A stretch of 64,000 bases of DNA from NCBI GenBank assembly GCA_963789265.1, contig CAWBKB010000001.1, positions 256,001 through 320,000 on the forward strand, in the 5' to 3' direction. The number at the start of each line of letters is the position of its first letter. Positions within the stretch are counted from its first letter, which is position 1. Positions 1-64,000 of this stretch are shown piece by piece. The notes beneath the pieces are model-generated. The model was not told the DNA's origin. It worked only from the letters and a program-made list of their open reading frames with translations, and searched no databases. A program made the position numbers and the translations under genes. This DNA comes from an uncultured delta proteobacterium. Lineage in GTDB: Bacteria > Desulfobacterota > Desulfomonilia > Desulfomonilales > Desulfomonilaceae.

Positions 1-1194
1 AACTATGTCGGTTGGTCTGCCGACGGTTTGAACATTTTTACCACGGCCTTTGGAAAGGAGCATGGCTGGGATCCAGCGGTACTGCTCTCGTTGGCCACCC
101 CTGGAGGGTTGATGGGAGTCGTCGGCGCATTCGTCTTCGGACAGATCATCATGAAAAAAGGACCCAGGTTTGTGACGACCGTTTGCCTGGCGTTCGCCGG
201 TCTTTCCGTAATCTGGTTCGGTAGAATCAGCTCACTCCCCGAATTCGCAGTCGCTTTCGCTGCCATAGGATTTTTTGGAAGCGGGTTCGGGTTCATAGCA
301 CCCGGTACCTTGATTACCAACTGGTTTCCAACAAAGAAAGGAATAGCCTTGGGATGGGCAACCATGGGCATGCCAGCCGCAACAGCCTTGTTCGTTCCTC
401 TCATAGCTTTCCTGTTCAGCAGTCTGGGCATCGCAAATGCCGCCGCTTTATATGGGATTATCATGATTGCTCTGGCAGTATTCGCCTTCTTCTTCGTCAA
501 GGATTTCCCGGAGCAGATCGGATGCTGCCCCGATAATGAGACGATCTCTCAGGACGAGATTCAAGCGAACCTGAAGGAGATCGAAGGCTACGAGAGCCCT
601 TTCACGCTGAAAAGGCTCATGAAAGATAGAGAAATGTGGCTCACTTCCCTGGGATTCGGCTGTCTTTGGATGGTTACATTAGGAATTGTCGTCCAGTTAG
701 TGCCACGGCTAATGAGCATAGGTTTTGACCAGCAGACAGCGATCCTCTTGCTTGCTTCGGCTGCTGTGTGCGCACTGCCTGGAAGTGTCCTCTGGGGTTG
801 GTTGGACCAGAAGTATGGAACCAAGCCCGCTGGTATGTTGTATGCCTGCTGGTATGTACTGACCCTCATTCTGTTGATTGCTCAGACGAGAAACACAGCG
901 CTTACCTTTGCCACGGTGGTTTCTGTTGGAATCGGACTCGGTGGCATAAAGAACCTGATTACCTCTATGATCGGATCAGTGTACGGTCGGTACGATTTCA
1001 CTGCTGCTAACCGCATTATCATTCCCATTTCGATCATCGTCCGTACTCTTGGATTTGCGGTCATGGGAATCGCAATGGCTTCAACCAATGGATTCTCCGG
1101 CGCTTACGCCGCCTTTATCGCCGTGGACATTATCGGGTTGATCCTGATTTTCTTTATTTCTCCCGTCTGTAAAGGGAAACTGGCCGCGACTTGA
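1..1194 (+). CDS. MFS transporter (OFA/oxalate:formate antiporter-like), 5' end outside window
   Basis: Multiple hydrophobic helices; motifs NWFPTKKGIALG and GWLDQKYG; frame is open back to the window start. Confidence 0.85.
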   Translation, partial: NYVGWSADGLNIFTTAFGKEHGWDPAVLLSLATPGGLMGVVGAFVFGQIIMKKGPRFVTTVCLAFAGLSVIWFGRISSLPEFAVAFAAIGFFGSGFGFIAPGTLITNWFPTKKGIALGWATMGMPAATALFVPLIAFLFSSLGIANAAALYGIIMIALAVFAFFFVKDFPEQIGCCPDNETISQDEIQANLKEIEGYESPFTLKRLMKDREMWLTSLGFGCLWMVTLGIVVQLVPRLMSIGFDQQTAILLLASAAVCALPGSVLWGWLDQKYGTKPAGMLYACWYVLTLILLIAQTRNTALTFATVVSVGIGLGGIKNLITSMIGSVYGRYDFTAANRIIIPISIIVRTLGFAVMGIAMASTNGFSGAYAAFIAVDIIGLILIFFISPVCKGKLAAT

Positions 1195-1525
1195 CGTTCT
1201 TCAGCAATCTGGCAAATTTTAGCAGGGTGGAGATGACTCCTCACTCCCGGCCTGATGCCCAAAAGCCACGTCCAGGCGAAGCATGTGTTTCCCCAATTTC
1301 CATCTCCATGAGGCCCTGGAGAACTGCAGAAAAGCGTTGGGTTAGGTCAGATAACAAGTCGGGTTGAACATTTTTCAAAAGTTCTGCCCGACATAATCTT
1401 TTGAATTGATAGCGGTCCGGCAACGACACAGACTCTTCTTGCAATAACTCTTGAGCAAGCCTGACAGATGACCTCTCGACCGCAGGCCAATGTCGCCTTG
1501 CCCGCGTGTCACAATTTGTCCAGGC

Positions 1526-1555
1526 TTGACAAATATATATATTTGGGCAAATAAT
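1526..1555 (+). promoter_or_regulatory. sigma70-type promoter for the TetR gene
   Basis: TTGACA at 1526-1531 and AATAAT at 1550-1555, ~27 nt before ATG 1582. Confidence 0.5.
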
Positions 1556-1575
1556 GTACTAAACGGTTGGTACAT
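1554..1575. promoter_or_regulatory. Palindromic TetR operator candidate
   Basis: ATGTAC-TAAACGGTTG-GTACAT inverted repeat between the -10 box and the start codon. Confidence 0.6.
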
Positions 1576-1581
1576 GCGAGG

Positions 1582-2184
1582 ATGAAAGTGGAGGCCGCCA
1601 CAAAAGGTGAAAAAACGAAAGCCAGGGTTCTGGAAACGGCCAGGCGACTGGTCAACGAGAAGGGGTTTTGCAACACAAGCATCAACGACATCATCCAGGC
1701 AACCGGGGTGAAAAAAGGCAATCTGTATTTCCATTTTTCCAGTAAGGAAGAACTGAGCCTGGCAATCCTGGAAGAGGCCGGCAAACAGTTCTCAGCCTTT
1801 CTATTGAAAAGCCTGCAGGGTGAACGTCCCCTGGACAAGCTGTCCAACTTTCTCGACGCGGTCTTTGAAAAGCATAGAAGGGCGAGGTTCGTCGGAGGCT
1901 GACTGTTCGGTAATACCGCTCTGGAAATGAGCGACTCGAACCCTCGTTTATCGGAACTTATAGGGACGGTCTTTGAACGCTGGACCGGACTCGTTGCAGA
2001 AGTGCTGCGTCAAGCTTGTGATGCTGGGGATCTGACCATGAGTGTCCCTCCGGAGCTGTTTGCCAAGCACATTGTTGCCACCATCGAGGGAGGAATCATG
2101 ATGTCGAGGCTGAGCAAAAATGGAGATGATCTTCGAGACTGTTTGAACTCCCTTCGGGTAGCCTTGGGAATAGAGCCGCAGTAG
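1582..2184 (+). CDS. TetR/AcrR (NemR-like) transcriptional regulator, probable selenoprotein (UGA at 1900-1902)
   Basis: ORFs 1567-1902 and 1927-2184 share a frame separated by one TGA; read-through gives FVGG-U-LFGNTALEMSD, matching the GCLxGN motif of this subfamily; N-terminal HTH (GVKKGNLYFHF); SECIS-like hairpin follows. Confidence 0.85.
1905..1941 (+). promoter_or_regulatory. Bacterial SECIS-like hairpin (TetR)
   Basis: Upper stem CGCTC(1917-21)/GAGCG(1929-33), loop TGGAAAT, lower stem GTTCG(1905-09)/CGAAC(1937-41). Confidence 0.7.
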
Positions 2185-2412
2185 AAGCTTGGTCGTCAAG
2201 CATTCAGGCGGCAATGTCCTGGAGTTCAAGGCTGACCCAATATGTTTGAGCATTAAGAGGAAACCCCATGGCACTGCTACGACGTCGAGAACCGGCTAAA
2301 TCGCATCGCAATTTTTGAAGGAGAAATCAGGGTACGAATGTGGCCAGTGCCCCAACTCCTTGCGCTTTTTAACAATTGGTCGATCATTTGCGAGAGTGCG
2401 GGGAAAATTACT

Positions 2413-3282
2413 ATGAACCTCAATTTTGGAAGAAATCGTTGGCTTTCTTTTCTATTCGGAGTGATGTTTGGGGTGATGATCTTGGTCTGTGGAATAGAGC
2501 TGCGTGCTGGAACTGCCGCGGCGGAGATCTCGTTCGACGATTACGCAGCCGTTCTTAAATCCCATGTTGATGATCACGGGATGGTCAATTACAAAGGGTT
2601 GAAGGCGAATCGCAAACCTTTGGACGATTTCATCTCGTCTCTATCTCGTCTCGATCCCAAGTTCTACGATGGTTGGAACGACAAGGAGAAGATAGCATTC
2701 TGGATAAATGCATATAATGCTTTGACTCTCAAAGCTATTGTCGACCATTACCCCATCGAGGCCTCGTTTCTCAAATCCTTTGTTTACCCCAAAAACAGCA
2801 TCCGCCAGATACCCGGAGTGTGGGACAAGCTCACGTTTGCCGTGATGGGCAGTAACATGACGCTGGACGGCATTGAGCACAGCACACTCCGAGCGAAGTT
2901 CAACGAGCCCAGAATTCATATGGCCTTGGTATGCGCGGCGATGGGATGTCCCCCTTTGAGAAACGAACCATATACTGGTGCGAAATTAGACGCTCAACTG
3001 GGCGATCAGGCGGCTAAGTTCTTGAGAAACCCGGAAAAATTCAGAATAGACCGTAATAACAGCAAAGTGAATCTCTCATCGATTTTCAACTGGTTCGGCC
3101 AGGATTTCGTAAAGACGTATGGTACCGTCAAGGAGTTTTCAGGGTTTTCAAAAAAAGAGAGAGCTGTGCTCAATTTCATAAGCCGTTATCTTGCTCCTGC
3201 GGACAGAGCCTTCCTTTTGAAAAGCGGCTTTACCATCGAATATCTGAAGTATGACTGGTCCTTGAACGAAAGGAAAATTTAG
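2413..3282 (+). CDS. DUF547 domain exported protein
   Basis: N-terminal hydrophobic segment; AFWINAYN, EPRIHMALVCAAMGCPPL and YDWSLN motifs; ATG 2413 preferred over 2338. Confidence 0.9.
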   Translation: MNLNFGRNRWLSFLFGVMFGVMILVCGIELRAGTAAAEISFDDYAAVLKSHVDDHGMVNYKGLKANRKPLDDFISSLSRLDPKFYDGWNDKEKIAFWINAYNALTLKAIVDHYPIEASFLKSFVYPKNSIRQIPGVWDKLTFAVMGSNMTLDGIEHSTLRAKFNEPRIHMALVCAAMGCPPLRNEPYTGAKLDAQLGDQAAKFLRNPEKFRIDRNNSKVNLSSIFNWFGQDFVKTYGTVKEFSGFSKKERAVLNFISRYLAPADRAFLLKSGFTIEYLKYDWSLNERKI

Positions 3283-3415
3283 GGCTTTCCGGCATCGATC
3301 TTTTTTGTGCCCGTTTGTCCCTTGAAGGCTAACCGGCTTGCAACAAGAGCCCTTGCTGAAGCTTTCGGGAACGGGAACTTGCCTTCGAGGAAATGATTTC
3401 GCGGTTGGAGGGGGA

Positions 3416-4009
3416 ATGGAAGCATTGATGAATCACGATGCATCGACGTCGCGGAAACAGGAAGCAGCCCCCGAAAAGTGGGTTGACGCTCATGGAGACT
3501 ATTTGTTTCGGTTTGCAATGAGTAGGCTTCAGGATCGCACAATCGCCGAAGATCTGGTCCAGGAAACGTTCTTGGAAGCTCTTCGCTCTCAGCAATCATT
3601 TCAGGGCAGGGCCTCGGAAAGGTCGTGGATGGTTGAGATCCTTCGCCACAGAATAGTGGACTTTATCCGGAAGAGGATTCGAGAGAAGGTGGACCACGAC
3701 GACGGATCATTTGAGAACCTGTCGGAGGAGTATTTCGATGACAAGGGAAGTTGGGCCCTAAAACCTTCGATGTGGGGAAATAACCCGTTAGAAGTCCTAG
3801 AGGAAAAGGAATTCTGGTCTGTGTTGCTCCAGTGCCTGTCAGGTCTTTCCCGCAGTGCGGCTAATGCTTTTGTGCTTCGAGTACTGGAAGAGTGGCCCTA
3901 CGAGGAATTGTCCGAAAACATGAGCATTTCAACAAACAATCTAGGAGTCATCCTGTACCGGGCTCGGATGCAGATCAGAGGTTGCTTGGAGTCGAACTGG
4001 ATCAAGTGA
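3416..4009 (+). CDS. ECF RNA polymerase sigma factor
   Basis: AEDLVQETFL region 2 and NLGVILYRAR region 4; GGAGG RBS before ATG 3416. Confidence 0.9.
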   Translation: MEALMNHDASTSRKQEAAPEKWVDAHGDYLFRFAMSRLQDRTIAEDLVQETFLEALRSQQSFQGRASERSWMVEILRHRIVDFIRKRIREKVDHDDGSFENLSEEYFDDKGSWALKPSMWGNNPLEVLEEKEFWSVLLQCLSGLSRSAANAFVLRVLEEWPYEELSENMSISTNNLGVILYRARMQIRGCLESNWIK

Positions 4010-4027
4010 ACAACCGGGTGGACGATC

Positions 4028-4291
4028 ATGTTGTCCTGCATAGAAGTGACAAGACTCATCTCCGAATCTTTGGACAGGCCGCTGAGTTTTCGGCAGCGGA
4101 TGTCAGTGGCCATGCACCTTTTTGTCTGTAGATTTTGTTCGCGTTATCGGAAACAGATGCGGCTCATAAGCCTTGCAGTACAGCGCTTGGCAAAAGACAA
4201 AGGTGATGCGCTTGAGAATATCTCCGATGACATGCTTTCACCCGAAGCGCGTGAACGGATCAAAGAAAACTTGCGCAGTGGATCCACGTGA
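4028..4291 (+). CDS. zf-HC2 anti-sigma factor
   Basis: MLSC...HLFVCRFC (HxxxCxxC) directly after the ECF gene. Confidence 0.9.
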   Translation: MLSCIEVTRLISESLDRPLSFRQRMSVAMHLFVCRFCSRYRKQMRLISLAVQRLAKDKGDALENISDDMLSPEARERIKENLRSGST

Positions 4292-4364
4292 GCTACCGGG
4301 TCGGCGAATACCGAGCGCCTGGTCGTCGTAACATTCTCTCGGTTCAAGGAATTTTGGAATCTCG

Positions 4365-4392
4365 GTGTAAGCATTTCGTGTTTCAGACGACT
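4365..4392 (+). promoter_or_regulatory. Candidate ECF promoter 1
   Basis: GTGTAAG-N14-GACGACT, same motif and spacing as at 13024-13051; upstream of the reductase-arsS operon. Confidence 0.6.
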
Positions 4393-4522
4393 TAAGGGTA
4401 ACAGCAATTAACGGAAGGAAGCGCGCGGCATCCTCTATTTCATCGAAGCATATTTCCGCAAGGAGAAGATTGCGGACAGAACGTCAATTATTAGGATTTG
4501 AAGGTCCCGAAAGGGGGACACA

Positions 4523-6820
4523 ATGGATGGTACAGCCGAACAATATGGAATGGTCTCCGGATCAAGGCCCAAATTAAGACTTGCAAAAATCATTCTGGTG
4601 GTCGTCATTGCATTGACTCTGTTGCTGTGCCTCTTCCTCTTACCGGTTAAGGATTATTTGATCGTCGCTCTTGAGTGGACACGAGGACTCGGCGTTTGGG
4701 GCCCCTTGTTTGTAGCGGCGTTTTACGTCGTGGCAGCGGTACTTTTCCTACCCGGCTCTATTATCACGCTGGGTGCCGGGTTCCTGTTCGGAGTCCCAGT
4801 GGGTATGCTCACAGTTTGGATCGGGGCGAACCTTGGAGCGTATGCTGCGTTCCTCGTGGGACGAACTGTCGCACGTGAATGGGTCGCACAAAAAGTAAAG
4901 GGAAACGCAAAGTTCGCTGCTATTGACGAAGCACTGGGCAGAGAAGGGTTCAAAATAGTGCTGCTGTTGCGATTGAGCCCGGTGTTTCCGTTCGACCTTC
5001 TTAACTATGCGCTCGGAATTACGAAAGTCTCTTTCGCAAATTATGCCTTGGCCTCACTCATAGGAATGCTTCCCGGCACGCTTATGTACGTTTACTTTGG
5101 CTCGGCAGCAAGATCTCTCACAGAGCTAGCTGCAGGCAAAGTGGAAACCGGGTCAGCCGGCCAAGTGTTCTTTTGGTTCGGACTGGCTGCCACAATTGCA
5201 GTTGCGCTGTTCGTCACAAGAATTGCCCGCAAGAGCTTGAAAGTAGCGGACGCGTCATCTGCTGTTGCAAAAACACCGCAAACACTGATCCCACCTCTTT
5301 TGGATGGCGGGGTCGAGGTTATCCCTGATGACAGGTACAACCGAGAGCTGGTATCTAACGTGCATCCGACCGGTTGGAGCAATCCCCAACCCGCACAACG
5401 CTACAACCTGGTAGTTCTCGGGGCTGGGACGGCTGGGCTCGTTACTGCGGCAGGTGCAGCGGGGCTGGGAGCGAAAGTTGCCCTGGTGGAACGGCATCTC
5501 ATGGGAGGCGATTGCCTCAACTACGGATGTGTGCCATCCAAAGCTCTGATTCGATCATCCAGGGCGTTTGCAGAGATACAGGCGTCGCAAAATTACGGAA
5601 TCGAGGTTCCAGAAGGGGCGTCAATCAATTTTTCGGCGGTTATGGAGCGATTGAGAAGACTCCGAGCAGGAATCAGCCATCATGATTCTGCACAGCGTTT
5701 CAAGGACCTGGGCGTGGATGTTTTCCTCGGGCATGCCGCATTCACCGGCCGTAACACGATAGAGGTCGACAATAAGTCCCTGCATTTCAAGAAGGCGGTC
5801 ATAGCTACCGGCGCCCGGGCCATGCACCCGGGAATCAAAGGCCTGGCCGAGGCGGGGTTTCTCACGAATGAGACTGTGTTTTCTTTGACCGAAAGGCCTT
5901 CGCGACTCGCCCTGATTGGAGGCGGTCCAATAGGCTGTGAACTGGCGCAGGCGTTCCAGAGATTAGGCAGTCAGGTGATTCTTTTCCACAAGAATGACCA
6001 CATACTGGATCGCGAGGACGCGGATGCTGCGGAAATCATTCAGAACAGATTCATCAAAGAGAGGATTCGACTCATTCTGAACAGTGACCTGAAAGAAGTC
6101 GAGACGGTCAACGGCGAAAAGGTGATCCATTTCGAAGTTAGCGGAAAGAGAGACTCCGTCGCTGTGGACGAGATTCTAGTTGGAGCAGGCCGAGCGCCGA
6201 ATGTTGAGCATCTCAACTTGGAGGCCGCTGGAGTTCAATATGATACTCGCAAGGGTTTTTTTGTAGATGATTACTTACGGACCACAAATCGTGCCATTTT
6301 TGCGGTCGGTGATATTTCCATGAGTTATAAGTTTACCCACACCGCAGACGCGGCTGCTCGCATAGTGATTCAGAACGCCCTTTTCAAGGGATCCAAGAAA
6401 CTCAGCGCCCTGACTGTTCCGTGGTGCACCTACACCGATCCGGAAATCGCCCATGTCGGGATGTATGAGAGAGATGCGATAAAGCGCGGAATAGCCGTCG
6501 ACACATTCGTCAGACCTCTGGTGGAAGTTGATAGACCAATACTGGATGGCGAAGCAGACGGATTCGTAAAAGTTCATGTGAAAAATGGCACGGATAAGAT
6601 CCTCGGGGCCACAATAGTGGCTGCTCACGCCGGGGAAATGATAAGCGAACTCACCTTGGCCATGGTGGGAAAGCTGGGGCTCGGGACGATATCGGGAGTC
6701 ATCCATCCCTACCCAACGCAAGCAGAAGCGATCAAGCAGGCTGCGGACGCGTACAGTCGAACCAGACTCACCCCGCTTGTCAAGACGCTCTTTACGAAAT
6801 GGCTTTCCTGGACTCGTTGA
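4523..6820 (+). CDS. VTT/DedA (TVP38/TMEM64) domain fused to a mercuric-reductase-like flavin disulfide oxidoreductase
   Basis: N-terminal LLRLSPVFPF..LNY DedA motif; GAGTAG FAD site, GGDCLNYGCVPSK redox disulfide, HPYPT..E; no C-terminal Cys-Cys. Confidence 0.9.
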   Translation: MDGTAEQYGMVSGSRPKLRLAKIILVVVIALTLLLCLFLLPVKDYLIVALEWTRGLGVWGPLFVAAFYVVAAVLFLPGSIITLGAGFLFGVPVGMLTVWIGANLGAYAAFLVGRTVAREWVAQKVKGNAKFAAIDEALGREGFKIVLLLRLSPVFPFDLLNYALGITKVSFANYALASLIGMLPGTLMYVYFGSAARSLTELAAGKVETGSAGQVFFWFGLAATIAVALFVTRIARKSLKVADASSAVAKTPQTLIPPLLDGGVEVIPDDRYNRELVSNVHPTGWSNPQPAQRYNLVVLGAGTAGLVTAAGAAGLGAKVALVERHLMGGDCLNYGCVPSKALIRSSRAFAEIQASQNYGIEVPEGASINFSAVMERLRRLRAGISHHDSAQRFKDLGVDVFLGHAAFTGRNTIEVDNKSLHFKKAVIATGARAMHPGIKGLAEAGFLTNETVFSLTERPSRLALIGGGPIGCELAQAFQRLGSQVILFHKNDHILDREDADAAEIIQNRFIKERIRLILNSDLKEVETVNGEKVIHFEVSGKRDSVAVDEILVGAGRAPNVEHLNLEAAGVQYDTRKGFFVDDYLRTTNRAIFAVGDISMSYKFTHTADAAARIVIQNALFKGSKKLSALTVPWCTYTDPEIAHVGMYERDAIKRGIAVDTFVRPLVEVDRPILDGEADGFVKVHVKNGTDKILGATIVAAHAGEMISELTLAMVGKLGLGTISGVIHPYPTQAEAIKQAADAYSRTRLTPLVKTLFTKWLSWTR

Positions 6821-6858
6821 GGCGAGATCCAATAGCCGATACTGTCAGGAGGAGATTC

Positions 6859-7192
6859 ATGGAAACCTATTATGACCCCAAAGACCTTCCGAAATTCGCT
6901 GACATCGGAGAAGAAGCTCCCGAGTTGGCAAAGAAGTTCTTCGATTACTATGGAGCCGTGTTTGCCGAAGGTGAACTCACAGAACGAGAAAAGGCTTTGA
7001 TCGCCCTGGCTGTAGCACATGCCGTTCAATGTCCGTATTGCATAGACGCCTATACCCAGAACCTGTTTGGAAAAAGGGGCCAGTCTCGGTGAAATGACTG
7101 AGGCCGTTCACGTGACCACGGCCATCAGGGGCGGCGCTTCGCTTGTACACGCGACTCAGATGAGGAAAATTGTCAAGAAGGTTTCCATGTGA
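6859..7192 (+). CDS. Carboxymuconolactone-decarboxylase-like (arsenosugar biosynthesis-associated peroxidase-like) protein, +1 frameshift near 7060
   Basis: METYY...QCPYCIDAYTQ then shifted frame TCLEKGASLGEMTEAVHVTTAIRGGASLVH...SM*; AGGAGG RBS. Confidence 0.85.
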
Positions 7193-7207
7193 GCCACGGA
7201 GGGTGTC

Positions 7208-8236
7208 ATGCCTCAGGAACCAACGTCGGCCGACAAGGCGTCAAGCGTTGAAAGCTCTCTAGCCTGTAGAGTGGAACCTTTTGCAGGAACTCTGGCCAGG
7301 CACGGACTTGAACTGAAGAGAGGCCATGCCAACACGCTGCAAATCAACGTTGGTTTGATATGCAACCAGGCTTGCCGGCATTGTCATCTCGAAGCTGGAC
7401 CCAACCGGTCAGAAATGATGAGCCGTGACACGATAGACGAGGTTGTTGCCTACGCCAAAAGGGCACGTTTTCAGGTCGTGGATATCACTGGCGGCGCTCC
7501 AGAAATGAACCCCCAACTGGCCTATCTCATTGAAATGATAGCCCCTCTGACTCCAAGACTGATGCTCCGGGCGAATCTCACTGCGTTGGCTGAACAGAAC
7601 TCGCATCAATTAATAAAGCTGTGCAAGATTCACCGGGTGGTGATTATGGCTTCGTTTCCTTCAGTCAGTGCTTCCCAGACTGACTCTCAGAGGGGCACTG
7701 GCGTGTTGGAGAGGAGCATCGCCATGCTAAAGAAGCTCAATGACCTGGGTTACGGGCCGGAGGGAACGGGTCTGGAACTCAATCTTGTTTCCAATCCCAC
7801 CGGTGCGTTTCTGCCGGTACCCCAATCCCAGGCAGAAAAGAAGTTCAAAGCCGACCTTGGACGAAAATGGGGACTTGTCTTCAACAATCTCTTCACATTC
7901 GCGAATGTCCCGCTGGGAAGATTCCTTGCCTGGCTCAAGGCATCAGGAAACCTTGAAGCATATATGCAGAAGCTCTCAGGAAGCTTCAATCCGTGTACGG
8001 TCGAGGGTTTGATGTGTCGGACGTTCGTATCTGTGGATTGGGAAGGCTATCTATACGACTGCGATTTCAACTTGGCCAGGGGAGCCGGCCTTGCCGGTGG
8101 CAAGCGACATGTCTTAGAGATGGATGGTTTGCCGGAACCTGGAACGCGAATACCCACAGGCAATCATTGTTATGCCTGCACAGCCGGGTCAGGCTTTACG
8201 TGAGGCGGGTCCATTGCGACCCAGGTGGGTCCCTGA
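7208..8236 (+). CDS. arsS: Arsenosugar biosynthesis radical SAM (seleno)protein, UGA at 8201-8203
   Basis: CNQACRHC motif, LMCR, YDCDFN, and C-terminal HCYACTAGSGFT-U-GG where homologues read CTAGxGxxCGG; SECIS-like hairpin follows. Confidence 0.9.
8218..8231 (+). promoter_or_regulatory. Bacterial SECIS-like hairpin (arsS)
   Basis: GACCC-AGGT-GGGTC; AGGU loop resembles the E. coli fdhF SECIS loop. Confidence 0.75.
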
Positions 8237-8347
8237 GAAACGACGTGTACGGGCCTGCCCTTGCCCGGGTGCCCAGGTGCTCTTCGCCGTGTCATTTCCC
8301 TTGCTCCCCATTCAGGCAGAGACTGGGTGAACAGGAGGTCAGGCAAA

Positions 8348-8695
8348 ATGGAACTCAGAGGAAAAGCTGAAATTCTACAGGTCCGAATACTCTATTCTGA
8401 AGGATGTGCCAACACTCCTCCGACCGTCGAATTGGTGAAAAAGGTTGCTCAGGAACTCAATGTGTCAATTCATGTAGAGATGATGGCGGTAAGAACCCTA
8501 CAAGAAGCACAAGAACTTCGTTTCTTGGGAAGTCCTACAGTCCAAATTGACGGAATAGACATCGAGCCTTCATGCCTTGATAACTGCACATACGGGCTGA
8601 CCTGACGCCGGTACGAGGCCTCAGGCGTGCCCCCTGAGGAGATGGTACGACAGGCGTTGCTGAGGGCTTCACGACAAAGAGGCCAGGAAATGTGA
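8348..8695 (+). CDS. Thioredoxin-like DF-family (seleno)protein, UGA at 8603-8605
   Basis: AGGAGG RBS; EGCAN, FLGSPTVQIDGIDIEP, then YGLT-U-RRY (family GLxCRxY); read-through continues 29 codons to TGA 8693-8695, overlapping the next ORF's GTG. Confidence 0.8.
8619..8639 (+). promoter_or_regulatory. Bacterial SECIS-like hairpin (DF protein)
   Basis: CCTCAGG-CGTGCCC-CCTGAGG, 7-bp stem starting 14 nt after the UGA. Confidence 0.7.
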
Positions 8696-10530
8696 TTCGA
8701 GAAGGCGCAAGTAAGATGTTACGTCCCGCTTGCCTTGTGAAGACGGACCGACATTCCGGGAACAATCTCTTGTCAAACGCTCTTTCTGCAGAAAGATATG
8801 ATTCCGAAAGTGTCAACGATAAGCCGAAAGTAAAAAAAGATCGTCGGTTCGATTCAACGCACTTCACATTCCGTGACCGATGCAAACCTAACGGCATACG
8901 ACGTGCCTGTCTGATCTTCGCAACTATGTCGGTTGCTCTGATAAGTTTTTGCGCATACAAACGGACTTTGGCATACTTCTTCGCCGGGACCGACACATTC
9001 ACTCTCATTGAAACGGCCAGACTCACTTCGGCAAAAGATTTAATTAAGATTCTCTGCAACCCACTTATGGCAGGATCAGGTTTCGTTTCCCGGGCCTTGT
9101 TCTATAGGCCTGTCTCATCATTATCCTACAGTCTGGATTACTTTTTGTGGGGATTGAACCCCTTTGGTTACCATCTTACCAACCTGATCCTTCATGTCCT
9201 GGTAACCGCTCTGGTGTTAATTCTCGTCGTATCGCTGACCAACGGTGATGTGGTCAAGGCTTGGGCGTCAGCTCTCATTTTTTCCCTCCATCCGATTCTC
9301 ATTGAAAGCGTCCCGGCCCCGGACTGCAGACACGATCTTTTGGCAGCCTTCATCTTGGTCTCGGCTTTTATTCTATTTATTAGAGCTCGTGATGGCGGGG
9401 CATTCAGTAAGGTCGGATTCGGTTTGTCCGTTTTGTGTTACGGACTTGCCCTCGGTTCAAAAGAAATAGCCGTTGTGTTTCCATGTCTCACGTTCGCATA
9501 TATCTTGATATTTTCCGATCCTGGTTGCAAGAGATCAAGAAGAATTTGGGCGGCAACGAGACGAAGCGCCGTGTACCTGGGAGTGACACTCGTTTACATG
9601 GCTTGGAGAACCGTCATTCTGGGCGGACTGGGAGGGTATTCCACGGAGTCCGCTGGTTCCACCTTTTGCCACCGTGTGATGGATATTGTAGTCATGTATC
9701 TCAGAGATTTGGTATATCCGCAAGATTTCTTAAGCCTTTTCGGTACGATCTCCATGTCTTTGTTGATATTGTTGCTGACTTCTTTGGTCGCAGTCCACGG
9801 GTGGGATTTTCGGCAAAGTAGCGGAACGGACCAAGAATCCCATACCAAGCTGGCCCGATTCTTTTTGGTATGGCTCTGTTTGCCTATAGCGGTAATGGTG
9901 TTCACATTAACGTTCAGTCATCGAACCATGTATACTGCCGTCATTCCTTTCGCCGCCCTGCTGGGGTGCAATGTTGTAAGCGGCATTCGACACCACGCTA
10001 GTCTTTTAAAAGAAGTTCCCGGAAATCGTACCCTCGCAGGAATCCTCGGCTTGGTCAACATGACGGGATTGAGTTTTTCGGCCCTGGTGCTGAACGCCGC
10101 TTTGGTCGTATCGCTCCTCGCCTATTCTCCGTTGATACGGAGTTACAGTGAATGGGAAGCCAGCTCACAGATCGCTTCGTCACTATTCAAGAAATTGGCC
10201 GAAGTCATTCCCGCCCTGCCGCAAGACACCCTTATTGAGGTCCACAATCTACCTGCCGCTGTCCAGTCGTATCGAAGCGAGATTCCTCGGGCCAGAGAGG
10301 TCGGGTATTTGAATGGCTACAGCATAAAATCGTGGATCGATCTAAATTACCCGGGGAATCATATCCAAGTAAGCATTAACAGCAGACATTGCCCCCGTAG
10401 AACGCCCGAAGACATGCACCTGCTTGTTAAAGTGCTCGATAAAACAAACACAAGGCTTTCCGTATTGTTTGTCCATGATGCATCGGCTATGAGACCAAGA
10501 GCCGTGCAGTGGAGGTACGTAGCCAGATGA
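8692..10530 (+). CDS. Multi-pass membrane glycosyltransferase, GT-C-like (ArnT/PMT/TMTC-like); true start probably downstream
   Basis: FYRP..SLDY.LWGLNPFGYHLTNLILH and LGSKE motifs, about 12 hydrophobic segments. Confidence 0.7.
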   Translation: MIREGASKMLRPACLVKTDRHSGNNLLSNALSAERYDSESVNDKPKVKKDRRFDSTHFTFRDRCKPNGIRRACLIFATMSVALISFCAYKRTLAYFFAGTDTFTLIETARLTSAKDLIKILCNPLMAGSGFVSRALFYRPVSSLSYSLDYFLWGLNPFGYHLTNLILHVLVTALVLILVVSLTNGDVVKAWASALIFSLHPILIESVPAPDCRHDLLAAFILVSAFILFIRARDGGAFSKVGFGLSVLCYGLALGSKEIAVVFPCLTFAYILIFSDPGCKRSRRIWAATRRSAVYLGVTLVYMAWRTVILGGLGGYSTESAGSTFCHRVMDIVVMYLRDLVYPQDFLSLFGTISMSLLILLLTSLVAVHGWDFRQSSGTDQESHTKLARFFLVWLCLPIAVMVFTLTFSHRTMYTAVIPFAALLGCNVVSGIRHHASLLKEVPGNRTLAGILGLVNMTGLSFSALVLNAALVVSLLAYSPLIRSYSEWEASSQIASSLFKKLAEVIPALPQDTLIEVHNLPAAVQSYRSEIPRAREVGYLNGYSIKSWIDLNYPGNHIQVSINSRHCPRRTPEDMHLLVKVLDKTNTRLSVLFVHDASAMRPRAVQWRYVAR

Positions 10531-11240
10531 GAAATGGGAATCGCGTAGCCGTCATAATTCCGGCACTTAATGAAGAGAAAGCCATTGGAAAGGTGATAGC
10601 GGCCATACCGGAATGGGTCGATGATGTGATCGTTGTAGACAATGGCTCGACCGACAAGACACCGGAAATCGCAATCGCGCAAGGAGCATGTGTAGCCTTC
10701 GAACCTCGCCGCGGGTACGGTTCTGCTTGCCTGACCGGAATCAGGTACCTCGAGAATCCGGATATAGTTCTTTTCGTAGACGGCGACTTCAGTGACGACC
10801 CCGGTGAGGCTGACTTGTTGGTCGACCCAATTATAGATGGGACAGCCGATATGGTCATAGGCTCTCGTTTGTTGGGAAATCGAGAGTGCGGGGCGCTCAC
10901 CCCACAAGCGATGTTCGGCGGCTGGCTGGCCTGCAAGCTCATGGCCTTATTTTGGGGAGCGCAGTTTACCGACCTGGGACCCTTTCGCGCGATAAGGTTC
11001 ACCGCTCTCCGAGATTTGGGCATGAGAGATCCGGATTACGGATGGACGGTGGAAATGCAGATCAAAGGGGTACTCGCAGGGCTCAACGTTCAAGAGGTTC
11101 CGGTCTCCTACAGGCGACGGATTGGAAAGTCAAAAATTTCTGGAACGATCAGAGGTGTTGTCGGGGCTGGGTTTAAGATTCTCGGCACGATCTTCCTCGC
11201 GGCCATGAGCGCCCGGAAGCAACCGGGACGAAGTAAGTGA
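10527..11240 (+). CDS. Glycosyltransferase family 2 (polyprenol-phosphate mannose synthase-like)
   Basis: IIPALNEE, VVDNGSTD, GYGSAC, DGDFSD, DLGPFRAI, YGWTVEMQ. Confidence 0.92.
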   Translation: MRNGNRVAVIIPALNEEKAIGKVIAAIPEWVDDVIVVDNGSTDKTPEIAIAQGACVAFEPRRGYGSACLTGIRYLENPDIVLFVDGDFSDDPGEADLLVDPIIDGTADMVIGSRLLGNRECGALTPQAMFGGWLACKLMALFWGAQFTDLGPFRAIRFTALRDLGMRDPDYGWTVEMQIKGVLAGLNVQEVPVSYRRRIGKSKISGTIRGVVGAGFKILGTIFLAAMSARKQPGRSK

Positions 11241-11310
11241 CGGCCCAACGGAGAGGCGTGGACCTTGCATTCCTCGGGCGCATACCGTTGTCTCGAATTC
11301 CGGCGTTAGC

Positions 11311-12819
11311 TTATGGACGCCCATAAGTTTCCGGACACAAAGTCTTCTCCGATTTCAGTAGTTGCCAAGATACTAGAGACACAAAAGGCAAGTACTCTGC
11401 CCAGACCACGAGGTTGTCGAAGGTCGATGGATGGCCCACCCCTCGATAATAGTACACCAAGTAATACAACGGCAAACAGCAATTGAGGACCAGAAGGGAA
11501 GGCATGGGGGAGATTGCCAGGAAAGGTACGGCCCACAAGAAATACCACGGGAAAGCGGTAGGGCTGAGAAGGAATACCGCTGCAACGATGAGGAGACAGT
11601 GCGTCCAAACTTGCTTGGAATCTGCTGATGTATTCCCGGACAACCACAAGATCCAGAATGCCACAGCCACAAGTACCACACCTCGAGTTGTTATTTGAGT
11701 TAGGGACGTGTCCAGTGAAAGGCCGGCAAGGACGTACTTCACCCCCCAGGATATTAGCCTGTACGCCGCATCGTTCATCTCCCAATATCTGCCGTATGCC
11801 ACGAATCCGGAACTGCTATCGATCCCTGATAGGTAGACGGGGAGGAAGAGAATGGCGGACGCAATCCCAAACACTCCCAATGAAAAGACAAACCTTCGAG
11901 GTGCCTTCAGTAGAGGCCACAGAATTACAGGAAGCAAAACCAGAGGCCACAGCTTGGAAGCCACAGCCAATGCCAAGGTAATCGCAGCCTCCACCTGCCT
12001 ACCCTTGAGAGCCAGGACTATCGCAGCCAATGCGAAGGGCAACGCAATCACATCGAGATGCATGGTGTTGAAGATTTCCCTTACAACGAGAGGATTCCAC
12101 CAATAGACGGCAGCCAAAACGCATGGCAAGCGTAGACTTCGGAGCACGATCAGAAGGATTACAAGAGTGGCTACATCGAAGATTGCCAGGACAGTCCGCA
12201 GTGCAAACTCATTCCAAGGTCGCAATAAATATGCAGCGGCAAAAGTTGCTTGAGCTACCGGCGGGTAGATAGTCCTCAATTTCGGAAAGCTGACCCTGCC
12301 TATCACGTCACCCGATTCCCGGGCCAATCGGACGAGCGTCCTCGGAACGGGTGCTGTGGCTTCGATCGCTTGCTTGGGTGAGAAATCGAACGGATTTATG
12401 CCGTGCGCGAGGACTGCTCCGTCCCAAAGGTACCGATAGTAGTCATATTCCAGCATCGGTGTTGAAACAAACATGATTCCTCGCATGAAAATACCCACGC
12501 ATACGAGCCAAGGCAGGACATCATCCTTGGCCGACCGCTTAAACACTCCTCTCCAAACTGCGAACAAGAACACAGCGCCTGCTGCGAATTCGATGGCCAC
12601 CATTGTCACAACAGGCTGTTCCGATAGAGATCGATCATACCCGAACTGAGTCGATAAGAATGCCAACGCTGCGTGGCAACCGATGAGTGTTAGACCGGTA
12701 ACGCCCCAGAATATTCGAGGAGACATCTCCATTGAAGAAAGATATCTCAGCATGGAAATTATTTGATGTCCCGATTTGTCGGTCATTGCAAGTAGACGCT
12801 CCGTGATTTCGAAGCGCAC
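11311..12819 (-). CDS. Membrane glycosyltransferase, GT87/DUF2029-like; start uncertain
   Basis: DYYRYLWDG, TIYPP, YWWNPL..E....H.D and PWY motifs; multi-pass. Confidence 0.75.
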   Translation of the reverse strand: MRFEITERLLAMTDKSGHQIISMLRYLSSMEMSPRIFWGVTGLTLIGCHAALAFLSTQFGYDRSLSEQPVVTMVAIEFAAGAVFLFAVWRGVFKRSAKDDVLPWLVCVGIFMRGIMFVSTPMLEYDYYRYLWDGAVLAHGINPFDFSPKQAIEATAPVPRTLVRLARESGDVIGRVSFPKLRTIYPPVAQATFAAAYLLRPWNEFALRTVLAIFDVATLVILLIVLRSLRLPCVLAAVYWWNPLVVREIFNTMHLDVIALPFALAAIVLALKGRQVEAAITLALAVASKLWPLVLLPVILWPLLKAPRRFVFSLGVFGIASAILFLPVYLSGIDSSSGFVAYGRYWEMNDAAYRLISWGVKYVLAGLSLDTSLTQITTRGVVLVAVAFWILWLSGNTSADSKQVWTHCLLIVAAVFLLSPTAFPWYFLWAVPFLAISPMPSLLVLNCCLPLYYLVYYYRGVGHPSTFDNLVVWAEYLPFVSLVSWQLLKSEKTLCPETYGRP

Positions 12820-13023
12820 GCCCTCAGATTTTCTGACTCATATTATTCGAGTCACAACGGCATAAGAAGCAAAATCGTCCCCCAAGTCAAACCTCCAGGC
12901 CAAAGTCTCCTCCACATGTCTCGTAATGTATCAACGAATTAATCGGGTTCAGAAGTGCCTCACTGTTTCATGCAACCGTTGTCTCAGGCAGCTAATATCG
13001 GTTACAAGCAGATAAGAATTCTT

Positions 13024-13051
13024 GTGTAAGAATTTCCGCCCCCGGACGACT
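13024..13051 (+). promoter_or_regulatory. Candidate ECF promoter 2
   Basis: GTGTAAG-AATTTCCGCCCCCG-GACGACT, ~100 nt upstream of ORF 13149. Confidence 0.6.
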
Positions 13052-13148
13052 AACAGTAAAAAAATTGTCCCTGGGGCCAAAACCAGATAGATCCGGACGG
13101 CCTCGAAGGCAATGCTGGAAAAAAGTTTAGCGAAAGGGGAAGAAAACG

Positions 13149-13577
13149 ATGAAAATCCGCATGAACATGCTGGTATTTGTGGCTCTGGCTGCGGTTCTTG
13201 GCTTCGGCGCGGTTTCGTGGGTCGGAAGACAAAATCTTCCTTTCATGGCGGCCAAAGATAGTGCAAAGGCGACAGGTACCATCGATCTGAGTAATGATAA
13301 ACTGACGATCCAAGCTCATGGCCTGAAACCGAACTCTATTTACACAGTCTGGTTTGTGAACATGAAGCCTAAGAAAGAGCAGGCGGGGGCGGGCAAAGCT
13401 CCATTCATGTTCAAAACGGACTCGCAGGCCAAGGGTGCTTACAATGCGTCTCTTGCAAAGTCACCGATAGGCAAATGGAGTACGATAATGGTGGTGCGTC
13501 ATCCGAGCGGAGATCCAAAGTACATGAAATACATGGTCCCGGCTTTTTCGACCATGATCCCAAAATCCGGCAAATGA
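13149..13577 (+). CDS. Exported hypothetical protein
   Basis: Signal-peptide-like N-terminus, beta-rich GLKPNSIYTVWFVN segment, purine-rich RBS. Confidence 0.7.
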   Translation: MKIRMNMLVFVALAAVLGFGAVSWVGRQNLPFMAAKDSAKATGTIDLSNDKLTIQAHGLKPNSIYTVWFVNMKPKKEQAGAGKAPFMFKTDSQAKGAYNASLAKSPIGKWSTIMVVRHPSGDPKYMKYMVPAFSTMIPKSGK

Positions 13578-13707
13578 CACAGCAGGAGAGAGGGGATCCT
13601 CTCTCCGCCTCTTCTTCGCTAGCTTCTGTATTGTGACATTTACCCACTAGGTCTCAATGCTGCCGGCGAGACCTCAAGGTCTTGCGAGCTCCAAGAGCGC
13701 CCGGCTT

Positions 13708-14860
13708 TCAGCCGGCCAGTTGCCGTTGCCAACCTGCTATCCAACTTGGCATCCATTCCCCGACATCCACCGTCCCGGTTCCGAGTACGAAGTTCAGCGC
13801 CGGCTTCCAATAATCTTCAAGTGCCTGTTTCTTCATAAAAAGTCCAATATGGCCGCAATCGGGGATAGTGATCTTTAGTACCTCTCCGGAGACATACTGT
13901 GCCATATTGAATAGTTGCGGTTCCAGAGTAATGTCGTCGTTGGCTCCCACGATGAGTTACAACGGGGCAGGCAATGTTCTTGAGGGAAACATATTGGCCC
14001 AGGACTTTCAGCTTGCCTCGTACGAGTCTGTTTCGTTTGAACAATTCGTAGACGGCTTGCAAATACCAGGATCCGGCAACATCTTGAGTGTACTCGTACC
14101 AGGTCCGAAATCGGTGTGATCTTTCAACTATCTTGGGCTCGTTTATGTTCGTGAACAGTTTTAGGTAATCCCCGACGTACCGATCGTACACATTCATATT
14201 CTTAAATCCGGTCACAATGAATTTTCCCTTCATGACGCCAAGACCCATTTGCACCATAGACCAATAAAATTCCATAGGCAGACTCTGCACCATTTCTTGC
14301 AGCTTGCCGCCCCCGGCCGTGAAGTCGATAGGGGCTCCGCCGAGTATAAGCGATAAGACTTTGGCAGGGTAGAGAGACGCATATATGCTTGACAACCATC
14401 CTGCCTGACACAAGCCGATTATATGAACTTCGCCACCAATGAGGTTCACACAGTCTGAAACCTGGCGGACCAGGTCGTCGATTGTCTCGTCGCCTCTGGA
14501 AGGATCGGCACTTTTCCATTCCACTGCGTAAATCGTGCAACGGGAGTTGTGCTTGCACAACTCCACCAACGACTGTCCGGGCAAGGCAAAATCGGTTATG
14601 CAACTATGGTGCCCTGCCTGAGGGCCCAAAATCAGCAACGGAGGCCCAGATCTTTTCGGGGTGAATTGTCTTAACTTGATTGCCGCTGTCTCTAAAACCA
14701 CTATATTTTCGGACTGCCAGTCCGGCTTTTCAACTGAGAGCAGTTCTTGCCAGAATTTGAAGAGGCTCTGATAGAAACTCGCGTAATAGTTCAGCCACGA
14801 GAGCCCGAAGACGTCGCTCGAAGGTGAATATGAACTTGCATTTCCGTCACTTTCCATCAT
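13708..14860 (-). CDS. Alpha/beta hydrolase, PHA depolymerase-like, frameshift near 13955
   Basis: PQAGHHS, GLCQAGW nucleophile motif, APIDF, and GHIGLFM in the downstream frame. Confidence 0.75.
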
Positions 14861-15609
14861 GGATCGCATCCTTTCCGCAAAGCTCCAACCTGCGTACGAA
14901 CTTCTCCGCCCGCAGTGAATTCCTTGAAGCCTCGAAAGAAGCCCCAGTGCTCGTGCATCAGGCAGTCTCGCCGATGCCGGACATGTGCCTTCCCGAATCA
15001 AATGGGAGGCGTCACGCTTAAGCCTGCATTTCAGAAAATCTTAGTATTAGAGGTAGGATTCTACCGTAGACCACCGAGATGTAACGGACTGCCCCGGCCC
15101 CCAGACGTCCGGTCACGCCCATTTCGCAATCATGGTCCCGGTATGCGGTAACAGTGCTCTCTCCAGCCGTTGGGTATTCATCGAGAAAGCAACCGAGTGC
15201 TTTGACCATCGTGAAGCACTGATTTACCTATAGGTCACGTCGTAAGGTCAGTCAATCTTTTTCTTGCACGTAGGACTTTTCCCAAAAAGAGGAGCACGGG
15301 TGTCGGATTTTAAACGTGACGGCGGGGTGTTGTGGTTTTCATGAAGTGAAAAATGGAGAAACTCCTGGTAAAGGATTGTTGACGGAGCGGCCTGGAGTGA
15401 GGTACTCTCGGAAACACGACAAAATAGGTTTCTTCATCAACGTGATAACGGTTTTGCCTTTTTGGTGTGTTATGTGGGGGGGACTGCCCGGGGCTTTTTC
15501 GGGGTCAGGGGAACCGTTCTGCGACGGGACTCCGGCCCGGGGGCACCAGAATTGGCAGGACCGCGGCGTAATTCCAGTTCTTGGCTATTCAAGAGCGGTG
15601 AAGGTGATT

Positions 15610-16500
15610 GTGAAGCTCGATACCGATTGGGCCGGCATTTCCCTCAGAGAATACCATACGGATGTCACCTGGCGCCGTACCATGAATTATGCAGCCGCAG
15701 TCGGTGACCACAATCCCTGGTATTTCGACGATGACCGCGAGGGAGGTATCATAGCTCCACCGATGTTCAGCGTTGCTGTGACGTGGCCTGTTTCGGAGAG
15801 GATCTGGGAATACATTCAGGCAGAAGACTTTCCAACAGAAATCCTTGCCACCCAAGTCCACTTAAAGGAGCAGCTTATCTTCCATCGACCACTGCGCCCG
15901 AGCGACAGACTGACGATCAAAGGGTCTATTGCGGAGATCTCACCTCATAAGGCAGGCACGTTGGTCGTGATACGATATCAGGCTGTGGACGAGAAAGAGC
16001 GGCCCGTGTTCACCGAATATATCGGTGGTCTCATGCGAGGGGTCGAATGTTGCGGCCAGCCGAAGAGAGCCGAACCTGCGCCTAGCGTGCCGTCACATGA
16101 CGGGACGGCTCATCCTCCTCTCTGGGACATCCCCATCTTCGTCGATCCGATGGCTCCTTTCGTATACGATGGGTGCTCCAACATTTTTTTTCCGATTCAC
16201 ACGTCCTTCGCCTTCGCCCGGAGTGTCGGGCTACCCGGAATCATTCTACAGGGGACAGCCACACTGGCCTACGCGATCCGGGAACTCGTCGATCGCGAAG
16301 CCGAATGCGATCCTCGGGCCTTGCGTTCTGTGGCATGTCGTTTCAGCGGGATGGTTCTGCCGGGATCCGAAATTCGTGTAACTCTCTTGGATCGCAGATT
16401 AGATGACACAGGCACGGATCTATTCTTCGCCGTCCTCAATGCCACCGGATCCCCGGCCATCAGCGACGGGTACGCGCGTCTCGGACCCGCTGAAGGCTGA
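15610..16500 (+). CDS. Double hot-dog MaoC-family dehydratase; start approximate
   Basis: YAAAVGDHNP, PIH...FARSVGLPGIILQG, RFSGMVLPG. Confidence 0.8.
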   Translation: MKLDTDWAGISLREYHTDVTWRRTMNYAAAVGDHNPWYFDDDREGGIIAPPMFSVAVTWPVSERIWEYIQAEDFPTEILATQVHLKEQLIFHRPLRPSDRLTIKGSIAEISPHKAGTLVVIRYQAVDEKERPVFTEYIGGLMRGVECCGQPKRAEPAPSVPSHDGTAHPPLWDIPIFVDPMAPFVYDGCSNIFFPIHTSFAFARSVGLPGIILQGTATLAYAIRELVDREAECDPRALRSVACRFSGMVLPGSEIRVTLLDRRLDDTGTDLFFAVLNATGSPAISDGYARLGPAEG

Positions 16501-16546
16501 TCGAGACCGAGGGATCAGGCTTGGTTCGAAGTGATCTCCTGAGAAA

Positions 16547-18148
16547 ATGGAGGGAACAGTGAGCTGGGAAAGTCTGACTCAAACATGGCACTTTGTTGAG
16601 AAATGGGCGGAAGCCAAGCCTCAGGCCGAAGCAGTGGCGTTCGAGAACGATAGGCTTACCTGGGCTGATTTCAAGACCCACACGAATCTTATAGCCAAAG
16701 CATTTCTCGAAATAGGGGTCAAGAAAGGAGACCGAATTGCCATGCTGTCCATGGCGCGTACCGAGTTCTTGACTACCTTCATGGCAGCGGGAAAAGTGGG
16801 TGCTATCTGGCTGGGGTTGTCCCCTAAGTTCACCCTGGACGAGCTGCGATACTTGGTTGGGGATTGCGAGCCGGCGGTGTTCATCACGCTACGAGAATAT
16901 ATGGGCAACGATCTGGCCCCAATACTCAAAGCCCTGATGGAAGAGTTTACCTGTCTCAAGAAAGTACTTGTCATCGGCGTACCGTTTGAAGGAACCGAGC
17001 GGTTCTCGGAGTTTGTTAGCCGGGAGCGATCCGAAATGAACGCTGAGATGGAAGCGCGGGCCGCTGAAGTCGCGAACCGGGATCCAACGCTCCTACTCTA
17101 TACCTCCGGCTCAACGGGAAAACCCAAAGGAGTAGTGCACACACATTCGAGCCTTGTGGAAAACATCAAGGTCGAGGTGACAAAATTCTATTTGGGTGAA
17201 CAAACACGGGCGCTGCTTCATTTCCCCATCAATCATGTGGCGGCGGTCGTGGAGTTGGGTTTTGCCGTGGTCATGGCTGGAGGATTTCTCGTGTGCATGG
17301 ACAGGTTCGATCCGGCCGAATCGTTGAAAATGATTCAAAGGGAGAAGATTACGGTTCTCGGACAAGTGCCGGCAATGTATCTCCTCCAGTTCAAGGATCC
17401 TCAGTTTGCACAAACCGACCTGAGCACGATCCTGCATTTCCTGTGGGCGGGAGCGGCGGCTCCGAGGATAATGGTTGCTGTTCTGTCACAAATCTGTGCG
17501 AAGACAGGAGCCGCCATGATAACCGGGTACGGTAGGACCTGAGGTGTGCGGATTCGTGACTTACTCCGAGCAAGGTGACGATGTGGACAGGCTAATTCAT
17601 ACCGCAGGGAAGATTGCGAGCCCATTTGAACTGAAGATCGTAGATTCAGATAGCAAAGAACTTCCTGACGGAGAAGTGGGAGAAGTGGCAGTACGTGGGT
17701 CTTTTCTCATGAAAGGGTATTACAACAACCCCGAAGCTACGGCAAAGGTCATTGACGATGATGGATGGTACTACACTTCGGACTTGGCGTTCAGGGACTC
17801 CCACGGGTATATCCATTTGACCGGCCGAGCATCCGAAATGTACAAGAGTGGGGGCGAAAAATGTACCCCCGGGAAATAGAAGAGGTCATTGAATCTCACG
17901 GAAGCATCCTATATGCGGCTGTAATTTCGGTCCCGGACGAAGTGTTTCAAGAGGTGGGATGGGCATTTGCGATGCTCCAGCCCGGCAAGATGGTATCTGA
18001 AGAGGCTCTGCGCGAATTCTGCAAATCCAAGCTGACCAATTACAAGGTTCCGAAAAGATTCTTCGTACGGAACGTGCTGCCTTTACTTCCCACCGGTAAA
18101 GTCGACAAAGTGGCCCTACGAAACGAAGTCCCTGACGCAACTTTTTGA
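16547..18148 (+). CDS. Class I adenylate-forming acyl-CoA ligase, frameshifts near 17540 and 17870
   Basis: YTSGSTGKPKG; GYG.TE, YYTSDL and LPTGKVDK recovered across three ORF pieces. Confidence 0.85.
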
Positions 18149-18419
18149 TACAATTTCGCGTTCAGGAAACTGATCAACCCACATATTGGCCGGCAGGAAC
18201 GCCGGCCCTTGCCCGCGTCTCGCGGGATAGCGGCGAGCCTCCGTGCCCGCCGTATTATACTGATTCGCTTTGAAGCAAGTGACACCGTGTTTCCGGTGGA
18301 ACGGTTTGGTAGGGGCGGGTTTGAAATCCGCCCTTACGTGTCGTTATGCCCGCGTTCGCGGGCATCAATTGTAGGGGCAGACCCATGTGTCCGCCCCTAC
18401 ATAGACCGGATCGGAATCC

Positions 18420-18607
18420 CATAGGCGTTAACTTAAGGCAATTTCGTTCCTTTTCAGGAGGTCCATGCAGGCCGAAGCCGATCAAAGTCCCCCTTTTCTA
18501 AAGGGGGATTTAGGGGGATTTTCAAGCAGTTATCCCAAAATCCCCCCTGGCCCCCCTTTACGAAAGGGGGGAACCCTGCGTTTCGCGGGGTTAAGTTAAC
18601 GCCTATG
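18420..18607. mobile_element. 188-bp MITE with 17-bp TIRs and a 12-bp target-site duplication
   Basis: CATAGGCGTTAACTTAA...TTAAGTTAACGCCTATG flanked by GGATCGGAATCC at 18408-18419 and 18608-18619; near-identical inverted copy at 44158-44346. Confidence 0.88.
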
Positions 18608-18820
18608 GGATCGGAATCCGGGGTGATCCCGCGGAACGCGGGACAGGCAGAATGCCGGCCCCACCATATCCAGTCTGGCATTGTTAGTCGTTTAGCGGCG
18701 CATTGGTACTAGATCGAGATCGGATTGGCGGTGTACACCACAAGTTATTGCGCTGGCGCTTGAACTTTCAAAGCGCCGGTCTGTCATACAGGACGGGAAG
18801 ATTTGTCCCGGAGGTTGAAA

Positions 18821-19072
18821 ATGAACGTTGACTTGACAATTATACTTGCGATTACAGTAGTGGTCATGTGTAGTTTCGGATATTTGGCAGACCTGATCTT
18901 TGAGGACTGGAAGGCGATGGGAAAGACAAAAGCCGATCCGTTGAGTAAACTGAACAAGAAAGGGCTCCTACATCGTCAAAAGCCCATCCCCGACTGCTTT
19001 GGAGCTTGTATGAAAAAGTATGCGTGGGACGTGGACGAAACGTCTCTGTGCGCTTCAAAGTGCAAAGCATGA
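18821..19072 (+). CDS. Small membrane-anchored Cys-rich hypothetical protein
   Basis: GGAGG RBS; N-terminal TM segment; C-terminal CxxxC-13-CxxxC. Confidence 0.55.
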   Translation: MNVDLTIILAITVVVMCSFGYLADLIFEDWKAMGKTKADPLSKLNKKGLLHRQKPIPDCFGACMKKYAWDVDETSLCASKCKA

Positions 19073-19222
19073 TCTCTTCGGAGGATTATGTGGGGCTCTG
19101 CACGCACCTGGTGCTTGAAATTCGCAGAGTCCGCAGAATTACCCACTGTGGGAGTTTTTTTGACCTGACGGGATCCGGGTGCTAGCGCATGTTCCCGGAT
19201 CCACGTGCTTTTGGCGATCGTT

Positions 19223-19510
19223 TTAGTTTTCCTGGGAGACCGATTTCCTCTCGTACCGGATATACGTGTACACCATCGGTATGAATGTGCACGCGGCAAG
19301 AATCAAGCCGAAGACAATGTCTCTCTGGAGTCCAAGCTGCACGTAAGACGCTCGTCCAATCGGATTGCTTAGATAGCTCACCATTCTTAACAGGACGAGG
19401 ACGAAAGGGATCCCGAAAAAGATCGAACACAGGATGCTCACTACGTTGAATAATTGTTTTGCCTCATGCACATCGTCGCAGTGAGCTGAAGGCAGGCAAC
19501 TTACTCTCAT
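19223..19510 (-). CDS. Small two-TM hypothetical protein
   Basis: AGGAGG RBS before ATG at 19510; two hydrophobic helices. Confidence 0.5.
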   Translation of the reverse strand: MRVSCLPSAHCDDVHEAKQLFNVVSILCSIFFGIPFVLVLLRMVSYLSNPIGRASYVQLGLQRDIVFGLILAACTFIPMVYTYIRYERKSVSQEN

Positions 19511-19718
19511 TGCTTCAGCCTCCTTTCTAGTATTTGCAATTAAAATAGGCACCGAATTCGATTTTTCCAAGAGGAGGAAGCCACTCCGCTCGAAGAAATA
19601 ATACCGCACCCCGTCGGTCCGTTGATTAGACCCAAATACTTTACCGCTGCCCTGATAAGTGGTACACATCCGGAAACAAGTCATAGGAAATGGCGTTTCT
19701 TGACTGCGACTTTGTACC

Positions 19719-20622
19719 ATGCGAGGCAGACTGACAGAAAATGGTGAACAGGTGAACCGCGAAGAGGAAAGCAAATTGCCGGATAGCGCGGAAAGGTCCG
19801 GTAAATCTGATAATACTGGATATCGAGAGATTATTTTTGAACAGAAAGGCAATATTGCAGTCCTGACATTGAATCGCCCTGATATTCGGAATGCTTTCAC
19901 TCATCAGGAGATGATCGACGAAATCGTCGACGCGTGCCAAAGGGTGCAGGATGCCGAGTCAGTGAGCGTGCTCGTGGTTACGGGCGCCGGCGCCGCCTTT
20001 TCGGCCGGCGGCAACGTTAAGGACATGTACAAGAAAGAGGGCATGTTCTCGGGGGACCCCAATGACGTTCGGCAGAACTACCGCAAAGGGATCCAGCGAG
20101 TTACCCTGGCATTCCAGCGCCTCGATGTGCCGGCCATTGCTGCGGTGAACGGCCCGGCCATGGGCGCGGGCTGCGATCTTACCTGCATGTGCGACATACG
20201 TATTGCCAGTGAGAAGGCGCGTTTCGGAGAGACCTTTGTGTCGGTAGGATTGATTCCCGGGGATGGCGGGGCGTTTCTTGCTGCCTCGGATCGTCGGGTT
20301 CTCCAAAGCCTTGGAATTGGCTTTCACTTGCCGCGTGATTGACGCTGCCGAGGCACTGCATATCGGCCTTGTAAGCGAAGTGACGCCACCGGAAACGCTG
20401 ATGGAGCGTGCAATGGAAGTTGCGGCTGAGATTGCCCAGCACCCGGCACGAATACTCCGTCTGGCCAAGCGGCTATTCTATCTCTCCCAGGGGAGGAGCC
20501 TGGAAGAGACGCTGGAACTCTCCTGCTCATTCCAGGCCCTGTGCCACCATAGTCCCGAACACATGGCCGCCCTGGAGGCGTTTTTTGCTAAGCAACGAAG
20601 TCGGAGCAAGCTCAAGGATTGA
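19719..20622 (+). CDS. Enoyl-CoA hydratase/crotonase family protein, frameshift near 20275
   Basis: LNRPDIRNA, AFSAGG, AAVNGPAMGAG, FGETF..VGLIPG.GG then LLPRIVG in the next frame. Confidence 0.88.
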
Positions 20623-20837
20623 GGTCGCCTAGCATGTGGTGAACCTCGCGTGCCCTGGGATTCACCACATCCGGGCTGACGCGCGGCGGCCCCAATTTAC
20701 GTTGATGGGAACGTCCCGCGAGGAGCGAGACAGCCTGTCGCTGATGGACGGGCAGGATGCCCGTGGCCACTGTTAGATGACCATCGCCTCCAAGTCATTT
20801 TCTTTCGGAACTGTTCACTTGACGCAGAGGCTGGACT

Positions 20838-20911
20838 GTCATTGCGAGCGGAGCGAAGCAATCTTTTCCTCCAACCTCCTAGATTGCTTCGTCGTTTCAC
20901 TCCTCGCAATG
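20838..20911. repeat. Palindromic dispersed repeat (GTCATTGCGAG...GAAGCAATC / GATTGCTTC...CTCGCAATG)
   Basis: Related copy with the halves in swapped order at 34458-34529. Confidence 0.7.
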
Positions 20912-21004
20912 CCAGGGTGCCAACGGCTCCCCCTAGTAACTGAATACTTATCCAGAAGAGCAAATTTTTGTTGACAACTTAATCTGGACTCCTGTATTTT
21001 TATC

Positions 21005-21028
21005 TAGACCGACCGGTCAATCCACAAC
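21005..21028. promoter_or_regulatory. TetR operator candidate 1
   Basis: TAGACCGACCGGTCAATCCACAAC just after TTGACA (20971) and before the tetR ATG; repeated at 21666. Confidence 0.6.
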
Positions 21029-21039
21029 GGAAAGATACC

Positions 21040-21648
21040 ATGCGCGATTCCGCCGTAAGTGACGTCAAGGAAACCATTATCAGGGAAAGCACCAGGCTGT
21101 TCCTTGCCAACGGCTTCCGAGGCACGTCCGTCAAACAGATTACCGAAGCGGCTGGAATTGGGAGAGGCACCCTCTACTGGTATTTTAAGAGTAAAGACGA
21201 CATCTTAAAGAGTGTATTCACAAAATTCGAACACGAGTTCCTGGAGGGACTTATGGAAGCCGTGCGCGGCTGCAACGGCGATTTCATGGTGAAATACAAG
21301 GTACTTCACAAATTTTCCTCAGAATTTGCTCGGGACAACCGAGACCTGTCCTTGGCCTTCAATGCTCTTCTCAATGAGATCGTGGGAACCAACACCGGAT
21401 GCGAGGTTGTGGCTAGGGCTATATGGGAACGATTCCGGGGTTTTTTCGAGGAAATGCTGAGAGATGGGAAGCGGGAAGGCACGGTGGGTGCGGAGATAGA
21501 CCCGGCGATCTACTCTCATATCATGGTGGCAAGCCATACAGGGATGCTTGTCCAGTGGTTTGTCAATGGAGAGGAACTCGATGCCCCTACGTTTGTAAGA
21601 ACATTTCGGGACTTCCTTTTGAAGGGTCTTACGGGAAGGGAGCGATAG
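21040..21648 (+). CDS. TetR/AcrR transcriptional regulator
   Basis: GFRGTSVKQITEAAGIGRGTLYWYFKSK HTH. Confidence 0.92.
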   Translation: MRDSAVSDVKETIIRESTRLFLANGFRGTSVKQITEAAGIGRGTLYWYFKSKDDILKSVFTKFEHEFLEGLMEAVRGCNGDFMVKYKVLHKFSSEFARDNRDLSLAFNALLNEIVGTNTGCEVVARAIWERFRGFFEEMLRDGKREGTVGAEIDPAIYSHIMVASHTGMLVQWFVNGEELDAPTFVRTFRDFLLKGLTGRER

Positions 21649-21665
21649 TTTTTTTTGGATCGGGC

Positions 21666-21689
21666 TTGACTGATCGGTCAGTCCACAAC
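21666..21689. promoter_or_regulatory. TetR operator candidate 2
   Basis: TTGACTGATCGGTCAGTCCACAAC upstream of gene 21713. Confidence 0.6.
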
Positions 21690-21712
21690 CGCGTATAGAA
21701 AGGAACTCTAGA

Positions 21713-23203
21713 ATGGCCCTCAAAACACCTCAAGAATACATTGAGAGCCTCAAAGACGGCAGAGTTGTTTACTGCGATGGTGAAAAGGTGCCGGACGTAA
21801 CGACACATCCGATCCTTAAGAGCTGCCGTGATTGGATGGCAATGGATTATATCCTAAATCAGGATACCCGCTATCAGGAGCTTCTAACGGAAAAGAACGA
21901 GGACGGCGAACGAGTCAGTTTTGCGCTGATGCCCCAGCGGACGCGAGAGGACCTGTTAAGGCTTCGCGAGATGGTAAAGCTGTGGGCCAGGGTTTGTTTC
22001 GGAAAACCCTCCGGGGCAAAGTTTGTCGCTAAAGATGGTCTGAATGCTGTGACGGTGGTCAGTCCCAGAGTCGACAAGAAGTGTGGGACCCATTATGCCG
22101 AAAATGTGGCAGCATATCGAAGATATCTGCAAAAGAACGATCTTTCTTTCGCAATGGGCTTGACCGATGTCAAGGGTGACAGAAGCCTCCGTCCTTCGCA
22201 GCAGAAGCAACACCAGGATTTTTACGTGCGGATTGTGGAAGAGCGCAAAGACGGAGTAATCGTGAGGGGCGCAAAGACCCACATCAGCCAGGCACCTCTC
22301 TGTAACGAAATATTGGTCGCACCCTGCAGGGCCATGAAAGAGGAGGACAAAGCCTATGCCGTGGCCTTTGGGGTCCCGGTTAATGCCAAAGGGTTGACGC
22401 TCATCTCTGCCGAACCCGAAGTCAAGGAGGGGGCGAGCCTTTTCGATCATCCCATTTCCGGCAGTATTTTTATCAACGATGCCACAATTATTTTTGACGA
22501 CGTCTTTATCCCCAGCGAGCGGCTCTTTTTGAAAGGGGAGTGGGAATTCGCGGGCCAGGTTGCGCACATGTTTGCCAATTTTCATCGCCTAAGCGCCGAG
22601 ACCTACAAAGCAATGGAGCTCGAGCTGTTTACCGGGGCCGCTTCCCTGATGGCCGAATACAACGGCATAGAGAAGGTGGCCCATGTACGTGACAAGTTAA
22701 CCTGGCTGGCCATGTATACAGAAGCTGTGGAAGTGCTGGGAAGGGCGGCAGTTGAGCACTGCAGTAGCGAAAAGGACTCGGAGCTTGTTTACCCCAATCC
22801 GATGATTGCCAATATCTGCAAGTTCCACTTTGCCGACAACTGGCACCAGGCCACGAAATATATTCAGGATATTGCCGGAGGGATTGTGGCGACTTGTCCG
22901 TCTTCCAAAGACTACTTCAATCCCGAAACTCAGGCCCTGCTGGATAAGTATTTGGGTGGAAAGGATGGAATACCCACAGAAGACAGGCTTCGAATGGTGA
23001 AGCTCGTCAGGGATCTGACCTCTTCGTATGAAGATGTCCTCACCATTCATGCTGAGGGGTCCTTGGAGGCTCAGAAACTTTCCATCCTTGCTCTGGCCGA
23101 TTTCGACCGGTACCAGGCAGCAGCCAAGAGGGCAGCCAGGGTGGGGAACAACAAAGGACATCCTATTTTTAGTGAACTGCCCGCTTTTCCTCCAGAGCTA
23201 TAG
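21713..23203 (+). CDS. 4-hydroxybutyryl-CoA dehydratase / 4-hydroxyphenylacetate 3-hydroxylase family protein
   Basis: YIESLKDGR, TDVKGDRSLRPSQQ, VRGAKTH, FDDVFIP.ERLF, HAEGS. Confidence 0.85.
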   Translation: MALKTPQEYIESLKDGRVVYCDGEKVPDVTTHPILKSCRDWMAMDYILNQDTRYQELLTEKNEDGERVSFALMPQRTREDLLRLREMVKLWARVCFGKPSGAKFVAKDGLNAVTVVSPRVDKKCGTHYAENVAAYRRYLQKNDLSFAMGLTDVKGDRSLRPSQQKQHQDFYVRIVEERKDGVIVRGAKTHISQAPLCNEILVAPCRAMKEEDKAYAVAFGVPVNAKGLTLISAEPEVKEGASLFDHPISGSIFINDATIIFDDVFIPSERLFLKGEWEFAGQVAHMFANFHRLSAETYKAMELELFTGAASLMAEYNGIEKVAHVRDKLTWLAMYTEAVEVLGRAAVEHCSSEKDSELVYPNPMIANICKFHFADNWHQATKYIQDIAGGIVATCPSSKDYFNPETQALLDKYLGGKDGIPTEDRLRMVKLVRDLTSSYEDVLTIHAEGSLEAQKLSILALADFDRYQAAAKRAARVGNNKGHPIFSELPAFPPEL

Positions 23204-23668
23204 GGAAAGTTGGTTGAAAACGGGATGAAATGGGATCTTTAGCTGTAAAAGTACATCAGGGACTAGGGGACGAGTGACACCGTGCTTTTAGTGGGACAGG
23301 CATCTTGCCTGTCGTCATGCCCGCGTACGCGGGCATCCAGACTGGACCCCGGATCGAAGTCCGGGGTGACGAATGGCAGGCAGGATGCCTGCCCCACCTT
23401 ATCCTCGCCGGGATTGTACTTGTTTGATGGCGCACTGGTAATAGTGCTCCATTTCCAAAAAGTACGGTGCCAATTGCACGGTAGCGCCGGCCTCCGTGCC
23501 GGAGGTTTCGGAGTGACCGGCACGGAGGCCGGCGCTACCGGAACAAGATTCCGGACACACGCAACCAGCACATCGGAATACGAGACCGAATTTGAGTATG
23601 AGAGCGCTTAAACAATGCGTTTTCCCCGATTGGAATCGGGAGATGGCTCGGTCGAAAGGAGGTCGATC

Positions 23669-25327
23669 ATGGGAAAAAGATGGTACAAGGTATGGCCCTC
23701 CTGGGTTCCCAAGACCTTTGTAGTGGATAAGCCCGCATCCGAATATATACGGGAATGGGCGGCATTGACCCCTGAACGGATAGGCCTCAGTTTTTACGGC
23801 CGGGACATTACCTATCGGGAACTCGATCAATCGATCGATGCTATAGCCTGGGGCCTGGCCGATCTGGGCGTTAAGAAGGGGGACCGTGTGGCTGTTCACA
23901 TGGAAAATTGCCCTCAGTTTGTCATGGCCTATTTCGGGATACAAAGGGCCGGCGGAGTGGTCGTTCCAGTCAACCCCATGTTCAAGCAGACCGAACTGGA
24001 ACATGAACTGAACGACGCAGGGACAGGGATCTTGTTCGGTCTTGATTCTCTTTATCCCGAAGTGGAAAAGATAAGGTCCCGTACGCCACTGAGAAATGTC
24101 ATCCTTACTTCCCTTGATGCATATCTTCCGGAAAAGCCCATGCTGGCCGTACCACCGGAGGTCGGAACGGGCGACCGATCTTTTCCCGATACCCTTTCCT
24201 TCGAGACTTTCATCCGGAAATCCACACCCCGGCCCCTCTCCCTTGTGGCTGATTTGAGAAAAGAACTGGCAGTTTTGCAGTATACCGGAGGGACCACCGG
24301 CATACCTAAAGGAGCGATGATCAGCCATTATGCCTTAAGCGCGGCCACTTTCGTGTCTTTGTATTGGTACCACCATCGGGAAGACGATGTGTTCATGGGA
24401 GTGGCGCCCTTCTTCCACGTAATGGGCCAGATAAACCTGATGTGCACTCCCCTGGCGTCCGGTGCTCAGGTCGTTATTTTGTCTCGCTTTGTTCCGGAGG
24501 TGCTGGCGCAGGCTGTTGCTCATTACCGATGCACTTATTGGGTAGGAGCTACCCCTATGGTGATTGCTTTGCTCAATCTCCCCAATCTCAAAGATTACGA
24601 CTTAAGCTCCCTGCGGTGCCTCTGGACCGGTGGAGCCCCAATTTCCACCGAGCTCCAGAGGAAATTAAAGGACCTTTTGCCCAATACGGTCGTGGGCGAG
24701 GGATACGGGATGACTGAGACCATGTCCTCGGGCGGCACTTGCACGCCGCTTTTCCGCTACAAGCCGGGCTTCGTGGGCATCCCCGAGCCCAATGTAGACA
24801 TGAAAATCGTCGATCAAGAAACCGGAACAAAGGAGCTGGGGGAAAACAAGGAGGGAGAGATCATTATCAAAGCCGACTCCATGATGCTCGGCTACTGGAA
24901 CAGGCCGGAGGAGACCGAGCAAGTCTTGAAAGACGGCTGGCTTCATACAGGAGACATAGGTCTCATGGATGAGGAAGGCTACCTCAAGTTTCTGGGAAGA
25001 ACACGAGAATTAATCAAATGCTCCGGCTTCAGTGTCTTCCCGGCCGAGGTGGAGGATCTTCTTTACCGACATCCGGCTGTTAAGGAAGCCGCGATCATAG
25101 GGGTAAACGACCCCTACAGAGGAGAGACACCCAAAGCCTTCATCGTTCTGAAAGAGGAGTATGCCGCCGAAATCAAGGAAGAAGAGATTCTGGAGTGGTG
25201 CAAAGACAACATGGCGGCTTACAAACGTCCGCGTATCGTAGAGTTCAGACAGGATTTGCCCAAAAGCGCCGCAGGAAAGTTACTCAGGCGGATTTTGGCC
25301 CAAGAAGAAATGGAGAAGCAAGCTTGA
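23669..25327 (+). CDS. Long-chain-fatty-acid--CoA ligase family protein
   Basis: YTGGTTGIPKG, EGYGMTE, GWLHTGD, PKSAAGK; AGGAGG RBS. Confidence 0.92.
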   Translation: MGKRWYKVWPSWVPKTFVVDKPASEYIREWAALTPERIGLSFYGRDITYRELDQSIDAIAWGLADLGVKKGDRVAVHMENCPQFVMAYFGIQRAGGVVVPVNPMFKQTELEHELNDAGTGILFGLDSLYPEVEKIRSRTPLRNVILTSLDAYLPEKPMLAVPPEVGTGDRSFPDTLSFETFIRKSTPRPLSLVADLRKELAVLQYTGGTTGIPKGAMISHYALSAATFVSLYWYHHREDDVFMGVAPFFHVMGQINLMCTPLASGAQVVILSRFVPEVLAQAVAHYRCTYWVGATPMVIALLNLPNLKDYDLSSLRCLWTGGAPISTELQRKLKDLLPNTVVGEGYGMTETMSSGGTCTPLFRYKPGFVGIPEPNVDMKIVDQETGTKELGENKEGEIIIKADSMMLGYWNRPEETEQVLKDGWLHTGDIGLMDEEGYLKFLGRTRELIKCSGFSVFPAEVEDLLYRHPAVKEAAIIGVNDPYRGETPKAFIVLKEEYAAEIKEEEILEWCKDNMAAYKRPRIVEFRQDLPKSAAGKLLRRILAQEEMEKQA

Positions 25328-25377
25328 TTGAGTTACACCGACCAACTTGACGCCACTGAGCAAGAGGAGGCAGGCAA

Positions 25378-26355
25378 ATGAACCTTTCTGCAAACAATGG
25401 TCAGGTCATGACGGTCCTTGGCCCTATTTCAGCGGACGAATTGGGCGTAACCCTGGTTCATGAGCACATGGCATTCGGGTTTCCGGGTTGGTCTGCCGAT
25501 GAAACCATGGCGCCCTACGATCCGGAAGCCATTGAAGCCAAGTGCTTAAGTATCTTAAAAGATGTGAAAGCAGTGGGAGTTAAGTCCATAATCGATGCCA
25601 CCCCTTGCGACGTAGGCGGCCGCGACCCGGCGATCTTGAAGAATCTCGCCGAGAAATCCGGAGTCCACATCATTGCGACCACCGGGTTGTACTATGAAAA
25701 GGATGGAGGGTCTTCCTATTTCAAGTGGCTCCAGTTCGCTCAGCGGGATGTAGAGCAGGACATCTACGAGTTATTCAAACAGGAAATCACCGCAGGCATT
25801 GGAAAAACAGGGGTAAAGCCCGGCGTTATCAAGGTGTCCACCGACGATCCATCGATCAGCGAATACGAACAGATGGTAGCCAGGGCCGCAGTACGGGCGG
25901 CCAACGAGACCGGGGTCCCGATCATTACCCATTGTCAGGGCAACGCAGTGGGGCCGGTTCAACAGGACCTGTTCCTTCGACTGGGTGCAAATCCCAAAAA
26001 GATCATGATCGGTCACCAAAACAACTCCCTTGATGTCGATTACCACCTCTTCCAACTGCAAAAGCCGGACTTTTTCATCGCCTTTGATCGCACCGGCAGC
26101 ATCAATGACCCCAAGGCTGAAGACTGTCTCATCGAGCTGATAAGGAAAGGCCATGCCGACAGGCTGATGATTTCTCATGATTCCATCGGCGTCTGGCTTG
26201 GAAGAGCGATTGACTTAGGGCCGAAGGCCGCCGAGTGGTACCCGACCTACATTCACAAAAGACTGATCCCGAAGATGAAAGCGGCCGGAGTGACCGACGG
26301 TCAAATTCAGACGATGCTGGTAGACAATCCGCGGCGCCTATTTGCAGGAGAATGA
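25378..26355 (+). CDS. Phosphotriesterase-like lactonase family protein
   Basis: TVLGPI, TLVHEH, GVIKV, PIITH, IGH, ISHD, DNPRRLF. Confidence 0.92.
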   Translation: MNLSANNGQVMTVLGPISADELGVTLVHEHMAFGFPGWSADETMAPYDPEAIEAKCLSILKDVKAVGVKSIIDATPCDVGGRDPAILKNLAEKSGVHIIATTGLYYEKDGGSSYFKWLQFAQRDVEQDIYELFKQEITAGIGKTGVKPGVIKVSTDDPSISEYEQMVARAAVRAANETGVPIITHCQGNAVGPVQQDLFLRLGANPKKIMIGHQNNSLDVDYHLFQLQKPDFFIAFDRTGSINDPKAEDCLIELIRKGHADRLMISHDSIGVWLGRAIDLGPKAAEWYPTYIHKRLIPKMKAAGVTDGQIQTMLVDNPRRLFAGE

Positions 26356-26443
26356 TCGAGGAAGTGATGTAACGGAAGGCACTCTGGCGCAGGCAGGCCA
26401 AGGTTACCATTAGGTCAGATTCTTATCCCAAAGGAGGCTCAGA

Positions 26444-27664
26444 ATGAATCGAAAGAGGTCATTATCGGCTTCAAGTATGGTTTCGATCCTCGTAGCATGT
26501 CTGTTCATTTTTTCGGCTTGGGGCCCAGAGGCTGGGGCAGCTCAGGCAAAGAAATTGAAGATCGGCATGATCGCCTGCCTGACAGGTTTTTTCTCGCCTA
26601 ATGACGTGCCCGGTGCGCATGAGGCACAAATGACTGCCGACATGATAAACGAGCAGGGCGGGATCACCGTCAAAGGTCAAAAGTACAAGCTGGAGATTAT
26701 TGTCGAGGACGCAAAGAGTACGCTCGACGGAGTCACCGCCGCGGCTAACCGGCTGGTCTATGATGAAGGAGTGAAACTGATTCTTGGCCCCGCAGGTTTC
26801 TTTTCTGCCGCATCGTCACCCGTTACAACCCCGAACAAGGTGCTCAACATAATAAGCTTCTCCACGGGCCAGCCGGGGGAATTGGACAAGACGACACCAT
26901 ATACCTTTCAGGCTTACGACGGCACGGCAGCGAGCTTCGGCGCGGGTATCAGCTACGTCAAAATGCACTTCCCAAAAATAAAGAAGGTCGCCATCGTTAC
27001 CGCGGACGATGGATCTGCCCAGTACCTCAAGCCCGTATTCCAAAAAACGTTGGAATCTGCCGGGATGAAGATGGCAGCCGATCCTGTCCTTTTTCCTAAC
27101 CAAATGCAAGATTACAGCCCTATAGCGGCGAAGCTCAATGCAATCAAAGACGCAGACGCGATTGGGGTAGGGCTGGCTCTGCCAAATACTGTTGGTGCAA
27201 TAGTCAAAGGTCTGAGGGAATTGGGCAACAAGAAGCTTGTCTTTATGGGGGTCGTGTGCCCCTGCTCGGTGGTGGCACAGATCGCTGGTCCCGAAGCAGC
27301 CGCTCATGTGGTTCTAAGCAGCGTCACTCCTAACGATCCGGGCAACCCGCCCTTGATGAACAAAATAAGCGAGAGACTCATCGCCAAGTATGGAGCAAAT
27401 ACGCCGGTCTATCTTCAGAGTGCCAACTCGCTTTGGGTCTTGAAGCAGGTTATTGAAGCGGCTCAGAGCATTGAAACGGATGCGATAAAGGCGAAATGGG
27501 AGTCCACGGACAAGGTGGAGACGTTCTTTGGAACCGGAATGGTGTGCGGAAATGCAACCACCGGGATCAAGCATCACGTGGTCACGCACCCATTGCCTTT
27601 TCAGACCGTGAAAAACGGCAAAGTAGTCTCGGCTGGGTTCTCAGGCGACGTGGTCCTGCCATAG
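26444..27664 (+). CDS. Liv-type ABC transporter substrate-binding protein
   Basis: Signal peptide, INEQGGI, periplasmic binding protein type 1 pattern; operon context. Confidence 0.88.
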   Translation: MNRKRSLSASSMVSILVACLFIFSAWGPEAGAAQAKKLKIGMIACLTGFFSPNDVPGAHEAQMTADMINEQGGITVKGQKYKLEIIVEDAKSTLDGVTAAANRLVYDEGVKLILGPAGFFSAASSPVTTPNKVLNIISFSTGQPGELDKTTPYTFQAYDGTAASFGAGISYVKMHFPKIKKVAIVTADDGSAQYLKPVFQKTLESAGMKMAADPVLFPNQMQDYSPIAAKLNAIKDADAIGVGLALPNTVGAIVKGLRELGNKKLVFMGVVCPCSVVAQIAGPEAAAHVVLSSVTPNDPGNPPLMNKISERLIAKYGANTPVYLQSANSLWVLKQVIEAAQSIETDAIKAKWESTDKVETFFGTGMVCGNATTGIKHHVVTHPLPFQTVKNGKVVSAGFSGDVVLP

Positions 27665-27762
27665 TCAACCGGTCAGGTTAGCCCGCCGACTCAAGTAAAG
27701 CTGTGCCACGGCGCCCTCCTCGACGGCCGGCTGACCTGACAAAGATCCGGAACGGATTAGAC

Positions 27763-28620
27763 ATGGAACAGGTAATAGCCACGACAAGTAACGTACTGAT
27801 ATTGTCCTCGATGTACATTCTGGTAGCGCTGGGCTTTGCCTTTCTTTTTAACATGCTCGGTTTGCTCAATCTTGCCCATGGCGCTATTTACATGATCGGT
27901 GCATACATCGCCTTCATACTCATAGCGGGGTTAGGCCTCCCATTCTGGCTGGCCCTGATCTTCGCAACGCTTATGGTGGCCCTGTTGGGAGTCTTCCTCG
28001 AAAGGGTGTGCTTCCGCCCGTTTCTGGGGGATTTCAACCGCTCGGTAATGATATGCGTCGCCCTCACAGTCCTTTTTCAGACGACGGTCAACATTGTGGC
28101 AGGCGCCAAAACACTGGCTCTGCCGCCGGTTGCTGAAGGCATCCTTCATTATGGACCGGTCTCGTTGAGCCACGAAAGAATCATCATCTTTATCATTGGG
28201 GCGGTGCTCCTCCTGGCATTCGTTCTATTCGTGAATAAGACGAAATGGGGTCAACAAATGCAGGCTATCGCCCAGAACGCCGAAGGGGCTTCTCTGCAAG
28301 GCATCAATGTGCATCGGATATCGGCTCTGGCCAGCGGCCTGGGCTGCGGTCTCGCAGCTTTGGCGGGATGCTTGATGGGTGCTTTTCTGGGGATTGGACC
28401 TTTCATGGGAGATCAAATGCTGGTGAAGGCCCTCATGCTTGTCATCTTGGCCGGAGCGGGCAGCATGGGCGGCATTTTTTTGGCCGGCCTTCTGATGGGC
28501 ACCCTCAACTCCGTGTTGCCTCTGATGCTGAATGGAGCGGCCAGTGAAGCCGCCGCTGTTGCCGTAGTGATCGTTCTGCTCTTGATCAGCCCAAAGGGCT
28601 TCTTTGGCCATGAAGCATGA
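27763..28620 (+). CDS. Liv-type ABC permease (LivH-like)
   Basis: YILVALGF...LNLAHG, GASLQGIN, PKGFFG. Confidence 0.9.
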   Translation: MEQVIATTSNVLILSSMYILVALGFAFLFNMLGLLNLAHGAIYMIGAYIAFILIAGLGLPFWLALIFATLMVALLGVFLERVCFRPFLGDFNRSVMICVALTVLFQTTVNIVAGAKTLALPPVAEGILHYGPVSLSHERIIIFIIGAVLLLAFVLFVNKTKWGQQMQAIAQNAEGASLQGINVHRISALASGLGCGLAALAGCLMGAFLGIGPFMGDQMLVKALMLVILAGAGSMGGIFLAGLLMGTLNSVLPLMLNGAASEAAAVAVVIVLLLISPKGFFGHEA

Positions 28621-28680
28621 TAGGCGCCCACTGTGACGCTCTTCCGGCCGGCTATATTGAAGACGAGAAGGATTGCAGTC

Positions 28681-29679
28681 ATGGGTGAAGACAGCTTTTC
28701 TACCCCAATAAGTCCGCAAGTGGCTTTGGGAAGGAGAAGATGGGGTTCGGCTCCGGCATACGCGGCGCTGTTGGCCGTTTTAGCCCTGTGGCCGATCGTG
28801 TATCATTCATCTTACGTGATGCACCTGTTTATCCTCTGTTTCATCTATATAATTGCCAGCGTCAGTTTACGAACCATAACCATATCCGGCCAATTTCCGC
28901 TCGCCCACGGGGCTTTCATGGGCATCGGAGCTTACCTTGCTGGCATGGCTTCAAAATGGCTGGGCTGGCCGGGCTGGATTACCATGCCGGGAGGTGCACT
29001 CGGGGCAATGGTACTCGGAATCCTCATCGGCTACCCTTTCGCCAGGCTCAGGGCACTGTACTATGCCATGGGGACACTCTTCTTCGGCATAGGGGTCATA
29101 GACTTCATTGCGGCCTTCAGCAAGTATACCGGCGGATACAGTGGGCTTATGGGCATCCACCCCATTTTCGTAGGTTCCAAGGTTCCATATTACTATTTCT
29201 TTCTCGGCCTCGCTTTTGTAAGTACGTTGGCTCTCTATAGGTTCGAGTTCTCTCGAATCGGGACGAATCTGAAGGCTATTGCTCAGTCACATCTTGTGGC
29301 ATCGAGCGTCGGGATTAATGAAGCCTTCTACCGCATACTCGCAGTCGCGGTCGGCTGCTTCTTTGCCGGTTTGGCCGGCGCCGGCTACGCACTTTACAAT
29401 CAGGTGATTTCTTCTTCGAGTTTCAATTTCCTGGCCACCCTCTGGCTCGTGATGTACGTGCTTGTCGGCGGGGTTGAGAGCTTTGCCGGCCCCATAGTGG
29501 GAACCATAGTTCTGTTTCTGATGCCGGAGTTCGTGCGCGACCTCAAATACTATTCCCCTTTTGTGACCGCTGGAGTGTTGATCCTCGTAGTCTATCTCCT
29601 GCCCAAGGGGCTGGTAAGTCTTCCTGGCTTACTGCGGCAGAGGTGTGGACGCACGGCAATCGAAGAAAAGGGTGACTGA
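28681..29679 (+). CDS. Liv-type ABC permease (LivM-like)
   Basis: GQFPLAHGAFMGIGAY, YTGGYSG, LPKGL. Confidence 0.9.
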   Translation: MGEDSFSTPISPQVALGRRRWGSAPAYAALLAVLALWPIVYHSSYVMHLFILCFIYIIASVSLRTITISGQFPLAHGAFMGIGAYLAGMASKWLGWPGWITMPGGALGAMVLGILIGYPFARLRALYYAMGTLFFGIGVIDFIAAFSKYTGGYSGLMGIHPIFVGSKVPYYYFFLGLAFVSTLALYRFEFSRIGTNLKAIAQSHLVASSVGINEAFYRILAVAVGCFFAGLAGAGYALYNQVISSSSFNFLATLWLVMYVLVGGVESFAGPIVGTIVLFLMPEFVRDLKYYSPFVTAGVLILVVYLLPKGLVSLPGLLRQRCGRTAIEEKGD

Positions 29680-29681
29680 GT

Positions 29682-30491
29682 GTGTTTTTCGAGATCATAA
29701 AACTCGGAAAGGTGTTCGGGGGCCTGACTGCCGTATCCCAATTCAACATGTTCGCCAACCAAGGAGAGATTGTCGGTCTTATCGGTCCGAACGGGGCGGG
29801 TAAGTCGACCCTTTTCAATTTGGTGACCGGTGTGGTTCAGCCGACAAGCGGTCAGGTGCTGTTCGAAGGGAGAGATATTACCGGCAAGAAACCGCACCAG
29901 GTCGCTCGTTTAGGGATAGGGCGCACTTTTCAGCTCAACCCGCTTTTCGGTGACTTCACCGTCCTCGAAAATGTCTCCGCATCCTTTCATCTTCATCCGC
30001 GGTCGAGTCTTTTGAGCATCTATTTCAACACACGCTCTCACAAGCGTAATGAGGCATATATTCGTAAGCAGTCTCTTGAAGTGCTGCGCCTTGTGGGACT
30101 GGAAAGGGTCAAAGACGATCTCGCCAAGAACCTGCCTCACGGCTACCAGAAGATGCTGGGGGTAGCGAGAGCTTTGGCTACACGACCAAAACTGCTCCTC
30201 CTCGACGAACCTTTGGGCGGTATGAATCCCGAGGAAATAGAGTTCACTTTAGAGGCCGTGAAGAGAATGCAGGCACAGGGAGTAACGATCCTCATAGTTG
30301 AACATAATATGCAGATACTGGATTTGTGCGAACGAGTGGTGGTCATCAATTTCGGGACAAAAATCTGCGAGGGATTGCCTGAGGAAGTGCGAAAGGATGA
30401 GCAGGTCATTCAGGCCTATTTCGGTGGTAATCATGCTGCTGGAAATCGACAAGGTGACCGTCCGCTACGGAAAATCAACGGCCGTTCGTGA
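29682..30491 (+). CDS. Liv-type ABC ATPase (LivG-like)
   Basis: GPNGAGKS, RTFQ, LLLDEP, VEH. Confidence 0.92.
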   Translation: MFFEIIKLGKVFGGLTAVSQFNMFANQGEIVGLIGPNGAGKSTLFNLVTGVVQPTSGQVLFEGRDITGKKPHQVARLGIGRTFQLNPLFGDFTVLENVSASFHLHPRSSLLSIYFNTRSHKRNEAYIRKQSLEVLRLVGLERVKDDLAKNLPHGYQKMLGVARALATRPKLLLLDEPLGGMNPEEIEFTLEAVKRMQAQGVTILIVEHNMQILDLCERVVVINFGTKICEGLPEEVRKDEQVIQAYFGGNHAAGNRQGDRPLRKINGRS

Positions 30492-31140
30492 AGTGTCGTT
30501 GCGGGTTCCTGAGAAAACGGTCGTGAGCATCATAGGCGCTAACGGTTCGGGAAAGAGCACGCTGCTCAGGGCGTTGGTGGGTCTCGTGGCACTGAGCGAA
30601 GGCGAAATACGGTTCAACGGTGTTCGGATAAGCGGGTTGGAGACGAGTGAAATCGTTAGGCATGGCATTGTCCTCGTTCCGGAGGGCCGTCAGCTCTTTC
30701 CCTATCTGAGCGTTCTGGCGAACCTGAAGCTCGGCGCCAGCTTGCGTAAGGACAAGGAAGGCATCAACAAGGATATGGAAGAGGTCTTCGAGTACTTTCC
30801 CAGACTGCGCGCGAGACTGAATCAAAAGGCAGGTACTCTTAGCGGCGGAGAGCAGGAGATGTTGGCTATAGCCAGGGGCCTAATGGCTAAACCCAAACTC
30901 CTTGCGATGGATGAGCCTTCTCTGGGGTTGGCACCGATTGTAATCGACCGGCTTGGCGAGGTGATCGCGAAAATCAACCAGCGAGGCGTGACTGTTCTTT
31001 TGGTGGAGCAGAACGTGCATCTGGCCCTTGAGGTGGCGAACACCGCCTGCGCTCTCCAGGTTGGAAGGCTGGTGCTGGAGGGCGATGTCGACACAATGAG
31101 GTCGAGCGATATTGTGAGGAAGGCTTATCTGGGTGGATAA
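30433..31140 (+). CDS. Liv-type ABC ATPase (LivF-like)
   Basis: GANGSGKS, VPEGR, LSGGEQ, DEPSLGLAP, VEQN. Confidence 0.92.
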   Translation: MLLEIDKVTVRYGKSTAVREVSLRVPEKTVVSIIGANGSGKSTLLRALVGLVALSEGEIRFNGVRISGLETSEIVRHGIVLVPEGRQLFPYLSVLANLKLGASLRKDKEGINKDMEEVFEYFPRLRARLNQKAGTLSGGEQEMLAIARGLMAKPKLLAMDEPSLGLAPIVIDRLGEVIAKINQRGVTVLLVEQNVHLALEVANTACALQVGRLVLEGDVDTMRSSDIVRKAYLGG

Positions 31141-31817
31141 GAAATCGGATCATGTTGGGTTTAGGAAGTTCTTGGACGGGAAAACGAAGTATTTACATAT
31201 ACCTCGTTTAATACCCAGAATCGTGGCACGATCTAGCCTTGTGCGTATTTCGTTGCCCTCACCCCGGCCCTCGCATTTTGGGAGAGGCCCAAAGTGAGAA
31301 GATTTCGTGTTAAGATTTTGTCCGGTTCAAGGATTTTGACACAGTTCCTGGAGTCAGGTCCTATCGGATTCCCGCGTACGCGAGCATGACCAGGGCCAAT
31401 CCCGCTTTGGCGTGACCATCCCACTGGAAACACCACGTGACGTCCTTGGAAGCGCATAAGCATTAGATGTCAAATCGGATGCCGATCTCGAGACCTGCTC
31501 TAGCTGCCGAGGCTGTGCCTCGCTCACGCCTTTTGTCAAATAATAATCATTGATAACCGTAGTTTATTTAGATTGCATAACTTGGTTTGTAGTAATAATT
31601 ATTAAAATTGGCTACTGGCGCAGGCTTTATCACCATTTAGCAGTGCAAAAAAGCTATAGGATTAAATTAGCCATAATATCCAGATGTTATCAATATTACA
31701 GTATGATTTTCTAGATACTTTTTGCAACATCTTTAAACTTCGTTCATTTTTTTCTTGACATCCGATTTGCCGTAACCAATAGTGACCCTGCAAATAGTTG
31801 GACCCTAGAGGGAGGGT

Positions 31818-32939
31818 ATGATGAGAAGGATACCTTATACGCTACTCGTATGTCTTGTGCTCTTGATGTCAACAGCCTGGCTGGCCCCTATCTGGGCGGC
31901 ACAAGTCGTGGACTCACCGGACAAAATCCTCAAGGAACCTCAAGCAGGTTCCACTGGAACACCCGCGGATGTGAAAACCAAAGTCGTCACCAAGGTGAAA
32001 CATCGGACCAGGTTTTATCCCATCTGCAATTATCCCTACTACAATTCGGGGATTACCAAAGTCAAACCCACTTGCACGTATCCCTACTACAATTCGGGGA
32101 TTACCAAAGTCAAACCCACTTGCACGTATCCCTACACGACCGCACCACGGTATGTTTCCGGCGCATTTCCTGCCATGGGAATCGGAAGATGGGAAATAAG
32201 CGGAGGCGTGCTCTTTGCCAGCCTTAGAGGCTCGATCGCATGGCCGCGATATGCCGGAGCCTACGGTAATTACGGTGGTTATTACGGGAACACGAACGAA
32301 GCGAATTTCAGCGACGCTCTACAGCTTCCCGGCCACCTCGCCGTCCCCACATGGAGCATAAAGTACATGTTCCGGCCCAACTGGGCGGCGAGATACTCCG
32401 GGTTGGCGTTTGAGGCCAAAGGCGGCGGCCAGCCTTCCCAATACGTCATGTTCGGACCGAACCAGCAATTCTACGGCATAGGCCAGAGCGTGCAAAGCAA
32501 ATATCAGCACGGCTACCACAGGGTCGGCCTCGTCTATGATGCGATACGGCGCTACGGATCAACCGTCAGAGTATTCGCGGATTGGGTGCACGTGGACGAC
32601 AGGATCGAGTTGCTCGCCTCTAACTATACCGGGCAAGTTGCCGTGTTCAGCAATGGCACTGACGCTGCTATCACCGGACTGGAACTTCAGAAATACGTCA
32701 AGAGCAGCGCCAATGGAGCTACCTTGTCATGGGATTGCAGAGCCGGGGCTATCTTCCTTGACGATGTCCAAGGAGTAGACGCACAGGCAGGAGCCCAGTA
32801 CACGATACCACTGAATGCCGGTCGCACAGGATTCGTCAGGGCAGGTTACAGGATCGTCCAATTGCAAAAGGCCCCGAGCTCGTTTCTGCTCAAAGATGAG
32901 CTTCAGGGTGGCTACATGGAAATGGGGTTTATCTTCTGA
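31818..32939 (+). CDS. Exported hypothetical protein, probable outer-membrane beta-barrel
   Basis: GGAGG RBS, signal peptide, amphipathic aromatic strands, C-terminal ...MEMGFIF. Confidence 0.7.
   Translation: MMRRIPYTLLVCLVLLMSTAWLAPIWAAQVVDSPDKILKEPQAGSTGTPADVKTKVVTKVKHRTRFYPICNYPYYNSGITKVKPTCTYPYYNSGITKVKPTCTYPYTTAPRYVSGAFPAMGIGRWEISGGVLFASLRGSIAWPRYAGAYGNYGGYYGNTNEANFSDALQLPGHLAVPTWSIKYMFRPNWAARYSGLAFEAKGGGQPSQYVMFGPNQQFYGIGQSVQSKYQHGYHRVGLVYDAIRRYGSTVRVFADWVHVDDRIELLASNYTGQVAVFSNGTDAAITGLELQKYVKSSANGATLSWDCRAGAIFLDDVQGVDAQAGAQYTIPLNAGRTGFVRAGYRIVQLQKAPSSFLLKDELQGGYMEMGFIF
32031..32135 (+). repeat. 48-bp exact in-frame tandem repeat (2.2 copies)
   Basis: TATCCCTACTACAATTCGGGGATTACCAAAGTCAAACCCACTTGCACG x2, encoding YPYYNSGITKVKPTCT. 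Confidence 0.95.
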
Positions 32940-33040
32940 TTAACGATGTCATCGATCAGTCGACCCCTAAATCCGGTAACAACACCGGCCCTTAACCTGA
33001 AACGCTAACCTAACAAAATCTATTTTCTCAGTTTGTTCAG

Positions 33041-33093
33041 GCCCGGCTTAACTTCTTCCTCCCAGCTAAAGAGTTAAGGCCGGGCTTCTTTTT
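33041..33093 (+). terminator. Rho-independent terminator
   Basis: GCCCGGCTTAACT...AGTTAAGGCCGGGC followed by TTCTTTTT. Confidence 0.6.
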
Positions 33094-33168
33094 GTCAAAT
33101 CCTTGTGTTAAATTCCAGGTCACAGGGCAGAACAGGTCATCCATTCCCAATGTCTCAGGAGTTGCTTA

Positions 33169-34070
33169 ATGGATACGGACATACAAATTCGGATAAATGC
33201 TACGATCGCCGGTTACGTTGCTGACTCGCCCAAAATTACTCAAGATGGAGCCTGACGAAAAGGCATGGGAAGAGGTTCTGATCGGTTATTCCTCGGGAGA
33301 CGATCCTCTATATGAGACTTATAAGGACGTGGTGGGTGCGTTTCACTGGACACCACTTGAAGTCTTTCAGCACACATTTCCCGATACAACGGTCACGCCC
33401 GCCAATCTCACGGTCATTAGCTGGATTCTCCCCGAGCGAGGCCACAAAGGCGGATAATCGCAAGGAGACACTGTATCCTTCCAGACGATGGGTTCATGCC
33501 CGTTTTCCGGGTGAGGAATTCAACAATCATCTGCGGCGACACCTTGTTCAGGAACTCGACCGCATCGGTGTCAAAGCTGTCGCCCCTGTCCTTTGTGCTC
33601 AATGGGGCATGGAAATATCACCTAAGTACGGATTTGCTTCCAAGTGGTCGGAGCGGCACGCGGCGTACGCGGCGGGCCTTGGAACATTCGGTCTTTCTGA
33701 CGGCCTGATCACCTCGAAAGGCAAGGCTCATCGCGTTGGTTCGGTGGTGGCAAATCTGGAGCTGCCCGTTTCCCCGAGGCCCTACGATGACCACCACGCC
33801 TACTGCCAGTTTTTCTATGACGGTTCATGTACAGGATGCCGTAAGCGCTGCCCGGTTGGAGCCATTACGGAAGAGGGGCACGACAAGATGAAGTGCTGGA
33901 ATCACGCCGGGATAACTTGTGCCAAATATGTCAAAGAGAATTATGGGTTCGAAGGTTATGGCTGCGGGCTCTGCCAGACAGGCGTGCCGTGTGAATCGGG
34001 GATTCCTAAAAAGATCCTGAAAGCGATGAAGGGGACGGCTAACGCAGGGAAATCAAGGTCCGATCTATGA
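33169..34070 (+). CDS. Epoxyqueuosine-reductase-like (QueG-like) 4Fe-4S protein, frameshifts near 33235 and 33440
   Basis: GDDPLY, WSERHAAYAAGLGTFGLSDGLIT, CxxCxxxCP and GCGLCQTGVPCE. Confidence 0.8.
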
Positions 34071-34089
34071 AATCGGAGGTGGGGCGGCC

Positions 34090-34374
34090 ATGATAGCCAG
34101 TTTTTCCGTGTATCCCATCGGTGAAGGTACCAGCCTCAGCCGGTTTGTAAAGAAAGGTGTGGCGGTCATCAAGGCGTCGGGCTATCCCTATGAAGTCGGG
34201 GCCATGTCCACGGCCGTGGAAGTGCCCGACTTGGACGCTCTCTTCGACCTGGTCAAACAGGTGCATGCCGTTCATGTGGCAGAAGGTGCCAAACGGATCG
34301 TCATCGACCTCAAAGTGGATGACCGCCGAGACAAGAGAGCGACCATGTCTTCCAAGAGGGCCGCTGTCAGTTGA
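34090..34374 (+). CDS. MTH1187-family thiamine-binding protein
   Basis: SVYPIG..TSLS, AMST.VE, KVDDRRDK. Confidence 0.85.
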   Translation: MIASFSVYPIGEGTSLSRFVKKGVAVIKASGYPYEVGAMSTAVEVPDLDALFDLVKQVHAVHVAEGAKRIVIDLKVDDRRDKRATMSSKRAAVS

Positions 34375-34570
34375 TAATTGGTTTCAGTCCGATCCCTTCT
34401 GAAATAAGTCCATCGTTTCCCATGTACGGCGAGGTCAGGAACCTGGCACAGAAGAAAAGATTGCTTCGCTGCGCTCGCAATGACAGGTAGCGAAAATGTC
34501 ATTGCGAGGAGAGAAACGACGAAGCAATCCCATCATGAAAATACGCGGCCGAACAACCGTGTTCGAAAAC

Positions 34571-35711
34571 TCAAATCAACGCGCGTGCGATGGTCATCTT
34601 TTCAGCTTCCTTTGCCCCTTCATATATCTCCAGGATTTTGGCGTCGCGGTAAAAGCGCTGAACATCATACTCATCAATATAGCCATAGCCGCCGTGCATC
34701 TGAAGAGCTTTGTCGCAGACCCACACTGCCATCTCACCGGCAGAGGTACCTGGCCATTGCGTTCAATGAAGGATCCGTTCTGCCCTGGTCCACGAGCCAT
34801 GAAGCCTTATAGGTGAGGGTTCTGGCCAACTCTATCTTTGTGGCCATTTCCGCCAGTTGAAACTGTATCGCCTGGTTGGTGGCAAGCGGCCGACCGAATG
34901 TCTTCCGCTCTCGGACATATCTGATGGACTTGTCTAAGGCTCCCTGAGCCAGCCCTACGCCTTGAGCGGCAACCATGGTCCGCGTGGCGTCGAAAAACTT
35001 CATCAATTGATAAAATCCTCGGCCCTCTTCCCCGATAAGGTTGGACTGTGGCACTCGAACGTTATCGAAGATGATCTCCGCGGTGTCACTCGCCCTTATT
35101 CCCATTTTTCCTTTGAGCTTTCTTGTCGTCACGCCCGGACGATCGGATTCGACGAGGATGATACTTTGACGCTTGTGTCGCTCTTCCCGCTCCGGATTTG
35201 TCACGCAGAAGACGCACATGAAATCGCAAACAGTCCCGTTGGTAATGAACATTTTGGTGCCGGTGATCACGTAATCGCCCCCCTCCTTTACGGCCCGGGT
35301 TCGAATTCCCGCGACATCGGTCCCAGCGTCGGGCTCTGTAAAGGCCCCGGCGGATATGGTCTCTCCTGCAACTAACGGCGGCAAGTATTTCTTCTTCTGA
35401 TCTTCTGTGCCGAATAGAAGGATGTGCTCCGCCCCAAAGACAGAAGCGATCACACATAGGCATAGGCCGAGATCCACACGACTGAGTTGCTCGGTGATAA
35501 GGGCCTGTTCAAGAAAACCTAAGCCCGGCCCCCCATATTCCTCTGGTATGGCCGCACCGACCAGCCCGGCTTCGCAAGCCTTTTCCCAAATCTCACGGCC
35601 GTATTTCTCTTCTCTGTCGTACTCTTGGGCGATGGGGGCCAATTCCTTTACGGCAAACTTGTAAGCCGTTTCCTGCACCATTCGCTGTTCTTCCGACAAA
35701 TCGAAATCCAT
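34571..35711 (-). CDS. Acyl-CoA dehydrogenase, frameshift near 34745
   Basis: MDFDLSEEQ, AFTEPDAGTD, GTKMFITNG, KMGIRAS; downstream frame HGGYGY...RDAKILEIYEG ends at 34571. Confidence 0.9.
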
Positions 35712-35950
35712 ATCCCACCTCCTTGGTTTGCACTTTTTTCGGACCAGCTTCCCTTCGGGGGGTACAGTTCGCGAAAATACATGCAAGGACCGCAGGAATC
35801 AAGAAACTGTCTCAAAACCCTTGAACTGGACGAAATCGTACCACGAATGACCCTTTTCCCCGGCAATGAATTACCGGGCTACTGTCTCCGTCCCTACGGG
35901 ACACCAGTATTTGAGCCCCATTGGGGCGATTGAGAGTAGACCGGTACTTT

Positions 35951-37628
35951 AGAGAGTGTCTCAAAACGGTTGTAGTGGCACGATGACGACTCTCGGGGTG
36001 GTAGGGTGCGGTTAATCTCGCACCTTGGCCTCCCTTGTCTCCGACGAGCCGGGGCCGGCTATGAGTATGCCTCAGGCAGCCATGAGTCACTCTCCGTCCT
36101 GATGTCTTAGGCCGCGGTTAGCACCAGACGCCCCGTCAGCCAATGGCTGTAGAGCTTCTTGAGATTCAAGGTGGCGCACATCAAAGACCATTGAGCCTTC
36201 GCATTGGATAATCCGGACACGGTCCACCGTCTAAAGTCCAAGTGGCTCTTTATCCATGCAAAGACCGGCTCAATGATCACCTTGCGGGCTCGGAGTAGCG
36301 TCTTGCTTTCCGGGACCTCCCGTTTCTTGCGGTGACGCTCAACTGCGTCACGATAGATGTTAATGTCTATGAGACGGCCATTCTTGCTCTTGCTGCACTT
36401 CCACCGTTCAGGACACGTCAAGTAGTCCCGGCATCGATACCGCCGGATCTCGTTTCCGTTTTTTCCTGTGACTTTCTTCTGAAGAAAGTTCAGCGATGCG
36501 CCTTGCGGACAAATACAGACGTCTCGCTCTTGGTCGTAGACGAACTGGGAAGCGTGATAAGGGTCCCATTGAGCGCCTTTTTCCGCAGCGGACTCTCCCG
36601 ACGACTTGGCGACCAAGACCTCGTACTCCTTCTCTTCGGCCAACGCGATTTGAGCCGATGCGAAGTATCCTGCGTCCGCCACGGTTTCCTCTGCGGTTGC
36701 GCCCAAATTTTCCTGAACTCGATCCAGCATGGGAACAAGCTGCCCATTGTCATTGCCTTCGTCGACCACTTCCTCAGCCACAATCATGCCGCTTTGTTGG
36801 TCTGCCACCGCTTGAGCATTGTAAGAGGGCTCAGTAGACCGCCGGTTCTTCATGTACCGGGCATCCGGCTCGCAGGGATGGACGACCTTCTTGTCAGTCT
36901 TATCCAATTCCTGCAAGGCCTTCTGTATCCGCTCCTTGCGTTTCAACTCGTCCTGCAGGGCTTCGGGAAGACGCCATTCGCCACCCTCCTCTTGCTCGCA
37001 CCTCTCTGTCTCCGTCATGACGTCGGCAACGCACTTGTCCAAATTCTCAAGCATCCGCTCCAACTGATCTTGGTTCTTGAACTTCTCCCGAGATGATCCG
37101 ACAGGGATCTTGGTTCCATCCAATGCATGAACCGCCATACCTATCAACTCGGCTTTGACTGCCACTTGAACCGATTGTTTGAATATTCCCTTGAAAACCT
37201 TCTTGTTGTCCCTCCAGAATCGCCACAGGGTATTATGATCCGCTGCATTCATACCCGTCAGCCAAATCAATCCCATGTTCTCCATGCATGCCTTCTCAAG
37301 CTTGCGCGATGACCTGATTCTGCTGAAATAGCCGTAGAGCCATGCCTTCAACAAAAGATCGGTACTATAGGGAGGACGGCCCGTTTCGCCATTCGGAACT
37401 CGAAAACCCAGCACCTCCAAATCCAAGGAATCCACAAAGTCTCCTATGAAGCGCGCTGGATGATCAGGCCCTATCCAGTCATCTATAGCGGGCGGAAGCA
37501 GAAACACCTGCTTGTAGTCGGCTCTGATTTGCGGCATAATCCTTTCCCTCTCCGATTCTCTTTTCACATCTCATTAGTAGAATCGGTTGAGAATCGCGAG
37601 CCCAAAATCGACTTTTGAGACAGTTTCT
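35951..37628 (-). mobile_element. IS1182-family insertion sequence
   Basis: Imperfect TIRs AGAGAGTGTCTCAAAA (35951) and TTTTGAGACAGTTTCT (37613-37628) enclosing the transposase. Confidence 0.8.
36107..37537 (-). CDS. IS1182-family DDE transposase
   Basis: LLPP..DDWI..DHPARF, SSRKLE, DGTK, YNAQ, ADAGY, R...IEPVF..IK. Confidence 0.93.
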   Translation of the reverse strand: MPQIRADYKQVFLLPPAIDDWIGPDHPARFIGDFVDSLDLEVLGFRVPNGETGRPPYSTDLLLKAWLYGYFSRIRSSRKLEKACMENMGLIWLTGMNAADHNTLWRFWRDNKKVFKGIFKQSVQVAVKAELIGMAVHALDGTKIPVGSSREKFKNQDQLERMLENLDKCVADVMTETERCEQEEGGEWRLPEALQDELKRKERIQKALQELDKTDKKVVHPCEPDARYMKNRRSTEPSYNAQAVADQQSGMIVAEEVVDEGNDNGQLVPMLDRVQENLGATAEETVADAGYFASAQIALAEEKEYEVLVAKSSGESAAEKGAQWDPYHASQFVYDQERDVCICPQGASLNFLQKKVTGKNGNEIRRYRCRDYLTCPERWKCSKSKNGRLIDINIYRDAVERHRKKREVPESKTLLRARKVIIEPVFAWIKSHLDFRRWTVSGLSNAKAQWSLMCATLNLKKLYSHWLTGRLVLTAA

Positions 37629-37771
37629 GAAGCGCCGGGCTGCCATCGTGCCACGATCCCGAGTATCAAAATAGTTTTGAGACACCTTCTCAATGCTTCC
37701 TTGACGGCAAACTCGCTTAATGACACAAGGCGATAAGAAACACTTTAAGCGACGTGATACCGGAGTGCCTG

Positions 37772-39382
37772 TCAGTTCACCTTCTTTTCCCGTCCGGCCC
37801 ATTCCTTGTTCCGCAGTTCGTATTTCATGATTTTCCCGGTTGCAGTCTTTGGTAGGTCGCCAAATTTAATGCTCTTGGGAACCTTAAATCGAGCCATGTT
37901 TTCACGGCAAAAACTTATAATTTGCTCGGCGGAAGGATTCACGCCCGGCTTTGGAGTGATAAATGCCTTGGGCACTTCTCCCCATTTGGGGTCAGGCACG
38001 CCGACTACGGCACATTCCAGGACATCCGGATGGCGGTACAGGACGTTCTCCACTTCAACGCTGGAAATGTTCTCACCGCCACTGATTATGACGTCCTTCG
38101 ATCTATCCTTTATTTCAACGTACCCGGTGGGATGGACCACAGCCAGATCCCCGCTATGAAACCATCCGCCGTTGAACGCCTCTTCAGTGGCTTCCTCCTG
38201 TTTGTAATAGCCAAGCATGACGTTGTTGCCGCGCATGACTATCTCGCCCAAGGTGCTGCCGTCCCAAGGAACCGGCTCCATCGTTATCCGATCCACCACG
38301 TCCATATTCAAAGCGGTCACGTACGGAACCCCCTGGCGGGCTTTGATCTTGGCCCTTTCCTCGGCGGAGAGGCTTTCCCAGGATATCTGAGGAGCGCATA
38401 TACTGTGCGGCCCGTACACCTCGGTGAGCCCGTATACTTGAGTCACATTCGCGCCGATCTCTTCCATATTCCTAATTACCGTAGGAGCAGGCGGTGCGCC
38501 GGCTGTGATAACTTTCAGTTGGCGCTTCATCTTGACCTCCTTTGCTCCCGGAAACCCCGACATGGAAATGAGCACCGTCGGAGCAGCACACAGGTGGGAC
38601 ACGTTTTCCGTCTCCACCAGTCGATAGATTTCTTCGGGCACGACCTTGCGCAGACACACATGTGTTCCCGCCACCGCAGTAACGGCCCAGGGAAAACACC
38701 AGCCGTTGCAATGGAACATTGGAAGGGTCCATAGGTACACTGAGGTGTAATCCATTCCGTGCTCCAGGGCTTCGCCCAAAGCGTTTAAATAAGCTCCGCG
38801 GTGATGGTACATCACCCCCTTGGGCAGTCCGGTGGTCCCGCTCGTGTAGTTTAATGTGGCCATGTCACGTTCATCCGTAACCGCGCACTGGACAGCGGAA
38901 TCGGAACCCGTGGCCAGGAACTCCTCGTATTCCATACCGTCAAGAGGCCGCTGGTCGTTTACATCGCAAATGTTGACGAACGTTTTGACATTGGTGAGTT
39001 CTTTGATTATGGGAGCGACCAAAGCTGCGAATTCATTGTCCACAAAGAGAGCCTTTGAATCGGAGTGATTCACGATGTAAGACACTTCGCGTGCGGATAA
39101 CCTGATGTTGATGCTCACAAGGGTAGCGCCTATAAGGGGTACTGCAAAGTGCGCTTCAAGCATAGGAGGAATGTTCGGGCTGATGAACGCAACCTTGTCC
39201 CCTTTTTGAATCCCCGCGTTGAGTAGTGCGCCGGCGAGACGGTTCACCCGAGCCTCGAATTGCTTGTAAGTGAATCGCTTACTGCCATGCACCACTGCAT
39301 CTTTGTCACCGTAGACCATTGCTGTGCGTTTCAGAAATGTGCAAGGCGTGAGTAGTTCGAAGTTGACGCTATTCTCGGCCAA
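37772..39382 (-). CDS. Acyl-CoA synthetase (AMP-binding)
   Basis: NYTSGTTGLPKGV, PMFHCNGW, VYGLTE, PKTATGK; TTG start with AGGAG RBS. Confidence 0.92.
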   Translation of the reverse strand: MAENSVNFELLTPCTFLKRTAMVYGDKDAVVHGSKRFTYKQFEARVNRLAGALLNAGIQKGDKVAFISPNIPPMLEAHFAVPLIGATLVSINIRLSAREVSYIVNHSDSKALFVDNEFAALVAPIIKELTNVKTFVNICDVNDQRPLDGMEYEEFLATGSDSAVQCAVTDERDMATLNYTSGTTGLPKGVMYHHRGAYLNALGEALEHGMDYTSVYLWTLPMFHCNGWCFPWAVTAVAGTHVCLRKVVPEEIYRLVETENVSHLCAAPTVLISMSGFPGAKEVKMKRQLKVITAGAPPAPTVIRNMEEIGANVTQVYGLTEVYGPHSICAPQISWESLSAEERAKIKARQGVPYVTALNMDVVDRITMEPVPWDGSTLGEIVMRGNNVMLGYYKQEEATEEAFNGGWFHSGDLAVVHPTGYVEIKDRSKDVIISGGENISSVEVENVLYRHPDVLECAVVGVPDPKWGEVPKAFITPKPGVNPSAEQIISFCRENMARFKVPKSIKFGDLPKTATGKIMKYELRNKEWAGREKKVN

Positions 39383-39702
39383 TGTGAAGTCTCCTTTCCC
39401 TTGCGATCGTTACGGCCTATAGTGACCTGTTCGGTATTATGTACTATTTGTCGAGCCGGAGCCACATTCCCCGTCCGTGAACACCCAGAAATGCTGCCCG
39501 GTTGACTCTTGACCGCGGGAAGCGAAAACGCCGAGTTGACATAAGAACGGAATTGTCTCACTCTGCGGTGCAGAACCACAGGGCGGACGAAAAAGCCGCC
39601 TGCCGGATGTTCGAAAAGGCATCCCGAACGCTAACACTGTTTATCAGCGCTCCCTTTCGCCGCACAAAATCGTTGCCGCCGGGCCACGAAAGCGAGGTTA
39701 CC

Positions 39703-40212
39703 GTGATACACCATTTTCAGATGAACCATATCTCCACAGTCGAGAAGATAGAGCCAACACTTTGGCGAGTCTTAGCCAGATCCGACGACAACCTCTTTTC
39801 AGGCGAAACATCCCTCGATGTGAAGCTTCCTGCTTTAGATATTCGGCGAGCCCGCTTAAGTGTCACGCGGGACGTTCTCGGCCTCGTGCCCGACCTTTCT
39901 TCGGCTGAAGAGAAGCTCGTCGGCGTACGAGTCGGGCCGGGGATGACTAAGATAGTTCGCGGCCTGGTCGGCGGGCAAAAAGGTTCAGGCCGCATGGCTG
40001 ATCTGGTTCTGGAAGCTATGGAAATGTTGGTGAATGCTCTATCCCTGCCGGAACTCAGAAAAGCAATGGAGAAGTGCGGAGAATCCGTTGCAGACCCGGA
40101 GTCGAGGGCCAAGATCTCGCTCAATGACGTGCTGATTGGAGACCAAACTGTACAGGTGATGGGAGCTAATCCCAGGCTTAAGGACAGTTGCGCAGCATTT
40201 CTAGGGGCGTAA
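39703..40212 (+). CDS. DUF2889-like protein
   Basis: GTG start after GAGG; LVGVRVGPGMTK.VR.L.GG..G...DL pattern. Confidence 0.55.
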   Translation: MIHHFQMNHISTVEKIEPTLWRVLARSDDNLFSGETSLDVKLPALDIRRARLSVTRDVLGLVPDLSSAEEKLVGVRVGPGMTKIVRGLVGGQKGSGRMADLVLEAMEMLVNALSLPELRKAMEKCGESVADPESRAKISLNDVLIGDQTVQVMGANPRLKDSCAAFLGA

Positions 40213-40228
40213 CAAACGGAGTGAAAAG

Positions 40229-40678
40229 ATGCTTGAGTATTCGCGCATGAAGTCCGTCGGAGTTCAAGCCCAAGGCAAAGATCGCCGGATTGTGAGCGGT
40301 GTCCTGGAAGACGAACTCTATGCCATGCAATGTGAAATTGTGGTCAACTGGCCGACACTAACCATTGAACGAGTGCAAACCCGCATGAAACGTTTCACAA
40401 CTACCCGCTGCCGATTGGCTGAAAACGTGTTTCCGGCAGCCGAGGGATGGAAACTGGATTCTCAGCTCGAAGGAAAGATCAAGAAAGAGCTTGGTCGAAG
40501 AGGGTGTCGCCACATGGCAAATCTGATTTTGGATAGCTGCCGAAGCATTGCAAGAGCCGAATTTTCCCGAGAGTTGCGTGCCGCCTTGGAAGAGAATCCC
40601 AATCTGGACCGCAAGGGTTTTATGGAAGACTTCCGCTGCCGGAACTCGGAATTGACCGAGTTCATGCGCCTCCAATAG
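40229..40678 (+). CDS. DUF2889-like protein
   Basis: YSRMKSV, LED..Y, C, GRRGCRHM..L. Confidence 0.6.
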   Translation: MLEYSRMKSVGVQAQGKDRRIVSGVLEDELYAMQCEIVVNWPTLTIERVQTRMKRFTTTRCRLAENVFPAAEGWKLDSQLEGKIKKELGRRGCRHMANLILDSCRSIARAEFSRELRAALEENPNLDRKGFMEDFRCRNSELTEFMRLQ

Positions 40679-40697
40679 CCTGTGGAGCATTTAGACA

Positions 40698-41324
40698 ATG
40701 AAGCTCGATCTGCATATCCACACCAGCGTCTATTCGGCGTGTAGTAACATGACGCCTGACGAGATGGTCGCTTCGGCCAAAAAGGTAGGTTTGGACGGCA
40801 TCTGCATCACGGAGCATAACAGGATCTGGGGCCGGCAACAGGCGAGTTCTCTCAGTGAGAAATACGGTCTGCCGATCTTTAGGGGTATGGAAGTAACTAC
40901 CACGGGCGGAGACATTCTCGTTTTCGGTCTTGAGGAAGAGCCCGCAGACATGTGGACCCCGGCCATCTTGAAGACAAAAGTCGACGCGGCAGGAGGGGTG
41001 GCCATTGCCGCTCACCCTTTTCGCGGATTCTTGCTTTTCGGCTTCGGCGCGCTTGACATGAAATTGGATGACGCCATGAGCAACCCAACCTTCTCGCAGG
41101 TGCACGGGCTGGAGGTCTGTAACAGTATGGCCACCGACGAAGAGAACGATTTTGCACGCAGGGTAGCCGAGGCGATGCACCTCCTGCGTCTGGGAGGCAG
41201 CGACGCGCATAGGCCGGAAGCCGTGGGGACCTGTGTCACAAGTTTTGAGGATTGGTTCGACGACGAAAAGGGACTGGTAGCGGCCATTATGAGCAGCCGC
41301 TTTACCGTGGAGAGGATGAAATAA
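40698..41324 (+). CDS. PHP domain protein
   Basis: DLHIHT, ITEHN, AHPFR, GGSDAH. Confidence 0.9.
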   Translation: MKLDLHIHTSVYSACSNMTPDEMVASAKKVGLDGICITEHNRIWGRQQASSLSEKYGLPIFRGMEVTTTGGDILVFGLEEEPADMWTPAILKTKVDAAGGVAIAAHPFRGFLLFGFGALDMKLDDAMSNPTFSQVHGLEVCNSMATDEENDFARRVAEAMHLLRLGGSDAHRPEAVGTCVTSFEDWFDDEKGLVAAIMSSRFTVERMK

Positions 41325-41396
41325 GACTGATTTCAGTAGGGCGGCCCGCGGCCGCCGATTGCGTCGGGCAGGCGCAAAATTGGTCAAGGAAAGATC

Positions 41397-42191
41397 ATGA
41401 ACAACCAAGAAATGAAATGGTCGGACTGGACGCGGAGCATGGAACACTTCCTCCGCCTAAAAACCTTTCCCGTAGGTTTGAAAATGTTGGAGGATCCCGA
41501 AGAGCTTAACAAGAATCCCTGGCTTCGTAGACCTAAGGAGAAGCTCTCCCTGTGCCAATTGATAACGATTGTTCGAACTTACGATTGGACCGTAGGCGGA
41601 ACCGCTGACGATCTGGTGGCCCCCGTGTGCGCCGGTGTCCTCGGTCTGGCAGAGCTTCCCGACTTCGTCAAAGACGGTTCCATGCGGAGCGTAGTCTGGT
41701 TAGAGAAGAAACAAGACGCGGCTTTGTGCGAATCGGTCATACAGAGGATCCCTTGCGGGAGATACAAGGCATTTATCCTTGCGCCGACCGCCTACGATCC
41801 TTTTGTCCCCGACATAATCCTGGTGTACGCAAATCCGGCCCAGATGTCGCTTATGGTCAATGCCATACAGTACGACAAGTTCGAACGACAGGTCTTTTAT
41901 TCTGTCGGTGAAGGTTCCTGTTCGGATGTGATCGGCCGATGCTTTGTCGATCGAGTGCCCGCGCTCTCCATACCCTGCTATGGCGAACGTCGCTTCGGCC
42001 ACGCGGCCGACGACGAGTTGGCTATAGGCCTTCCCGCAGAAGATTGCCCCAGAATCCTTGGCAACCTGGAGAAATTGTACAAGAAAGGGATCCGTTACCC
42101 CATCTCTCACTACGGGGCTCAAGTCAGCCCGTACCAGGCATTGGCGGCCGTGTACGGCTTTCCACAATTGGAAAAGAACGACCGGCGCTGA
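41397..42191 (+). CDS. DUF169 domain protein
   Basis: LRLKTFPVG, LCQ, PDI..VY.NP.Q, CSD, PCYGER. Confidence 0.85.
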   Translation: MNNQEMKWSDWTRSMEHFLRLKTFPVGLKMLEDPEELNKNPWLRRPKEKLSLCQLITIVRTYDWTVGGTADDLVAPVCAGVLGLAELPDFVKDGSMRSVVWLEKKQDAALCESVIQRIPCGRYKAFILAPTAYDPFVPDIILVYANPAQMSLMVNAIQYDKFERQVFYSVGEGSCSDVIGRCFVDRVPALSIPCYGERRFGHAADDELAIGLPAEDCPRILGNLEKLYKKGIRYPISHYGAQVSPYQALAAVYGFPQLEKNDRR

Positions 42192-42995
42192 AGGACCTTT
42201 ATACCGACTCCCATAGCTAGAGAGCTGCAACGAAACATGAAAACGCTAGTAGGACCGTCCCGCGCGGAACGCGGGATTGCCGGTCGATGACAGCGCGTTT
42301 TCATGGTGGTTCGCTCTCAAATAAGTGAGAGCCGGCAAATAGCAAACAGCACTGAACTGGCAGCATGACGGTGCCTAAGTCAGTGGCACCCAACGTGCAT
42401 TCATGAGGCATTGGGGCATCCCACGTTCCGCGAGAGGCTTTGTCAGATCCGTGTTGTATTTATGAGCAGTTCTCGAAAGTTTTCACGGATTCCCGCTTCC
42501 GCAATGCCGTGAGATAGGGATCTGCATTTCGTTAGTGGGACAGGCTTCCAGCCTGTCGCTGACAGACGGGCATCCTGCCCGTCGCCCCTAGATCTTTGCT
42601 TTTCCCGTGATTACTTTGCACAATCCGAACATCATTTGATGGCAGCGGACTGGTACTGGCGACTCTTATTCGATTGCAACTCATTTTTGCCGGCCTTCGA
42701 GGTACCACGGATGCCGATCCAGGTACCCGCTTCCACAAGAATCACTGCAAAGGTACCCTCACGGTAAACCTTCCGAATATTCTGCATCCGACGGCTAAAT
42801 CGGACCTCACCCAATCCATTGCTTAATAAACTACTTTAAGAAAATAACATAACATTCCGATTGACAAGATGATTTTATGATGGTATGCCCCCAGTCAGTC
42901 GTCGGGAAGGAGGGAACATGACACCCACCCGTCACAATCCGAAAGACCAAAAACTCTCCTCCAAAGGGGAACAGTTGTCGAAAGGAGATGCTGTT

Positions 42996-43955
42996 ATGGC
43001 AAGAATATTCTTAACTTCCGCGGCCATAGTTGTGTTGACGGCGTCGTGGGTATGCGCCGGCAACTTCGAGGCTCTGGCCAACGCGGGAATAGGCAGGCCA
43101 CCCACGCCGCTTCATATAGGGTTCGGAAAGGTGGTCAAGACGGAATTCAAGGCAGATCTCAACAAGAACTCGGGGATGCAGTTGGAATCCGACGCTCTCT
43201 TCCCCGAGCAGGCTCCGGCAAGACAGGGCTCGCGGTTAAAACTACAGCCGGCCGTGGCATTCAGGCACAGGCACAGTCGTGGCATGGCCCCTGCCTCGAA
43301 ACTGAGGTCCAAATCAGACCGACTGGCCGCCAGGGCCGGGACCAAAGATGAGAATACCGACATGGACTCCGACCTGGAAAAGGATCTCGTTATTTCTCCC
43401 CCTCCGCCCAAGACGGATGAAACACCAGGAGCGCAAGAAAAGCCGACGGTTGAAAAGAAGGCAGGAGCGGAAAAGAAGGCCGTGTCCGCAAAGAAGGCTG
43501 GAAAGAAGAGAGTCAGGCCCACAGTGAAAAGGATGGCTCCACCGCGATATGGAAATTACGCTGCCTCAATGAAGCGCATCCAGAAGGTCCATCCTACTGT
43601 TTCGCAGAATCCGTGGTCCTTCCCGGCGGGTGCGTATGAAAACCGACCTTACCGGGGCCCGCAGTATGCGACCTCAGAACCCCGGAACGCATTTAACGGC
43701 AGTAGGCCCCCGTACGGATACCCTCAAGAGGGACCACGCTACAACAATGTGGATCCTCGTAGGGCGGCGATGCAGCCCGGCACCGATGGGCGGTACGTGC
43801 GGGACGGCGTGACGATCAAATTAGCTCACGCTCCGGCCCCCGCACCCCCGCAGTTTTATCCTCCGGCGGAAGATGAATCTTCCGAGTCCGATCTTCTGTC
43901 CTCGGTAACGGAAATAGTCGGCCTCCCGTTCGCGTTCATCAGTTCCTTTTTCTAG
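42996..43955 (+). CDS. Exported low-complexity (Lys/Pro-rich) hypothetical protein
   Basis: AGGAG RBS, signal-peptide-like start, hydrophobic C-terminal tail. Confidence 0.6.
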   Translation: MARIFLTSAAIVVLTASWVCAGNFEALANAGIGRPPTPLHIGFGKVVKTEFKADLNKNSGMQLESDALFPEQAPARQGSRLKLQPAVAFRHRHSRGMAPASKLRSKSDRLAARAGTKDENTDMDSDLEKDLVISPPPPKTDETPGAQEKPTVEKKAGAEKKAVSAKKAGKKRVRPTVKRMAPPRYGNYAASMKRIQKVHPTVSQNPWSFPAGAYENRPYRGPQYATSEPRNAFNGSRPPYGYPQEGPRYNNVDPRRAAMQPGTDGRYVRDGVTIKLAHAPAPAPPQFYPPAEDESSESDLLSSVTEIVGLPFAFISSFF

Positions 43956-44157
43956 TACGCAAGTAGGTCGTAAGCTTATGGCCAGAGCGCGCCCCTCCGA
44001 AAGGATGTGCGCGCTTTGTTTGTGCGGCTTGCATGACAGTAGGGCGGGCATACTGCCCGTCGTTTCAGCATTGTATGGGCATCTTGCTCGTCGACAGGCT
44101 GGACCTGTAGTCTCTTGCCCACCCAATATTAGATGGCGGGCGATCCCGCACTTCGCG

Positions 44158-44346
44158 CATAGGCGTTAACTTAACCCCGCGAAACGCAGGGTTCCCCCCC
44201 TTTCGTAAAGGGGGGCAAGGGGGGATTTTGGGATAACTGCCTGAAAATCCCCCTAAATCCCCCTTTAGAAAAGGGGGACTTTGATCGGCCTCGGCCTGCA
44301 TGGACCTCCTGAAAAGGAACGAAATTGCCTTAAGTTAACGCCTATG
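44158..44346. mobile_element. Second, inverted copy of the 188-bp MITE
   Basis: Same 17-bp TIRs; interior is the reverse complement of 18420-18607 with few differences. Confidence 0.88.
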
Positions 44347-44691
44347 CGCGGCACGCGGGATTCGTGGTTTCTTCTCGATTGATGCGGTTCCCCCGCGCAG
44401 AACGCGGGCTCACCAGCATCCTACGCCGATATCGACTCCTGTCCTTTGGCGGCAGCGACCGCCGGATTCATCCGGTGGGCCGAAAATGCCGCCGAAGCCA
44501 TCGCCGTCAGGCGGTGGAGCCTTCACTTGTGCGGCTTGCATGACAGTGGGGCGGGCATCTTGCCCGTCGTTTTACCATTGGGCGGGCAAGATGCGAGCCT
44601 GAAAACGGCGGGCAAGATGCCCACCCTACTGACGTTGGATGCCGATGGGTTCAGTACGGTAGTCTGCAATGAATTTTGAGACCCGCTCCTG

Positions 44692-45630
44692 TCAAACAGG
44701 TTCCACCACCCGACGGTCCGCGGAGGCTTCCAGTGCTTTGATGAGCTGGGCCAATGTGCGGTTAATCGGAGCCGCAAGTCCCATGCGTTCCGCTTCCCCG
44801 GCGAGTGCAGCGTTTATGAAGTCTATCTCGGTGCGGCGTGCGGCAAGAATGTCCTGAAACATCGAGTTTAAGTTGCCCGCTGTGCCCTCGCATACAGCAA
44901 TCACCCGCGCCTCTGCATTGTCGAAAATGAGATGGATCCCTTTTGCCCGTACGATGGTCAAGCACTCTTCGACTATGTCGTGAATCAGTTCTTTTCCCGC
45001 GGCACTGGCGGGCAGGTCGCCGTTACGGAGCCTCAAAAGGGTGGCCGGAGCATTAATGGCCGCGTTAATGATCAGTTTAGACCATACACAGCCGACCGCG
45101 TTGTCAACCGCGTGAATCGGCCCTGCATTCATCTTCTCCAGGACTGTTGCAACTGCTCGCGTGCGGTCCCGAACGATCCCATCCGGTTCCCCAAGGTGGG
45201 TGGCGCCGAAACCGGTGTGCCGGAATCCAGCCCCCCCCAATGCCATCGCACCGACGGTGGTGGTCCCCAAAAGCACACACCCGGGAAAAGCAGCCTCCAG
45301 AATCTCGTAGTTTCCAATGCCGTTCTGAAGCGTGAGAACTAGGCTTTTGTCCGAAAGAACTCGTTCTATCGTGGGAATAGTGCCGGTAGTGTCGTACGCC
45401 TTTACCAGCACGAGCACTAGATCCACTTTGCCCGCTTCTGCCGGGTCCCAAACGATCCGAGGAGTTATGACGCGATTCCCGGAGACCCCTTCGAGCCGGA
45501 GCCCTTCTTCTCTGACCACGCGTACTTGCTCTTTGTCACGCTCCAGAAGAACGGTATCCACTCCGCCTTCCGAGAGCAATCCGCCGAGTACCGACCCCAG
45601 CGCGCCAGCTCCTATTATTCCGACCCGCAT
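44692..45630 (-). CDS. panE: Ketopantoate reductase
   Basis: GAGALG, VKAY, LQNG, WSKL..N..IN, SM.QD...R.TEID.IN; next to panB. Confidence 0.9.
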   Translation of the reverse strand: MRVGIIGAGALGSVLGGLLSEGGVDTVLLERDKEQVRVVREEGLRLEGVSGNRVITPRIVWDPAEAGKVDLVLVLVKAYDTTGTIPTIERVLSDKSLVLTLQNGIGNYEILEAAFPGCVLLGTTTVGAMALGGAGFRHTGFGATHLGEPDGIVRDRTRAVATVLEKMNAGPIHAVDNAVGCVWSKLIINAAINAPATLLRLRNGDLPASAAGKELIHDIVEECLTIVRAKGIHLIFDNAEARVIAVCEGTAGNLNSMFQDILAARRTEIDFINAALAGEAERMGLAAPINRTLAQLIKALEASADRRVVEPV

Positions 45631-45650
45631 TTGTGCGCCTTCCGATGCTT

Positions 45651-46502
45651 TCAATTCTGTTCCGGATAAAGTTTTGCCAATTCTTCTGCCACATCTTCCG
45701 GCATAGGATAACAGTGCTCCACGGCAGGAAAAGTTCCCGCAGCAACGTCCTTCTTGAATTCGGCGAGACCTTCCACTATTTGCGCGCCGACCTCTTTGTA
45801 CTTCTTTACAAACTTGGGAGGCTTGCGGTCAAACATGCCGATCATGTCGTGAATGACGAGCACTTGTCCATCGCAATGGGGCCCGGCGCCGATACCGAAC
45901 ACCGGTACCGATGCCCTGCGGGTAATTATGCGGGCCACCTCCGCGGGAACCGCTTCGAGCAATAGTGTGGATACTCCGGCTTCCTGGAGGATGTCCGCGT
46001 CTTCGATCAATTTCTTTGCGGTAGCTATGTCCTTGCCCTGAACTCTGTACCCTCCCAATTGCGCCACTGCTTGCGGAGTCAATCCCATGTGCCCCATCAC
46101 CGGGATGCTTGCATTCACCATAGCTCGGATGGTTTCGGCCATCTCGCGGCCCCCCTCGAGCTTCACCGCGTCGCATGCCCCTTCCGCCATGAACCTTCCG
46201 CCATTTCGAATGGCCTCCGACTTGGACACCTGGTAGCTCATGTAGGGCATGTCTCCCACCAGATAAACATCCGGTGCGCCAAGGCGAACGGCCTTCACGT
46301 GGGGCAACATGAGGTCCATTGTCACAGGCAGGGTTGAGTCGTACCCGTATATCACCATGCCTATAGAATCACCGATCAGGATCACGTCGATTCCGGCCTT
46401 TTGTTCCAGCACGGCAAATGGATAGTCATAAGCCGTCAGGAAGGTCATCCGCTCCTTCCTGGCCTTCTTTTCCCTAAGCGTATGAATTGTAACTTTCGGC
46501 AT
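45651..46502 (-). CDS. panB: 3-methyl-2-oxobutanoate hydroxymethyltransferase
   Basis: LTAYD, GDS, DMP, VKLEGG, GH.GLTPQ, GIGAG..CDGQVLV.HD. Confidence 0.95.
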   Translation of the reverse strand: MPKVTIHTLREKKARKERMTFLTAYDYPFAVLEQKAGIDVILIGDSIGMVIYGYDSTLPVTMDLMLPHVKAVRLGAPDVYLVGDMPYMSYQVSKSEAIRNGGRFMAEGACDAVKLEGGREMAETIRAMVNASIPVMGHMGLTPQAVAQLGGYRVQGKDIATAKKLIEDADILQEAGVSTLLLEAVPAEVARIITRRASVPVFGIGAGPHCDGQVLVIHDMIGMFDRKPPKFVKKYKEVGAQIVEGLAEFKKDVAAGTFPAVEHCYPMPEDVAEELAKLYPEQN

Positions 46503-47082
46503 GGCAACCTCTTCAAGTGTGGTCTTCAGCGCTCACCAAGAATGAATAGGCGAGCGTTTCGGATTCAGAAAAAACAAAAGAAATTAAGCGACTGCCCAGC
46601 GGGCAATCGGTCCTTCGGTTCACGGGAGATCACCTCAGAGTGCACAGAGAGAAAGGATCGGTTGTTCAACCCCACGTATTTAACGGCCGCGTGCAGCCGA
46701 ACCGGCATTACCCTTCCCGCGTCTCGCGGGATCACAGACAGGAATTCGCACCTCCATAGCATAGTCTTGCCGAGAAAACAGAATTGTCTGCGATCTCCGC
46801 GGTGAACTATGACAAAATCGGAAAAGGAGTGCCTTTCGTATTCAAGAGCATACATGAATCGGAAAGGGAATCGCAACAACTCCCATGTCTAACTGAAGGG
46901 TTATCTTTAGACCTGCCCAGCCGTTGAATTCCCAGCGGAAATCCTATAAAGTTTGAGATTGCGCTGCATGCTTGGGCCTTGCTTCCGCACGGCGGCATCG
47001 CCGTGATGAGGCGGGCACTAGCGTGCTATACAGCATCGAGTATCGGGCCTCCGGATTTCGGCGGCTTCGGAGAAAATAATCA

Positions 47083-48436
47083 ATGGCAGGCTCCACAACC
47101 GGGGGATCCGATTCCTCCCAGCAGGATACGATCTTTTCTGAGATCCAGTCGTTTTTCACTTCAGTAAAAACCACAATCGGGTTGTTGGTTCTTCTCGCCG
47201 CGGGCTCCATCGTCGGCACGGTGGTCCCGCAAGGTTTTCCTGCACAGTTCGTAGCCTTGGAGTCACCTTTTTACTACCGGCTCACGGCGATTTTGGACCT
47301 CCACGGCGTCTACAGGAGCTGGTGGTTCATTCTCCTCTTACTTCTTCTATCGCTGAATCTCCTTGGATGCCTGCTGAAAAGATTATTCGCGATTCCGGCC
47401 GAATGGAAAGGAACTTCCCGGAAAACCTCCTTCAGTTTCACCCTGTCGGACCTCAGACAGCCTGAAGAGCTTAAAGGCGTTGTCACCTCCGCGCTCAAAG
47501 GGTTTATCGGCTCCCCGAGCACAGAAGTCGATGAGGCAGTGTCGCTCCGTCTCACGTGGCTCAAACATCGAATTTACTTGCTGGGCTTCCCTTTCATTCA
47601 CCTTGCCATCATTGTGATACTTCTCGGCGGGTTAATTGGCGTCTTCTATGGCTGGAAAGGCCATATACTCATCAAGGAAGGAGATGTAGGGAAGGAATTC
47701 AACACGTTCCCGGACGATTCCATTGGTTCTCTTCCGTTTCAGGTAGCTGTTGACAACTTTACCTTGAAACGCTATCCGACCGGCGAACCCAAGGAATACC
47801 GAACCGATGTCAGGCTGATGGTGAATGGTCGCGTCCTGAAGAAAGGCTCAATTCGTGTTAACCATCCGTTGACCTTCGAAGGCATCTCGTTTTATCAGAG
47901 TGACTATCATGTGTTGGGCGTGAAGCAGCTCAGGCTCGCTGTGGTCGAACCCGGTGGAAAGGCTACAGAAACTTGTCGTCCGGCCGCATTCCGAAGCCCG
48001 AGTACCGGGAAGTACCTACGATGTTCGCTTGACCAGTCTTGATCCCGGCACCACCGAACGAGGAGTCGGGGCGGAAATTACCGCGGAGTCCCCGGGAACG
48101 AAACCCGAAAGCATCCAATTGTTCCGCAGTGACAAATCTCCTGTCAAACTCGGGGATGCGCAGATCCGTTTCCTTGATTATCTCCCGCTTTACGCTACAG
48201 GACTCCAGATCGGCTATGATCCGGGCAGTACAGTAGTGTGGATAGGCTGTTTTATGCTGATTGCCGGATTCTTCCTGACTCTGTTTACAAACCAGCGTCG
48301 CCTGACCATCCGAATGGCGGCCACAGGAACGGGTACCGAAATAAATATCTCTGGGAGCAGCCGCAAGCTTCGTCGTGAATTCAGGAAAACGGTCAAGAAG
48401 AAGGTTTCGGAAGGTTTAAATACCAACACCCCATAG
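47083..48436 (+). CDS. resB: Cytochrome c biogenesis protein ResB/CcsB, frameshift near 47955
   Basis: GT.VPQ, Y.SWWF, IHL, I.VNHPL, YQS, TGLQ...DPG. Confidence 0.85.
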
Positions 48437-48486
48437 TGCATCGGCCACATGGAGAGACGTATCGCCGAGGACTTTTGGAAAATCAC

Positions 48487-49305
48487 ATGATAAGCACCAA
48501 TCTCAACACTTATGTAACTTTCGGCTACCTGGCGGTAGGAGTCTGGTTCCTTGTAGTCCATATCCTGCCCTCTCCTGCGACACTGATGCGCAAAGCGGTG
48601 TTCGGTTTGTTCATCTTTGTGTTTGCTCTGCACACCGCGGGCATCGGTCTGAGGTGGATCGAGTCTTACCGGATGGGATTGGGCCATGCGCCTCTGTCCA
48701 ATCTATATGAGTCCCTGGTATTCTTCGCGTGGGCCATTGCCCTGGCACTGATCATTGCGCGGCTAAGATTTGGAACCGACCTAATCGTGCTGCTCGGAAC
48801 GCCTTTGGTGTTCCTGACCATGGCCTCCACCTTTCTGCAGGATCCCAGCATCAAGCCTTTAATTCCGGCACTTCAGTCCAACTGGCTGGTGGCTCACGTT
48901 ATTACATGTTTTCTCGGCTATGCAGGCTTTACAATATCTTTTGTGGCGGCCTTGCTGTTGCTGCTCGCAAGAGGATCTGAAGTCGCGGGCAAACGTCTTC
49001 CGCGTTCCGACTTCCTCGACGAGATCGTGTACCGCTCGGTGTTGATCGGTTTTCCCCTGCTCACGATAGGAATAATAACGGGCGCTGCGTGGGCGGATTA
49101 TGCATGGGGGAGCTACTGGTCCTGGGACCCGAAGGAAACCTGGTCATTGGTCACATGGCTTGTCTATTCCGCATTCCTCCACGCCAGACTCGCCCGGGGA
49201 TGGTCCGGGCGCCGGACTGCCGTATTATCCGTAGTCGGTTTTGCAGCCGTGATGTTCACATATTTTGGTGTTAACTACCTCCCCGGCCTTCACAGCTATT
49301 TTTGA
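48487..49305 (+). CDS. ccsA: Cytochrome c biogenesis protein CcsA/ResC
   Basis: PLSNLYES, PALQSNWL..HV, WA..AWGSYWSWDPKETW, GLHSY. Confidence 0.93.
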   Translation: MISTNLNTYVTFGYLAVGVWFLVVHILPSPATLMRKAVFGLFIFVFALHTAGIGLRWIESYRMGLGHAPLSNLYESLVFFAWAIALALIIARLRFGTDLIVLLGTPLVFLTMASTFLQDPSIKPLIPALQSNWLVAHVITCFLGYAGFTISFVAALLLLLARGSEVAGKRLPRSDFLDEIVYRSVLIGFPLLTIGIITGAAWADYAWGSYWSWDPKETWSLVTWLVYSAFLHARLARGWSGRRTAVLSVVGFAAVMFTYFGVNYLPGLHSYF

Positions 49306-49376
49306 GGAGGCCGGGAGGATAGACGTTTCAGACCCTTCTTTTGGCTATAACGCATGCCACGTTGCGCAGGATAATC

Positions 49377-50439
49377 ATGGACGCCCGGAAAATCGGCAAT
49401 CTCTTTGTCATTGGTTTCAACGGAACAGAGTTCACGTCCGACGTCCGTGACCTTATAGACGAGTTACACCCATCAGGCGTGATCCTTTTCTCCAGAAATA
49501 TTGTAGATCCGATCCAGACAGCCGAACTTAATCATGACCTCCAGAGTCACGCACTAAGCCGATGGGGACACGGGATCTTCATAGGCGTGGATCAGGAAGG
49601 CGGACGGGTTCGCCGACTTCGAGAGCCATTCCACGCGTTCTCACCTGCACTGAAGCTTGCTTCTTCTCAGGAGCCCGAAGAAGCTGTGCGAGAATTCGCA
49701 CGTGTGACTGCCCGGGAGGCAAGACTGGTCGGGTTCAATCTGGACTTCGTGCCGGTACTTGACGTGCTGAAAAGCGAGGAGATTGAGATGTCCTCAGTGA
49801 TCGGCGACAGGTCCTACGGACAAGACCCTAGCACGGTCTGGCTCCTGGGCAAGTTGGTAATAGAAGGCATGAGGGCCGGAGGCATTATTCCCTGCGCAAA
49901 GCATTTTCCCGGTCATGGGGGGACATGCGTGGATTCGCATAAGGATCTTCCCGTCGATGACAGATCTCTGGAACTGATGGAAGGCCGCGATATGATCCCC
50001 TTTCGAAATGCCGCGGACTATCAAATCGAAATGATGATGACTGCTCATGTACCTTTATCCGGCTCTAGATGAGCATCTACCTGCCACACTGTCACCAAAG
50101 GTGGTAACTAATCTGCTACGAGGACAAATGTCGTACAACGGTGTGGTGATCACTGACGATCTTGACATGGGCGCGGTGGCGGGCCGTTATTCCGCGGCTG
50201 AATCTGCGTTGAGTGCTTTTTCCGCAGGAGTGGACCTGCTCCTGATTTGCAACGACCCTGAAAAGGTATTTTCAGCGAGAGAGCGATTGCTCCGCGCATT
50301 AAAAGATGAGGAGATCTCGGACAAGCGTGTGACCCAATCGCTGGGGCGCATCGAGGATCTCAGATCCAGGTATTCCGCGTCGATGAAGCCTTGTGACAAG
50401 AAGGCTGTCCGGGATTATTTCGGTCAAAGTGTCGTCTGA
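49377..50439 (+). CDS. nagZ: Beta-N-acetylhexosaminidase (GH3), frameshift near 50050
   Basis: DQEGGRV, KHFPGHG..VDSH, TDDLDM. Confidence 0.88.
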
Positions 50440-50580
50440 CATGGAATTGTTCGAGAAATCGAGCACGATCTTGTCAAAGCCTCCCGCGAGACGCGGGATG
50501 GCACCTCCGGTGCCCATGTTGATCTGATGCCGGATGCCACGGACCATCAAAGTCCGCCTTTCATAAAGGGGGATTTAGGG

Positions 50581-50770
50581 GCAGGCGCTAAAATAAGCTT
50601 CAAGTCCTCTTCGTCCCCGAGGGGCGCCCGAAGGATGCATCCTTCGGGCGCCCCTCGGGGACGAAGATTGAATCATTGCTTATCGGCCACCCGGCAATGA
50701 ATTGCCGGGCTACTATCATTGAGCCCCTCCAGGGCTCACAGAGGGCAGGCTCGTTATTTTAACGCCTATG
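50581..50770. mobile_element. Second MITE type with related TIRs, containing a 60-bp perfect palindrome
   Basis: AGGCGCTAAAATAA...TTATTTTAACGCCTATG ends; imperfect flanking duplication GGATTTAGGG/GGGTTTAGGG; perfect palindrome 50608-50667. Confidence 0.6.
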
Positions 50771-50905
50771 GGGTTTAGGGGGATTTCCAATATGTTATCG
50801 CACCCCCGTGCCCCTCTGCAAAAGGGTGCCCGCCATTCCATGCGTCAAAGTTAGCGACCTGTGGTGGCCAACCGGCATAAGGACCCAAAGAGCGGTACGG
50901 CTATC

Positions 50906-51683
50906 ATGACTGATCAAAGTGTTCCCTCACGGTTCTCCCAGAGATTTGCAGGGAAGGTGGCTCTCGTAACAGGAGCCGGCCAAGGAATCGGCCGGGCCAC
51001 AGCCCTTCGCCTGGCGCAGGAGAGCGCGGTTGTTGGGGTCCTGGACCGAAACCCGACAACTGCCAGCGGAAACGATTAATATGGTCAGAGACATGGGGGG
51101 CCGCGGCCTTGATCTTGTGGCCGATGTTTCAGACGCTCAAGCAGTCACCGAGCAAGTACGAACCCTGCTGGAAGACTCCGGGCGCATAGACGTGCTAATC
51201 AATAACGCAGGTTTCGATCGCCCTGGAGGGTTCCTGAAAATCGGTCTCGACGATTTCAGGGCGGTCTGGGAGGTCCATTTGCTGGGGGCCATAAATTGCT
51301 GCCGTGCCTGCGGGCCGCTCATGATCGAACGAGGCGACGGAAGGATCGTAAATGTGTCATCCATTTACGGAAAAGTTGGATCAAAGGGAGAATCCGCTTA
51401 CTCTTCAGCCAAGGCGGGCTTGATAGGTCTGACCAAGTCGCTGGCCCGCGAGTGGGGAGCCAAAGGGGTTCGAGTTAACGCTGTCCTGCCGGGCTTGACC
51501 AATACCCCGGCTATAAGAAATTTAATGAATCTTAAGATCAAAGAAACCATAGTTGCGGAAACGCCGCTGGGAAGGGCGGCAGATCCATCTGAGATCGCGG
51601 CGGCAATTGCTTTTCTGGCTTCCGACGACGCGAGCTTCGTCACAGGCGCTACGCTGGAGGTAACAGGCGGCTGGAATTTGTGA
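50906..51683 (+). CDS. SDR-family oxidoreductase (FabG-like), frameshift near 51068
   Basis: [21 protein letters not shown]. Confidence 0.88.
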
Positions 51684-51892
51684 GAAAACCAGCGGGGCCT
51701 TGCAGTTTGCGGCTTTCGTGTACTACATGTTTTTTATTGCAAACGTTGTCCCGATGGCAGTAAAGTTATTGGTCTTGCTCTGCGGTACTGAATTTTGTTC
51801 GTCCTCATGTCTGGCGTGCAAGGGCCGCGATGATATTGGTTCAGGGCATGAGGGGCAATCTGCCGGCGAAAATTATTGGAGGCGCGTGGTTT

Positions 51893-53056
51893 ATGAATCT
51901 TCACGAATATCAATCCAAAGAGTTGTTGGCCGAGCAGGGGGTGACCATTCCAAGGGGCTCGCTCTGCTACGATCCTCTCGAGGCGCTGATCGCGGCTCGA
52001 GAGTTAAAGAGCGACACGGTGGTGCTCAAGGCCCAGGTTCATTCCGGTGGCAGGGGCAAAGCCGGGGGTGTGGCAGTCGTTTCCATGGATGAGGACATTC
52101 GCGCCGCGGCCGCCCGGATTCTGAGCCAGAGGCTCGTCACCAACCAAACCGGCCCCCAGGGTAAACCTGTCAGTGCCCTCCTGGTGGAAGAAGCGCTTCC
52201 CATTGACCGGGAGATGTATCTCGGGGTCGTGCTGGATAGGAAAACCGGGCGAGTGACAATCATGGCCAGTCTTGCGGGCGGAGTGGAGATTGAAGCGCTG
52301 GCGAATGAATCTCCGGAGAAAATCTTCACGATAAGCGTGCATCCTCTGAGGGGGCTTTCCCCGTTCCAAGCGAGGGGCATGGCGTATCGGCTTTCCAACA
52401 CTAAGGCCGTGGCGACGCAAATCACAAAAATCATTACTGTCCTCTACCGGATCTTCGTGGAGTACGATTGTTCCCTGGTTGAAATTAATCCCCTGATCAT
52501 TTCGGGCGACCGCGTCCTCGCGCTGGATGCGAAGATCAACCTGGATGACCATTCGCTTTTCCGACACCCCGAGATGGAGCGTTTGCGCGACAGGTCGCAG
52601 GAAGACCTGCTCGAATTGTCGGCTCGAAAGGACGGGTTGAGTTACATAAGGCTCAGCGGCAACATCGGATGCATAGTTAACGGGGCGGGTCTGGCAATGG
52701 CAACGCTTGATCTCATATCGCTTCACGGAGGGACTCCGGCCAATTTTCTGGATGTTGGCGGCGGAGCCAGCGAGCAAGCAGTGGCCGATGCCATGAGCAT
52801 TCTCCTGGACGATTCCAATGTGAAGGCGATATTCATCAACATCTTCGGAGGAATACTCCGCTGCGACGTGCTGGCCCGCGGCGTCATCAAGGCCATTAAG
52901 CAGCGTGGTACTGCGCTGCCGGTGATAGCTCGGCTCGAAGGGACAAACATCGAAGAAGGGCGTTCCCTGTTTGAAGAATCCGGCCTCCCGATAGAAATGA
53001 TTCAATCGCTGAACGACGCGGCCAAACTCGTCGTGGAAAAGGCCGCTTCTGCGTAA
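51893..53056 (+). CDS. sucC: Succinate--CoA ligase beta subunit
   Basis: MNLHEYQSK, GGRGKAGG, EINP, NGAGLAM, NFLDVGG. Confidence 0.95.
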   Translation: MNLHEYQSKELLAEQGVTIPRGSLCYDPLEALIAARELKSDTVVLKAQVHSGGRGKAGGVAVVSMDEDIRAAAARILSQRLVTNQTGPQGKPVSALLVEEALPIDREMYLGVVLDRKTGRVTIMASLAGGVEIEALANESPEKIFTISVHPLRGLSPFQARGMAYRLSNTKAVATQITKIITVLYRIFVEYDCSLVEINPLIISGDRVLALDAKINLDDHSLFRHPEMERLRDRSQEDLLELSARKDGLSYIRLSGNIGCIVNGAGLAMATLDLISLHGGTPANFLDVGGGASEQAVADAMSILLDDSNVKAIFINIFGGILRCDVLARGVIKAIKQRGTALPVIARLEGTNIEEGRSLFEESGLPIEMIQSLNDAAKLVVEKAASA

Positions 53057-53309
53057 CGGGGTTCCACAAATTTTGCTTGCTCTGAAAGCAGGCTGGTTTC
53101 TAATCATGCGAATCGGTTGGCAGCAAAACCGCACTGACCTGACGCCCGGGATGGGGCTCAGGTCAGTGGCACCCGGCATCGGGTCATCATGGAGTCCCGG
53201 GTGCCATCCCGCGTCTCGCGGGAGGCTTTGTCGGATCCTTGCTGGATTTACCGAATTTTACATTGTTTAGCCGCCGATCTGATATGAGTCTCTCCCACGG
53301 AGAATTGAA

Positions 53310-54203
53310 ATGGCAATCCTGGTCAACAGAGAATCCCGGGTAATATGTCAGGGTATAACCGGGCGTAATGGGACTTTTCATTCTTTGGCCTGCCGGGAAT
53401 ACGGCACCAACATGGTCGGTGGTGTCACACCCGGCAAAGGCGGAGAGACAGTGGACGGCATCCCTGTCTTCAACACCGTCTCTGATGCGGTGAAAGAGAC
53501 CGGCGCCGACGTGTCGCTGATCTTCGTGCCGGCCGCGTACGCGAAGGACCCTATCCTTGAGGCGGTGGACGCGGGGATTCGCGTCATCGTCTGCATAACC
53601 GAGGGTATACCGCCCCTTGACACGGCATCGGCCCTCCACACTGTTCGTGAGGAGGGGAGATGGCTTATCGGCCCCAACACTCCCGGGATTATATCGCCAA
53701 AAGAGAAGTGCAAAGTCGGCATCATGCCGGGTTACATTCCTAAGCCGGGTCCTGTAGGGGTTATTTCACGCTCCGGCACCCTCACCTATGAAGTGGTCGA
53801 TCAACTCACCAAGAACGGGGTCGGGCAGAGTACATGCATGGGCCTCGGCGGAGACCCGGTCGTCGGTATGAGCTTTATTGATGCGCTGAAAATGTTTCGC
53901 GAAGACCCTGAGACCGAAGCGGTAGTCCTGATCGGTGAGATAGGAGGCTCTGCTGAAGAACAAGCCGCGGAGTTCATCAAAAACGAGTTCGATAAGCCCG
54001 TAGTAGCCTATGTTGCCGGACGGCTTGCACCTCCGGGAAAACGCATGGGGCATGCCGGCGCGATCATATCCGGGGGATCGGGAACAGCTCAGGGGAAGAT
54101 TAAAGCGCTCACCGAGGCGGGTGTGACCGTGGTTGATAATCTGACCCAGGTTGGAGCCGCGGCCAGACAAGCGCTTAAGGAACCGGGATCCTCAAGAATG
54201 TAG
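53310..54203 (+). CDS. sucD: Succinate--CoA ligase alpha subunit
   Basis: [30 protein letters not shown]. Confidence 0.95.
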
Positions 54204-54219
54204 GGAAGAGGAGACGTAA

Positions 54220-55774
54220 ATGTCCGTGATGGAAGAGAAATTCGAGGAATTAAGTCGGAGACTGGCAGAATCCGATCAGGCAGGCGGCCCGGAAAAGGTT
54301 TCGAAGCAGCATCAGGCTGGGAAGATGACGGCAAGAGAGCGGGTCCTGGAGCTTCTCGACGACGGCTCATTCGAAGAGATAGACAAATTTGTTGCCCATC
54401 GCTGCACCGATTTTGGCATGGCCAAGACTCAGATCCCCGGGGAAGGCGTGGTGACGGGCTTCGGTAGAATCAACGGCCGCGGGGTGTACGTTTTTGCGCA
54501 GGATTTTACTGTGTTCGGCGGGAGCCTCTCCTTCACCCATGCCCAAAAGATATGCAAAGTCATGGACCTCGCGTACAGGAATGGTTTTCCCCTTATAGGC
54601 ATCAACGATTCAGGCGGCGCGCGCATCCAGGAGGGCGTTGAGAGCCTGGGCGGCTATGGGGAGGTCTTCTATCGCAATGTGCGTGCCTCGGGTGTGATCC
54701 CTCAGATTTCCGTGGTCATGGGACCGTGCGCGGGCGGTGCGGTTTATTCCCCCGCGGTTACTGACTTCATCTTTATGACGGAAAAGACCAGCTACATGTT
54801 CATCACCGGCCCTCAGGTGATCAAACAGGTGACAAGCGAGGAGATAGACCCCGAGAGTCTCGGTGGCGCCAAGGTGCACGGGCGGGTATCCGGTGTGTGC
54901 CACTTTCACTCCCCCACAGAAGCTGAAACACTGGCCAAGGTCAAGGAACTCGTCTCATTCCTTCCGGACAGCAACCGCGTCAGGCCCCCGGTAGTCCCGA
55001 ACGACGACCCCATTGATAGGCCGGTCCCTGAACTGGATTCCGCGATACCCGACAGCTCTCGCAAACCTTATGACATGAAAAAAGTGATAGTGCCCGTGCT
55101 GGACAATGGGCATTTTTTGGAAGTTCACGCCCATTACGCTCGCAACCTGATCACCGGCTTCGGCAGGCTTGCCGGGAGAACCGTCGGGATAGTGGCCAAT
55201 CAACCGAACTGGCTTGCCGGATGCCTGGACACCGAGGCTTCGGTAAAGTGCGCGCGTTTCGTGCGATTCTGCGATGCTTTCAATATTCCGCTCTGGACTC
55301 TGTTGGACGTGCCGGGGTACCTGCCGGGCACTCAGCAGGAGCACGGGGGAATCATCAAGCACGGCGCGAAGATACTCTATGCTTACGCGGAGGCAACGGT
55401 CCCCAAGGTGACCCTAATCACCCGGAAGGCTTATGGCGGGGCTTACGTGGTTATGTCCAGCAAGCACCTGCGCCGCGGACATCAACCTGGCCTATCCCTC
55501 TGCCGAGATCGCGGTCATGGGACCCGAGGGCGCAATACAGATCCTATTTCGTAAGGAGATCGCGCAAGCTCCGGACCCGACTGCCAGGCGAGCCGAGCTT
55601 ATTCAGGACTATGTGGAGAAGTTTGCGAGCCCGTATCGTGCCGCCCAGCTTGGCTTTGTGGACCGGGTGATCTTCCCGCGCGATACCCGCTCGGTTCTTA
55701 TCAAGGCATTCGCCCAATTGGAGAACAAAGTCGAAGAAAAGCCCAACCGCAGACACGGAAACATTCCCCTCTAG
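54220..55774 (+). CDS. pccB: Acyl-CoA carboxylase carboxyltransferase subunit (PccB/MmdA-like), frameshift near 55472
   Basis: [30 protein letters not shown]. Confidence 0.88.
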
Positions 55775-56020
55775 TGAGCGTCGGGCAGGGAGGCAAGATT
55801 TGCCGCGTAGTGCGCCGAGATAACAAGTGGTTTGGATACCAGCACATAGCCCACCGCAGAACGTGATTAGGCCGGCTATATTTCGGTGTCACAGACCTGA
55901 TAGCATTATGCCTCACTTGAGAGAAATTCAGAGAAGACAGAATCCTCTGCGATCTCTGCGACCTCCGCGGTGAACTATTTAATCTCTAGTTCAAGAGAGT
56001 TCGGCATTAAGGAATTGAGC

Positions 56021-56416
56021 ATGGAAAAGCGTATCAGGGTAGTTGTGGCCAAGCCCGGTCTTGACGGCCATGATAGAGGTGCCAAAGTAGTGGCCAGAGC
56101 TTTACGCGACGCGGGCATGGAGGTCATCTATACGGGATTGAGACAGACCCCCGAGGCAATCCTCCAGACTTGTGTGCAGGAAGATGCGGATGTATTGTGC
56201 CTCAGTTCCCTCTCCGGGGCCCACGACTATCTGTTCCCCAAGGTGGCCGAACTCTTCAAGGAGAAGGGGGTCGATGACGTGCTGATACTGGGAGGCGGCA
56301 TAATCCCGGAAGAAGATGTCCCAAAGCTCAAACAAAGCGGCATTGAAGCTATCTTCGGACCGGGTACCCGTACCGACGACATAGTGGAATACATCCGAAC
56401 CCATCTCAAAAAATGA
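56021..56416 (+). CDS. Cobalamin-binding subunit of methylmalonyl-CoA mutase
   Basis: [27 protein letters not shown]. Confidence 0.92.
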
Positions 56417-56691
56417 ATCGCTCCGTACGCCGGATTTAGTAGGGTGGTCCCGCGAAGCGCGGGATTGCCCGCCTCACAGAAGGGTCGGCATCTTGCCCGC
56501 CACCACAGTAGGGTGGGCATCCTGCCCGCCGATTGACCTGGCCACCTGCCCTTCAGTTGAGAATCGACGGGCGGGACGCTCATCCTACCGGTCCGATGCC
56601 GACCCCCGGTATTGTGTCCTTTTGTATGCTGCGATACGTTGGTACTACTGATATCAATGCGCCGTCAAAAAGATGACAATCCTAGACAGTA

Positions 56692-56800
56692 TATGGTGGG
56701 GCCGGCATTCTGCCTGTCCCACGTTCCGCGGGATCACGCCGGATTCCGATCCGGTCTATGTAGGGGCGGACACATGGGTCTGCCCCTACAATTGATTCCC
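56692..56800 (-). repeat. REP-like composite repeat; uninterrupted (empty-site) version of the MITE host at 18355-18668
   Basis: Reverse complement matches both MITE flanks with a single GGATCGGAATCC (56741-56752). Confidence 0.85.
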
Positions 56801-56962
56801 GCGTACACGAGCACGACGACAGGCAATCACGCCCGGGCGTGATTGTCCCACCATAAACACAGTGTCACTTGCTTGAAAGCGAATCGGCAAAACAGGCGGC
56901 GCCGATCTCGTAGAGGCACGGCGTCAAGCGCCCTCGGGAACTTTCATTGTGGAGTATGTTTT

Positions 56963-57844
56963 ATGGAACAGACTTTTGGACCGATACGGTTCATATCAGG
57001 TAAGAATTCAGGGAAGTATCCGCACTGCCACTCACTATACGTTGAGGCTCAGCAGAAGATCCTTATTGACCCTGCTTCCGACCGAAGCAAACTGGCCGAG
57101 CTTCGTGAAGGACCCGGAGTGGATGTCATCTGGTTGTCTCACTGGCACGAAGATCATTCCATGGATCTCGATCTCTTTGATGACAAGGATCTGTGGATTT
57201 CAGAAGGGGACGCTCCTCCGCTGGCAAGCTTGGACGCGTTCTTTGACGCGTACGGCATGACCGCGGACGAACGGCGGTCCTGGGAGCCGATCATGGCGCA
57301 ATCATTCCACTTCAAGCCACGTAAACCTGACCGGCTGTTGCAGGGACAACAGACAGTGGATTTGGGTGGGGTCGCCGTTGAGGTGATCCCTGCGCCGGGT
57401 CACACCCCCGGACATTGCGCACTCCTATTTCCGGGACAAGACCTACTATTCATGGGTGACTATGATTTGTCCAATTTTGGACCCTGGTACGGCGACCGAG
57501 ATTCAGACATAGACGAGGTCATAGCATCGGTGAATCATCTCCGGAGTATTTCTGCGCGAGTATGGGTGACAGCTCATGAACAGGGAGTCTTCCAAGACGA
57601 GCCGGGTGAGCTTTGGGATCGGTACCTCCAGGTCATCGATCGCCGCGATGAGAAGCTGCTTGACCTGCTAAAGGAGCCACGGACAATGTCCGAGATCGTC
57701 GACGCACGAATTATATACAGCCGGAAACGCGCACCTGCGGAGTTCTATGACTTCGGCGAGCGAGCCCTCATGGGAAAGCATCTCCAGCGGCTCATGAAAA
57801 ATGGGGCAGTTGTATTAGACGGCTCCACGTACTGTCTTGTTTAG
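56963..57844 (+). CDS. MBL-fold metallo-hydrolase
   Basis: SHWHEDH, PGHTPGH, GD.DL..FGPWYG. Confidence 0.9.
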   Translation: MEQTFGPIRFISGKNSGKYPHCHSLYVEAQQKILIDPASDRSKLAELREGPGVDVIWLSHWHEDHSMDLDLFDDKDLWISEGDAPPLASLDAFFDAYGMTADERRSWEPIMAQSFHFKPRKPDRLLQGQQTVDLGGVAVEVIPAPGHTPGHCALLFPGQDLLFMGDYDLSNFGPWYGDRDSDIDEVIASVNHLRSISARVWVTAHEQGVFQDEPGELWDRYLQVIDRRDEKLLDLLKEPRTMSEIVDARIIYSRKRAPAEFYDFGERALMGKHLQRLMKNGAVVLDGSTYCLV

Positions 57845-58065
57845 GGGAGCGGATATGCTTGTTGTCAGGTACAAACGTGAGATAACGTGGTCCGGTCGAG
57901 ATCCGATGGAGCAAGGTCATCCCTCCTGAATTTCTCTGGTTCTCTCATACCAACTTCCACAAATAAGTAACAATCCTAGACAGGATTGGGCAGGCAGTCC
58001 CGCGTTCCGCGGGGTCATCCCGGACTGCGATCCGGGGTCCGGTCTGGGTGCCGCGTTCACGGGCT

Positions 58066-58131
58066 CGACACGTAGGGCCGGGTTTCAAACCCGCCCCTAC
58101 CAAAAACACGGTGTCATTTGCTTGAAAGCGA
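58066..58131. repeat. GTAG-type REP-like palindrome module
   Basis: GTAGGGCCGGGTTTCAAACCCGCCCCTAC plus a CACGGTGTCATTTGCTTGAAAGCGAA tail; reverse-related copies at 18264-18343 and 56855-56885. Confidence 0.7.
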
Positions 58132-58287
58132 ACTGGTCTCAAAGTTCCACCACAGCTTCAGATAATCCCGGAACCACTCCACCAGATCCGAATAATTCGC
58201 ACTTGATTTTTCCTCAAGTTTTTGATTAATAAGACCCAAGAGTAATTGCTGCTCTTTTTTAAAGGAGTTGCACTAAGGAGTAAAAGT

Positions 58288-58468
58288 ATGACTTTACAAC
58301 AGATTCGTCAGAAGGCCAGAAACGATGGGGGTGAAGAACATCACCCGGCACAAGAAGGACAGCCTGATCAAGGCTATCCAGGAGCAAGAGGGGAATGCGC
58401 CTTGCTTCAGGGGCATAGAGGACTGCTGGGAAGAAAGATGCCTCTGGAGAGAGGAATGCCAGGCCTGA
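58288..58468 (+). CDS. Small SAP/Rho-N-like protein with a Cys-rich tail, +1 frameshift near 58321
   Basis: Corrected reading MTLQQIRQKARTMGVKNITRHKKDSLIKAIQEQEGNAPCFRGIEDCWEERCLWREECQA; AAGGAG RBS. Confidence 0.75.
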
Positions 58469-58497
58469 CAGCCATTTGGTGGGGTTGGCCAGTGTTG

Positions 58498-58542
58498 GAC
58501 CGGCGCTTTTGGTTCGATGTTAATTGAACCAAAAGCGCCGGT
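58498..58542 (+). terminator. Strong hairpin after the small gene
   Basis: ACCGGCGCTTTTGGTTCGAT/ATTGAACCAAAAGCGCCGGT stem followed by TTGGTTTT. Confidence 0.6.
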
Positions 58543-58793
58543 TTGGTTTTACCTGGTCGGATAATTTATAGCAGTTGTCAGAAGTTTTGTCCGATTTGCG
58601 TCGCGTTTCGCGGGGTCACCCCGGACACCGATCCGGGGTCCAGTCTGTCCCGCGTTCCGCGGGACCACGTGCGCGAGAATCACGATAAAAAGCTCCGGAG
58701 GCCAAGTCTTCAAATGACAACGCTCCCGATAAACAAAAGGACATCTTTTTGGACAACTGATATAACCTTTGGTTATGAACCCAAAGTTCTGTG

Positions 58794-58820
58794 CGATTCA
58801 CCCCACGTGCGTGGGGCAAT
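58794..58820 (-). repeat. Solitary type I-E CRISPR-like repeat
   Basis: CGATTCACCCCACGTGCGTGGGGCAAT; one mismatch and two deletions relative to 63878-63906. Confidence 0.55.
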
Positions 58821-59204
58821 TGCGACTGAGCTCTTTGGAAACCTCGCCTGCAGTTCGACCACAACAGCCAGACATCTACCCAGCTTCAGGGCAACGAGCC
58901 CGAGATCTACGGCATGATTAATTGACACCTGTGGACAGGATGGAAGCGGCCACTGATGCGTTTTTGTCCCGGACCTAACCAGTGATGCTGAGTCCTGGAC
59001 GCCACTCGGACGGATCTCGGCCAATCTGGCCCAGGATGAATTCGAAAGAGTCACGGACTTGGCTCTAGCCTCTGCGGCAATCTCGCCGAGCGGCCGGGCA
59101 GGAATCATGACGAGATGTGATGACTACTACCATGTTGCTTTGTCGGCCCGCTCAAACAATTAGGAGGGCATCCCGGGCTTACTCAACAAAAATACCATTG
59201 GCTA

Positions 59205-59978
59205 TTACACACTCCGCGCTATTAGCGCAGCGCCCAGGGCTCCGACAATCTGCGGTTCGTCCGGGACGTTGATCGGAAGGTCGGTCCTGCGGCGGATCGT
59301 ATCGAGGACACCCACGTTTTTGGCGACGCCGCCGGTAAGGGTGAGTTCCGGTTCGGGGTGCATACGGTCCATCATAGCCAGCACGCGCAGACAGATGGCG
59401 GTATGTATCCCATTAAGGATGTCTTCCCGCGGGGTGCAGTGCGCGATCAAGGAGATCACTTCCGACTCCGCGAAGACCGTGCACGTGCTGCTTATAGCGA
59501 CCTCCCGCTCGGATTGAAGCGAAAGCGGTCCCATGCGGTCCAGGTCCACCTCCAGCGCTCTGGCCATGACTTCGAGGAATCGCCCGGTTCCTGCGGCGCA
59601 CTTGTCGTTCATTGCGAAGTCAATCACCTTCCCGTGACCGTCTAACTTAATCACCTTGCTGTCCTGCCCGCCGATATCGATGATTGTACGCGTGCCGGGA
59701 AACAGATGTGCAGCGCCCCTCGCGTGACACGTGATCTCGGTGACGGCCTTGTTAGCGCAAGGCAGGCTCGCGCGGCCGTACCCTGTTGCCACAATGCACC
59801 GTAGATTGGTACGCGGGATTCCCGCGCGCTCCAGCGCCCGATTCAGAGATCGCTCGCCCGCGACCCTGCTGTCCGCGCCGGTGGACGTCACGTCGAAGGC
59901 TTTGATTGCGCCACGGTCGTCGATGATGACCGTATCGGTGCTCAAGGATCCAATATCGACACCCGCGTAGAATCTCAT
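59205..59978 (-). CDS. Acyl-CoA dehydratase activase (HgdC/BcrAD-like ATPase)
   Basis: GVDIGS, ATGYGR, EITCH, DIGGQDSK, MNDKCAAGTGRF, CTVFAESE. Confidence 0.93.
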   Translation of the reverse strand: MRFYAGVDIGSLSTDTVIIDDRGAIKAFDVTSTGADSRVAGERSLNRALERAGIPRTNLRCIVATGYGRASLPCANKAVTEITCHARGAAHLFPGTRTIIDIGGQDSKVIKLDGHGKVIDFAMNDKCAAGTGRFLEVMARALEVDLDRMGPLSLQSEREVAISSTCTVFAESEVISLIAHCTPREDILNGIHTAICLRVLAMMDRMHPEPELTLTGGVAKNVGVLDTIRRRTDLPINVPDEPQIVGALGAALIARSV

Positions 59979-59987
59979 TCCTACCTG

Positions 59988-61241
59988 CTAGACGGTAAGT
60001 CCTCTTTGTTCGAGAAGCATTTCCATGAACGCGTCGATCCGCGTCTGGAATTGCGCGACCGAGAAGTTCCTGCTGTCCATGTGGTCCGCGTCGATGAACA
60101 CCGAGGGGATGCCCAACTCCGTTTCGAGCGCGCGTTTGATGTCCATCTGTCCGAGCGTGATCGGAACGCATGATTTGTTGCGGTGGAGCACCGCACCGTG
60201 GATTCCGTAATCTCTGCAAGCGGTGACTACCGCGTCGATGCGCTTCCGCACCGAAACGCACGACACTAGAGGGTAAGACTTTAGGCTCTTCACGGCCAAT
60301 GACTCCATCGGATTGTCCGGGTCCAAACGAAGTGACCACGTGGACGAGGACGTCTCCGCGACCACTACTCCGCCCATCTTCTCGAATGCGTTGAACAGCC
60401 CCATATTGTACCAGAGCGGGATGTTGTCCCAGAATAGCCTGAGTTTCTCCTCTTCGATCACCCCTATTCCGGAGAGAGCCCGTTGTTCGACCTCGTCACG
60501 CACCCTGGTAAGGAAATCCACAGCGGTCTGCGTGCCCTGCCTGGTGACCATGACGAACATAATCCCGATCTCCGCGGCTGAGAACGGCGTCGGCACGTGG
60601 CGTCTGAAGGCCATGATCTCGTCCCACAGCTCGCAGGCGCGATCGGACAGCCGCACCACCTCCTTCAGGCGGTCGTAGTCGAGTCTACGGTGGGTCGCTT
60701 CCTCGAGGAACTCTATCAATCGACGCAGTTCACTGATCGCGTATTCCACGTGATACGACTGGATATCTTCGATAGCGACCTGGGGCAGGTCAGCGCGAAA
60801 CACTCGAGCGTTGGGAAAGCGCCGCTCAAGCGCGTGAAAGATCTTCATCACCGGAATGCACCCGCCGCCGGGACTTATGAGCAAGTTGGGCTCCGGCAGC
60901 CCGCCCAACGGCGATCCAGGCTCGTTCATGGGCCCGTGCACGTATCCGACAATGTTCCGTAGGTACCCGCAGAGGTCGGGCGAATACCCCATGGCTTCCG
61001 CGACCTCGAAGTTCCTCGGCGCAAGTCCGAACGCAGCACAGATTGGCGACCAGTTCTCTGGAAATACCGGCTGGATGCCCATTGCGTAGAAGATCTCGAT
61101 GGCCCCGTTCATTGGAGGCATCCAACCAAGGAGTTTGCCTTGGCCGCTGGCCTCGGCGCACTCCAGGTAGTATTCACCGATCACCCGGTTGAGTTCCTTG
61201 GCAGCTCTCAGCCTCTTCCTGGACTTGCCTATCTTCTCCAT
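59988..61241 (-). CDS. 2-hydroxyacyl-CoA dehydratase subunit (HgdA/BcrB-like)
   Basis: PEN, GYSPDLCGY, KSC, D.DHMD.R...AQ..TRIDAF.E. Confidence 0.88.
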   Translation of the reverse strand: MEKIGKSRKRLRAAKELNRVIGEYYLECAEASGQGKLLGWMPPMNGAIEIFYAMGIQPVFPENWSPICAAFGLAPRNFEVAEAMGYSPDLCGYLRNIVGYVHGPMNEPGSPLGGLPEPNLLISPGGGCIPVMKIFHALERRFPNARVFRADLPQVAIEDIQSYHVEYAISELRRLIEFLEEATHRRLDYDRLKEVVRLSDRACELWDEIMAFRRHVPTPFSAAEIGIMFVMVTRQGTQTAVDFLTRVRDEVEQRALSGIGVIEEEKLRLFWDNIPLWYNMGLFNAFEKMGGVVVAETSSSTWSLRLDPDNPMESLAVKSLKSYPLVSCVSVRKRIDAVVTACRDYGIHGAVLHRNKSCVPITLGQMDIKRALETELGIPSVFIDADHMDSRNFSVAQFQTRIDAFMEMLLEQRGLTV

Positions 61242-61242
61242 G

Positions 61243-62356
61243 TCAGGCCCCCAGCATCTCGAAAAAAGCCTCGATGCGAGTTTTCAGTCTCCCTTCGTTG
61301 AGACCCGCTTCCTCCATTTCCAGAACCACGCTCGGGATGCCCTGCTCCCTGAGTCCTCTCATGAGCGCCGGAAGGTCCGCCAGGTGAGGCGTGCAGAATT
61401 TCTGAAGCAGGAAGATGACACCCCGCGCACCCGATTCGGCGACCACGCCAAGTAGTAGCTGGAGCCGCTCCTCGGCCCGGGACCTCGCCGGACACGGGAT
61501 GCGGCTAAAGGTACGATCCATGAGCCATTCCACAGGATCGGCGGCTCTATCCACGGGTGGCTGCACGCATCGAAATCCCGTACAGAGATCGTCCGCAGCG
61601 ATTCTCCCACCCGCAGCCTCGATGACTTCCAGAACTGCGGGCTCTTCGAGTACGCTTCCGGAAACGAGGTCCGGGTAGCCCTGGTCGCGCAGCGGCCATC
61701 GTCGAGACCTGATCCGTGAGGTCGTGTAGCATTAGGCGGTACTCCTCGGGCCACGTTACGAACCCCGCCAGTATGACAGAGAGCAACTCTGCAGCCGAGA
61801 GCCCGAGCCGGTTCTCCGCCCGGAGACGGAACAGCTCACGTATTGCCTCGCGCACATCCTCATAAAGATGAATCGACGCATCGAGCCTTTCTTCGGTGAA
61901 AGAACCCCCAATCAAGTTCAGCTTCTCAGCGACCTCCGCGAGTGCAGCTCGAAAGAAACGCCTGGCATCGGGGCTATCGTTATAAGGCAAAGGAATGGTG
62001 TGGAAAAGCGCACCCGGAAGGTTCTCCTGCCAGATGCGAACCAGTCCGCACGCGACGTCGCAGGTGTAGCCCTGCACGATGCCCGAGAGGTACGACCGGC
62101 CTCCGGCGAGAGCCTTGTCCAGGGCCATCCTCATGTACGGGCAGACAAAGGTAGGCACAAGCGAGTCAGCCTTAGTCACCGGTCCGCGACCGCCGAGGAT
62201 ACGCACAGGCAGAAAACCCGCAGCGTGGATCATCTCGACGGGCGTGTACGTGCAGAAATAGCCGATGATCTTTGTCCCCGCTAACGCGAGGTGATTGAGG
62301 CGCTCGTGACTTTGCTCGAGGGCTTTCACAAAGGGTTCGATCGCTGAGGCGGGCAT
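61243..62356 (-). CDS. 2-hydroxyacyl-CoA dehydratase subunit (HgdB/BcrC-like), frameshift near 61672
   Basis: GYFCTYTPVEMIHAAG, TCD, DDLCTG.R, KFC.PH, TRIEAF.E. Confidence 0.88.
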
Positions 62357-62504
62357 GGTATTCTCGTGAGGCGACGTCCACGTGGATGGAAACGAAAAAT
62401 GATCGCGGCCCGGTCAACATTTTCCTCCATCGTTTGATGGATACACTGCAAGATTACCCCGGTCGAGTCAAGGAAAGAAAAACGGAATCTTGCCGCGTGT
62501 TCAC

Positions 62505-62564
62505 GGGGTCCTCCACACGTGCGTGGAGAGGACAATCAATCTACGCCCCCGCGTGAGGGGCGAC
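62505..62564 (-). repeat. Degenerate I-E-like repeat abutting a I-C-like CRISPR repeat
   Basis: GGGGTCCTCCACACGTGCGTGGAGAGGAC then CAATCAATCTACGCCCCCGCGTGAGGGGCGAC (27/32 identical to 63935-63966). Confidence 0.6.
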
Positions 62565-62894
62565 TGACGACTACGCCCCTGTGGACAACCTCGTGGCCCG
62601 CATATTCGAGGTGCAATTCGGCTGCGACCGAAGGGATCAAGAAGACCCGCGCCCCTGGCGGGAGAGGGCAGGGTGAGGGGGAATTTTGAGCGAATCCTCG
62701 GCTCTTATTTTGAGGCCTATGCGCCGGCGCCCCTGGTATTTCCCTGTTTTCGCAATCTTCGGCCGACCCGCGAACATCTGCCCGGCTATTCCCGCACACT
62801 TTGCTCATATTTATCTTTACATGGCCTTCCAAACATGGGAAAATTTAAAAAGGGGATTCCATTTTTGTTTACAACACAAGAATAAGGAGGGGAC

Positions 62895-63797
62895 ATGAAA
62901 ACGACCGAATTGGCTTGTCTGCTGCTCGTTTGTTGCCTGGTGGTTCCTGCGCTCGCCTCCGCCCGAGACGTTACGCCCTTCATCTCGACCGATTGGCTGC
63001 AGAAGAACCTCGAAAACCCCAAAGTGGTGATCGTCGATACGCGGAAGTTCGAGGATTACAAGCAAGGGCACATCCCCGGCGCGGTCAACTCGTTCTTCGG
63101 CGCATGGGCACCCGAGAAGAACAAGCTCCTCTTGGAATTGCCGTCGGACAAGGAGCTGCTCGGGCTGATCGGATCGGCCGGTATAAAGCCCGATTCGACA
63201 GTCGTCGCGGTCAGCATGGCCGACAACAACTACAGCAGGGCCGACGCCACCCGCGTGGCCTTCACGATGGTCATAGCGGGGCTGAAGAACGTCTCCGTCC
63301 TGGAGGGGGGCTACGCGAAGTGGCTCAAGGAGAAGAAACCCGTCTCCACCGAAGAAGTGACGCCGAGGGCCGGAAAGTATGAGGGCAAGGTGAGAAGGAC
63401 GGCAGTTGCCTCGAAGGCGTACGTGATGGAAAAGATGGGGAAGTCACGCCTCGTGGATTGCCGGGACGCGAATGTCTACTTCGGCCTCACCGTCGAGCCC
63501 TTTGCCCCGAAGCCCGGACACATAAAGAGCGCGGTAAACCTGCCCACCCCCTGGATCTACACGAAGGAGGGGACGCTGCTTCCTGAAAAGGACCTCGCGG
63601 CGATGGCCGCAAACGTCGTCGGGGAGGACAAATCGAAGGAGGTCATAACTTACTGCGGTGTCGGCGGCTACGGCGCGACGTGGTGGTACCTCCTCACTCA
63701 GATGTTCGGCTACAAGAACGTGAAGCTCTATGATGGCGCCATGCAGGAGTGGGTGACCGACCCGAACGCGCCGATTACCACATTCCGTTGGCTTTGA
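62895..63797 (+). CDS. Exported tandem-domain rhodanese/sulfurtransferase
   Basis: Signal peptide, GHIPGA, LEGG, GHIKSA, YCGVG active-site Cys, KLYDG.M.EW. Confidence 0.92.
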   Translation: MKTTELACLLLVCCLVVPALASARDVTPFISTDWLQKNLENPKVVIVDTRKFEDYKQGHIPGAVNSFFGAWAPEKNKLLLELPSDKELLGLIGSAGIKPDSTVVAVSMADNNYSRADATRVAFTMVIAGLKNVSVLEGGYAKWLKEKKPVSTEEVTPRAGKYEGKVRRTAVASKAYVMEKMGKSRLVDCRDANVYFGLTVEPFAPKPGHIKSAVNLPTPWIYTKEGTLLPEKDLAAMAANVVGEDKSKEVITYCGVGGYGATWWYLLTQMFGYKNVKLYDGAMQEWVTDPNAPITTFRWL

Positions 63798-63877
63798 AAG
63801 ACCCGCCTTAGCAGTCACTGGGCCCCGCCTGGTGCAGGGCCCCGTAGCATTTCCGGGATATGCCCGAAGATCTTAAA

Positions 63878-64000
63878 CGGTTCACCCCCACGTGCGTGGG
63901 GACAATGCTATTTTGCCGCTGGCGGGGATTCCGTGTTTCAATCCACGCCCCTGCGTGAGGGGCGACTTATGACATAGGTATAGGCCCTCCACGGTTTGAG
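63878..64000 (-). CRISPR. Mixed CRISPR repeat unit: 29-nt type I-E repeat, 28-nt spacer, 32-nt type I-C repeat, then 34 nt to the window edge
   Basis: Minus-strand repeats ATTGTCCCCACGCACGTGGGGGTGAACCG (63878-63906) and GTCGCCCCTCACGCAGGGGCGTGGATTGAAAC (63935-63966) have the canonical lengths and ends; no cas genes in the window. Confidence 0.65.

What the first reader, a model, noticed from the sequence alone, without database searches (positions are those of the whole stretch)
1582..2184. Selenocysteine-containing TetR repressor: a Sec-based sensor transcription factor
Seen: two same-frame ORFs are joined by a single TGA (1900-1902). Read-through gives a full-length 200-aa TetR with GG-U-LFGN. 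A two-stem hairpin follows, with a loop G 21 nt after the UGA. Established: in NemR-like TetRs the GCL cysteine is the conserved redox/electrophile sensor, and bacterial SECIS elements lie just 3' of UGA with a G early in the apical loop. Inference: the repressor senses oxidant, electrophile or As/Hg through Sec. Without selenium, translation would stop after the HTH half, so repression could also depend on Se supply. Sec is normally catalytic, so a Sec transcription factor is unusual. I cannot check whether this family has already been catalogued.
Basis: partly seen in the sequence, partly recalled or inferred. Interest (0 to 1): 0.92.

Follow-up and report, generated by a model that had tools for sequence, protein, structure and literature searches.

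The report
Selenocysteine-coding TetR repressor gene
A bacterial gene switch of the TetR type has a "stop" codon that almost certainly encodes selenocysteine exactly where its relatives carry their sensing cysteine, which would put selenium in a DNA-binding regulator rather than in an enzyme.

Summary
A single in-frame TGA (1900-1902) joins two ORFs into one TetR_N + TetR_C_13 protein. It has 200 aa from ATG 1582, or more likely 198 aa from GTG 1588.

The TGA lies in a column that holds only Cys or TGA codons in 124 related loci (33 TGA, 91 Cys). It recurs in at least three separate clades, and coding downstream is under the same purifying selection as upstream.

A 5-bp stem with a UGGAAAU loop follows 19 nt after the UGA and fits the published bacterial SECIS model. 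It forms in 22 of 24 TGA forms against 10 of 90 Cys forms, and it puts its loop "GGA" at the same distance from the UGA as in this genome's own selD. The genome has selA, selB, selD and tRNA-Sec, and otherwise uses TGA as its commonest stop.

The Sec aligns with Cys106 of E. coli NemR, that repressor's reactive-chlorine sensor.

A 20-bp palindrome, unique in the genome, overlaps the gene's promoter and is conserved in 11 of 11 orthologs. The genes usually found downstream encode DUF547 and a DedA-fused MerA/RclA-like flavoprotein reductase.

I found no TetR in a 2026 list of 119 prokaryotic selenoprotein families. Public annotations split the gene in two. What the protein senses is untested.

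The parts
1526..1555 (+). Sigma-70-type promoter: TTGACA (1526-1531), an 18-nt spacer, then AATAAT (1550-1555)
   Evidence: Best promoter-like site in 1100-7000, matching 11 of 12 positions. A TTGACA at the same relative place is visible in the ortholog upstreams.
1555..1574 (.). 20-bp palindromic operator TGTACTAAACGGTTGGTACA, overlapping the -10 hexamer and the likely transcription start
   Evidence: It is the only site in the window (0.01 expected by chance). It is also the only TGTACY-N8-RGTACA site in the 6.06-Mb genome. It is conserved upstream of 11 of 11 orthologous genes inspected, L093 included. Binding by this protein is inferred, not shown.
1578..1581 (+). Likely ribosome-binding site GAGG
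   Evidence: It lies 6 nt before GTG 1588. The same GAGG-N6-start arrangement is seen in orthologs.
1582..2184 (+). TetR-family repressor gene read through one UGA. It gives 200 aa from ATG 1582; the start is more likely GTG 1588, giving 198 aa.
   Evidence: Pfam TetR_N 3e-14, TetR_C_13 4e-22. The AF2 model has mean pLDDT 94.7 and is all-helical. The nearest PDB folds are 3qbm, 3bru, 3eup and 4l62, with 4yze (NemR) at rank 9. Start site.
1630..1767 (+). Helix-turn-helix DNA-binding domain (TetR_N, residues 17-62)
1900..1902 (+). UGA read as selenocysteine (U107; U105 if the start is 1588)
   Evidence: The column holds 33 TGA, 61 TGC, 30 TGT and nothing else in 124 loci. It aligns with NemR C106. 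In the model it sits at the N-terminal cap of helix 108-116.
1905..1941 (+). SECIS-like element. Core stem 1917-1921/1929-1933 with apical loop UGGAAAU (1922-1928), plus an optional lower stem 1905-1909/1937-1941.
   Evidence: There are 19 nt from the UGA to the loop, G is at loop positions 2-3, and MFE is -13.5 kcal/mol for UGA+45 nt. These values meet the bSECIS criteria quoted in PMC13188914 section 5. The core pairs hold in 23-24 of 24 TGA forms, with one compensatory pair. The core is present in 22 of 24 TGA forms against 10 of 90 Cys forms. Synonymous sites are frozen. The loop geometry matches this genome's selD.
2140..2142 (+). Cys187, a second conserved cysteine and a candidate partner for a selenenylsulfide bond
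   Evidence: Cys in 10 of 10 Sec-form orthologs that have this column, and in 53 of 78 Cys-form relatives. Its proximity to U107 was not measured.
2338..3282 (+). DUF547 gene, a probable member of the regulated operon
   Evidence: Pfam DUF547, 1e-27. There is no terminator-like site between it and the TetR gene. A homolog lies downstream of the Sec-TetR in 5 of 12 Sec-form loci and 0 of 79 Cys-form loci.
3338..4291 (+). ECF sigma factor (3338-4009) and zf-HC2 anti-sigma factor (4028-4291), inserted here only
   Evidence: Found next to the TetR in only 1 of 12 Sec-form loci, the window's own.
4523..6820 (+). DedA/VTT membrane domain fused to a pyridine-nucleotide-disulfide oxidoreductase (MerA/RclA-like), the probable regulated effector
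   Evidence: Pfam VTT_dom + Pyr_redox_2 + Pyr_redox_dim. NCBIfam NF004991 scores 841.6 bits against a cut-off of 620; MerA, RclA and HOSCN-reductase models score below their cut-offs. A homolog lies downstream of the TetR in 6 of 12 Sec-form loci plus this window, and next to 3 of 79 Cys-form relatives.

Best explanation
The gene encodes a full-length TetR-family repressor in which UGA 1900-1902 is decoded as selenocysteine by SelB, directed by the hairpin at 1917-1933.

As a dimer, the protein most likely binds the 20-bp palindrome that overlaps its own promoter. That would shut off its own gene and, by read-through transcription, the downstream DUF547 gene and the DedA-fused MerA/RclA-like flavoprotein reductase gene.

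Sec107 occupies the position of NemR Cys106, at the N-terminal cap of a helix in the regulatory domain. I propose that it is the reactive sensing atom. Oxidation (to a selenenic acid, then a Se-S bond with Cys187 or another adduct) or alkylation by an electrophile would change the regulatory domain, release the DNA and induce the reductase module.

Selenium would make the switch faster at low doses and easier to reset than sulfur, which would suit a strict anaerobe.

Shown here: the conserved UGA/Cys column, translation past the UGA, the SECIS features, the Sec machinery, the operator conservation and the synteny.

Inferred: Sec insertion itself, DNA binding at the palindrome, co-transcription, and the nature of the signal.
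For: Recoding.
- 14 of 30 related loci have TGA at one column and the other 16 have TGC/TGT. Over 124 loci the column holds 33 TGA and 91 Cys codons, with no other residue.
- On a tree of 115 unique proteins, the Sec forms fall in an 11-row clade (support 99), in L093 alone beside a Cys form (99), and in a 14-row clade holding 12 U and 2 C (100). This needs at least 4 changes.
- pN/pS is 0.297 upstream of the TGA and 0.299 downstream in the orthologous clade.
- Codons +1 to +4 keep their amino acids while varying synonymously.
- TGA ends 24 of 41 long ORFs in the window, so it is not reassigned genome-wide.

SECIS.
- The published criteria are met.
- The core stem pairs in 23-24 of 24 sequences. 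Pair 21-31 is C-G in 12, U-A in 10 and U-G in 1.
- All five core pairs form in 22 of 24 TGA forms against 10 of 90 Cys forms.
- Codons +5 to +10 are frozen: GCT 10/12, CTG 11/11, GAA 12/12, AGC 11/11. The flanking Gly codons vary, and Cys forms use mixed codons.
- selD of the same genome has its loop GGA at the same offset, 23-25 nt from the U of UGA. In the two FdhA-type genes the apical loop begins with GG at offset 26 and at offset 21.
- 7 of 8 metagenome hits to a pattern based on protein coding alone are full-length read-through TetRs with 5 of 5 pairs.

Machinery.
- selB 386 bits, selA 594 bits, selD 360 bits with 1 TGA, and tRNA-Sec 71 bits.
- selA is over its cut-off in 10 of 10 other genomes that hold the ortholog.

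Sensor role.
- U107 aligns with NemR C106, which senses reactive chlorine species (passages in PMC7464077, and PMC3739934).
- NemR 4yze is among the top structural matches.

Regulation.
- Promoter, a palindrome unique in the genome and conserved in 11 of 11 orthologs, and conserved downstream genes.
Against: - There is no protein-level or RNA-level evidence. No selenium labelling or mass spectrometry exists for this protein.
- The hairpin is not more stable than shuffled sequence (z = -0.57). Mean folding energy of the orthologous Sec forms equals that of the Cys forms (-9.9 against -9.8 kcal/mol).
- Part of the stem follows from the conserved amino acids A-L-E-x-S/G-D. 34 of 78 Cys forms already make 4 of the 5 pairs.
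- The one compensatory pair mostly separates two clades, so it may reflect few events.
- The genomes are related and not independent.
- Identity to NemR is only 24%. NemR's C21, C116 and K175 are not kept: they align with V, S and R. No NCBIfam model reached its cut-off.
- The neighbours are not nemA/gloA.
- Co-transcription with the downstream genes is inferred. The palindrome occurs only once, and 153 nt separate the TetR gene from the DUF547 gene.
- The second Sec clade sits beside acyl-CoA metabolism genes, so no single signal need apply to all Sec-TetRs.
Confidence: 0.62

Rival explanations
1. The protein is a genuine Sec-TetR, but Sec binds a ligand or metal(loid) rather than acting as a redox or electrophile target. 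The selenolate, with nearby thiols, would coordinate Hg, Cu, As, Se or Te species, or a sulfur or selenium compound, and so induce the MerA/RclA-like reductase.
For: - The conserved effector is a membrane-anchored flavoprotein disulfide reductase whose next-best models are MerA, RclA and HOSCN reductase.
- In the second Sec clade the Sec sits in a Cys-rich site: Cys at -4 in 11 of 12, Cys at -1 in 6 of 12, plus Cys at own positions 38 and 175.
- CU and CxxU motifs mark metal-handling selenoproteins in Table 1 of PMC13188914.
Against: - The window's clade has only Sec107 and Cys187 as conserved chalcogen residues, with no CxxC or CxC next to the Sec.
- The one characterised protein with this cysteine, NemR, uses it for oxidant sensing.
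- No metal transporter or mer/ars gene lies beside it.
Confidence: 0.15
2. The main point of the UGA is to gauge selenium supply. With selenium, the full repressor is made. Without it, translation stops after the DNA-binding half. That fragment cannot dimerise or repress, so the DedA-reductase module (possibly handling selenium) is switched on.
For: - Stopping at the UGA leaves 104-106 residues that lack the whole dimerisation and regulatory domain.
- The conserved downstream gene carries a DedA domain. A reference in PMC10127716 links a DedA protein to selenite resistance; I saw the reference list only.
- DUF547 and the VTT-reductase gene are almost confined to the Sec forms: DUF547 in 5 of 12 Sec forms against 0 of 79 Cys forms.
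Against: - Every selenoprotein truncates without selenium, so the effect needs no selection.
- The Sec replaces an invariant, functionally important Cys rather than sitting at a neutral site.
- Cys-form relatives in Geobacterales also neighbour the reductase homolog, in 3 of 79 loci, so the regulatory link predates Sec.
- The second Sec clade controls unrelated acyl-CoA genes.
Confidence: 0.1
3. It is not a selenoprotein. Either the TGA is a true stop and the locus is a split or decaying gene, as public annotation has it (a 104-aa HTH protein and an 85-aa C-terminal protein), or the UGA is read through at a low level by a near-cognate tRNA.
For: - Gene callers split it. 24 of 64 short database hits end at ...F[V]GG, about 30 are C-terminal pieces, and some NCBI names read 'TetR C-terminal domain-containing protein'.
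- An ATG (1927) lies 8 codons after the TGA.
- The hairpin's energy is ordinary.
Against: - The stop is always TGA and always at the invariant Cys column, in at least three clades.
- The eight codons between the TGA and the internal Met are conserved as protein, with synonymous variation. Several orthologs have CTG or TTG in place of that ATG.
- Selection is equally strong on both halves.
- A hairpin specific to the TGA forms matches the geometry of this genome's own selD SECIS.
- The full Sec machinery is present.
Confidence: 0.05

Closest known systems
E. coli NemR (b1649; PDB 4yze), a TetR-family repressor that senses reactive chlorine species and electrophiles
   Same: - Same domain pair, TetR_N + TetR_C_13.
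- Same fold: Foldseek rank 9, E = 5e-7.
- The sensing Cys106 aligns exactly with U107.
- It represses its own operon, which includes detoxifying oxidoreductases (passages).
   Different: - Identity is only 24%.
- The sensing atom is Sec rather than Cys.
- NemR's K175 (the sulfenamide partner), C21 and C116 are not kept: they align with R176, V24 and S117.
- The neighbours are DUF547 and a DedA-fused flavoprotein reductase, not nemA/gloA.
- This is a relative within the same C-terminal domain family, not an ortholog.
Caur_2221 of Chloroflexus aurantiacus (PDB 3qbm) and the Rhodobacter sphaeroides TetR of PDB 3bru
   Same: They are the closest solved structures: phmmer 2e-30 and 2e-15, Foldseek TM 0.87 and 0.84. 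Both carry the GGC/GC motif aligned with U107.
   Different: Both have Cys at that position. Neither PDB title states a function. The top NCBIfam hits for the window's protein, ScbR-type and AcuR, are far below their cut-offs.
Known bacterial selenoprotein genes with an in-ORF SECIS and Cys-containing homologs (for example selD and fdhA of this same genome)
   Same: - A UGA at a functional Cys column.
- A hairpin 16-37 nt downstream with G at the start of the loop.
- Repeated Cys/Sec exchange.
   Different: All 119 families and subfamilies listed in Table 1 of PMC13188914 are enzymes, redox or metal-handling proteins, transporters or unknowns. No helix-turn-helix DNA-binding regulator is listed; the nearest entry is 'Putative regulatory protein, FmdB family'.
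E. coli RclR/RclA reactive-chlorine defence (recalled; RclA seen here only as an NCBIfam model name)
   Same: A thiol-type sensor regulator is paired with a MerA-like flavoprotein disulfide reductase. The RclA model scores 236 bits against the window's reductase domain.
   Different: The regulator there is not TetR-family (recalled). The RclA model is far below its cut-off of 740 bits. The reductase here is fused to a DedA membrane domain.

Membership tests
Bacterial selenoprotein gene (UGA = Sec) | In-frame UGA aligned with Cys in homologs | tested here: met
   In 124 loci the column holds 33 TGA, 61 TGC, 30 TGT and nothing else. It is invariant Cys in 38 database homologs.
Bacterial selenoprotein gene (UGA = Sec) | UGA-containing orthologs in other Sec-using organisms, with coding conserved past the UGA | tested here: met
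   11 genomes hold the orthologous clade and 7 metagenome contigs carry it. pN/pS is 0.297 before the UGA and 0.299 after it.
Bacterial selenoprotein gene (UGA = Sec) | bSECIS: loop of 3-9 nt, stem of 4-16 bp, G in the first two loop positions, 16-37 nt from the UGA, MFE <= -7.5 kcal/mol (criteria from PMC13188914) | tested here: met
   The loop is 7 nt (UGGAAAU), the core stem is 5 bp, the spacing is 19 nt and MFE is -13.5 kcal/mol. The stem is kept in 22 of 24 UGA forms against 10 of 90 Cys forms. bSECISearch itself was not run.
Bacterial selenoprotein gene (UGA = Sec) | selA, selB, selC and selD in the genome | tested here: met
   all score over the curated cut-offs.
Bacterial selenoprotein gene (UGA = Sec) | Selenium found in the protein | not testable with these tools
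   This needs 75Se labelling or mass spectrometry.
TetR family of transcriptional repressors | N-terminal TetR HTH domain plus an all-helical C-terminal regulatory domain | tested here: met
   PF00440 at 3e-14 and PF16925 at 4e-22. The model has nine helices and pLDDT 94.7. The top 50 PDB matches are TetR-family proteins.
TetR family of transcriptional repressors | Palindromic operator at the promoter of the regulated gene or genes | tested here: inconclusive
   A conserved 20-bp palindrome, unique in the genome, overlaps the -10 hexamer. Binding was not tested.
NemR (E. coli-type ortholog) | Sensing Cys106 | tested here: met
   It aligns with U107.
NemR (E. coli-type ortholog) | Lys175 sulfenamide partner, and Cys21 and Cys116 | tested here: not met
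   The aligned residues are R176, V24 and S117. R fills this position in 9 of 10 Sec-form orthologs that have the column.
NemR (E. coli-type ortholog) | Control of nemA (old yellow enzyme) and gloA | tested here: not met
   The neighbours are DUF547, an ECF sigma/anti-sigma pair and a DedA-reductase fusion. No nemA or gloA homolog appears in the ortholog flanks scanned.

The most novel reading that the evidence does not exclude
This would be the first bacterial DNA-binding transcription factor whose sensing atom is selenium, and it would take two inputs. The chemical state of Sec107 reports oxidant or electrophile stress. The efficiency of UGA decoding reports selenium supply. Both act on a DedA-fused flavoprotein reductase that may handle reactive chalcogen or oxidant species.

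The switch arose at least three times. One likely reason is that the coding sequence for the conserved ...NTALE(M/L)SD... helix already forms most of a SECIS at the right distance: 4 of the 5 stem pairs in 34 of 78 Cys forms. A single TGY-to-TGA change plus one or two synonymous changes would then be enough.
Probability: 0.2. Interest if true: 0.9.

Novelty: new variant of a known kind. Interest (0 to 1): 0.78.

Why it matters
Selenocysteine is known almost only from the active sites of redox enzymes and from metal-handling proteins. A Sec-bearing repressor would extend it to signal sensing and gene control.

It would also provide a natural Cys/Sec pair for asking what selenium adds to a thiol switch: speed, sensitivity and reversibility. 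That question is usually approached with engineered proteins.

There is a practical consequence too. Public pipelines split these genes into an 'HTH-only' regulator and a 'C-terminal domain' protein. Regulons in Desulfomonile-like and related anaerobes are therefore mis-annotated.

The finding also links a widespread but uncharacterised module (DUF547 plus a DedA-fused MerA/RclA-like reductase) to a defined sensor, which gives a handle for studying that module.

Tried and rejected
- Rfam at gathering thresholds found nothing in the window. This is not informative, because bacterial SECIS elements are poorly covered.
- The single-sequence fold of the hairpin is not significant. Overall MFE does not separate Sec forms from Cys forms in the orthologous clade. 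I dropped energy as an argument.
- The lower stem 1905-1909/1937-1941 pairs in only 74% of cells and is not kept in the second clade. I do not count it as part of the conserved core.
- No RNA holder was listed for the stretch. The four DNA runs come from one study and give only short contigs, one of which covers the TGA with no differences. They may be the source sample, so I use them only as a weak check.
- The NCBIfam scan put no model over its cut-off, and no NemR model appeared.
- Literature searches for a TetR selenoprotein:
  - Searches found none.
  - The only 'TetR family' hit was a candidate pyrrolysine (TAG) protein of Methanosarcina in PMC1914089.
  - 'TetR' was absent from the text of PMC9312934, PMC12013277, PMC2398784, PMC1976440, PMC13326102 and the preprint 10.1101/2022.07.06.499078.
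  - It is also absent from Table 1 of PMC13188914.
- Not seen:
  - Haft & Tolstoy 2025 is not held. Its families reach me only through that review's table.
  - The BSepDB supplement was cut when stored, so its family table (S2) could not be read.
  - The BSepDB website and RefSeq's selenocysteine-flagged records could not be queried.
- Earlier notes of this scan hold nothing on this protein or this genome.
- One of the 8 metagenome pattern hits (L154) is a chance match and not a TetR.
Full report
**Observation.** The window has a single TGA at 1900-1902, between an ORF ending there and an ORF starting at 1927 in the same frame. Reading it through gives a 200-residue protein with ...FVGG-U-LFGNTALE.... 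Pfam finds TetR_N at residues 17-62, and TetR_C_13 at residues 83-186, so the C-terminal domain spans the stop.

- core stem 1917-1921/1929-1933;
- loop UGGAAAU 1922-1928;
- possible lower stem 1905-1909/1937-1941.

Taken alone, its energy is ordinary: z = -0.57, and 47 of 200 shuffles fold as well.

The start is more likely GTG 1588 than ATG 1582. Orthologs start at the aligned codon, 6 nt after a GAGG, and gene callers chose it too (104-aa fragments). I keep the numbering from 1582.

**Is the TGA real and conserved?** A six-frame search of 61 related genomes gave 50 listed matches at E <= 1e-20. Sixteen of them carry exactly one in-frame TGA.

I aligned 30 of the fetched loci. The TGA fell in a single column in 14, and the other 16 had TGC or TGT there. 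I then added all 122 genomes of the class and 80 loci from a species-level genome collection. The column then held 33 TGA, 61 TGC, 30 TGT and nothing else in 124 loci; some loci are the same genome fetched twice.

After removing duplicates, the sets were:
- 12 Sec forms and 78 Cys forms in the query's subfamily;
- 12 Sec forms and 12 Cys forms in a second subfamily about 33% identical to the query.

Four more TGA forms at the same column were seen in loci fetched later.

A pattern built only from the protein-coding flank of the TGA found 8 metagenome stretches. Seven are full-length read-through TetRs and one is a chance match.

The record titles place the orthologs in MAGs labelled Desulfomonile tiedjei, Desulfomonilaceae and Syntrophales, among others.

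A contig of one public run matches 1761-1992 exactly, but it may come from the source sample.

**Is it translated past the TGA?** In the orthologous clade, pN/pS is 0.297 for the half before the TGA and 0.299 for the half after it. Synonymous sites are near saturation, with pS of 0.64-0.70. In the second clade the values are 0.338 and 0.390.

The four codons right after the TGA keep L/I-F-G-N while their third positions vary freely. This excludes a restart at the internal Met.

TGA is the stop of 24 of 41 long ORFs in the window, so the codon is not reassigned genome-wide.

**SECIS.** The review PMC13188914 (section 5, read in full) gives the bacterial model:
- an apical loop of 3-9 nt;
- a stem of 4-16 bp;
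- a G in the first two loop positions;
- 16-37 nt between the UGA and the loop;
- MFE <= -7.5 kcal/mol.

The element here has a 7-nt loop with GG at positions 2-3, a 5-bp core stem, 19 nt of spacing and -13.5 kcal/mol for UGA+45 nt.

Across 24 distinct Sec forms, the five core pairs hold in 24, 23, 24, 23 and 23 sequences. One pair changes on both sides: C-G in 12, U-A in 10, U-G in 1. The lower stem is weak, at 74%.

As a control, all five pairs form in 22 of 24 Sec forms but in only 10 of 90 Cys forms.

In the Sec forms the codons that build the stem are frozen: GCT 10/12, CTG 11/11, GAA 12/12, AGC 11/11. The neighbouring Gly codons use three synonyms. Cys forms with the same amino acids use mixed codons: GCT 15/77, CTG 39/77, GAA 40/78.

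There is also an internal positive control. This genome's selD has its own in-frame TGA, followed by a 7-bp stem whose loop GGA sits at offsets 23-25 from the U of UGA. That is the same offset as in the TetR. The two formate-dehydrogenase-type genes with a TGA have apical loops that begin with GG at offsets 26 and 21.

Two caveats apply. Part of the stem follows from the conserved peptide, since 34 of 78 Cys forms already make four pairs. And the sequences are related, so the counts overstate independence.

**Machinery.** The following all score over the curated cut-offs in the window's genome:
- selB, 386 bits;
- selA, 594 bits;
- selD, 360 bits, with one TGA;
- tRNA-Sec, 71 bits.

selA is over its cut-off in 10 of 10 other genomes that carry the ortholog. 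This is not discriminating if the whole family has it.

**Evolution.** The tree was a quick IQ-TREE run on 115 unique proteins, unrooted. It places the Sec forms as follows:
- an 11-row clade (support 99), all from one family of genomes;
- L093 alone, beside a Cys form (99);
- a 14-row clade (100) with 12 Sec and 2 Cys forms.

This needs at least 4 changes of state. L093 has a different hairpin sequence at the same place. The near-SECIS already present in the Cys forms offers a simple reason for the repeated exchange.

**What the residue is.** E. coli NemR was fetched from the K-12 record. It aligns over 191 residues at 24% identity (E = 7e-13), and its Cys106 lies opposite U107.

Passages in PMC7464077 and PMC3739934 state two things. 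[quoted passage not shown] Cys21 and Cys116 act in electrophile sensing. Those three partners are not conserved here: the aligned residues are R176, V24 and S117.

A second Cys (C187) is kept in 10 of 10 Sec-form orthologs that have that column, and in 53 of 78 Cys forms.

The AlphaFold model has pLDDT 94.7 and puts U107 at the N-terminal cap of helix 108-116. From general knowledge, this is a setting typical of reactive thiols.

The nearest solved structures are 3qbm, 3bru, 3eup and 4l62, with NemR 4yze at rank 9.

The protein therefore belongs to the NemR-containing TetR_C_13 group and shares its sensor position. It is not a NemR ortholog.

**Regulatory setting.** The best promoter-like site in 1100-7000 is TTGACA-18-AATAAT at 1526-1555, matching 11 of 12 positions.

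A 20-bp palindrome at 1555-1574 overlaps the -10 hexamer. It is the only such site in the window and in the 6.06-Mb genome. It is conserved, together with the TTGACA, upstream of 11 of 11 orthologs inspected.

No terminator-like site separates the gene from the next one. The genes downstream are:
- DUF547;
- an ECF sigma factor with a zf-HC2 anti-sigma factor;
- a DedA/VTT domain fused to a pyridine-nucleotide-disulfide oxidoreductase. This is NCBIfam NF004991 at 841.6 bits against a cut-off of 620. MerA, RclA and HOSCN-reductase models score lower and below their cut-offs.

Among the 12 Sec-form loci, a DUF547 homolog follows in 5 and the fused reductase in 6. The 5 include this window's own locus. 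The 6 do not, because that locus was cut too short to reach its reductase gene. Three loci end at the TetR gene, so they cannot be scored.

Among 79 Cys forms, the reductase homolog is adjacent in 3, all Geobacterales-type, and DUF547 in none.

PMC10127716 (passages) notes that fusion to these oxidoreductase domains is the commonest fusion in the COG0398 DedA subfamily, and that the function of this fusion is unknown.

The second Sec clade has different neighbours: DUF3795, enoyl-CoA hydratase, the 2-hydroxyglutaryl-CoA dehydratase D-component and an ADP-forming CoA ligase. It also has a Cys-rich site around the Sec.

**Mechanism proposed.** The protein is a self-repressing TetR dimer bound at 1555-1574. 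Sec107 is its reactive centre. Oxidation or alkylation of Sec107 releases the DNA and induces the DUF547 and DedA-reductase module.

The comparative signature of Sec coding, the operator conservation and the synteny are shown. Sec insertion, DNA binding, co-transcription and the signal are inferred.

The rivals are metal(loid) or ligand binding by the selenolate, selenium-supply gating as the main function, and a split gene or non-Sec read-through. They are scored separately in the report.

**Novelty.** Table 1 of the 2026 review PMC13188914 lists 119 prokaryotic selenoprotein families and subfamilies. I read parts 1 and 2 of section 7. It contains no TetR or other helix-turn-helix regulator.

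Word searches of the held library and of six further selenoproteome papers found no TetR selenoprotein.

Public protein sets hold this gene only in halves. No full-length protein above 69% identity exists in them, yet 104-aa fragments reach 85% identity.

Some sources were not seen: Haft & Tolstoy 2025, the BSepDB family table and website, and RefSeq's Sec-flagged records. The claim is therefore 'not found in what I could read', not 'never reported'.

Earlier notes of this scan on other candidate selenoprotein families were later marked as partly fallen. This is a further reason to keep the novelty claim modest.

Noticed in passing
Other genomes: L023, L024, L026, L027, L029, L030, L034, L036, L038, L061, L062, L064, L163, L164: There is a second TetR clade, about 33% identical to the window's protein, with TGA at the same column and a stronger hairpin (UCGCCC-AGGAGCU-GGGCGA). 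The Sec sits in a Cys-rich site: Cys at -4 in 11 of 12, Cys at -1 in 6 of 12, and Cys next to the Lys that aligns with NemR K175. The neighbours are DUF3795, enoyl-CoA hydratase, HGD-D and CoA-ligase genes. Three genomes of the window's own genus have this form but not the window's form.
   Followed up: partly
L161 (G014:C4) and L162 (G035:C256): Two further TetR genes, about 26% identical to the query, have TGA at the same column in a ...GGKAT-U-LFAK... motif. Their hairpins and neighbours were not examined.
   Followed up: partly
L067:3683-4141, L070:936-1394, L069:2284-2742, L093:4639-5223: ORFs of 153-195 aa just downstream of several TetR genes match the last third of GrdB/PrdB (PF07355, profile positions up to about 345 of 347; PrdB model 75 bits). 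Three of the TetR genes are Sec forms and one is a Cys form. The ORFs end where those enzymes carry their own Sec, so these are probably further selenoprotein genes cut short at a UGA.
   Followed up: no
L067:5186-6597: An AhpD/CMD-family gene and a radical SAM gene with DUF3641 lie beside one Sec-TetR. Both families appear in the review's selenoprotein list. The locus may be a cluster of selenoprotein genes.
   Followed up: no
window 3338-4291: An ECF sigma factor and a zf-HC2 (zinc anti-sigma type) partner are inserted between the DUF547 gene and the DedA-reductase gene. This occurs only in this genome, 1 of 12 Sec-form loci. It could act as a second redox-responsive control layer on the same module.
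   Followed up: partly
G000:C7:193442-194362 (L010); G000:C4:138837-141863 (L155); G000:C1:2104183-2104902 (L156): This genome's selD and two formate-dehydrogenase-type genes each carry one in-frame TGA followed by strong hairpins (-15 to -23 kcal/mol). The genome is an ordinary, active user of Sec.
   Followed up: partly
L093 (a MAG labelled Pseudomonadota in its record title), 3001-3600: A Sec form 50% identical to the query sits beside a Cys-form sister on the tree. It has a different hairpin (CCAU-UGAA-AUGG) at the same distance from the UGA, and the same upstream palindrome type. It looks like an independent Cys/Sec exchange.
   Followed up: partly
L055 (G071:C330) 1798-1851: One orthologous Sec form has a C-A mismatch in the core stem (4 of 5 pairs) and a second in-frame TGA within the extracted 200-codon span. 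It may be decaying, or it may use a shifted structure.
   Followed up: no

Follow-up and report, generated by a model that had tools for sequence, protein, structure and literature searches.

A predicted selenocysteine-containing TetR repressor at the head of an ArsS cassette in an uncultured member of the Desulfomonilaceae

Introduction

Do twelve genes that surround arsS, three of which contain an in-frame UGA, form one system, and by what would such a group be controlled? This question is raised by a locus near the start of the window, by which we denote the whole analyzed stretch of 64,000 nucleotides from a soil anaerobe, an uncultured member of the Desulfomonilaceae. An earlier note, made from the sequence alone, had regarded the twelve genes as a single selenium-dependent system acting on organoarsenicals or organometals. 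All twelve were found at the expected places (Table 1), and the interpretation was upheld in part, namely for the selenoprotein genes, the recurrent cassette and the regulators, but not for the DF and glycosyltransferase genes as conserved members. We consider it somewhat probable that the locus is a stress-inducible copy of a widespread ArsS cassette with a selenocysteine (Sec) repressor that was acquired in one lineage.

Table 1. Features of the ArsS locus (positions refer to the window).
Feature	Position	Strand	Remarks
Sigma-70-like promoter of repressor gene	-35, 1526-1531; -10, 1550-1555	+	TTGACA; AATAAT
Predicted operator ATGTACTAA-N4-TTGGTACAT	1554-1575	+	Palindrome, overlaps repressor promoter; whole promoter/operator element 1526..1575
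NemR-type TetR repressor	1582-2184	+	TetR_N + TetR_C_13; in-frame TGA 1900-1902 (Sec107)
SECIS-like hairpin in TetR gene	1917-1933	+	
DUF547 protein	2338-3282	+	PF04784, 96.8 bits
ECF sigma factor	3338/3416-4009	+	TIGR02943, 155.5 bits (cut-off 162.2)
zf-HC2 anti-sigma factor	4028-4291	+	NF052368, 71.9 bits; zf-HC2, 31.5 bits
ECF-type promoter-like motif	4367-4391	+	GTAAG-N16-CGAC, before reductase-CMD-ArsS block
VTT/DedA + FAD pyridine-nucleotide disulfide reductase fusion	4523-6820	+	NF004991, 841.6 bits; VTT_dom, 106.5 bits
CMD/AhpD-like 'peroxidase-like' protein	6799-7192	+	TIGR04169; CPYC motif; frameshifted in assembly
ArsS radical SAM selenoprotein	7208-8236	+	TIGR04167; UGA 8201-8203, stop 8234-8236
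DF family thioredoxin-like (seleno)protein	8348-8695	+	NF049942, 108.7 bits (cut-off 70); UGA 8603-8605
612-aa polytopic membrane protein, probably GT-C fold	8692-10530	+	Start uncertain: GTG 8692 or ATG 8716
GT2 glycosyltransferase, polyprenyl-phosphate-sugar synthase type	10509-11240	+	Glycos_transf_2, 73.7 bits
GT87-like membrane glycosyltransferase, convergent	11311-12819	-	PF09594, 26.6 bits (cut-off 25)
Second ECF-type promoter-like motif	13026-13050	+	Before exported-protein gene
Exported 142-aa protein, no known family	13149-13577	+	
Terminator	13585-13606	+	Behind exported-protein gene

Results and Discussion

Selenocysteine in the TetR repressor

The three UGA-containing genes, encoding TetR, ArsS and DF, have the appearance of genuine selenoprotein genes as judged from their Sec/Cys columns and the hairpin in the TetR gene, and the genome encodes both SelB (386 bits) and tRNA-Sec (71 bits). 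The TetR gene is split into pieces of 111 and 85 aa by standard ORF calling. Taken as a real stop, its TGA would leave a pseudogene or two separate genes, and indel errors do occur in this assembly; however, such an error results in a shifted frame and not in an in-frame TGA. In 14 genes spread over 13 genomes, i.e. four orthologues at 63-67% identity and ten paralogues at 28-35%, the identical TGA is kept in one shared column (FVGG-U-LFGN). Cysteine occupies this column in every Cys form that was aligned or read (the alignment rows and 4 further sequences, a subset of a family for which a search gave 816 full-length homologues at E<=1e-30). The orthologues are equally conserved on both sides of the UGA, with 62-68% identity 3' and 64-69% 5' of it. 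In addition, a SECIS-like hairpin 17 nt past the UGA has been preserved among Sec forms but not among Cys forms: at columns 18-34 past the UGA, 91.8% of the cells pair in the 14 Sec forms, compared to only 54.8% in six Cys forms and 25-43% in controls with a slid hairpin, and the five core pairs are intact in 14/14 Sec forms. One pair covaries (CG in 8, UA in 5, UG in 1), although this covariation concerns a single pair among related sequences in a region that also encodes a conserved peptide. Thus, a genuine stop codon at this position is hardly conceivable. The structure model of the repressor has a pLDDT of 92.7.

A Sec-containing TetR protein was not found in the published literature or in NCBIfam, none of whose models is matched by the repressor above its cut-off. 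Similarly, a 2022 review that tabulates 87 prokaryotic selenoprotein families lists no helix-turn-helix transcription factor and uses 'TetR' 0 times (PMC9312934). With the catalogued prokaryotic selenoproteins the repressor shares a UGA opposite a redox-active cysteine, a hairpin just downstream and a selenoprotein-rich anaerobic host of the Desulfobacterota type, but it differs from them in being a helix-turn-helix transcription factor, absent from that table. Of the products of the three UGA genes, ArsS(U) and the DF (seleno)protein are members of catalogued families; the new part is Sec-TetR, which apparently represents a selenoprotein of a new kind.

The UGA might alternatively serve as a gauge of selenium supply. 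Without Sec, translation would terminate at codon 107, and, since the truncated product could not repress, expression of the operon would follow the selenium status instead of a chemical inducer. The resulting 106 residues are predicted by the structure model to lack most of the ligand/dimerization domain, and two downstream genes likewise require Sec. However, the logic would run the wrong way, as a lack of selenium would switch on genes that encode selenium-requiring products. Moreover, the U column is that of the conserved reactive cysteine of a large sensor family, which accounts for Sec unaided, and in the operons beside the paralogous Sec forms no UGA genes were noticed in passing. We therefore consider this role very improbable and favor a sensing function of Sec107.

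Operator, genomic position and likeness to NemR

Of all sigma-70-like sites in the region 1200-13900, the one that serves as the predicted promoter of the repressor gene scores best, with 11 of 12 positions matched. The overlapping palindrome occurs once in the window (0.04 expected), is the single site in the 6.06-Mb genome with up to two mismatches allowed, and is conserved upstream of 4/4 Sec-TetR orthologues. By sequence prediction, the repressor has one palindromic operator, which is located at its own promoter. The proposal that Sec-TetR belongs with the cassette was borne out, as the gene heads an ArsS cassette in four genomes: the three other Sec orthologues all share the strand of ArsS and precede it by 2-6 kb. 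A Cys orthologue from another family adjoins a group with reductase and CMD+ArsS genes. TetR is absent from 16 of the 19 ArsS loci of the same family. The Cys orthologues mostly reside beside unrelated genes, suggesting that the repressor is a generic sensor that has been recruited to the cassette.

The U column aligns with Cys106 of Escherichia coli NemR (PDB 4YZE), the repressor of nemRA-gloA, and two reports describe this residue as a sensor of reactive chlorine (PMC8748444, PMC7464077). Both proteins have a domain pair of the TetR_N + TetR_C_13 type and head the operon they control, with autoregulation (here predicted) via an operator at the own promoter, and NemR ranks 16th (TM 0.72) in a fold search with the modeled repressor. 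Unlike NemR, the window repressor has Sec for Cys, an identity of only 20%, and an Arg aligned with Lys175, the proposed partner of Cys106; its gene is followed by the ArsS cassette and a sigma/anti-sigma pair and not by nemA-gloA. The closest solved structures are the uncharacterized TetR proteins 3QBM (33% identity) and 3BRU. JGI annotates many homologues as 'repressor of nem operon', and in genome G173 a Cys orthologue is followed by a CMD gene and an old-yellow-enzyme (OYE) gene. The paralogous Sec forms adjoin genes for enoyl-CoA hydratase (ECH) and metallo-beta-lactamase (MBL), and QueG-like genes also occur among the neighbors of repressor relatives.

The ECF sigma factor and its zinc anti-sigma factor

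The likely start of the sigma factor is ATG 3416, which is preceded by GGAGG. The assignment of the ECF/anti-sigma pair to the cassette was supported, since among 80 loci with the reductase fusion, from several phyla, 13 have the ECF gene and 11 the anti-sigma gene in the vicinity. In G013, a sigma factor orthologue adjoins the cassette, and the orthologue of the exported protein directly follows the pair; in G173, where another sigma factor orthologue is found, reductase, ECF and anti-sigma genes are adjacent. The anti-sigma factor resembles the thiol switch of the SigR-RsrA (ZAS) system in that it is short, soluble, of the zinc type (C4, H30-x3-C34-x2-C37, i.e. HxxxCxxC) and encoded directly behind its sigma factor. 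Its N-terminal cysteine is positioned 26 residues before the histidine, a spacing which we take to match that of RsrA. It is, however, not an RsrA orthologue (TIGR03988, 16.2 bits versus a cut-off of 62.5), and the system differs from SigR-RsrA also in a sigma factor close to TIGR02943 and in the motif described below.

In this locus, a promoter-like motif, GTAAG-N15-17-CGAC, is positioned in front of both the reductase-CMD-ArsS block and the gene of the exported protein. It is found before the reductase in 3/3 genomes with the cassette reductase, at matching position in G013 and G014, and represents the sole conserved block of this spacer; it further precedes the exported-protein gene in 2/2 genomes (the window and G013) and the ECF gene in G013. 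At 13 distant ECF-bearing loci, the regions upstream of the ECF, ArsS and reductase genes contain 7 matches in 9,245 nt, compared to 28 in the other 372,697 nt (Poisson P ~8e-6; a match in 6/13 loci). No enrichment was observed in the window with the loose motif (3 found, 1.89 expected, 3 reached in 28 of 100 shuffles) or genome-wide with the strict motif (2 matches versus 6 for the reversed control), and no motif was detected ahead of the sigma gene of the window itself. G014 (100% completeness) has the motif before its reductase gene and no orthologue of the window sigma factor, nor was a sigma factor of the TIGR02943 family found there at E<=1e-25; thus, the assignment of the motif to this sigma factor is not secure.

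The ArsS cassette and its link to arsenic

The combination of ArsS, CMD-like protein, DUF547 and DedA-reductase proved to be a recurrent cassette, as had been proposed. CMD and ArsS occur together in 20/20 ArsS loci, and among 80 loci with the reductase fusion, which occurs across phyla, 23 have ArsS and 22 DUF547; G014 and G013 have DUF547 orthologues at the matching place. The genome to which the window belongs carries one more CMD+ArsS(U) pair, on another contig. The TGA of arsS is at the same position in 20 of 22 matches among relatives, its U column aligns with Cys in five Cys forms, and the Sec form of ArsS has already been catalogued (PMC9312934). The CMD-like gene is present as described but not intact in the window, where profile positions 1-70 and 69-109 are in different frames; it has a single frame in 20/20 other loci. 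The frameshift is due to one extra base near 7060: a contig from a public run (X1) is shorter by 1 letter at 7060, and its version of the protein reads AYTQTCLEKGA, as in relatives.

The arsenic link that we infer for this locus concerns ArsS, an enzyme characterized in cyanobacteria. ArsS converts DMAs(III) to DDMAA by adenosylation, and DMAs(III) is the sole substrate on which an activity of the family has been tested (PMC13598754). Together with the TIGR04169 protein, ArsS exceeds its cut-off in the NCBIfam arsenosugar set (TIGR04167, TIGR04169, TIGR04283, TIGR04282), and DUF547 and DedA-reductase are its neighbors as in many genomes. Unlike that set, the locus lacks TIGR04283, TIGR04282 and arsM, and it carries in addition a Sec repressor, a DF selenoprotein and a glycosylation module of the polyprenyl type. 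The canonical transferases TIGR04283 and TIGR04282 are located on another contig, alone. Elsewhere, canonical ArsS cassettes include, besides a GT2 gene of the TIGR04283 family, one that is CofC-like, which indicates that the sugar step belongs to the known pathway.

The cassette might also be unrelated to arsenic in this organism and provide a general defense against thiol-reactive or oxidative stress or other soft metals, with the TIGR04167 enzyme acting on another substrate and the regulators responding to disulfide or electrophile stress in general. In favor of this view, each of the two regulators belongs to a thiol-switch type, NemR-like or HxxxCxxC anti-sigma. ArsS is accompanied by a CMD protein that is peroxidase-like and by a reductase that resembles MerA and RclA, although it stays below the cut-offs of these models (385.7 and 236.3 bits, respectively), and the repressor relatives control OYE, QueG-like, ECH and MBL genes. 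Furthermore, a profile search detected no ars genes, arsM included, in 1-16000, and the cassette is present in many heterotrophs. However, ArsS scores 383.9 bits, far above the equivalog cut-off of 300, its family has the activity on DMAs(III) mentioned above, and ArsM-like genes are present in the genome (best, 265.9 bits versus a cut-off of 263) and, in one distant cassette (L088), adjoin ArsS. A role apart from arsenic thus appears rather doubtful, if worth keeping in mind.

Proposed regulation

For the stress-inducible cassette that we favor, we infer the following course, including inducers, order of the cascade, co-transcription and the substrate of ArsS in this organism. The single sensing cysteine of the NemR type would be replaced by Sec107, and the repressor would bind its single operator over its own promoter, thereby holding down a proposed transcript that runs from its own gene through DUF547 and ECF sigma to the zinc anti-sigma factor. 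The repressor may be released once its selenol has reacted with an oxidant, with an electrophile or with a trivalent (organo)arsenical, upon which the sigma factor would be made; its Cys/His zinc anti-sigma factor would have to be inactivated as well. The freed sigma factor could then fire a second promoter, before reductase-CMD-ArsS and any genes behind that are reached by read-through, and a third one that serves the gene of the exported 142-aa protein. ArsS might adenosylate dimethylarsenite, as shown for cyanobacterial ArsS, while the reductase and the CxxC/selenol proteins may keep their partners reduced.

The DF and glycosyltransferase genes

The U of DF, which is encoded by a single-copy gene, aligns with a true Cys codon of a 38%-identical homologue. 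The adjacent 612-aa membrane protein has no Pfam or NCBIfam match and its atlas neighbors are unnamed (PMT_2 in 11% of one cluster). Based on its AF2 model, which is of mediocre quality (pLDDT 65) and retrieves nothing but GT-C enzymes at E<=0.001 (14 Foldseek matches; TM 0.34-0.41), it is probably a glycosyltransferase of the GT-C fold. The best NCBIfam scores of the GT2 protein, all below the cut-offs, are those for AglJ (129.9), dolichyl-P hexose transferase (61.4) and PpgS (51.1); an arsenosugar-type TIGR04283 assignment was rejected (35.5 bits versus a cut-off of 182).

According to the earlier note, all twelve genes would act as one system; in such a system, DF and the three glycosyltransferases would attach the radical SAM product to the membrane or process it there. 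DF, GT-C-like and GT2 genes indeed follow ArsS on the same strand with ends that overlap or nearly touch, and the first strong plus-strand terminator is the one behind the exported-protein gene, none but weak in-gene sites being detected between 1582 and 13585. In addition, canonical ArsS cassettes do include a GT2. The co-conservation around arsS, however, which holds for UGA-TetR in its four genomes, does not extend to DF and both GT-C genes: DF, GT-C-like and GT87 are present at 0/19 other ArsS loci and 0/80 reductase loci, and GT2 has one weak partial match among the former and occurs in 3/80 of the latter at 30-34% identity. The GT-C homologues of six relatives are located away from ArsS, DF and GT2. 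A GT2 of the polyprenyl-phosphate-sugar synthase type and GT-C enzymes make up a self-sufficient envelope glycosylation module, and the window GT2 is of this type and not TIGR04283. A single twelve-gene system is thus unlikely, and we read DF(U), GT-C-like, GT2 and GT87 as a lineage-specific addition next to the cassette. A DF homologue follows a MerT-like gene in one genome (G366), which might be taken as a hint of soft-metal handling and would favor the twelve-gene system.

Gene content of the locus

The gene inventory was based on ORFs listed both with UGA as a stop and with UGA read through, combined with NCBIfam and Pfam scans, and by these means all of the genes that the earlier note had named from the sequence were confirmed. 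The exported protein had no Pfam match at E up to 5. Selenocysteine (Sec) insertion machinery is encoded in the genome (SelB, 386.3 bits; tRNA-Sec, 71.3 bits). Standard annotation pipelines miscall four genes of the locus, three at a UGA codon and one through a probable assembly indel. The two flanking genes were not seen in other genomes with the cassette, i.e. ArsS, the CMD-like protein, the DedA-reductase fusion and DUF547.

Features of the locus, their positions in the window and the profile matches of the encoded proteins
Feature	Position	Characteristics	Family match
MFS transporter, lactate/oxalate-formate type	28-1194	upstream flank	
Two further inverted repeats	1514-1545	over the -35 box of the repressor promoter	
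Sigma-70-like promoter	1526-1555	11 of 12 positions matched	
Operator palindrome (predicted)	1554-1575		
TetR	1582-2184	200 residues; single in-frame TGA 1900-1902	TetR_N and TetR_C_13-type domains
Hairpin in TetR gene	1917-1933	starts seventeen bases 3' of the UGA	
DUF547	2338-3282		
ECF sigma	3338-4009	likely true start ATG 3416	
zf-HC2 anti-sigma	4028-4291	87 residues; C4, H30, C34, C37	
VTT/DedA domain fused to FAD disulfide reductase	4523-6820		NF004991, 841.6 bits
CMD protein, 'arsenosugar biosynthesis-associated peroxidase-like'	6799-7192		TIGR04169
ArsS	7208-8236	TGA 8201-8203	TIGR04167, 383.9 bits (equivalog cut-off 300)
DF family (seleno)protein	8348-8695	TGA 8603-8605	NF049942, 108.7 bits (cut-off 70)
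Membrane protein (GT-C-like)	8692-10530	612 residues	no family match
GT2	10509-11240		
GT87-like gene (weak)	11311-12819	convergent	
Exported protein	13149-13577	142 residues	without family
PhaC/PHB-depolymerase-like alpha/beta hydrolase	13817-15001	minus strand; downstream flank	

The TetR repressor as a predicted selenoprotein

A six-frame search of 41 related genomes identified three orthologues of the TetR gene (63-67% identity) and, more distantly related, eight paralogues, each with a single TGA at the same place, as well as Cys-containing homologues without the stop. Two further Sec paralogues and nine Cys forms came from 401 sampled genomes of the phylum. The TGA column is constant within the motif FVGG-U-[LIF]FGN: 14 genes have U there, and all Cys forms that were aligned or read have C. 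Among the latter are four metagenome homologues, read out of 816 full-length homologues at E<=1e-30. Identity between the orthologues does not drop past the UGA (62-68% after it versus 64-69% before it). The hairpin downstream of the UGA was found in all 14 Sec forms, in which 91.8% of the cells in the hairpin columns pair and five core pairs are kept throughout, compared with only 25-43% pairing in slid controls and 54.8% in the same columns of six Cys forms. Covariation is thin, being confined to one pair that varies among the Sec forms (C-G in eight, U-A in five, U-G in one), and the same stretch encodes a conserved peptide; nevertheless, at the sequence level, the contrast between Sec and Cys forms is as predicted for a SECIS element.

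Predicted operator and regulatory range of the repressor

The strongest sigma-70-like promoter of the region lies directly upstream of the repressor gene and is overlapped by the palindrome ATGTACTAA-N4-TTGGTACAT. This palindrome has one match in the window, where 0.04 would be expected, and, with up to two mismatches allowed, one in the entire 6.06-Mb genome; together with the -35 box and the ribosome site it is kept upstream of all four Sec orthologues. Since the palindrome sits at the repressor's own promoter, is single in the genome and is retained in the four orthologues, the predicted target of the repressor is very probably limited to the transcript that starts with its own gene. A search for inverted repeats ahead of DUF547, the reductase and DF was negative in all three spacers. 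In each of the three other genomes with a Sec orthologue, the repressor gene shares the strand of ArsS and lies 2-6 kb upstream of it, separated from it by DUF547, the reductase and CMD in G014 and G013 and by a shorter set in G020. Two more inverted repeats, ATTTGTCCAG/CTTGACAAAT and CAAATATA/TATATTTG, lie over the -35 box of the repressor promoter in the window.

The ECF sigma factor and its zinc anti-sigma factor

The ECF sigma factor scored just below the cut-off of TIGR02943 (155.5 versus 162.2 bits), and its orthologue in G013 reached 163.2 bits. The anti-sigma factor is over the cut-off for zf-HC2 and NF052368 and contains the HxxxCxxC zinc motif of the ZAS type. In G013, the genes for the ECF sigma factor, the anti-sigma factor and the exported protein come directly after ArsS, and in G173, a genome of another family, a reductase of 57% identity is followed by an ECF and an anti-sigma gene. 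Near 80 reductase-fusion loci from many phyla, ECF genes occurred 13 times, anti-sigma genes 11 times, ArsS 23 times and DUF547 22 times. Judged by gene neighbourhood, the ECF/anti-sigma pair and the exported protein travel with the cassette as well.

A promoter-like motif, (T)GTAAG-N15-17-CGAC, precedes the reductase gene in the genome of the window (G000; positions 4367-4391), G013 and G014. It also stands before the exported-protein gene of G000 (13026-13050) and of G013, and in G013 before the sigma gene as well; the spacer upstream of the reductase has no other conserved block. The motif was then counted in 13 distant ECF-bearing loci that had not been used in its definition, giving seven matches in 9,245 nt of windows upstream of ECF, ArsS or reductase genes versus 28 in 372,697 nt elsewhere (Poisson P ~8e-6), with a match in six of the 13 loci. 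The motif count is not enriched in the window, nor is the strict form enriched genome-wide, and in G014 the motif is present but such a sigma factor is absent. As no motif was found before the window's own sigma gene, we take this gene to be fed from the promoter of the repressor. The pair and a promoter-like motif are tied to ArsS/DedA-reductase cassettes across phyla, which offers a way to learn when these cassettes, common but poorly understood, are expressed. A GTAAG-N-CGAC motif also lies beside a canonical ArsS cassette in a Lysobacterales MAG (L159, 7415-8825), oriented the opposite way and towards a bufferin-type MNIO maturase operon, which suggests that the sigma family may also control genes of metal-binding RiPPs there.

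ArsS, the CMD-like protein and a possible role in arsenic metabolism

ArsS carries the radical SAM motif CxxxCxxC as CNQACRHC. Its C-terminal Cys-rich motif reads CTAGSGFT-U in 19 of the 24 loci with a readable C-terminus and CTAGAGSS-C at the same place in the remaining five, and one TGA was present in 20 of 22 TIGR04167 matches from the 41 related genomes. One homologue of 38% identity has a true Cys codon at the position of the U of the DF protein. ArsS(U) and DF(U) belong to selenoprotein families that are already catalogued, ArsS being listed as a predicted selenoprotein in a review table of 2022 (PMC9312934, section 13).

The CMD-like gene of the window is split by a +1 shift, so that profile positions 1-70 and 69-109 fall into two frames, the N-terminal piece alone scoring 126.1 against the TIGR04169 cut-off of 120. 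At all 20 other ArsS loci examined the gene is in a single frame, and without the extra base it reads AYTQTCLEKGA, matching the AYTQ[AS]CLEKGA of the relatives. The read-derived check comprised low-depth contigs only and covered the site in one public sequencing run (X1), in which a 378-nt contig (depth 3.7) has one letter fewer at position 7060; as X1 may be the source sample, this contig is suggestive of an intact gene rather than independent evidence. The frame break is probably an assembly error, and the assembly seems prone to indels, since an ArsM-like gene outside this locus is likewise split over two frames.

According to PMC13598754, other ArsS enzymes adenosylate dimethylarsenite to DDMAA. 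The cassette would handle organoarsenicals in this organism, and we infer that the repressor or the anti-sigma factor might respond to them; a generic role of the cassette in thiol stress is a serious rival. In a family scan that left out the GC-rich locus L103, where genes were mis-called, canonical cassettes in other phyla hold TIGR04283 and TIGR04282, two transferases of the NCBIfam arsenosugar gene set, beside ArsS, whereas the window locus is without both. These two domains are fused in a single gene of this genome that stands alone on another contig (C4:100678-101991).

The genome also contains three ArsM-like genes outside the window (C1:419290-420076, C1:1540192-1540926 and C1:1897387-1897978), one of them over the cut-off. 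One is divided between two frames, for which an assembly indel is the probable cause, and two contain a TGA in frame, which makes them possible ArsM-type selenoproteins. A second pair of CMD-like and ArsS(U) genes (C9:1-1500, L048), whose ArsS is 57% identical to that of the window, is of the type found in most relatives in the genus; no regulator, reductase or DUF547 adjoins it, and queC and housekeeping genes follow. Behind ArsS in two of the four Sec-TetR cassettes (L029, 7676-13150, in G014; L030, 5180-11393, in G020) lies a gene for a GH15 glycoside hydrolase, followed by those for 6-phosphogluconate dehydrogenase, glucose-6-phosphate dehydrogenase and 6-phosphogluconolactonase, all three from the part of the pentose phosphate pathway that yields NADPH.

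DF and the glycosyltransferase-like genes

The genes for DF, the 612-residue protein, GT2 and GT87 are closely packed behind ArsS and no terminator was detected, so that co-transcription is possible. Co-conservation with ArsS, the check named in the earlier note, fails for these four genes: neither the 19 other ArsS loci nor the 80 reductase loci yielded DF, the 612-residue protein or GT87, and GT2 gave weak matches only. Homologues of the 612-residue protein (36-47% identity) occur in six relatives, apart from ArsS, DF and GT2. Thus, the proposal that all twelve genes form one selenium-dependent organoarsenic or organometal system is supported only in part, as the ECF/anti-sigma pair, DUF547, the reductase and CMD do associate with ArsS, whereas DF, the GT-C-like gene, GT2 and GT87 were not co-conserved with it at the loci examined.

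The 612-residue protein is probably a GT-C enzyme, based on its predicted structure: every one of the 14 Foldseek matches at E<=0.001 is a GT-C enzyme, at TM 0.34-0.41 with a mediocre model (pLDDT 65). No profile matched it, with Pfam searched up to E = 5; PDB gave no sequence match, and its Atlas neighbours are unnamed. The GT2 of the window resembles polyprenyl-phosphate-sugar synthases; its assignment to the arsenosugar-type TIGR04283 was rejected (35.5 versus a cut-off of 182).

Relation to NemR and possible sensing role of the repressor

The U column of the repressor aligns with Cys106 of E. coli NemR, which, according to PMC8748444 and PMC7464077, senses reactive chlorine species, proposedly via a sulfenamide with Lys175. 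Both proteins have TetR_N and TetR_C_13-type domains and share the position of the reactive Cys106 of NemR, which is taken by the predicted Sec in the window protein. In contrast, the position of Lys175 is Arg in the window protein and Lys in its paralogues, a placement that is uncertain at 20% identity; this Arg and the low overall identity count against full membership, and nemA and gloA are absent from the window. In the AlphaFold model of the repressor (pLDDT 92.7), residue 107 is located at the end of the loop preceding helix 108-116. The closest structural neighbours are the uncharacterised TetRs 3QBM and 3BRU, which share the GGC motif, with NemR in 16th place, and many homologues are labelled 'repressor of nem operon' by JGI. 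A CMD gene and then an old yellow enzyme gene lie behind the Cys orthologue in G173; other relatives adjoin genes for QueG-like iron-sulfur proteins, and Sec paralogues those for enoyl-CoA hydratase and metallo-beta-lactamase. These contexts would fit an electrophile or redox sensor. The lasting result, as predicted from sequence comparison, is a NemR-type sensor in a new Sec variant, which has a defined operator and sits inside a two-regulator circuit on a known cassette.

To our knowledge, nearly all known bacterial selenoproteins are redox enzymes or carriers. A helix-turn-helix repressor in which Sec replaces precisely the cysteine used for sensing in a studied thiol switch would widen the use of selenium to the perception of signals, and the natural Sec/Cys pair lets one ask whether the benefit of the selenol to a sensor is reactivity, reversibility or affinity for soft metalloids. 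Being small, with a confident fold and a defined operator, the repressor is directly testable. No model of NCBIfam release 20 reached its cut-off on the protein, and no Sec-containing TetR or other helix-turn-helix regulator is among the 87 prokaryotic selenoprotein families in the 2022 table (PMC9312934), nor was one found in the literature searched.

A more specific proposal, which we consider unlikely, is that the selenol of Sec107 is dedicated to sensing methylated arsenic in the trivalent state. With its single free valence, dimethylarsenite, on which ArsS acts, would be bound by one selenolate as a Se-As adduct, upon which the repressor would be released, and the substrate itself would therefore switch on its own pathway. 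If this were true, the repressor would represent a new class of metalloid sensor and be the first DNA-binding transcription factor that contains selenocysteine and has a defined ligand, and a sister Sec-TetR lineage would detect other soft electrophiles.

A second Sec-TetR lineage (28-35% identical), with the same UGA column and a stronger hairpin, was observed at L024, L025, L027, L028 and L060-L069 in the genomes G021, G018, G004, G015, G006, G010, G003, G076, G274 and G014. None of its members is near ArsS; a metallo-beta-lactamase gene lies behind the regulator in four of the five loci scanned, in two together with an enoyl-CoA hydratase gene. An ORF of 152 residues, similar to the C-terminal portion of glycine/proline reductase protein B (GRDB-like) and absent from the window, lies behind the repressor in three genomes, namely G013 and G020 with Sec forms and G160 with a Cys form (L031, 936-1394; L030, 13985-14443; L051, 9491-9949). 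In G366 (L054, 7902-9049), a Cys-form DF homologue is located directly behind a 285-residue MerT-domain protein, and the repressor has a Cys-form orthologue roughly 1 kb away.

Follow-up and report, generated by a model that had tools for sequence, protein, structure and literature searches.

The right-hand end of the 64,000-nt stretch of DNA analysed here (the window, positions 256001-320000 of contig C1 of genome G000) raises the question of why a CRISPR repeat of one subtype should lie directly beside a repeat of another. A 29-nt repeat of type I-E is followed by 28 nt, a 32-nt repeat of type I-C and 34 nt that reach the window edge (Table 1). The initial annotation offered two readings of this arrangement, namely a type I-C array ending in a foreign repeat, or a mini-array giving rise to a chimeric crRNA that needs the nucleases of both subtypes. 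The layout, including the common orientation of the two repeats, was confirmed to the nucleotide: at up to three mismatches each repeat occurs once in the window, and no match to either was obtained in 100 dinucleotide shuffles. The pair is not a product of chance.

Both repeats are palindromic, and each reads as the reverse complement of its own direction of transcription. When the minus strand is folded, the I-E repeat forms a 7-bp hairpin (-11.7 kcal/mol) and the I-C repeat a hairpin as well. The minus-strand orientation of the I-C repeat is given by the I-C cas genes and by Rfam CRISPR-DR9 matches on that strand, all of them below the threshold (23 bits vs. 45), while the I-E repeat had no match in Rfam; its orientation is indicated by relatives, in which the I-E cas genes and the leader lie on the side equivalent to the right here. 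Neither a terminator-like nor a promoter-like site was found at the I-E repeat on either strand.

Table 1. Features of the CRISPR site at the right-hand end of the window (positions are those of the window).
Feature	Position	Strand	Remarks
Small conserved ORF bordering the genus's CRISPR site on the left	58246..58468	+	blastn synteny
I-E'', third I-E-like relic	58794..58820	-	16-nt palindromic core exact, E 0.02
2-hydroxyacyl-CoA dehydratase-like cluster, lineage-specific cargo	59205..62356	-	PF01869, PF06050; between I-E'' and I-E'
I-E', remodelled I-E-like relic	62504..62535	-	11-nt core CACGTGCGTGG kept, both stem arms changed, still a hairpin
I-C', I-C-like relic	62536..62564	-	27/29 identical to the array repeat, E 2.4e-5; abuts I-E' without a spacer
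Rhodanese-domain gene, lineage-specific cargo	62895..63797	+	PF00581; between I-E'/I-C' and I-E
Solo type I-E repeat CGGTTCACCCCCACGTGCGTGGGGACAAT	63878..63906	-	Perfect 29-mer, probable relic, single copy in the genome
28-nt linker between the I-E repeat and the last I-C repeat	63907..63934	-	
Trailer-end I-C repeat GTTTCAATCCACGCCCCTGCGTGAGGGGCGAC	63935..63966	-	27th repeat from the leader, same sequence as the other 26
Oldest I-C spacer, first 34 of 35 nt	63967..64000	-	Following I-C repeat begins 2 nt beyond the window edge

The first of the two readings was borne out by the sequence past position 64000, which provides 26 more identical I-C repeats and a cas operon of the I-C type. The complete array consists of 27 identical repeats and 26 spacers of 33-36 nt (C1:319935-321683, the right end being window-equivalent position 65683), and the repeat inside the window is the unit farthest from the leader and cas2. 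As the array is read from right to left, this copy is the trailer-end, oldest unit; it is not degenerate, which is unusual for such a position. The 34 nt at the window edge, initially taken for a spacer of the I-C type, are indeed the beginning of one. To the right of the array, all on the minus strand, follow a leader of about 190 nt, cas2, cas1, cas4, cas3, cas7, a cas8-like region, cas5 and a gene for a WYL/HTH regulator. Cas1 scored 501.9 bits against the type I-C Cas1c model TIGR03640 of NCBIfam (cut-off 385), and Cas2 and Cas4 exceeded their respective cut-offs as well. The effector proteins gave their best matches to I-C models at scores below the cut-offs (Cas7/Csd2, 103 vs. 182; Cas5c, 39 vs. 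85; Cas8c, 21 vs. 219). No Cas6-family match was detected among the scanned ORFs of the operon, and a k-mer scan of the whole genome revealed no second array of this kind.

Among the features by which a type I-C array is recognized, a series of direct repeats some 32 nt long with unique spacers of comparable size is present, as is a Cas1c/Cas2/Cas4 module with a leader between cas2 and the array. With known type I-C loci the one studied here shares the 32-nt hairpin repeat, the 33-36-nt spacers, Cas1c, Cas4, Cas2 and a Cas5-family protein, with no Cas6 among the scanned ORFs. It differs from them, however, in the gene order (cas5-cas8-cas7-cas3-cas4-cas1-cas2, the central position of cas3 being atypical), in effectors that stay below the I-C equivalog cut-offs, in a split cas8-like region and in the WYL regulator gene located upstream. 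I-C arrays with the identical repeat are found in 15 of the 70 genomes of the family, and G001, a member of the same genus, has 89 copies.

Several minor features of the I-C locus were recorded. The cas8-like region (L012:6987-9133, G000:C1:326987-329133) consists of two overlapping ORFs of 262 and 481 aa, and the faint Cas8c match is confined to the C-terminal end of the second one; cas3 lies between cas7 and cas4. Either cas8 may be frameshifted here or the effector module may be a divergent I-C-like one. In the array, with numbering from the window end, spacers 19 and 20 are identical 34-mers (G000:C1:321127-321258, window-equivalent 65127-65258), and spacer 16 nearly repeats spacer 26, which would fit two samplings of one protospacer region.

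Before any biological meaning is given to the junction, two trivial explanations have to be considered. Ordinary REP-like palindromic intergenic repeats might come to mind, as both sequences are palindromic, other dispersed repeats lie nearby (62622-62725) and Rfam recognizes neither repeat above the threshold. The probability of such an origin is negligible, though: the I-C repeat occurs in 27 regularly spaced copies with unique spacers adjoining cas1-cas2, the I-E 29-mer forms arrays with a 61-nt period beside cse1, cas7e and cas6e in relatives, and neither of the two is dispersed in the G000 genome. Hence the possibility raised in the initial annotation that the repeats belong to no CRISPR family is excluded by the arrays and the cas genes.

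An assembly or binning artefact, in which the end of an I-E array of one organism became joined to an I-C array of another, would be conceivable on the grounds that both repeats are abundant in metagenomes of the source type, that repeats break short-read graphs and that the contamination of the assembly amounts to 6%. Nevertheless, it seems most improbable. The junction region lies inside a contig of 2.59 Mb, and a 635-nt contig produced from the public metagenome run X1 by another assembler (Logan) covers positions 63332-63966 with 0 differences, bridging the rhodanese gene, the I-E repeat, the 28 nt and the I-C repeat; its support is not fully independent, because X1 may be the source sample. 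In addition, a decayed pair of the same two repeat types (I-E'/I-C') is situated 1.4 kb from the junction and is also found in a 95%-identical relative in run X3, which implies that the two repeat types have been neighbours for a long time.

The I-E repeat itself is alone in its genome. A single copy of the 29-mer is present at up to three mismatches, and the genome contains neither Cas6e (PF08798, 0 matches) nor Cas7e (PF09344, 0 matches) and only one Cas1. A tblastn search with 10 I-E Cas ORF fragments of the same-genus genome G004 against G000 gave nothing at E≤1e-3. Because the assembly is 95.57% complete with 6.07% contamination, the lack of I-E cas genes cannot be taken as absolute. As G000 has no Cas6e or I-E Cascade, the I-E repeat is left without a processing partner.

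In the family, meanwhile, the same 29-mer is common. It was found at up to three mismatches in 19 of the 70 genomes, about 10 of which contain I-E arrays with 5-40 copies at a period of 61 nt, made up of a 29-nt repeat and a 32-nt spacer. Copies number, for example, 40 in both G013 and G085, 28 in G056 (all at 61-nt spacing), 25 in G018, 17 in G009 (12 of them counted at one locus), 15 in G064, 11 in G066 and 7 in G004. Such arrays, together with the I-E cas genes of these relatives, identify the 29-mer, which we take to resemble textbook I-E repeats, as a genuine I-E repeat. The typing of both repeats in the initial annotation is therefore upheld by the neighbouring cas genes in G000 and its relatives. 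Eight genomes of the family have a single copy; that of G083 terminates a variant array at the edge of a contig, which leaves seven isolated copies (G000, G002, G052, G060, G063, G023 and G073). Cas6e, which is present in 21 of the 70 genomes overall, is missing from five of these seven (G000, G002, G052, G060 and G073). The family repeatedly shows solo I-E copies in genomes that lack I-E cas genes.

The origin of the solitary repeat was approached by blastn comparison of C1:300000-345000 with the corresponding regions of relatives. From 51863 to 58468, where the synteny ends, the window is colinear with two genomes of its own genus, G002 and G004. In these two genomes the match to the small conserved ORF (58194-58468) is followed by a hairpin and then, within about 130 nt, by an I-E trailer repeat. 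In G004 the order is the small ORF, a 7-repeat I-E array, the leader, cas1, cas6e, cas5, cas7, cse1, cas3 and finally a WYL gene 80% identical to the one that adjoins the I-C cas5 in G000. The site of G002 contains a single I-E repeat only. The I-C operon of G001 is adjoined by the same WYL gene (87% identical), and no I-E repeat was found in the 12 kb surrounding its I-C array. The interval between the small ORF and the WYL gene is hence occupied by an I-E system in G004, by a lone I-E repeat in G002 and by the I-C system with I-E relics in G000, a distribution that bears the signature of cassette replacement at a fixed site.

As a separate observation, in the I-E operon of G004 (L040:10185-18673, G004:C35) each of the genes cas3, cse1 and cas7 is broken up into two ORFs, and cas6e contains an in-frame TAG; this operon is either decaying or carries assembly errors.

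The reading that best accommodates these data, to which we assign a probability of about 0.8, is that, when cas cassettes were swapped, a repeat of the I-E system stayed behind as a relic beside the trailer of the I-C array that came in. From the observed anatomy and synteny, the absent I-E cas genes and the I-E arrays of the same 29-mer in relatives, we infer the direction and order of the events as well as the lack of function of the relic. The CRISPR-cas site of the genus would be the interval between the small conserved ORF and the WYL-regulator gene, and it would ancestrally have been occupied by an I-E array and the associated cas operon, the state preserved in the congener G004. An I-C module comprising the array, the leader and cas2-cas1-cas4-cas3-cas7-cas8-cas5 would then have replaced the I-E leader, the cas genes and most of the I-E array. 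Such a swap would leave an I-E repeat 28 nt from the last I-C repeat of an array that looks alive, and the leftover repeat would at most be transcribed as the 3' tail of the I-C pre-crRNA. The 28-nt linker is possibly a truncated I-E spacer or a recombination joint.

Trailer repeats are usually degenerate. The relic is identical in 29 of 29 positions to live repeats in several other genera, and together with the equally perfect last I-C repeat this points either to a recent event or to some constraint. A base-perfect foreign repeat at the trailer, combined with the synteny among congeners, would make this locus a worked example in which a swap from an I-E to an I-C cassette can be dated and located. 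It may also serve as a warning to annotators that a “hybrid array” of two repeat types can be a relic rather than a chimeric crRNA unit.

Comparable leftovers have been described. According to the accessible part of PMC10120712, a remnant repeat marks the empty site in Francisella genomes that lack the type V-A system and might serve recapture, and partially degraded stand-alone repeats occur in cas loci. In the accessible part of PMC7145637, 12% of arrays are reported to be orphans, which are shorter than others and some of which may be degrading. The likeness of the present case to the remnant and orphan repeats covered by these parts of the two papers consists in an isolated repeat at a place where relatives keep the full system, with no cognate cas genes. 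It differs from them, however, in that the relic lies 28 nt from the trailer of a live array of another subtype and in that two further relics are present, with cargo genes between them. The literature searched contained no natural array with two repeat types.

The second reading of the initial annotation, a functional RNA made from both repeats, was considered in two forms. A chimeric crRNA that needs both nucleases is not supported, in view of a genome with one Cas1 and neither Cas6e nor Cas7e, the negative tblastn search, the occurrence of the I-E/28-nt/I-C junction pattern in a single one of the 122 genomes of the class and the want of any significant complement to the 28-nt piece in the cas locus. 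As far as the assembly goes, a Cas6e-dependent chimeric crRNA would thus be excluded. A form of the idea that dispenses with Cas6e treats the last I-C repeat, the 28 nt and the I-E repeat as a working unit, a crRNA-like regulator or guide: Cas5c would cut the last I-C repeat, and an RNA composed of the I-C 5' handle, the 28-nt guide and the I-E hairpin as a stand-in 3' end would be loaded into the I-C Cascade. The last I-C repeat is perfect and would be expected to be cut like the others, and the I-E hairpin is stable. Moreover, regulatory mini-arrays with a spacer-like piece are listed for 7% of 1206 I-C loci in Table 1 of PMC10120712, as far as that table and the accessible text around it describe them.

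The existence of such a unit is nevertheless highly doubtful. When the 28 nt plus 7 nt were compared with the region from the leader to the WYL gene, the longest complement was 10 nt, a length equalled by 90 of 300 shuffles. The sole notable match of the 28-nt piece to its own genome comprises 17 nt in a transporter-like ORF (C1:2283420-2283436), leaves the first four guide positions unmatched and is probably due to chance. Comparison with phages had been proposed for both pieces, and neither the 28-nt piece nor the oldest I-C spacer matches the phage collection. The I-C locus of the same-genus G001 manages without an I-E repeat, and the second repeat is of a foreign type, unlike that of described mini-arrays. 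The present unit resembles the regulatory mini-arrays in the accessible part of PMC10120712 insofar as a cas locus is bordered by a perfect repeat, a piece the size of a spacer and another hairpin of repeat-like form. Unlike them, it has a second repeat of a different subtype; in addition, the cas locus contains no partial target for the piece, and the junction lacks conservation. That Cas5c releases a trailer RNA which includes the I-E hairpin is, judged from the sequence, possible but unsupported.

The probable relic of a cassette swap may have a counterpart in another genus of the family. The type V-B locus of G063 (L083:7346-14157, G063:C66), with 12 repeats of 36 nt, a Cas4-Cas1 fusion and a Cas12b of 1190 aa, has an I-E-like solo repeat with 2 mismatches at a distance of 29 nt from the trailer end of its array. 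This case represents either a second swap into an I-E site or, which is unlikely, a sign that I-E solo repeats accompany incoming modules. The presence of an I-E repeat at both the V-B and the I-C trailers could reflect a non-random association instead of two independent swaps.

The latter idea may be extended to a role in which incoming CRISPR modules carry the solo I-E repeat along and profit from it, either as an RNA decoy against the resident I-E system, in the manner of the solitary repeat units of phages, or as a patch of homology, i.e. a landing pad for cassette exchange and cargo capture. Two different modules, I-C in G000 and V-B in G063, have the I-E repeat at the trailer end; in G000 the repeat is co-oriented with the array and so would probably be co-transcribed with it, and cargo genes are located between the I-E relics. 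The same repeat is very abundant in the same communities, where the read depth reaches 107-1044 on the bin that contains it (63858-63911) and about 4-7 on the adjoining rhodanese gene, a depth which implies numerous arrays built from it. That solitary repeats can act as RNA anti-CRISPRs is described in the accessible part of PMC10651486, and recapture by means of remnant repeats is suggested in that of PMC10120712. The synteny, however, offers a simpler origin, the I-E repeat being found where congeners have an I-E array; G001 has the same I-C module without the I-E repeat; 29 nt is short for homologous recombination; and no mobile-element gene adjoins the module among the scanned ORFs. A role as a travelling decoy or landing pad is accordingly regarded as very unlikely, but if it were correct, it would be relevant to the way in which one CRISPR module displaces another.

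The swap that would have left the I-E repeat at the junction may not have been the only one at this site. Besides the decayed I-E'/I-C' pair, a third I-E-like relic (I-E'') lies 5.1 kb from the junction and about 330 nt beyond the small gene next to which relatives of the same genus have their I-E array. All three I-E relics retain a hairpin. In I-E' the changes in the arms preserve the pairing, which could hint at selection on structure.

Two sets of genes separate the relics. The rhodanese gene was found at E≤1e-30 in two of the 70 genomes of the family, namely G000 and one with 43% identity; on metagenome contigs its relatives were detected at 36 loci, the best of them 52-56% identical, and neither repeat was present there at up to five substitutions. 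The dehydratase-like cluster comprises an activator ATPase and two HGD-D genes, one of which is split in two ORFs, and the best same-genus matches of its 417-aa subunit are paralogues with 33% identity. No orthologue of the rhodanese gene or of the cluster was found in six congeners. Accessory genes thus appear to settle between relic repeats at this site. Across 54000-64000 the GC content shows no clear anomaly, so there is no compositional sign of transfer.

Taken together, the relics and the cargo genes suggest repeated turnover and gene insertion at the site. It is plausible but unproven that each round of turnover left a trailer relic and that cargo genes were inserted or carried in. The most elaborate version would be a layered record of serial CRISPR-cas turnover, with one relic per round (first I-E'', next I-E'/I-C' and last the I-E/I-C array) and solo I-E repeats, the most common repeat of these communities, acting as landing pads or decoy RNAs by which modules (I-C in G000, V-B in the other genus) and cargo enter I-E arrays; this version is considered unlikely.

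As to the sites of the relics themselves, no segmental duplication is claimed: for local alignments of their flanks, 121, 370, 1630, 566, 544 and 1653 of 2000 shuffles were as good. The split HGD-D subunit (61243-62356, minus strand) is encoded by overlapping ORFs at 61547-62356 (profile positions 1-188) and 61243-61566 (profile positions 245-342), a frameshift that would indicate either a pseudogene or a sequencing error. Between I-C' and the rhodanese gene, a dispersed repeat of about 100 nt with a MITE- or REP-like look occupies positions 62622-62725; it recurs at 86-94% identity at several places of G000 and in all six congeners.

Public metagenome runs provided further variants of the site, uncovered parts of the stretch in X1, X2 and X5 being given no weight as evidence. 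In the approximately 95%-identical relative from X3, the I-E'/I-C' pair contains an extra CAAT, and the match to the window is left after position 63829. In a contig from X5, position 62503 is followed immediately by the canonical I-E repeat (28 nt of it), which starts exactly at 62504, the first position of I-E' in the window; this join reflects either a deletion of 1374 nt or an intact I-E array at that place. A second contig from X5, 91% identical, leads from the rhodanese gene into the I-E repeat.

A few further repeat-like sequences were noticed elsewhere in the genome. A 25/29 match to the I-E repeat (G000:C1:2456960-2456988, E 1.2) and an exact 17-nt copy of the start of the I-C repeat (G000:C1:1048204-1048220, E 0.006) may each be a further relic or a chance match. 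Close to the end of contig C3 (G000:C3:1400-2450), two blocks of tandem repeats with units of about 100 nt adjoin each other. Finally, G000:C7:415350-415810 harbours about six copies of a palindromic repeat of about 30 nt (core ATTCCCGCG...CGCGGGAAT) with CRISPR-like spacing and unique spacers, and an element related to this repeat is found at positions 58600-58690 of the window.
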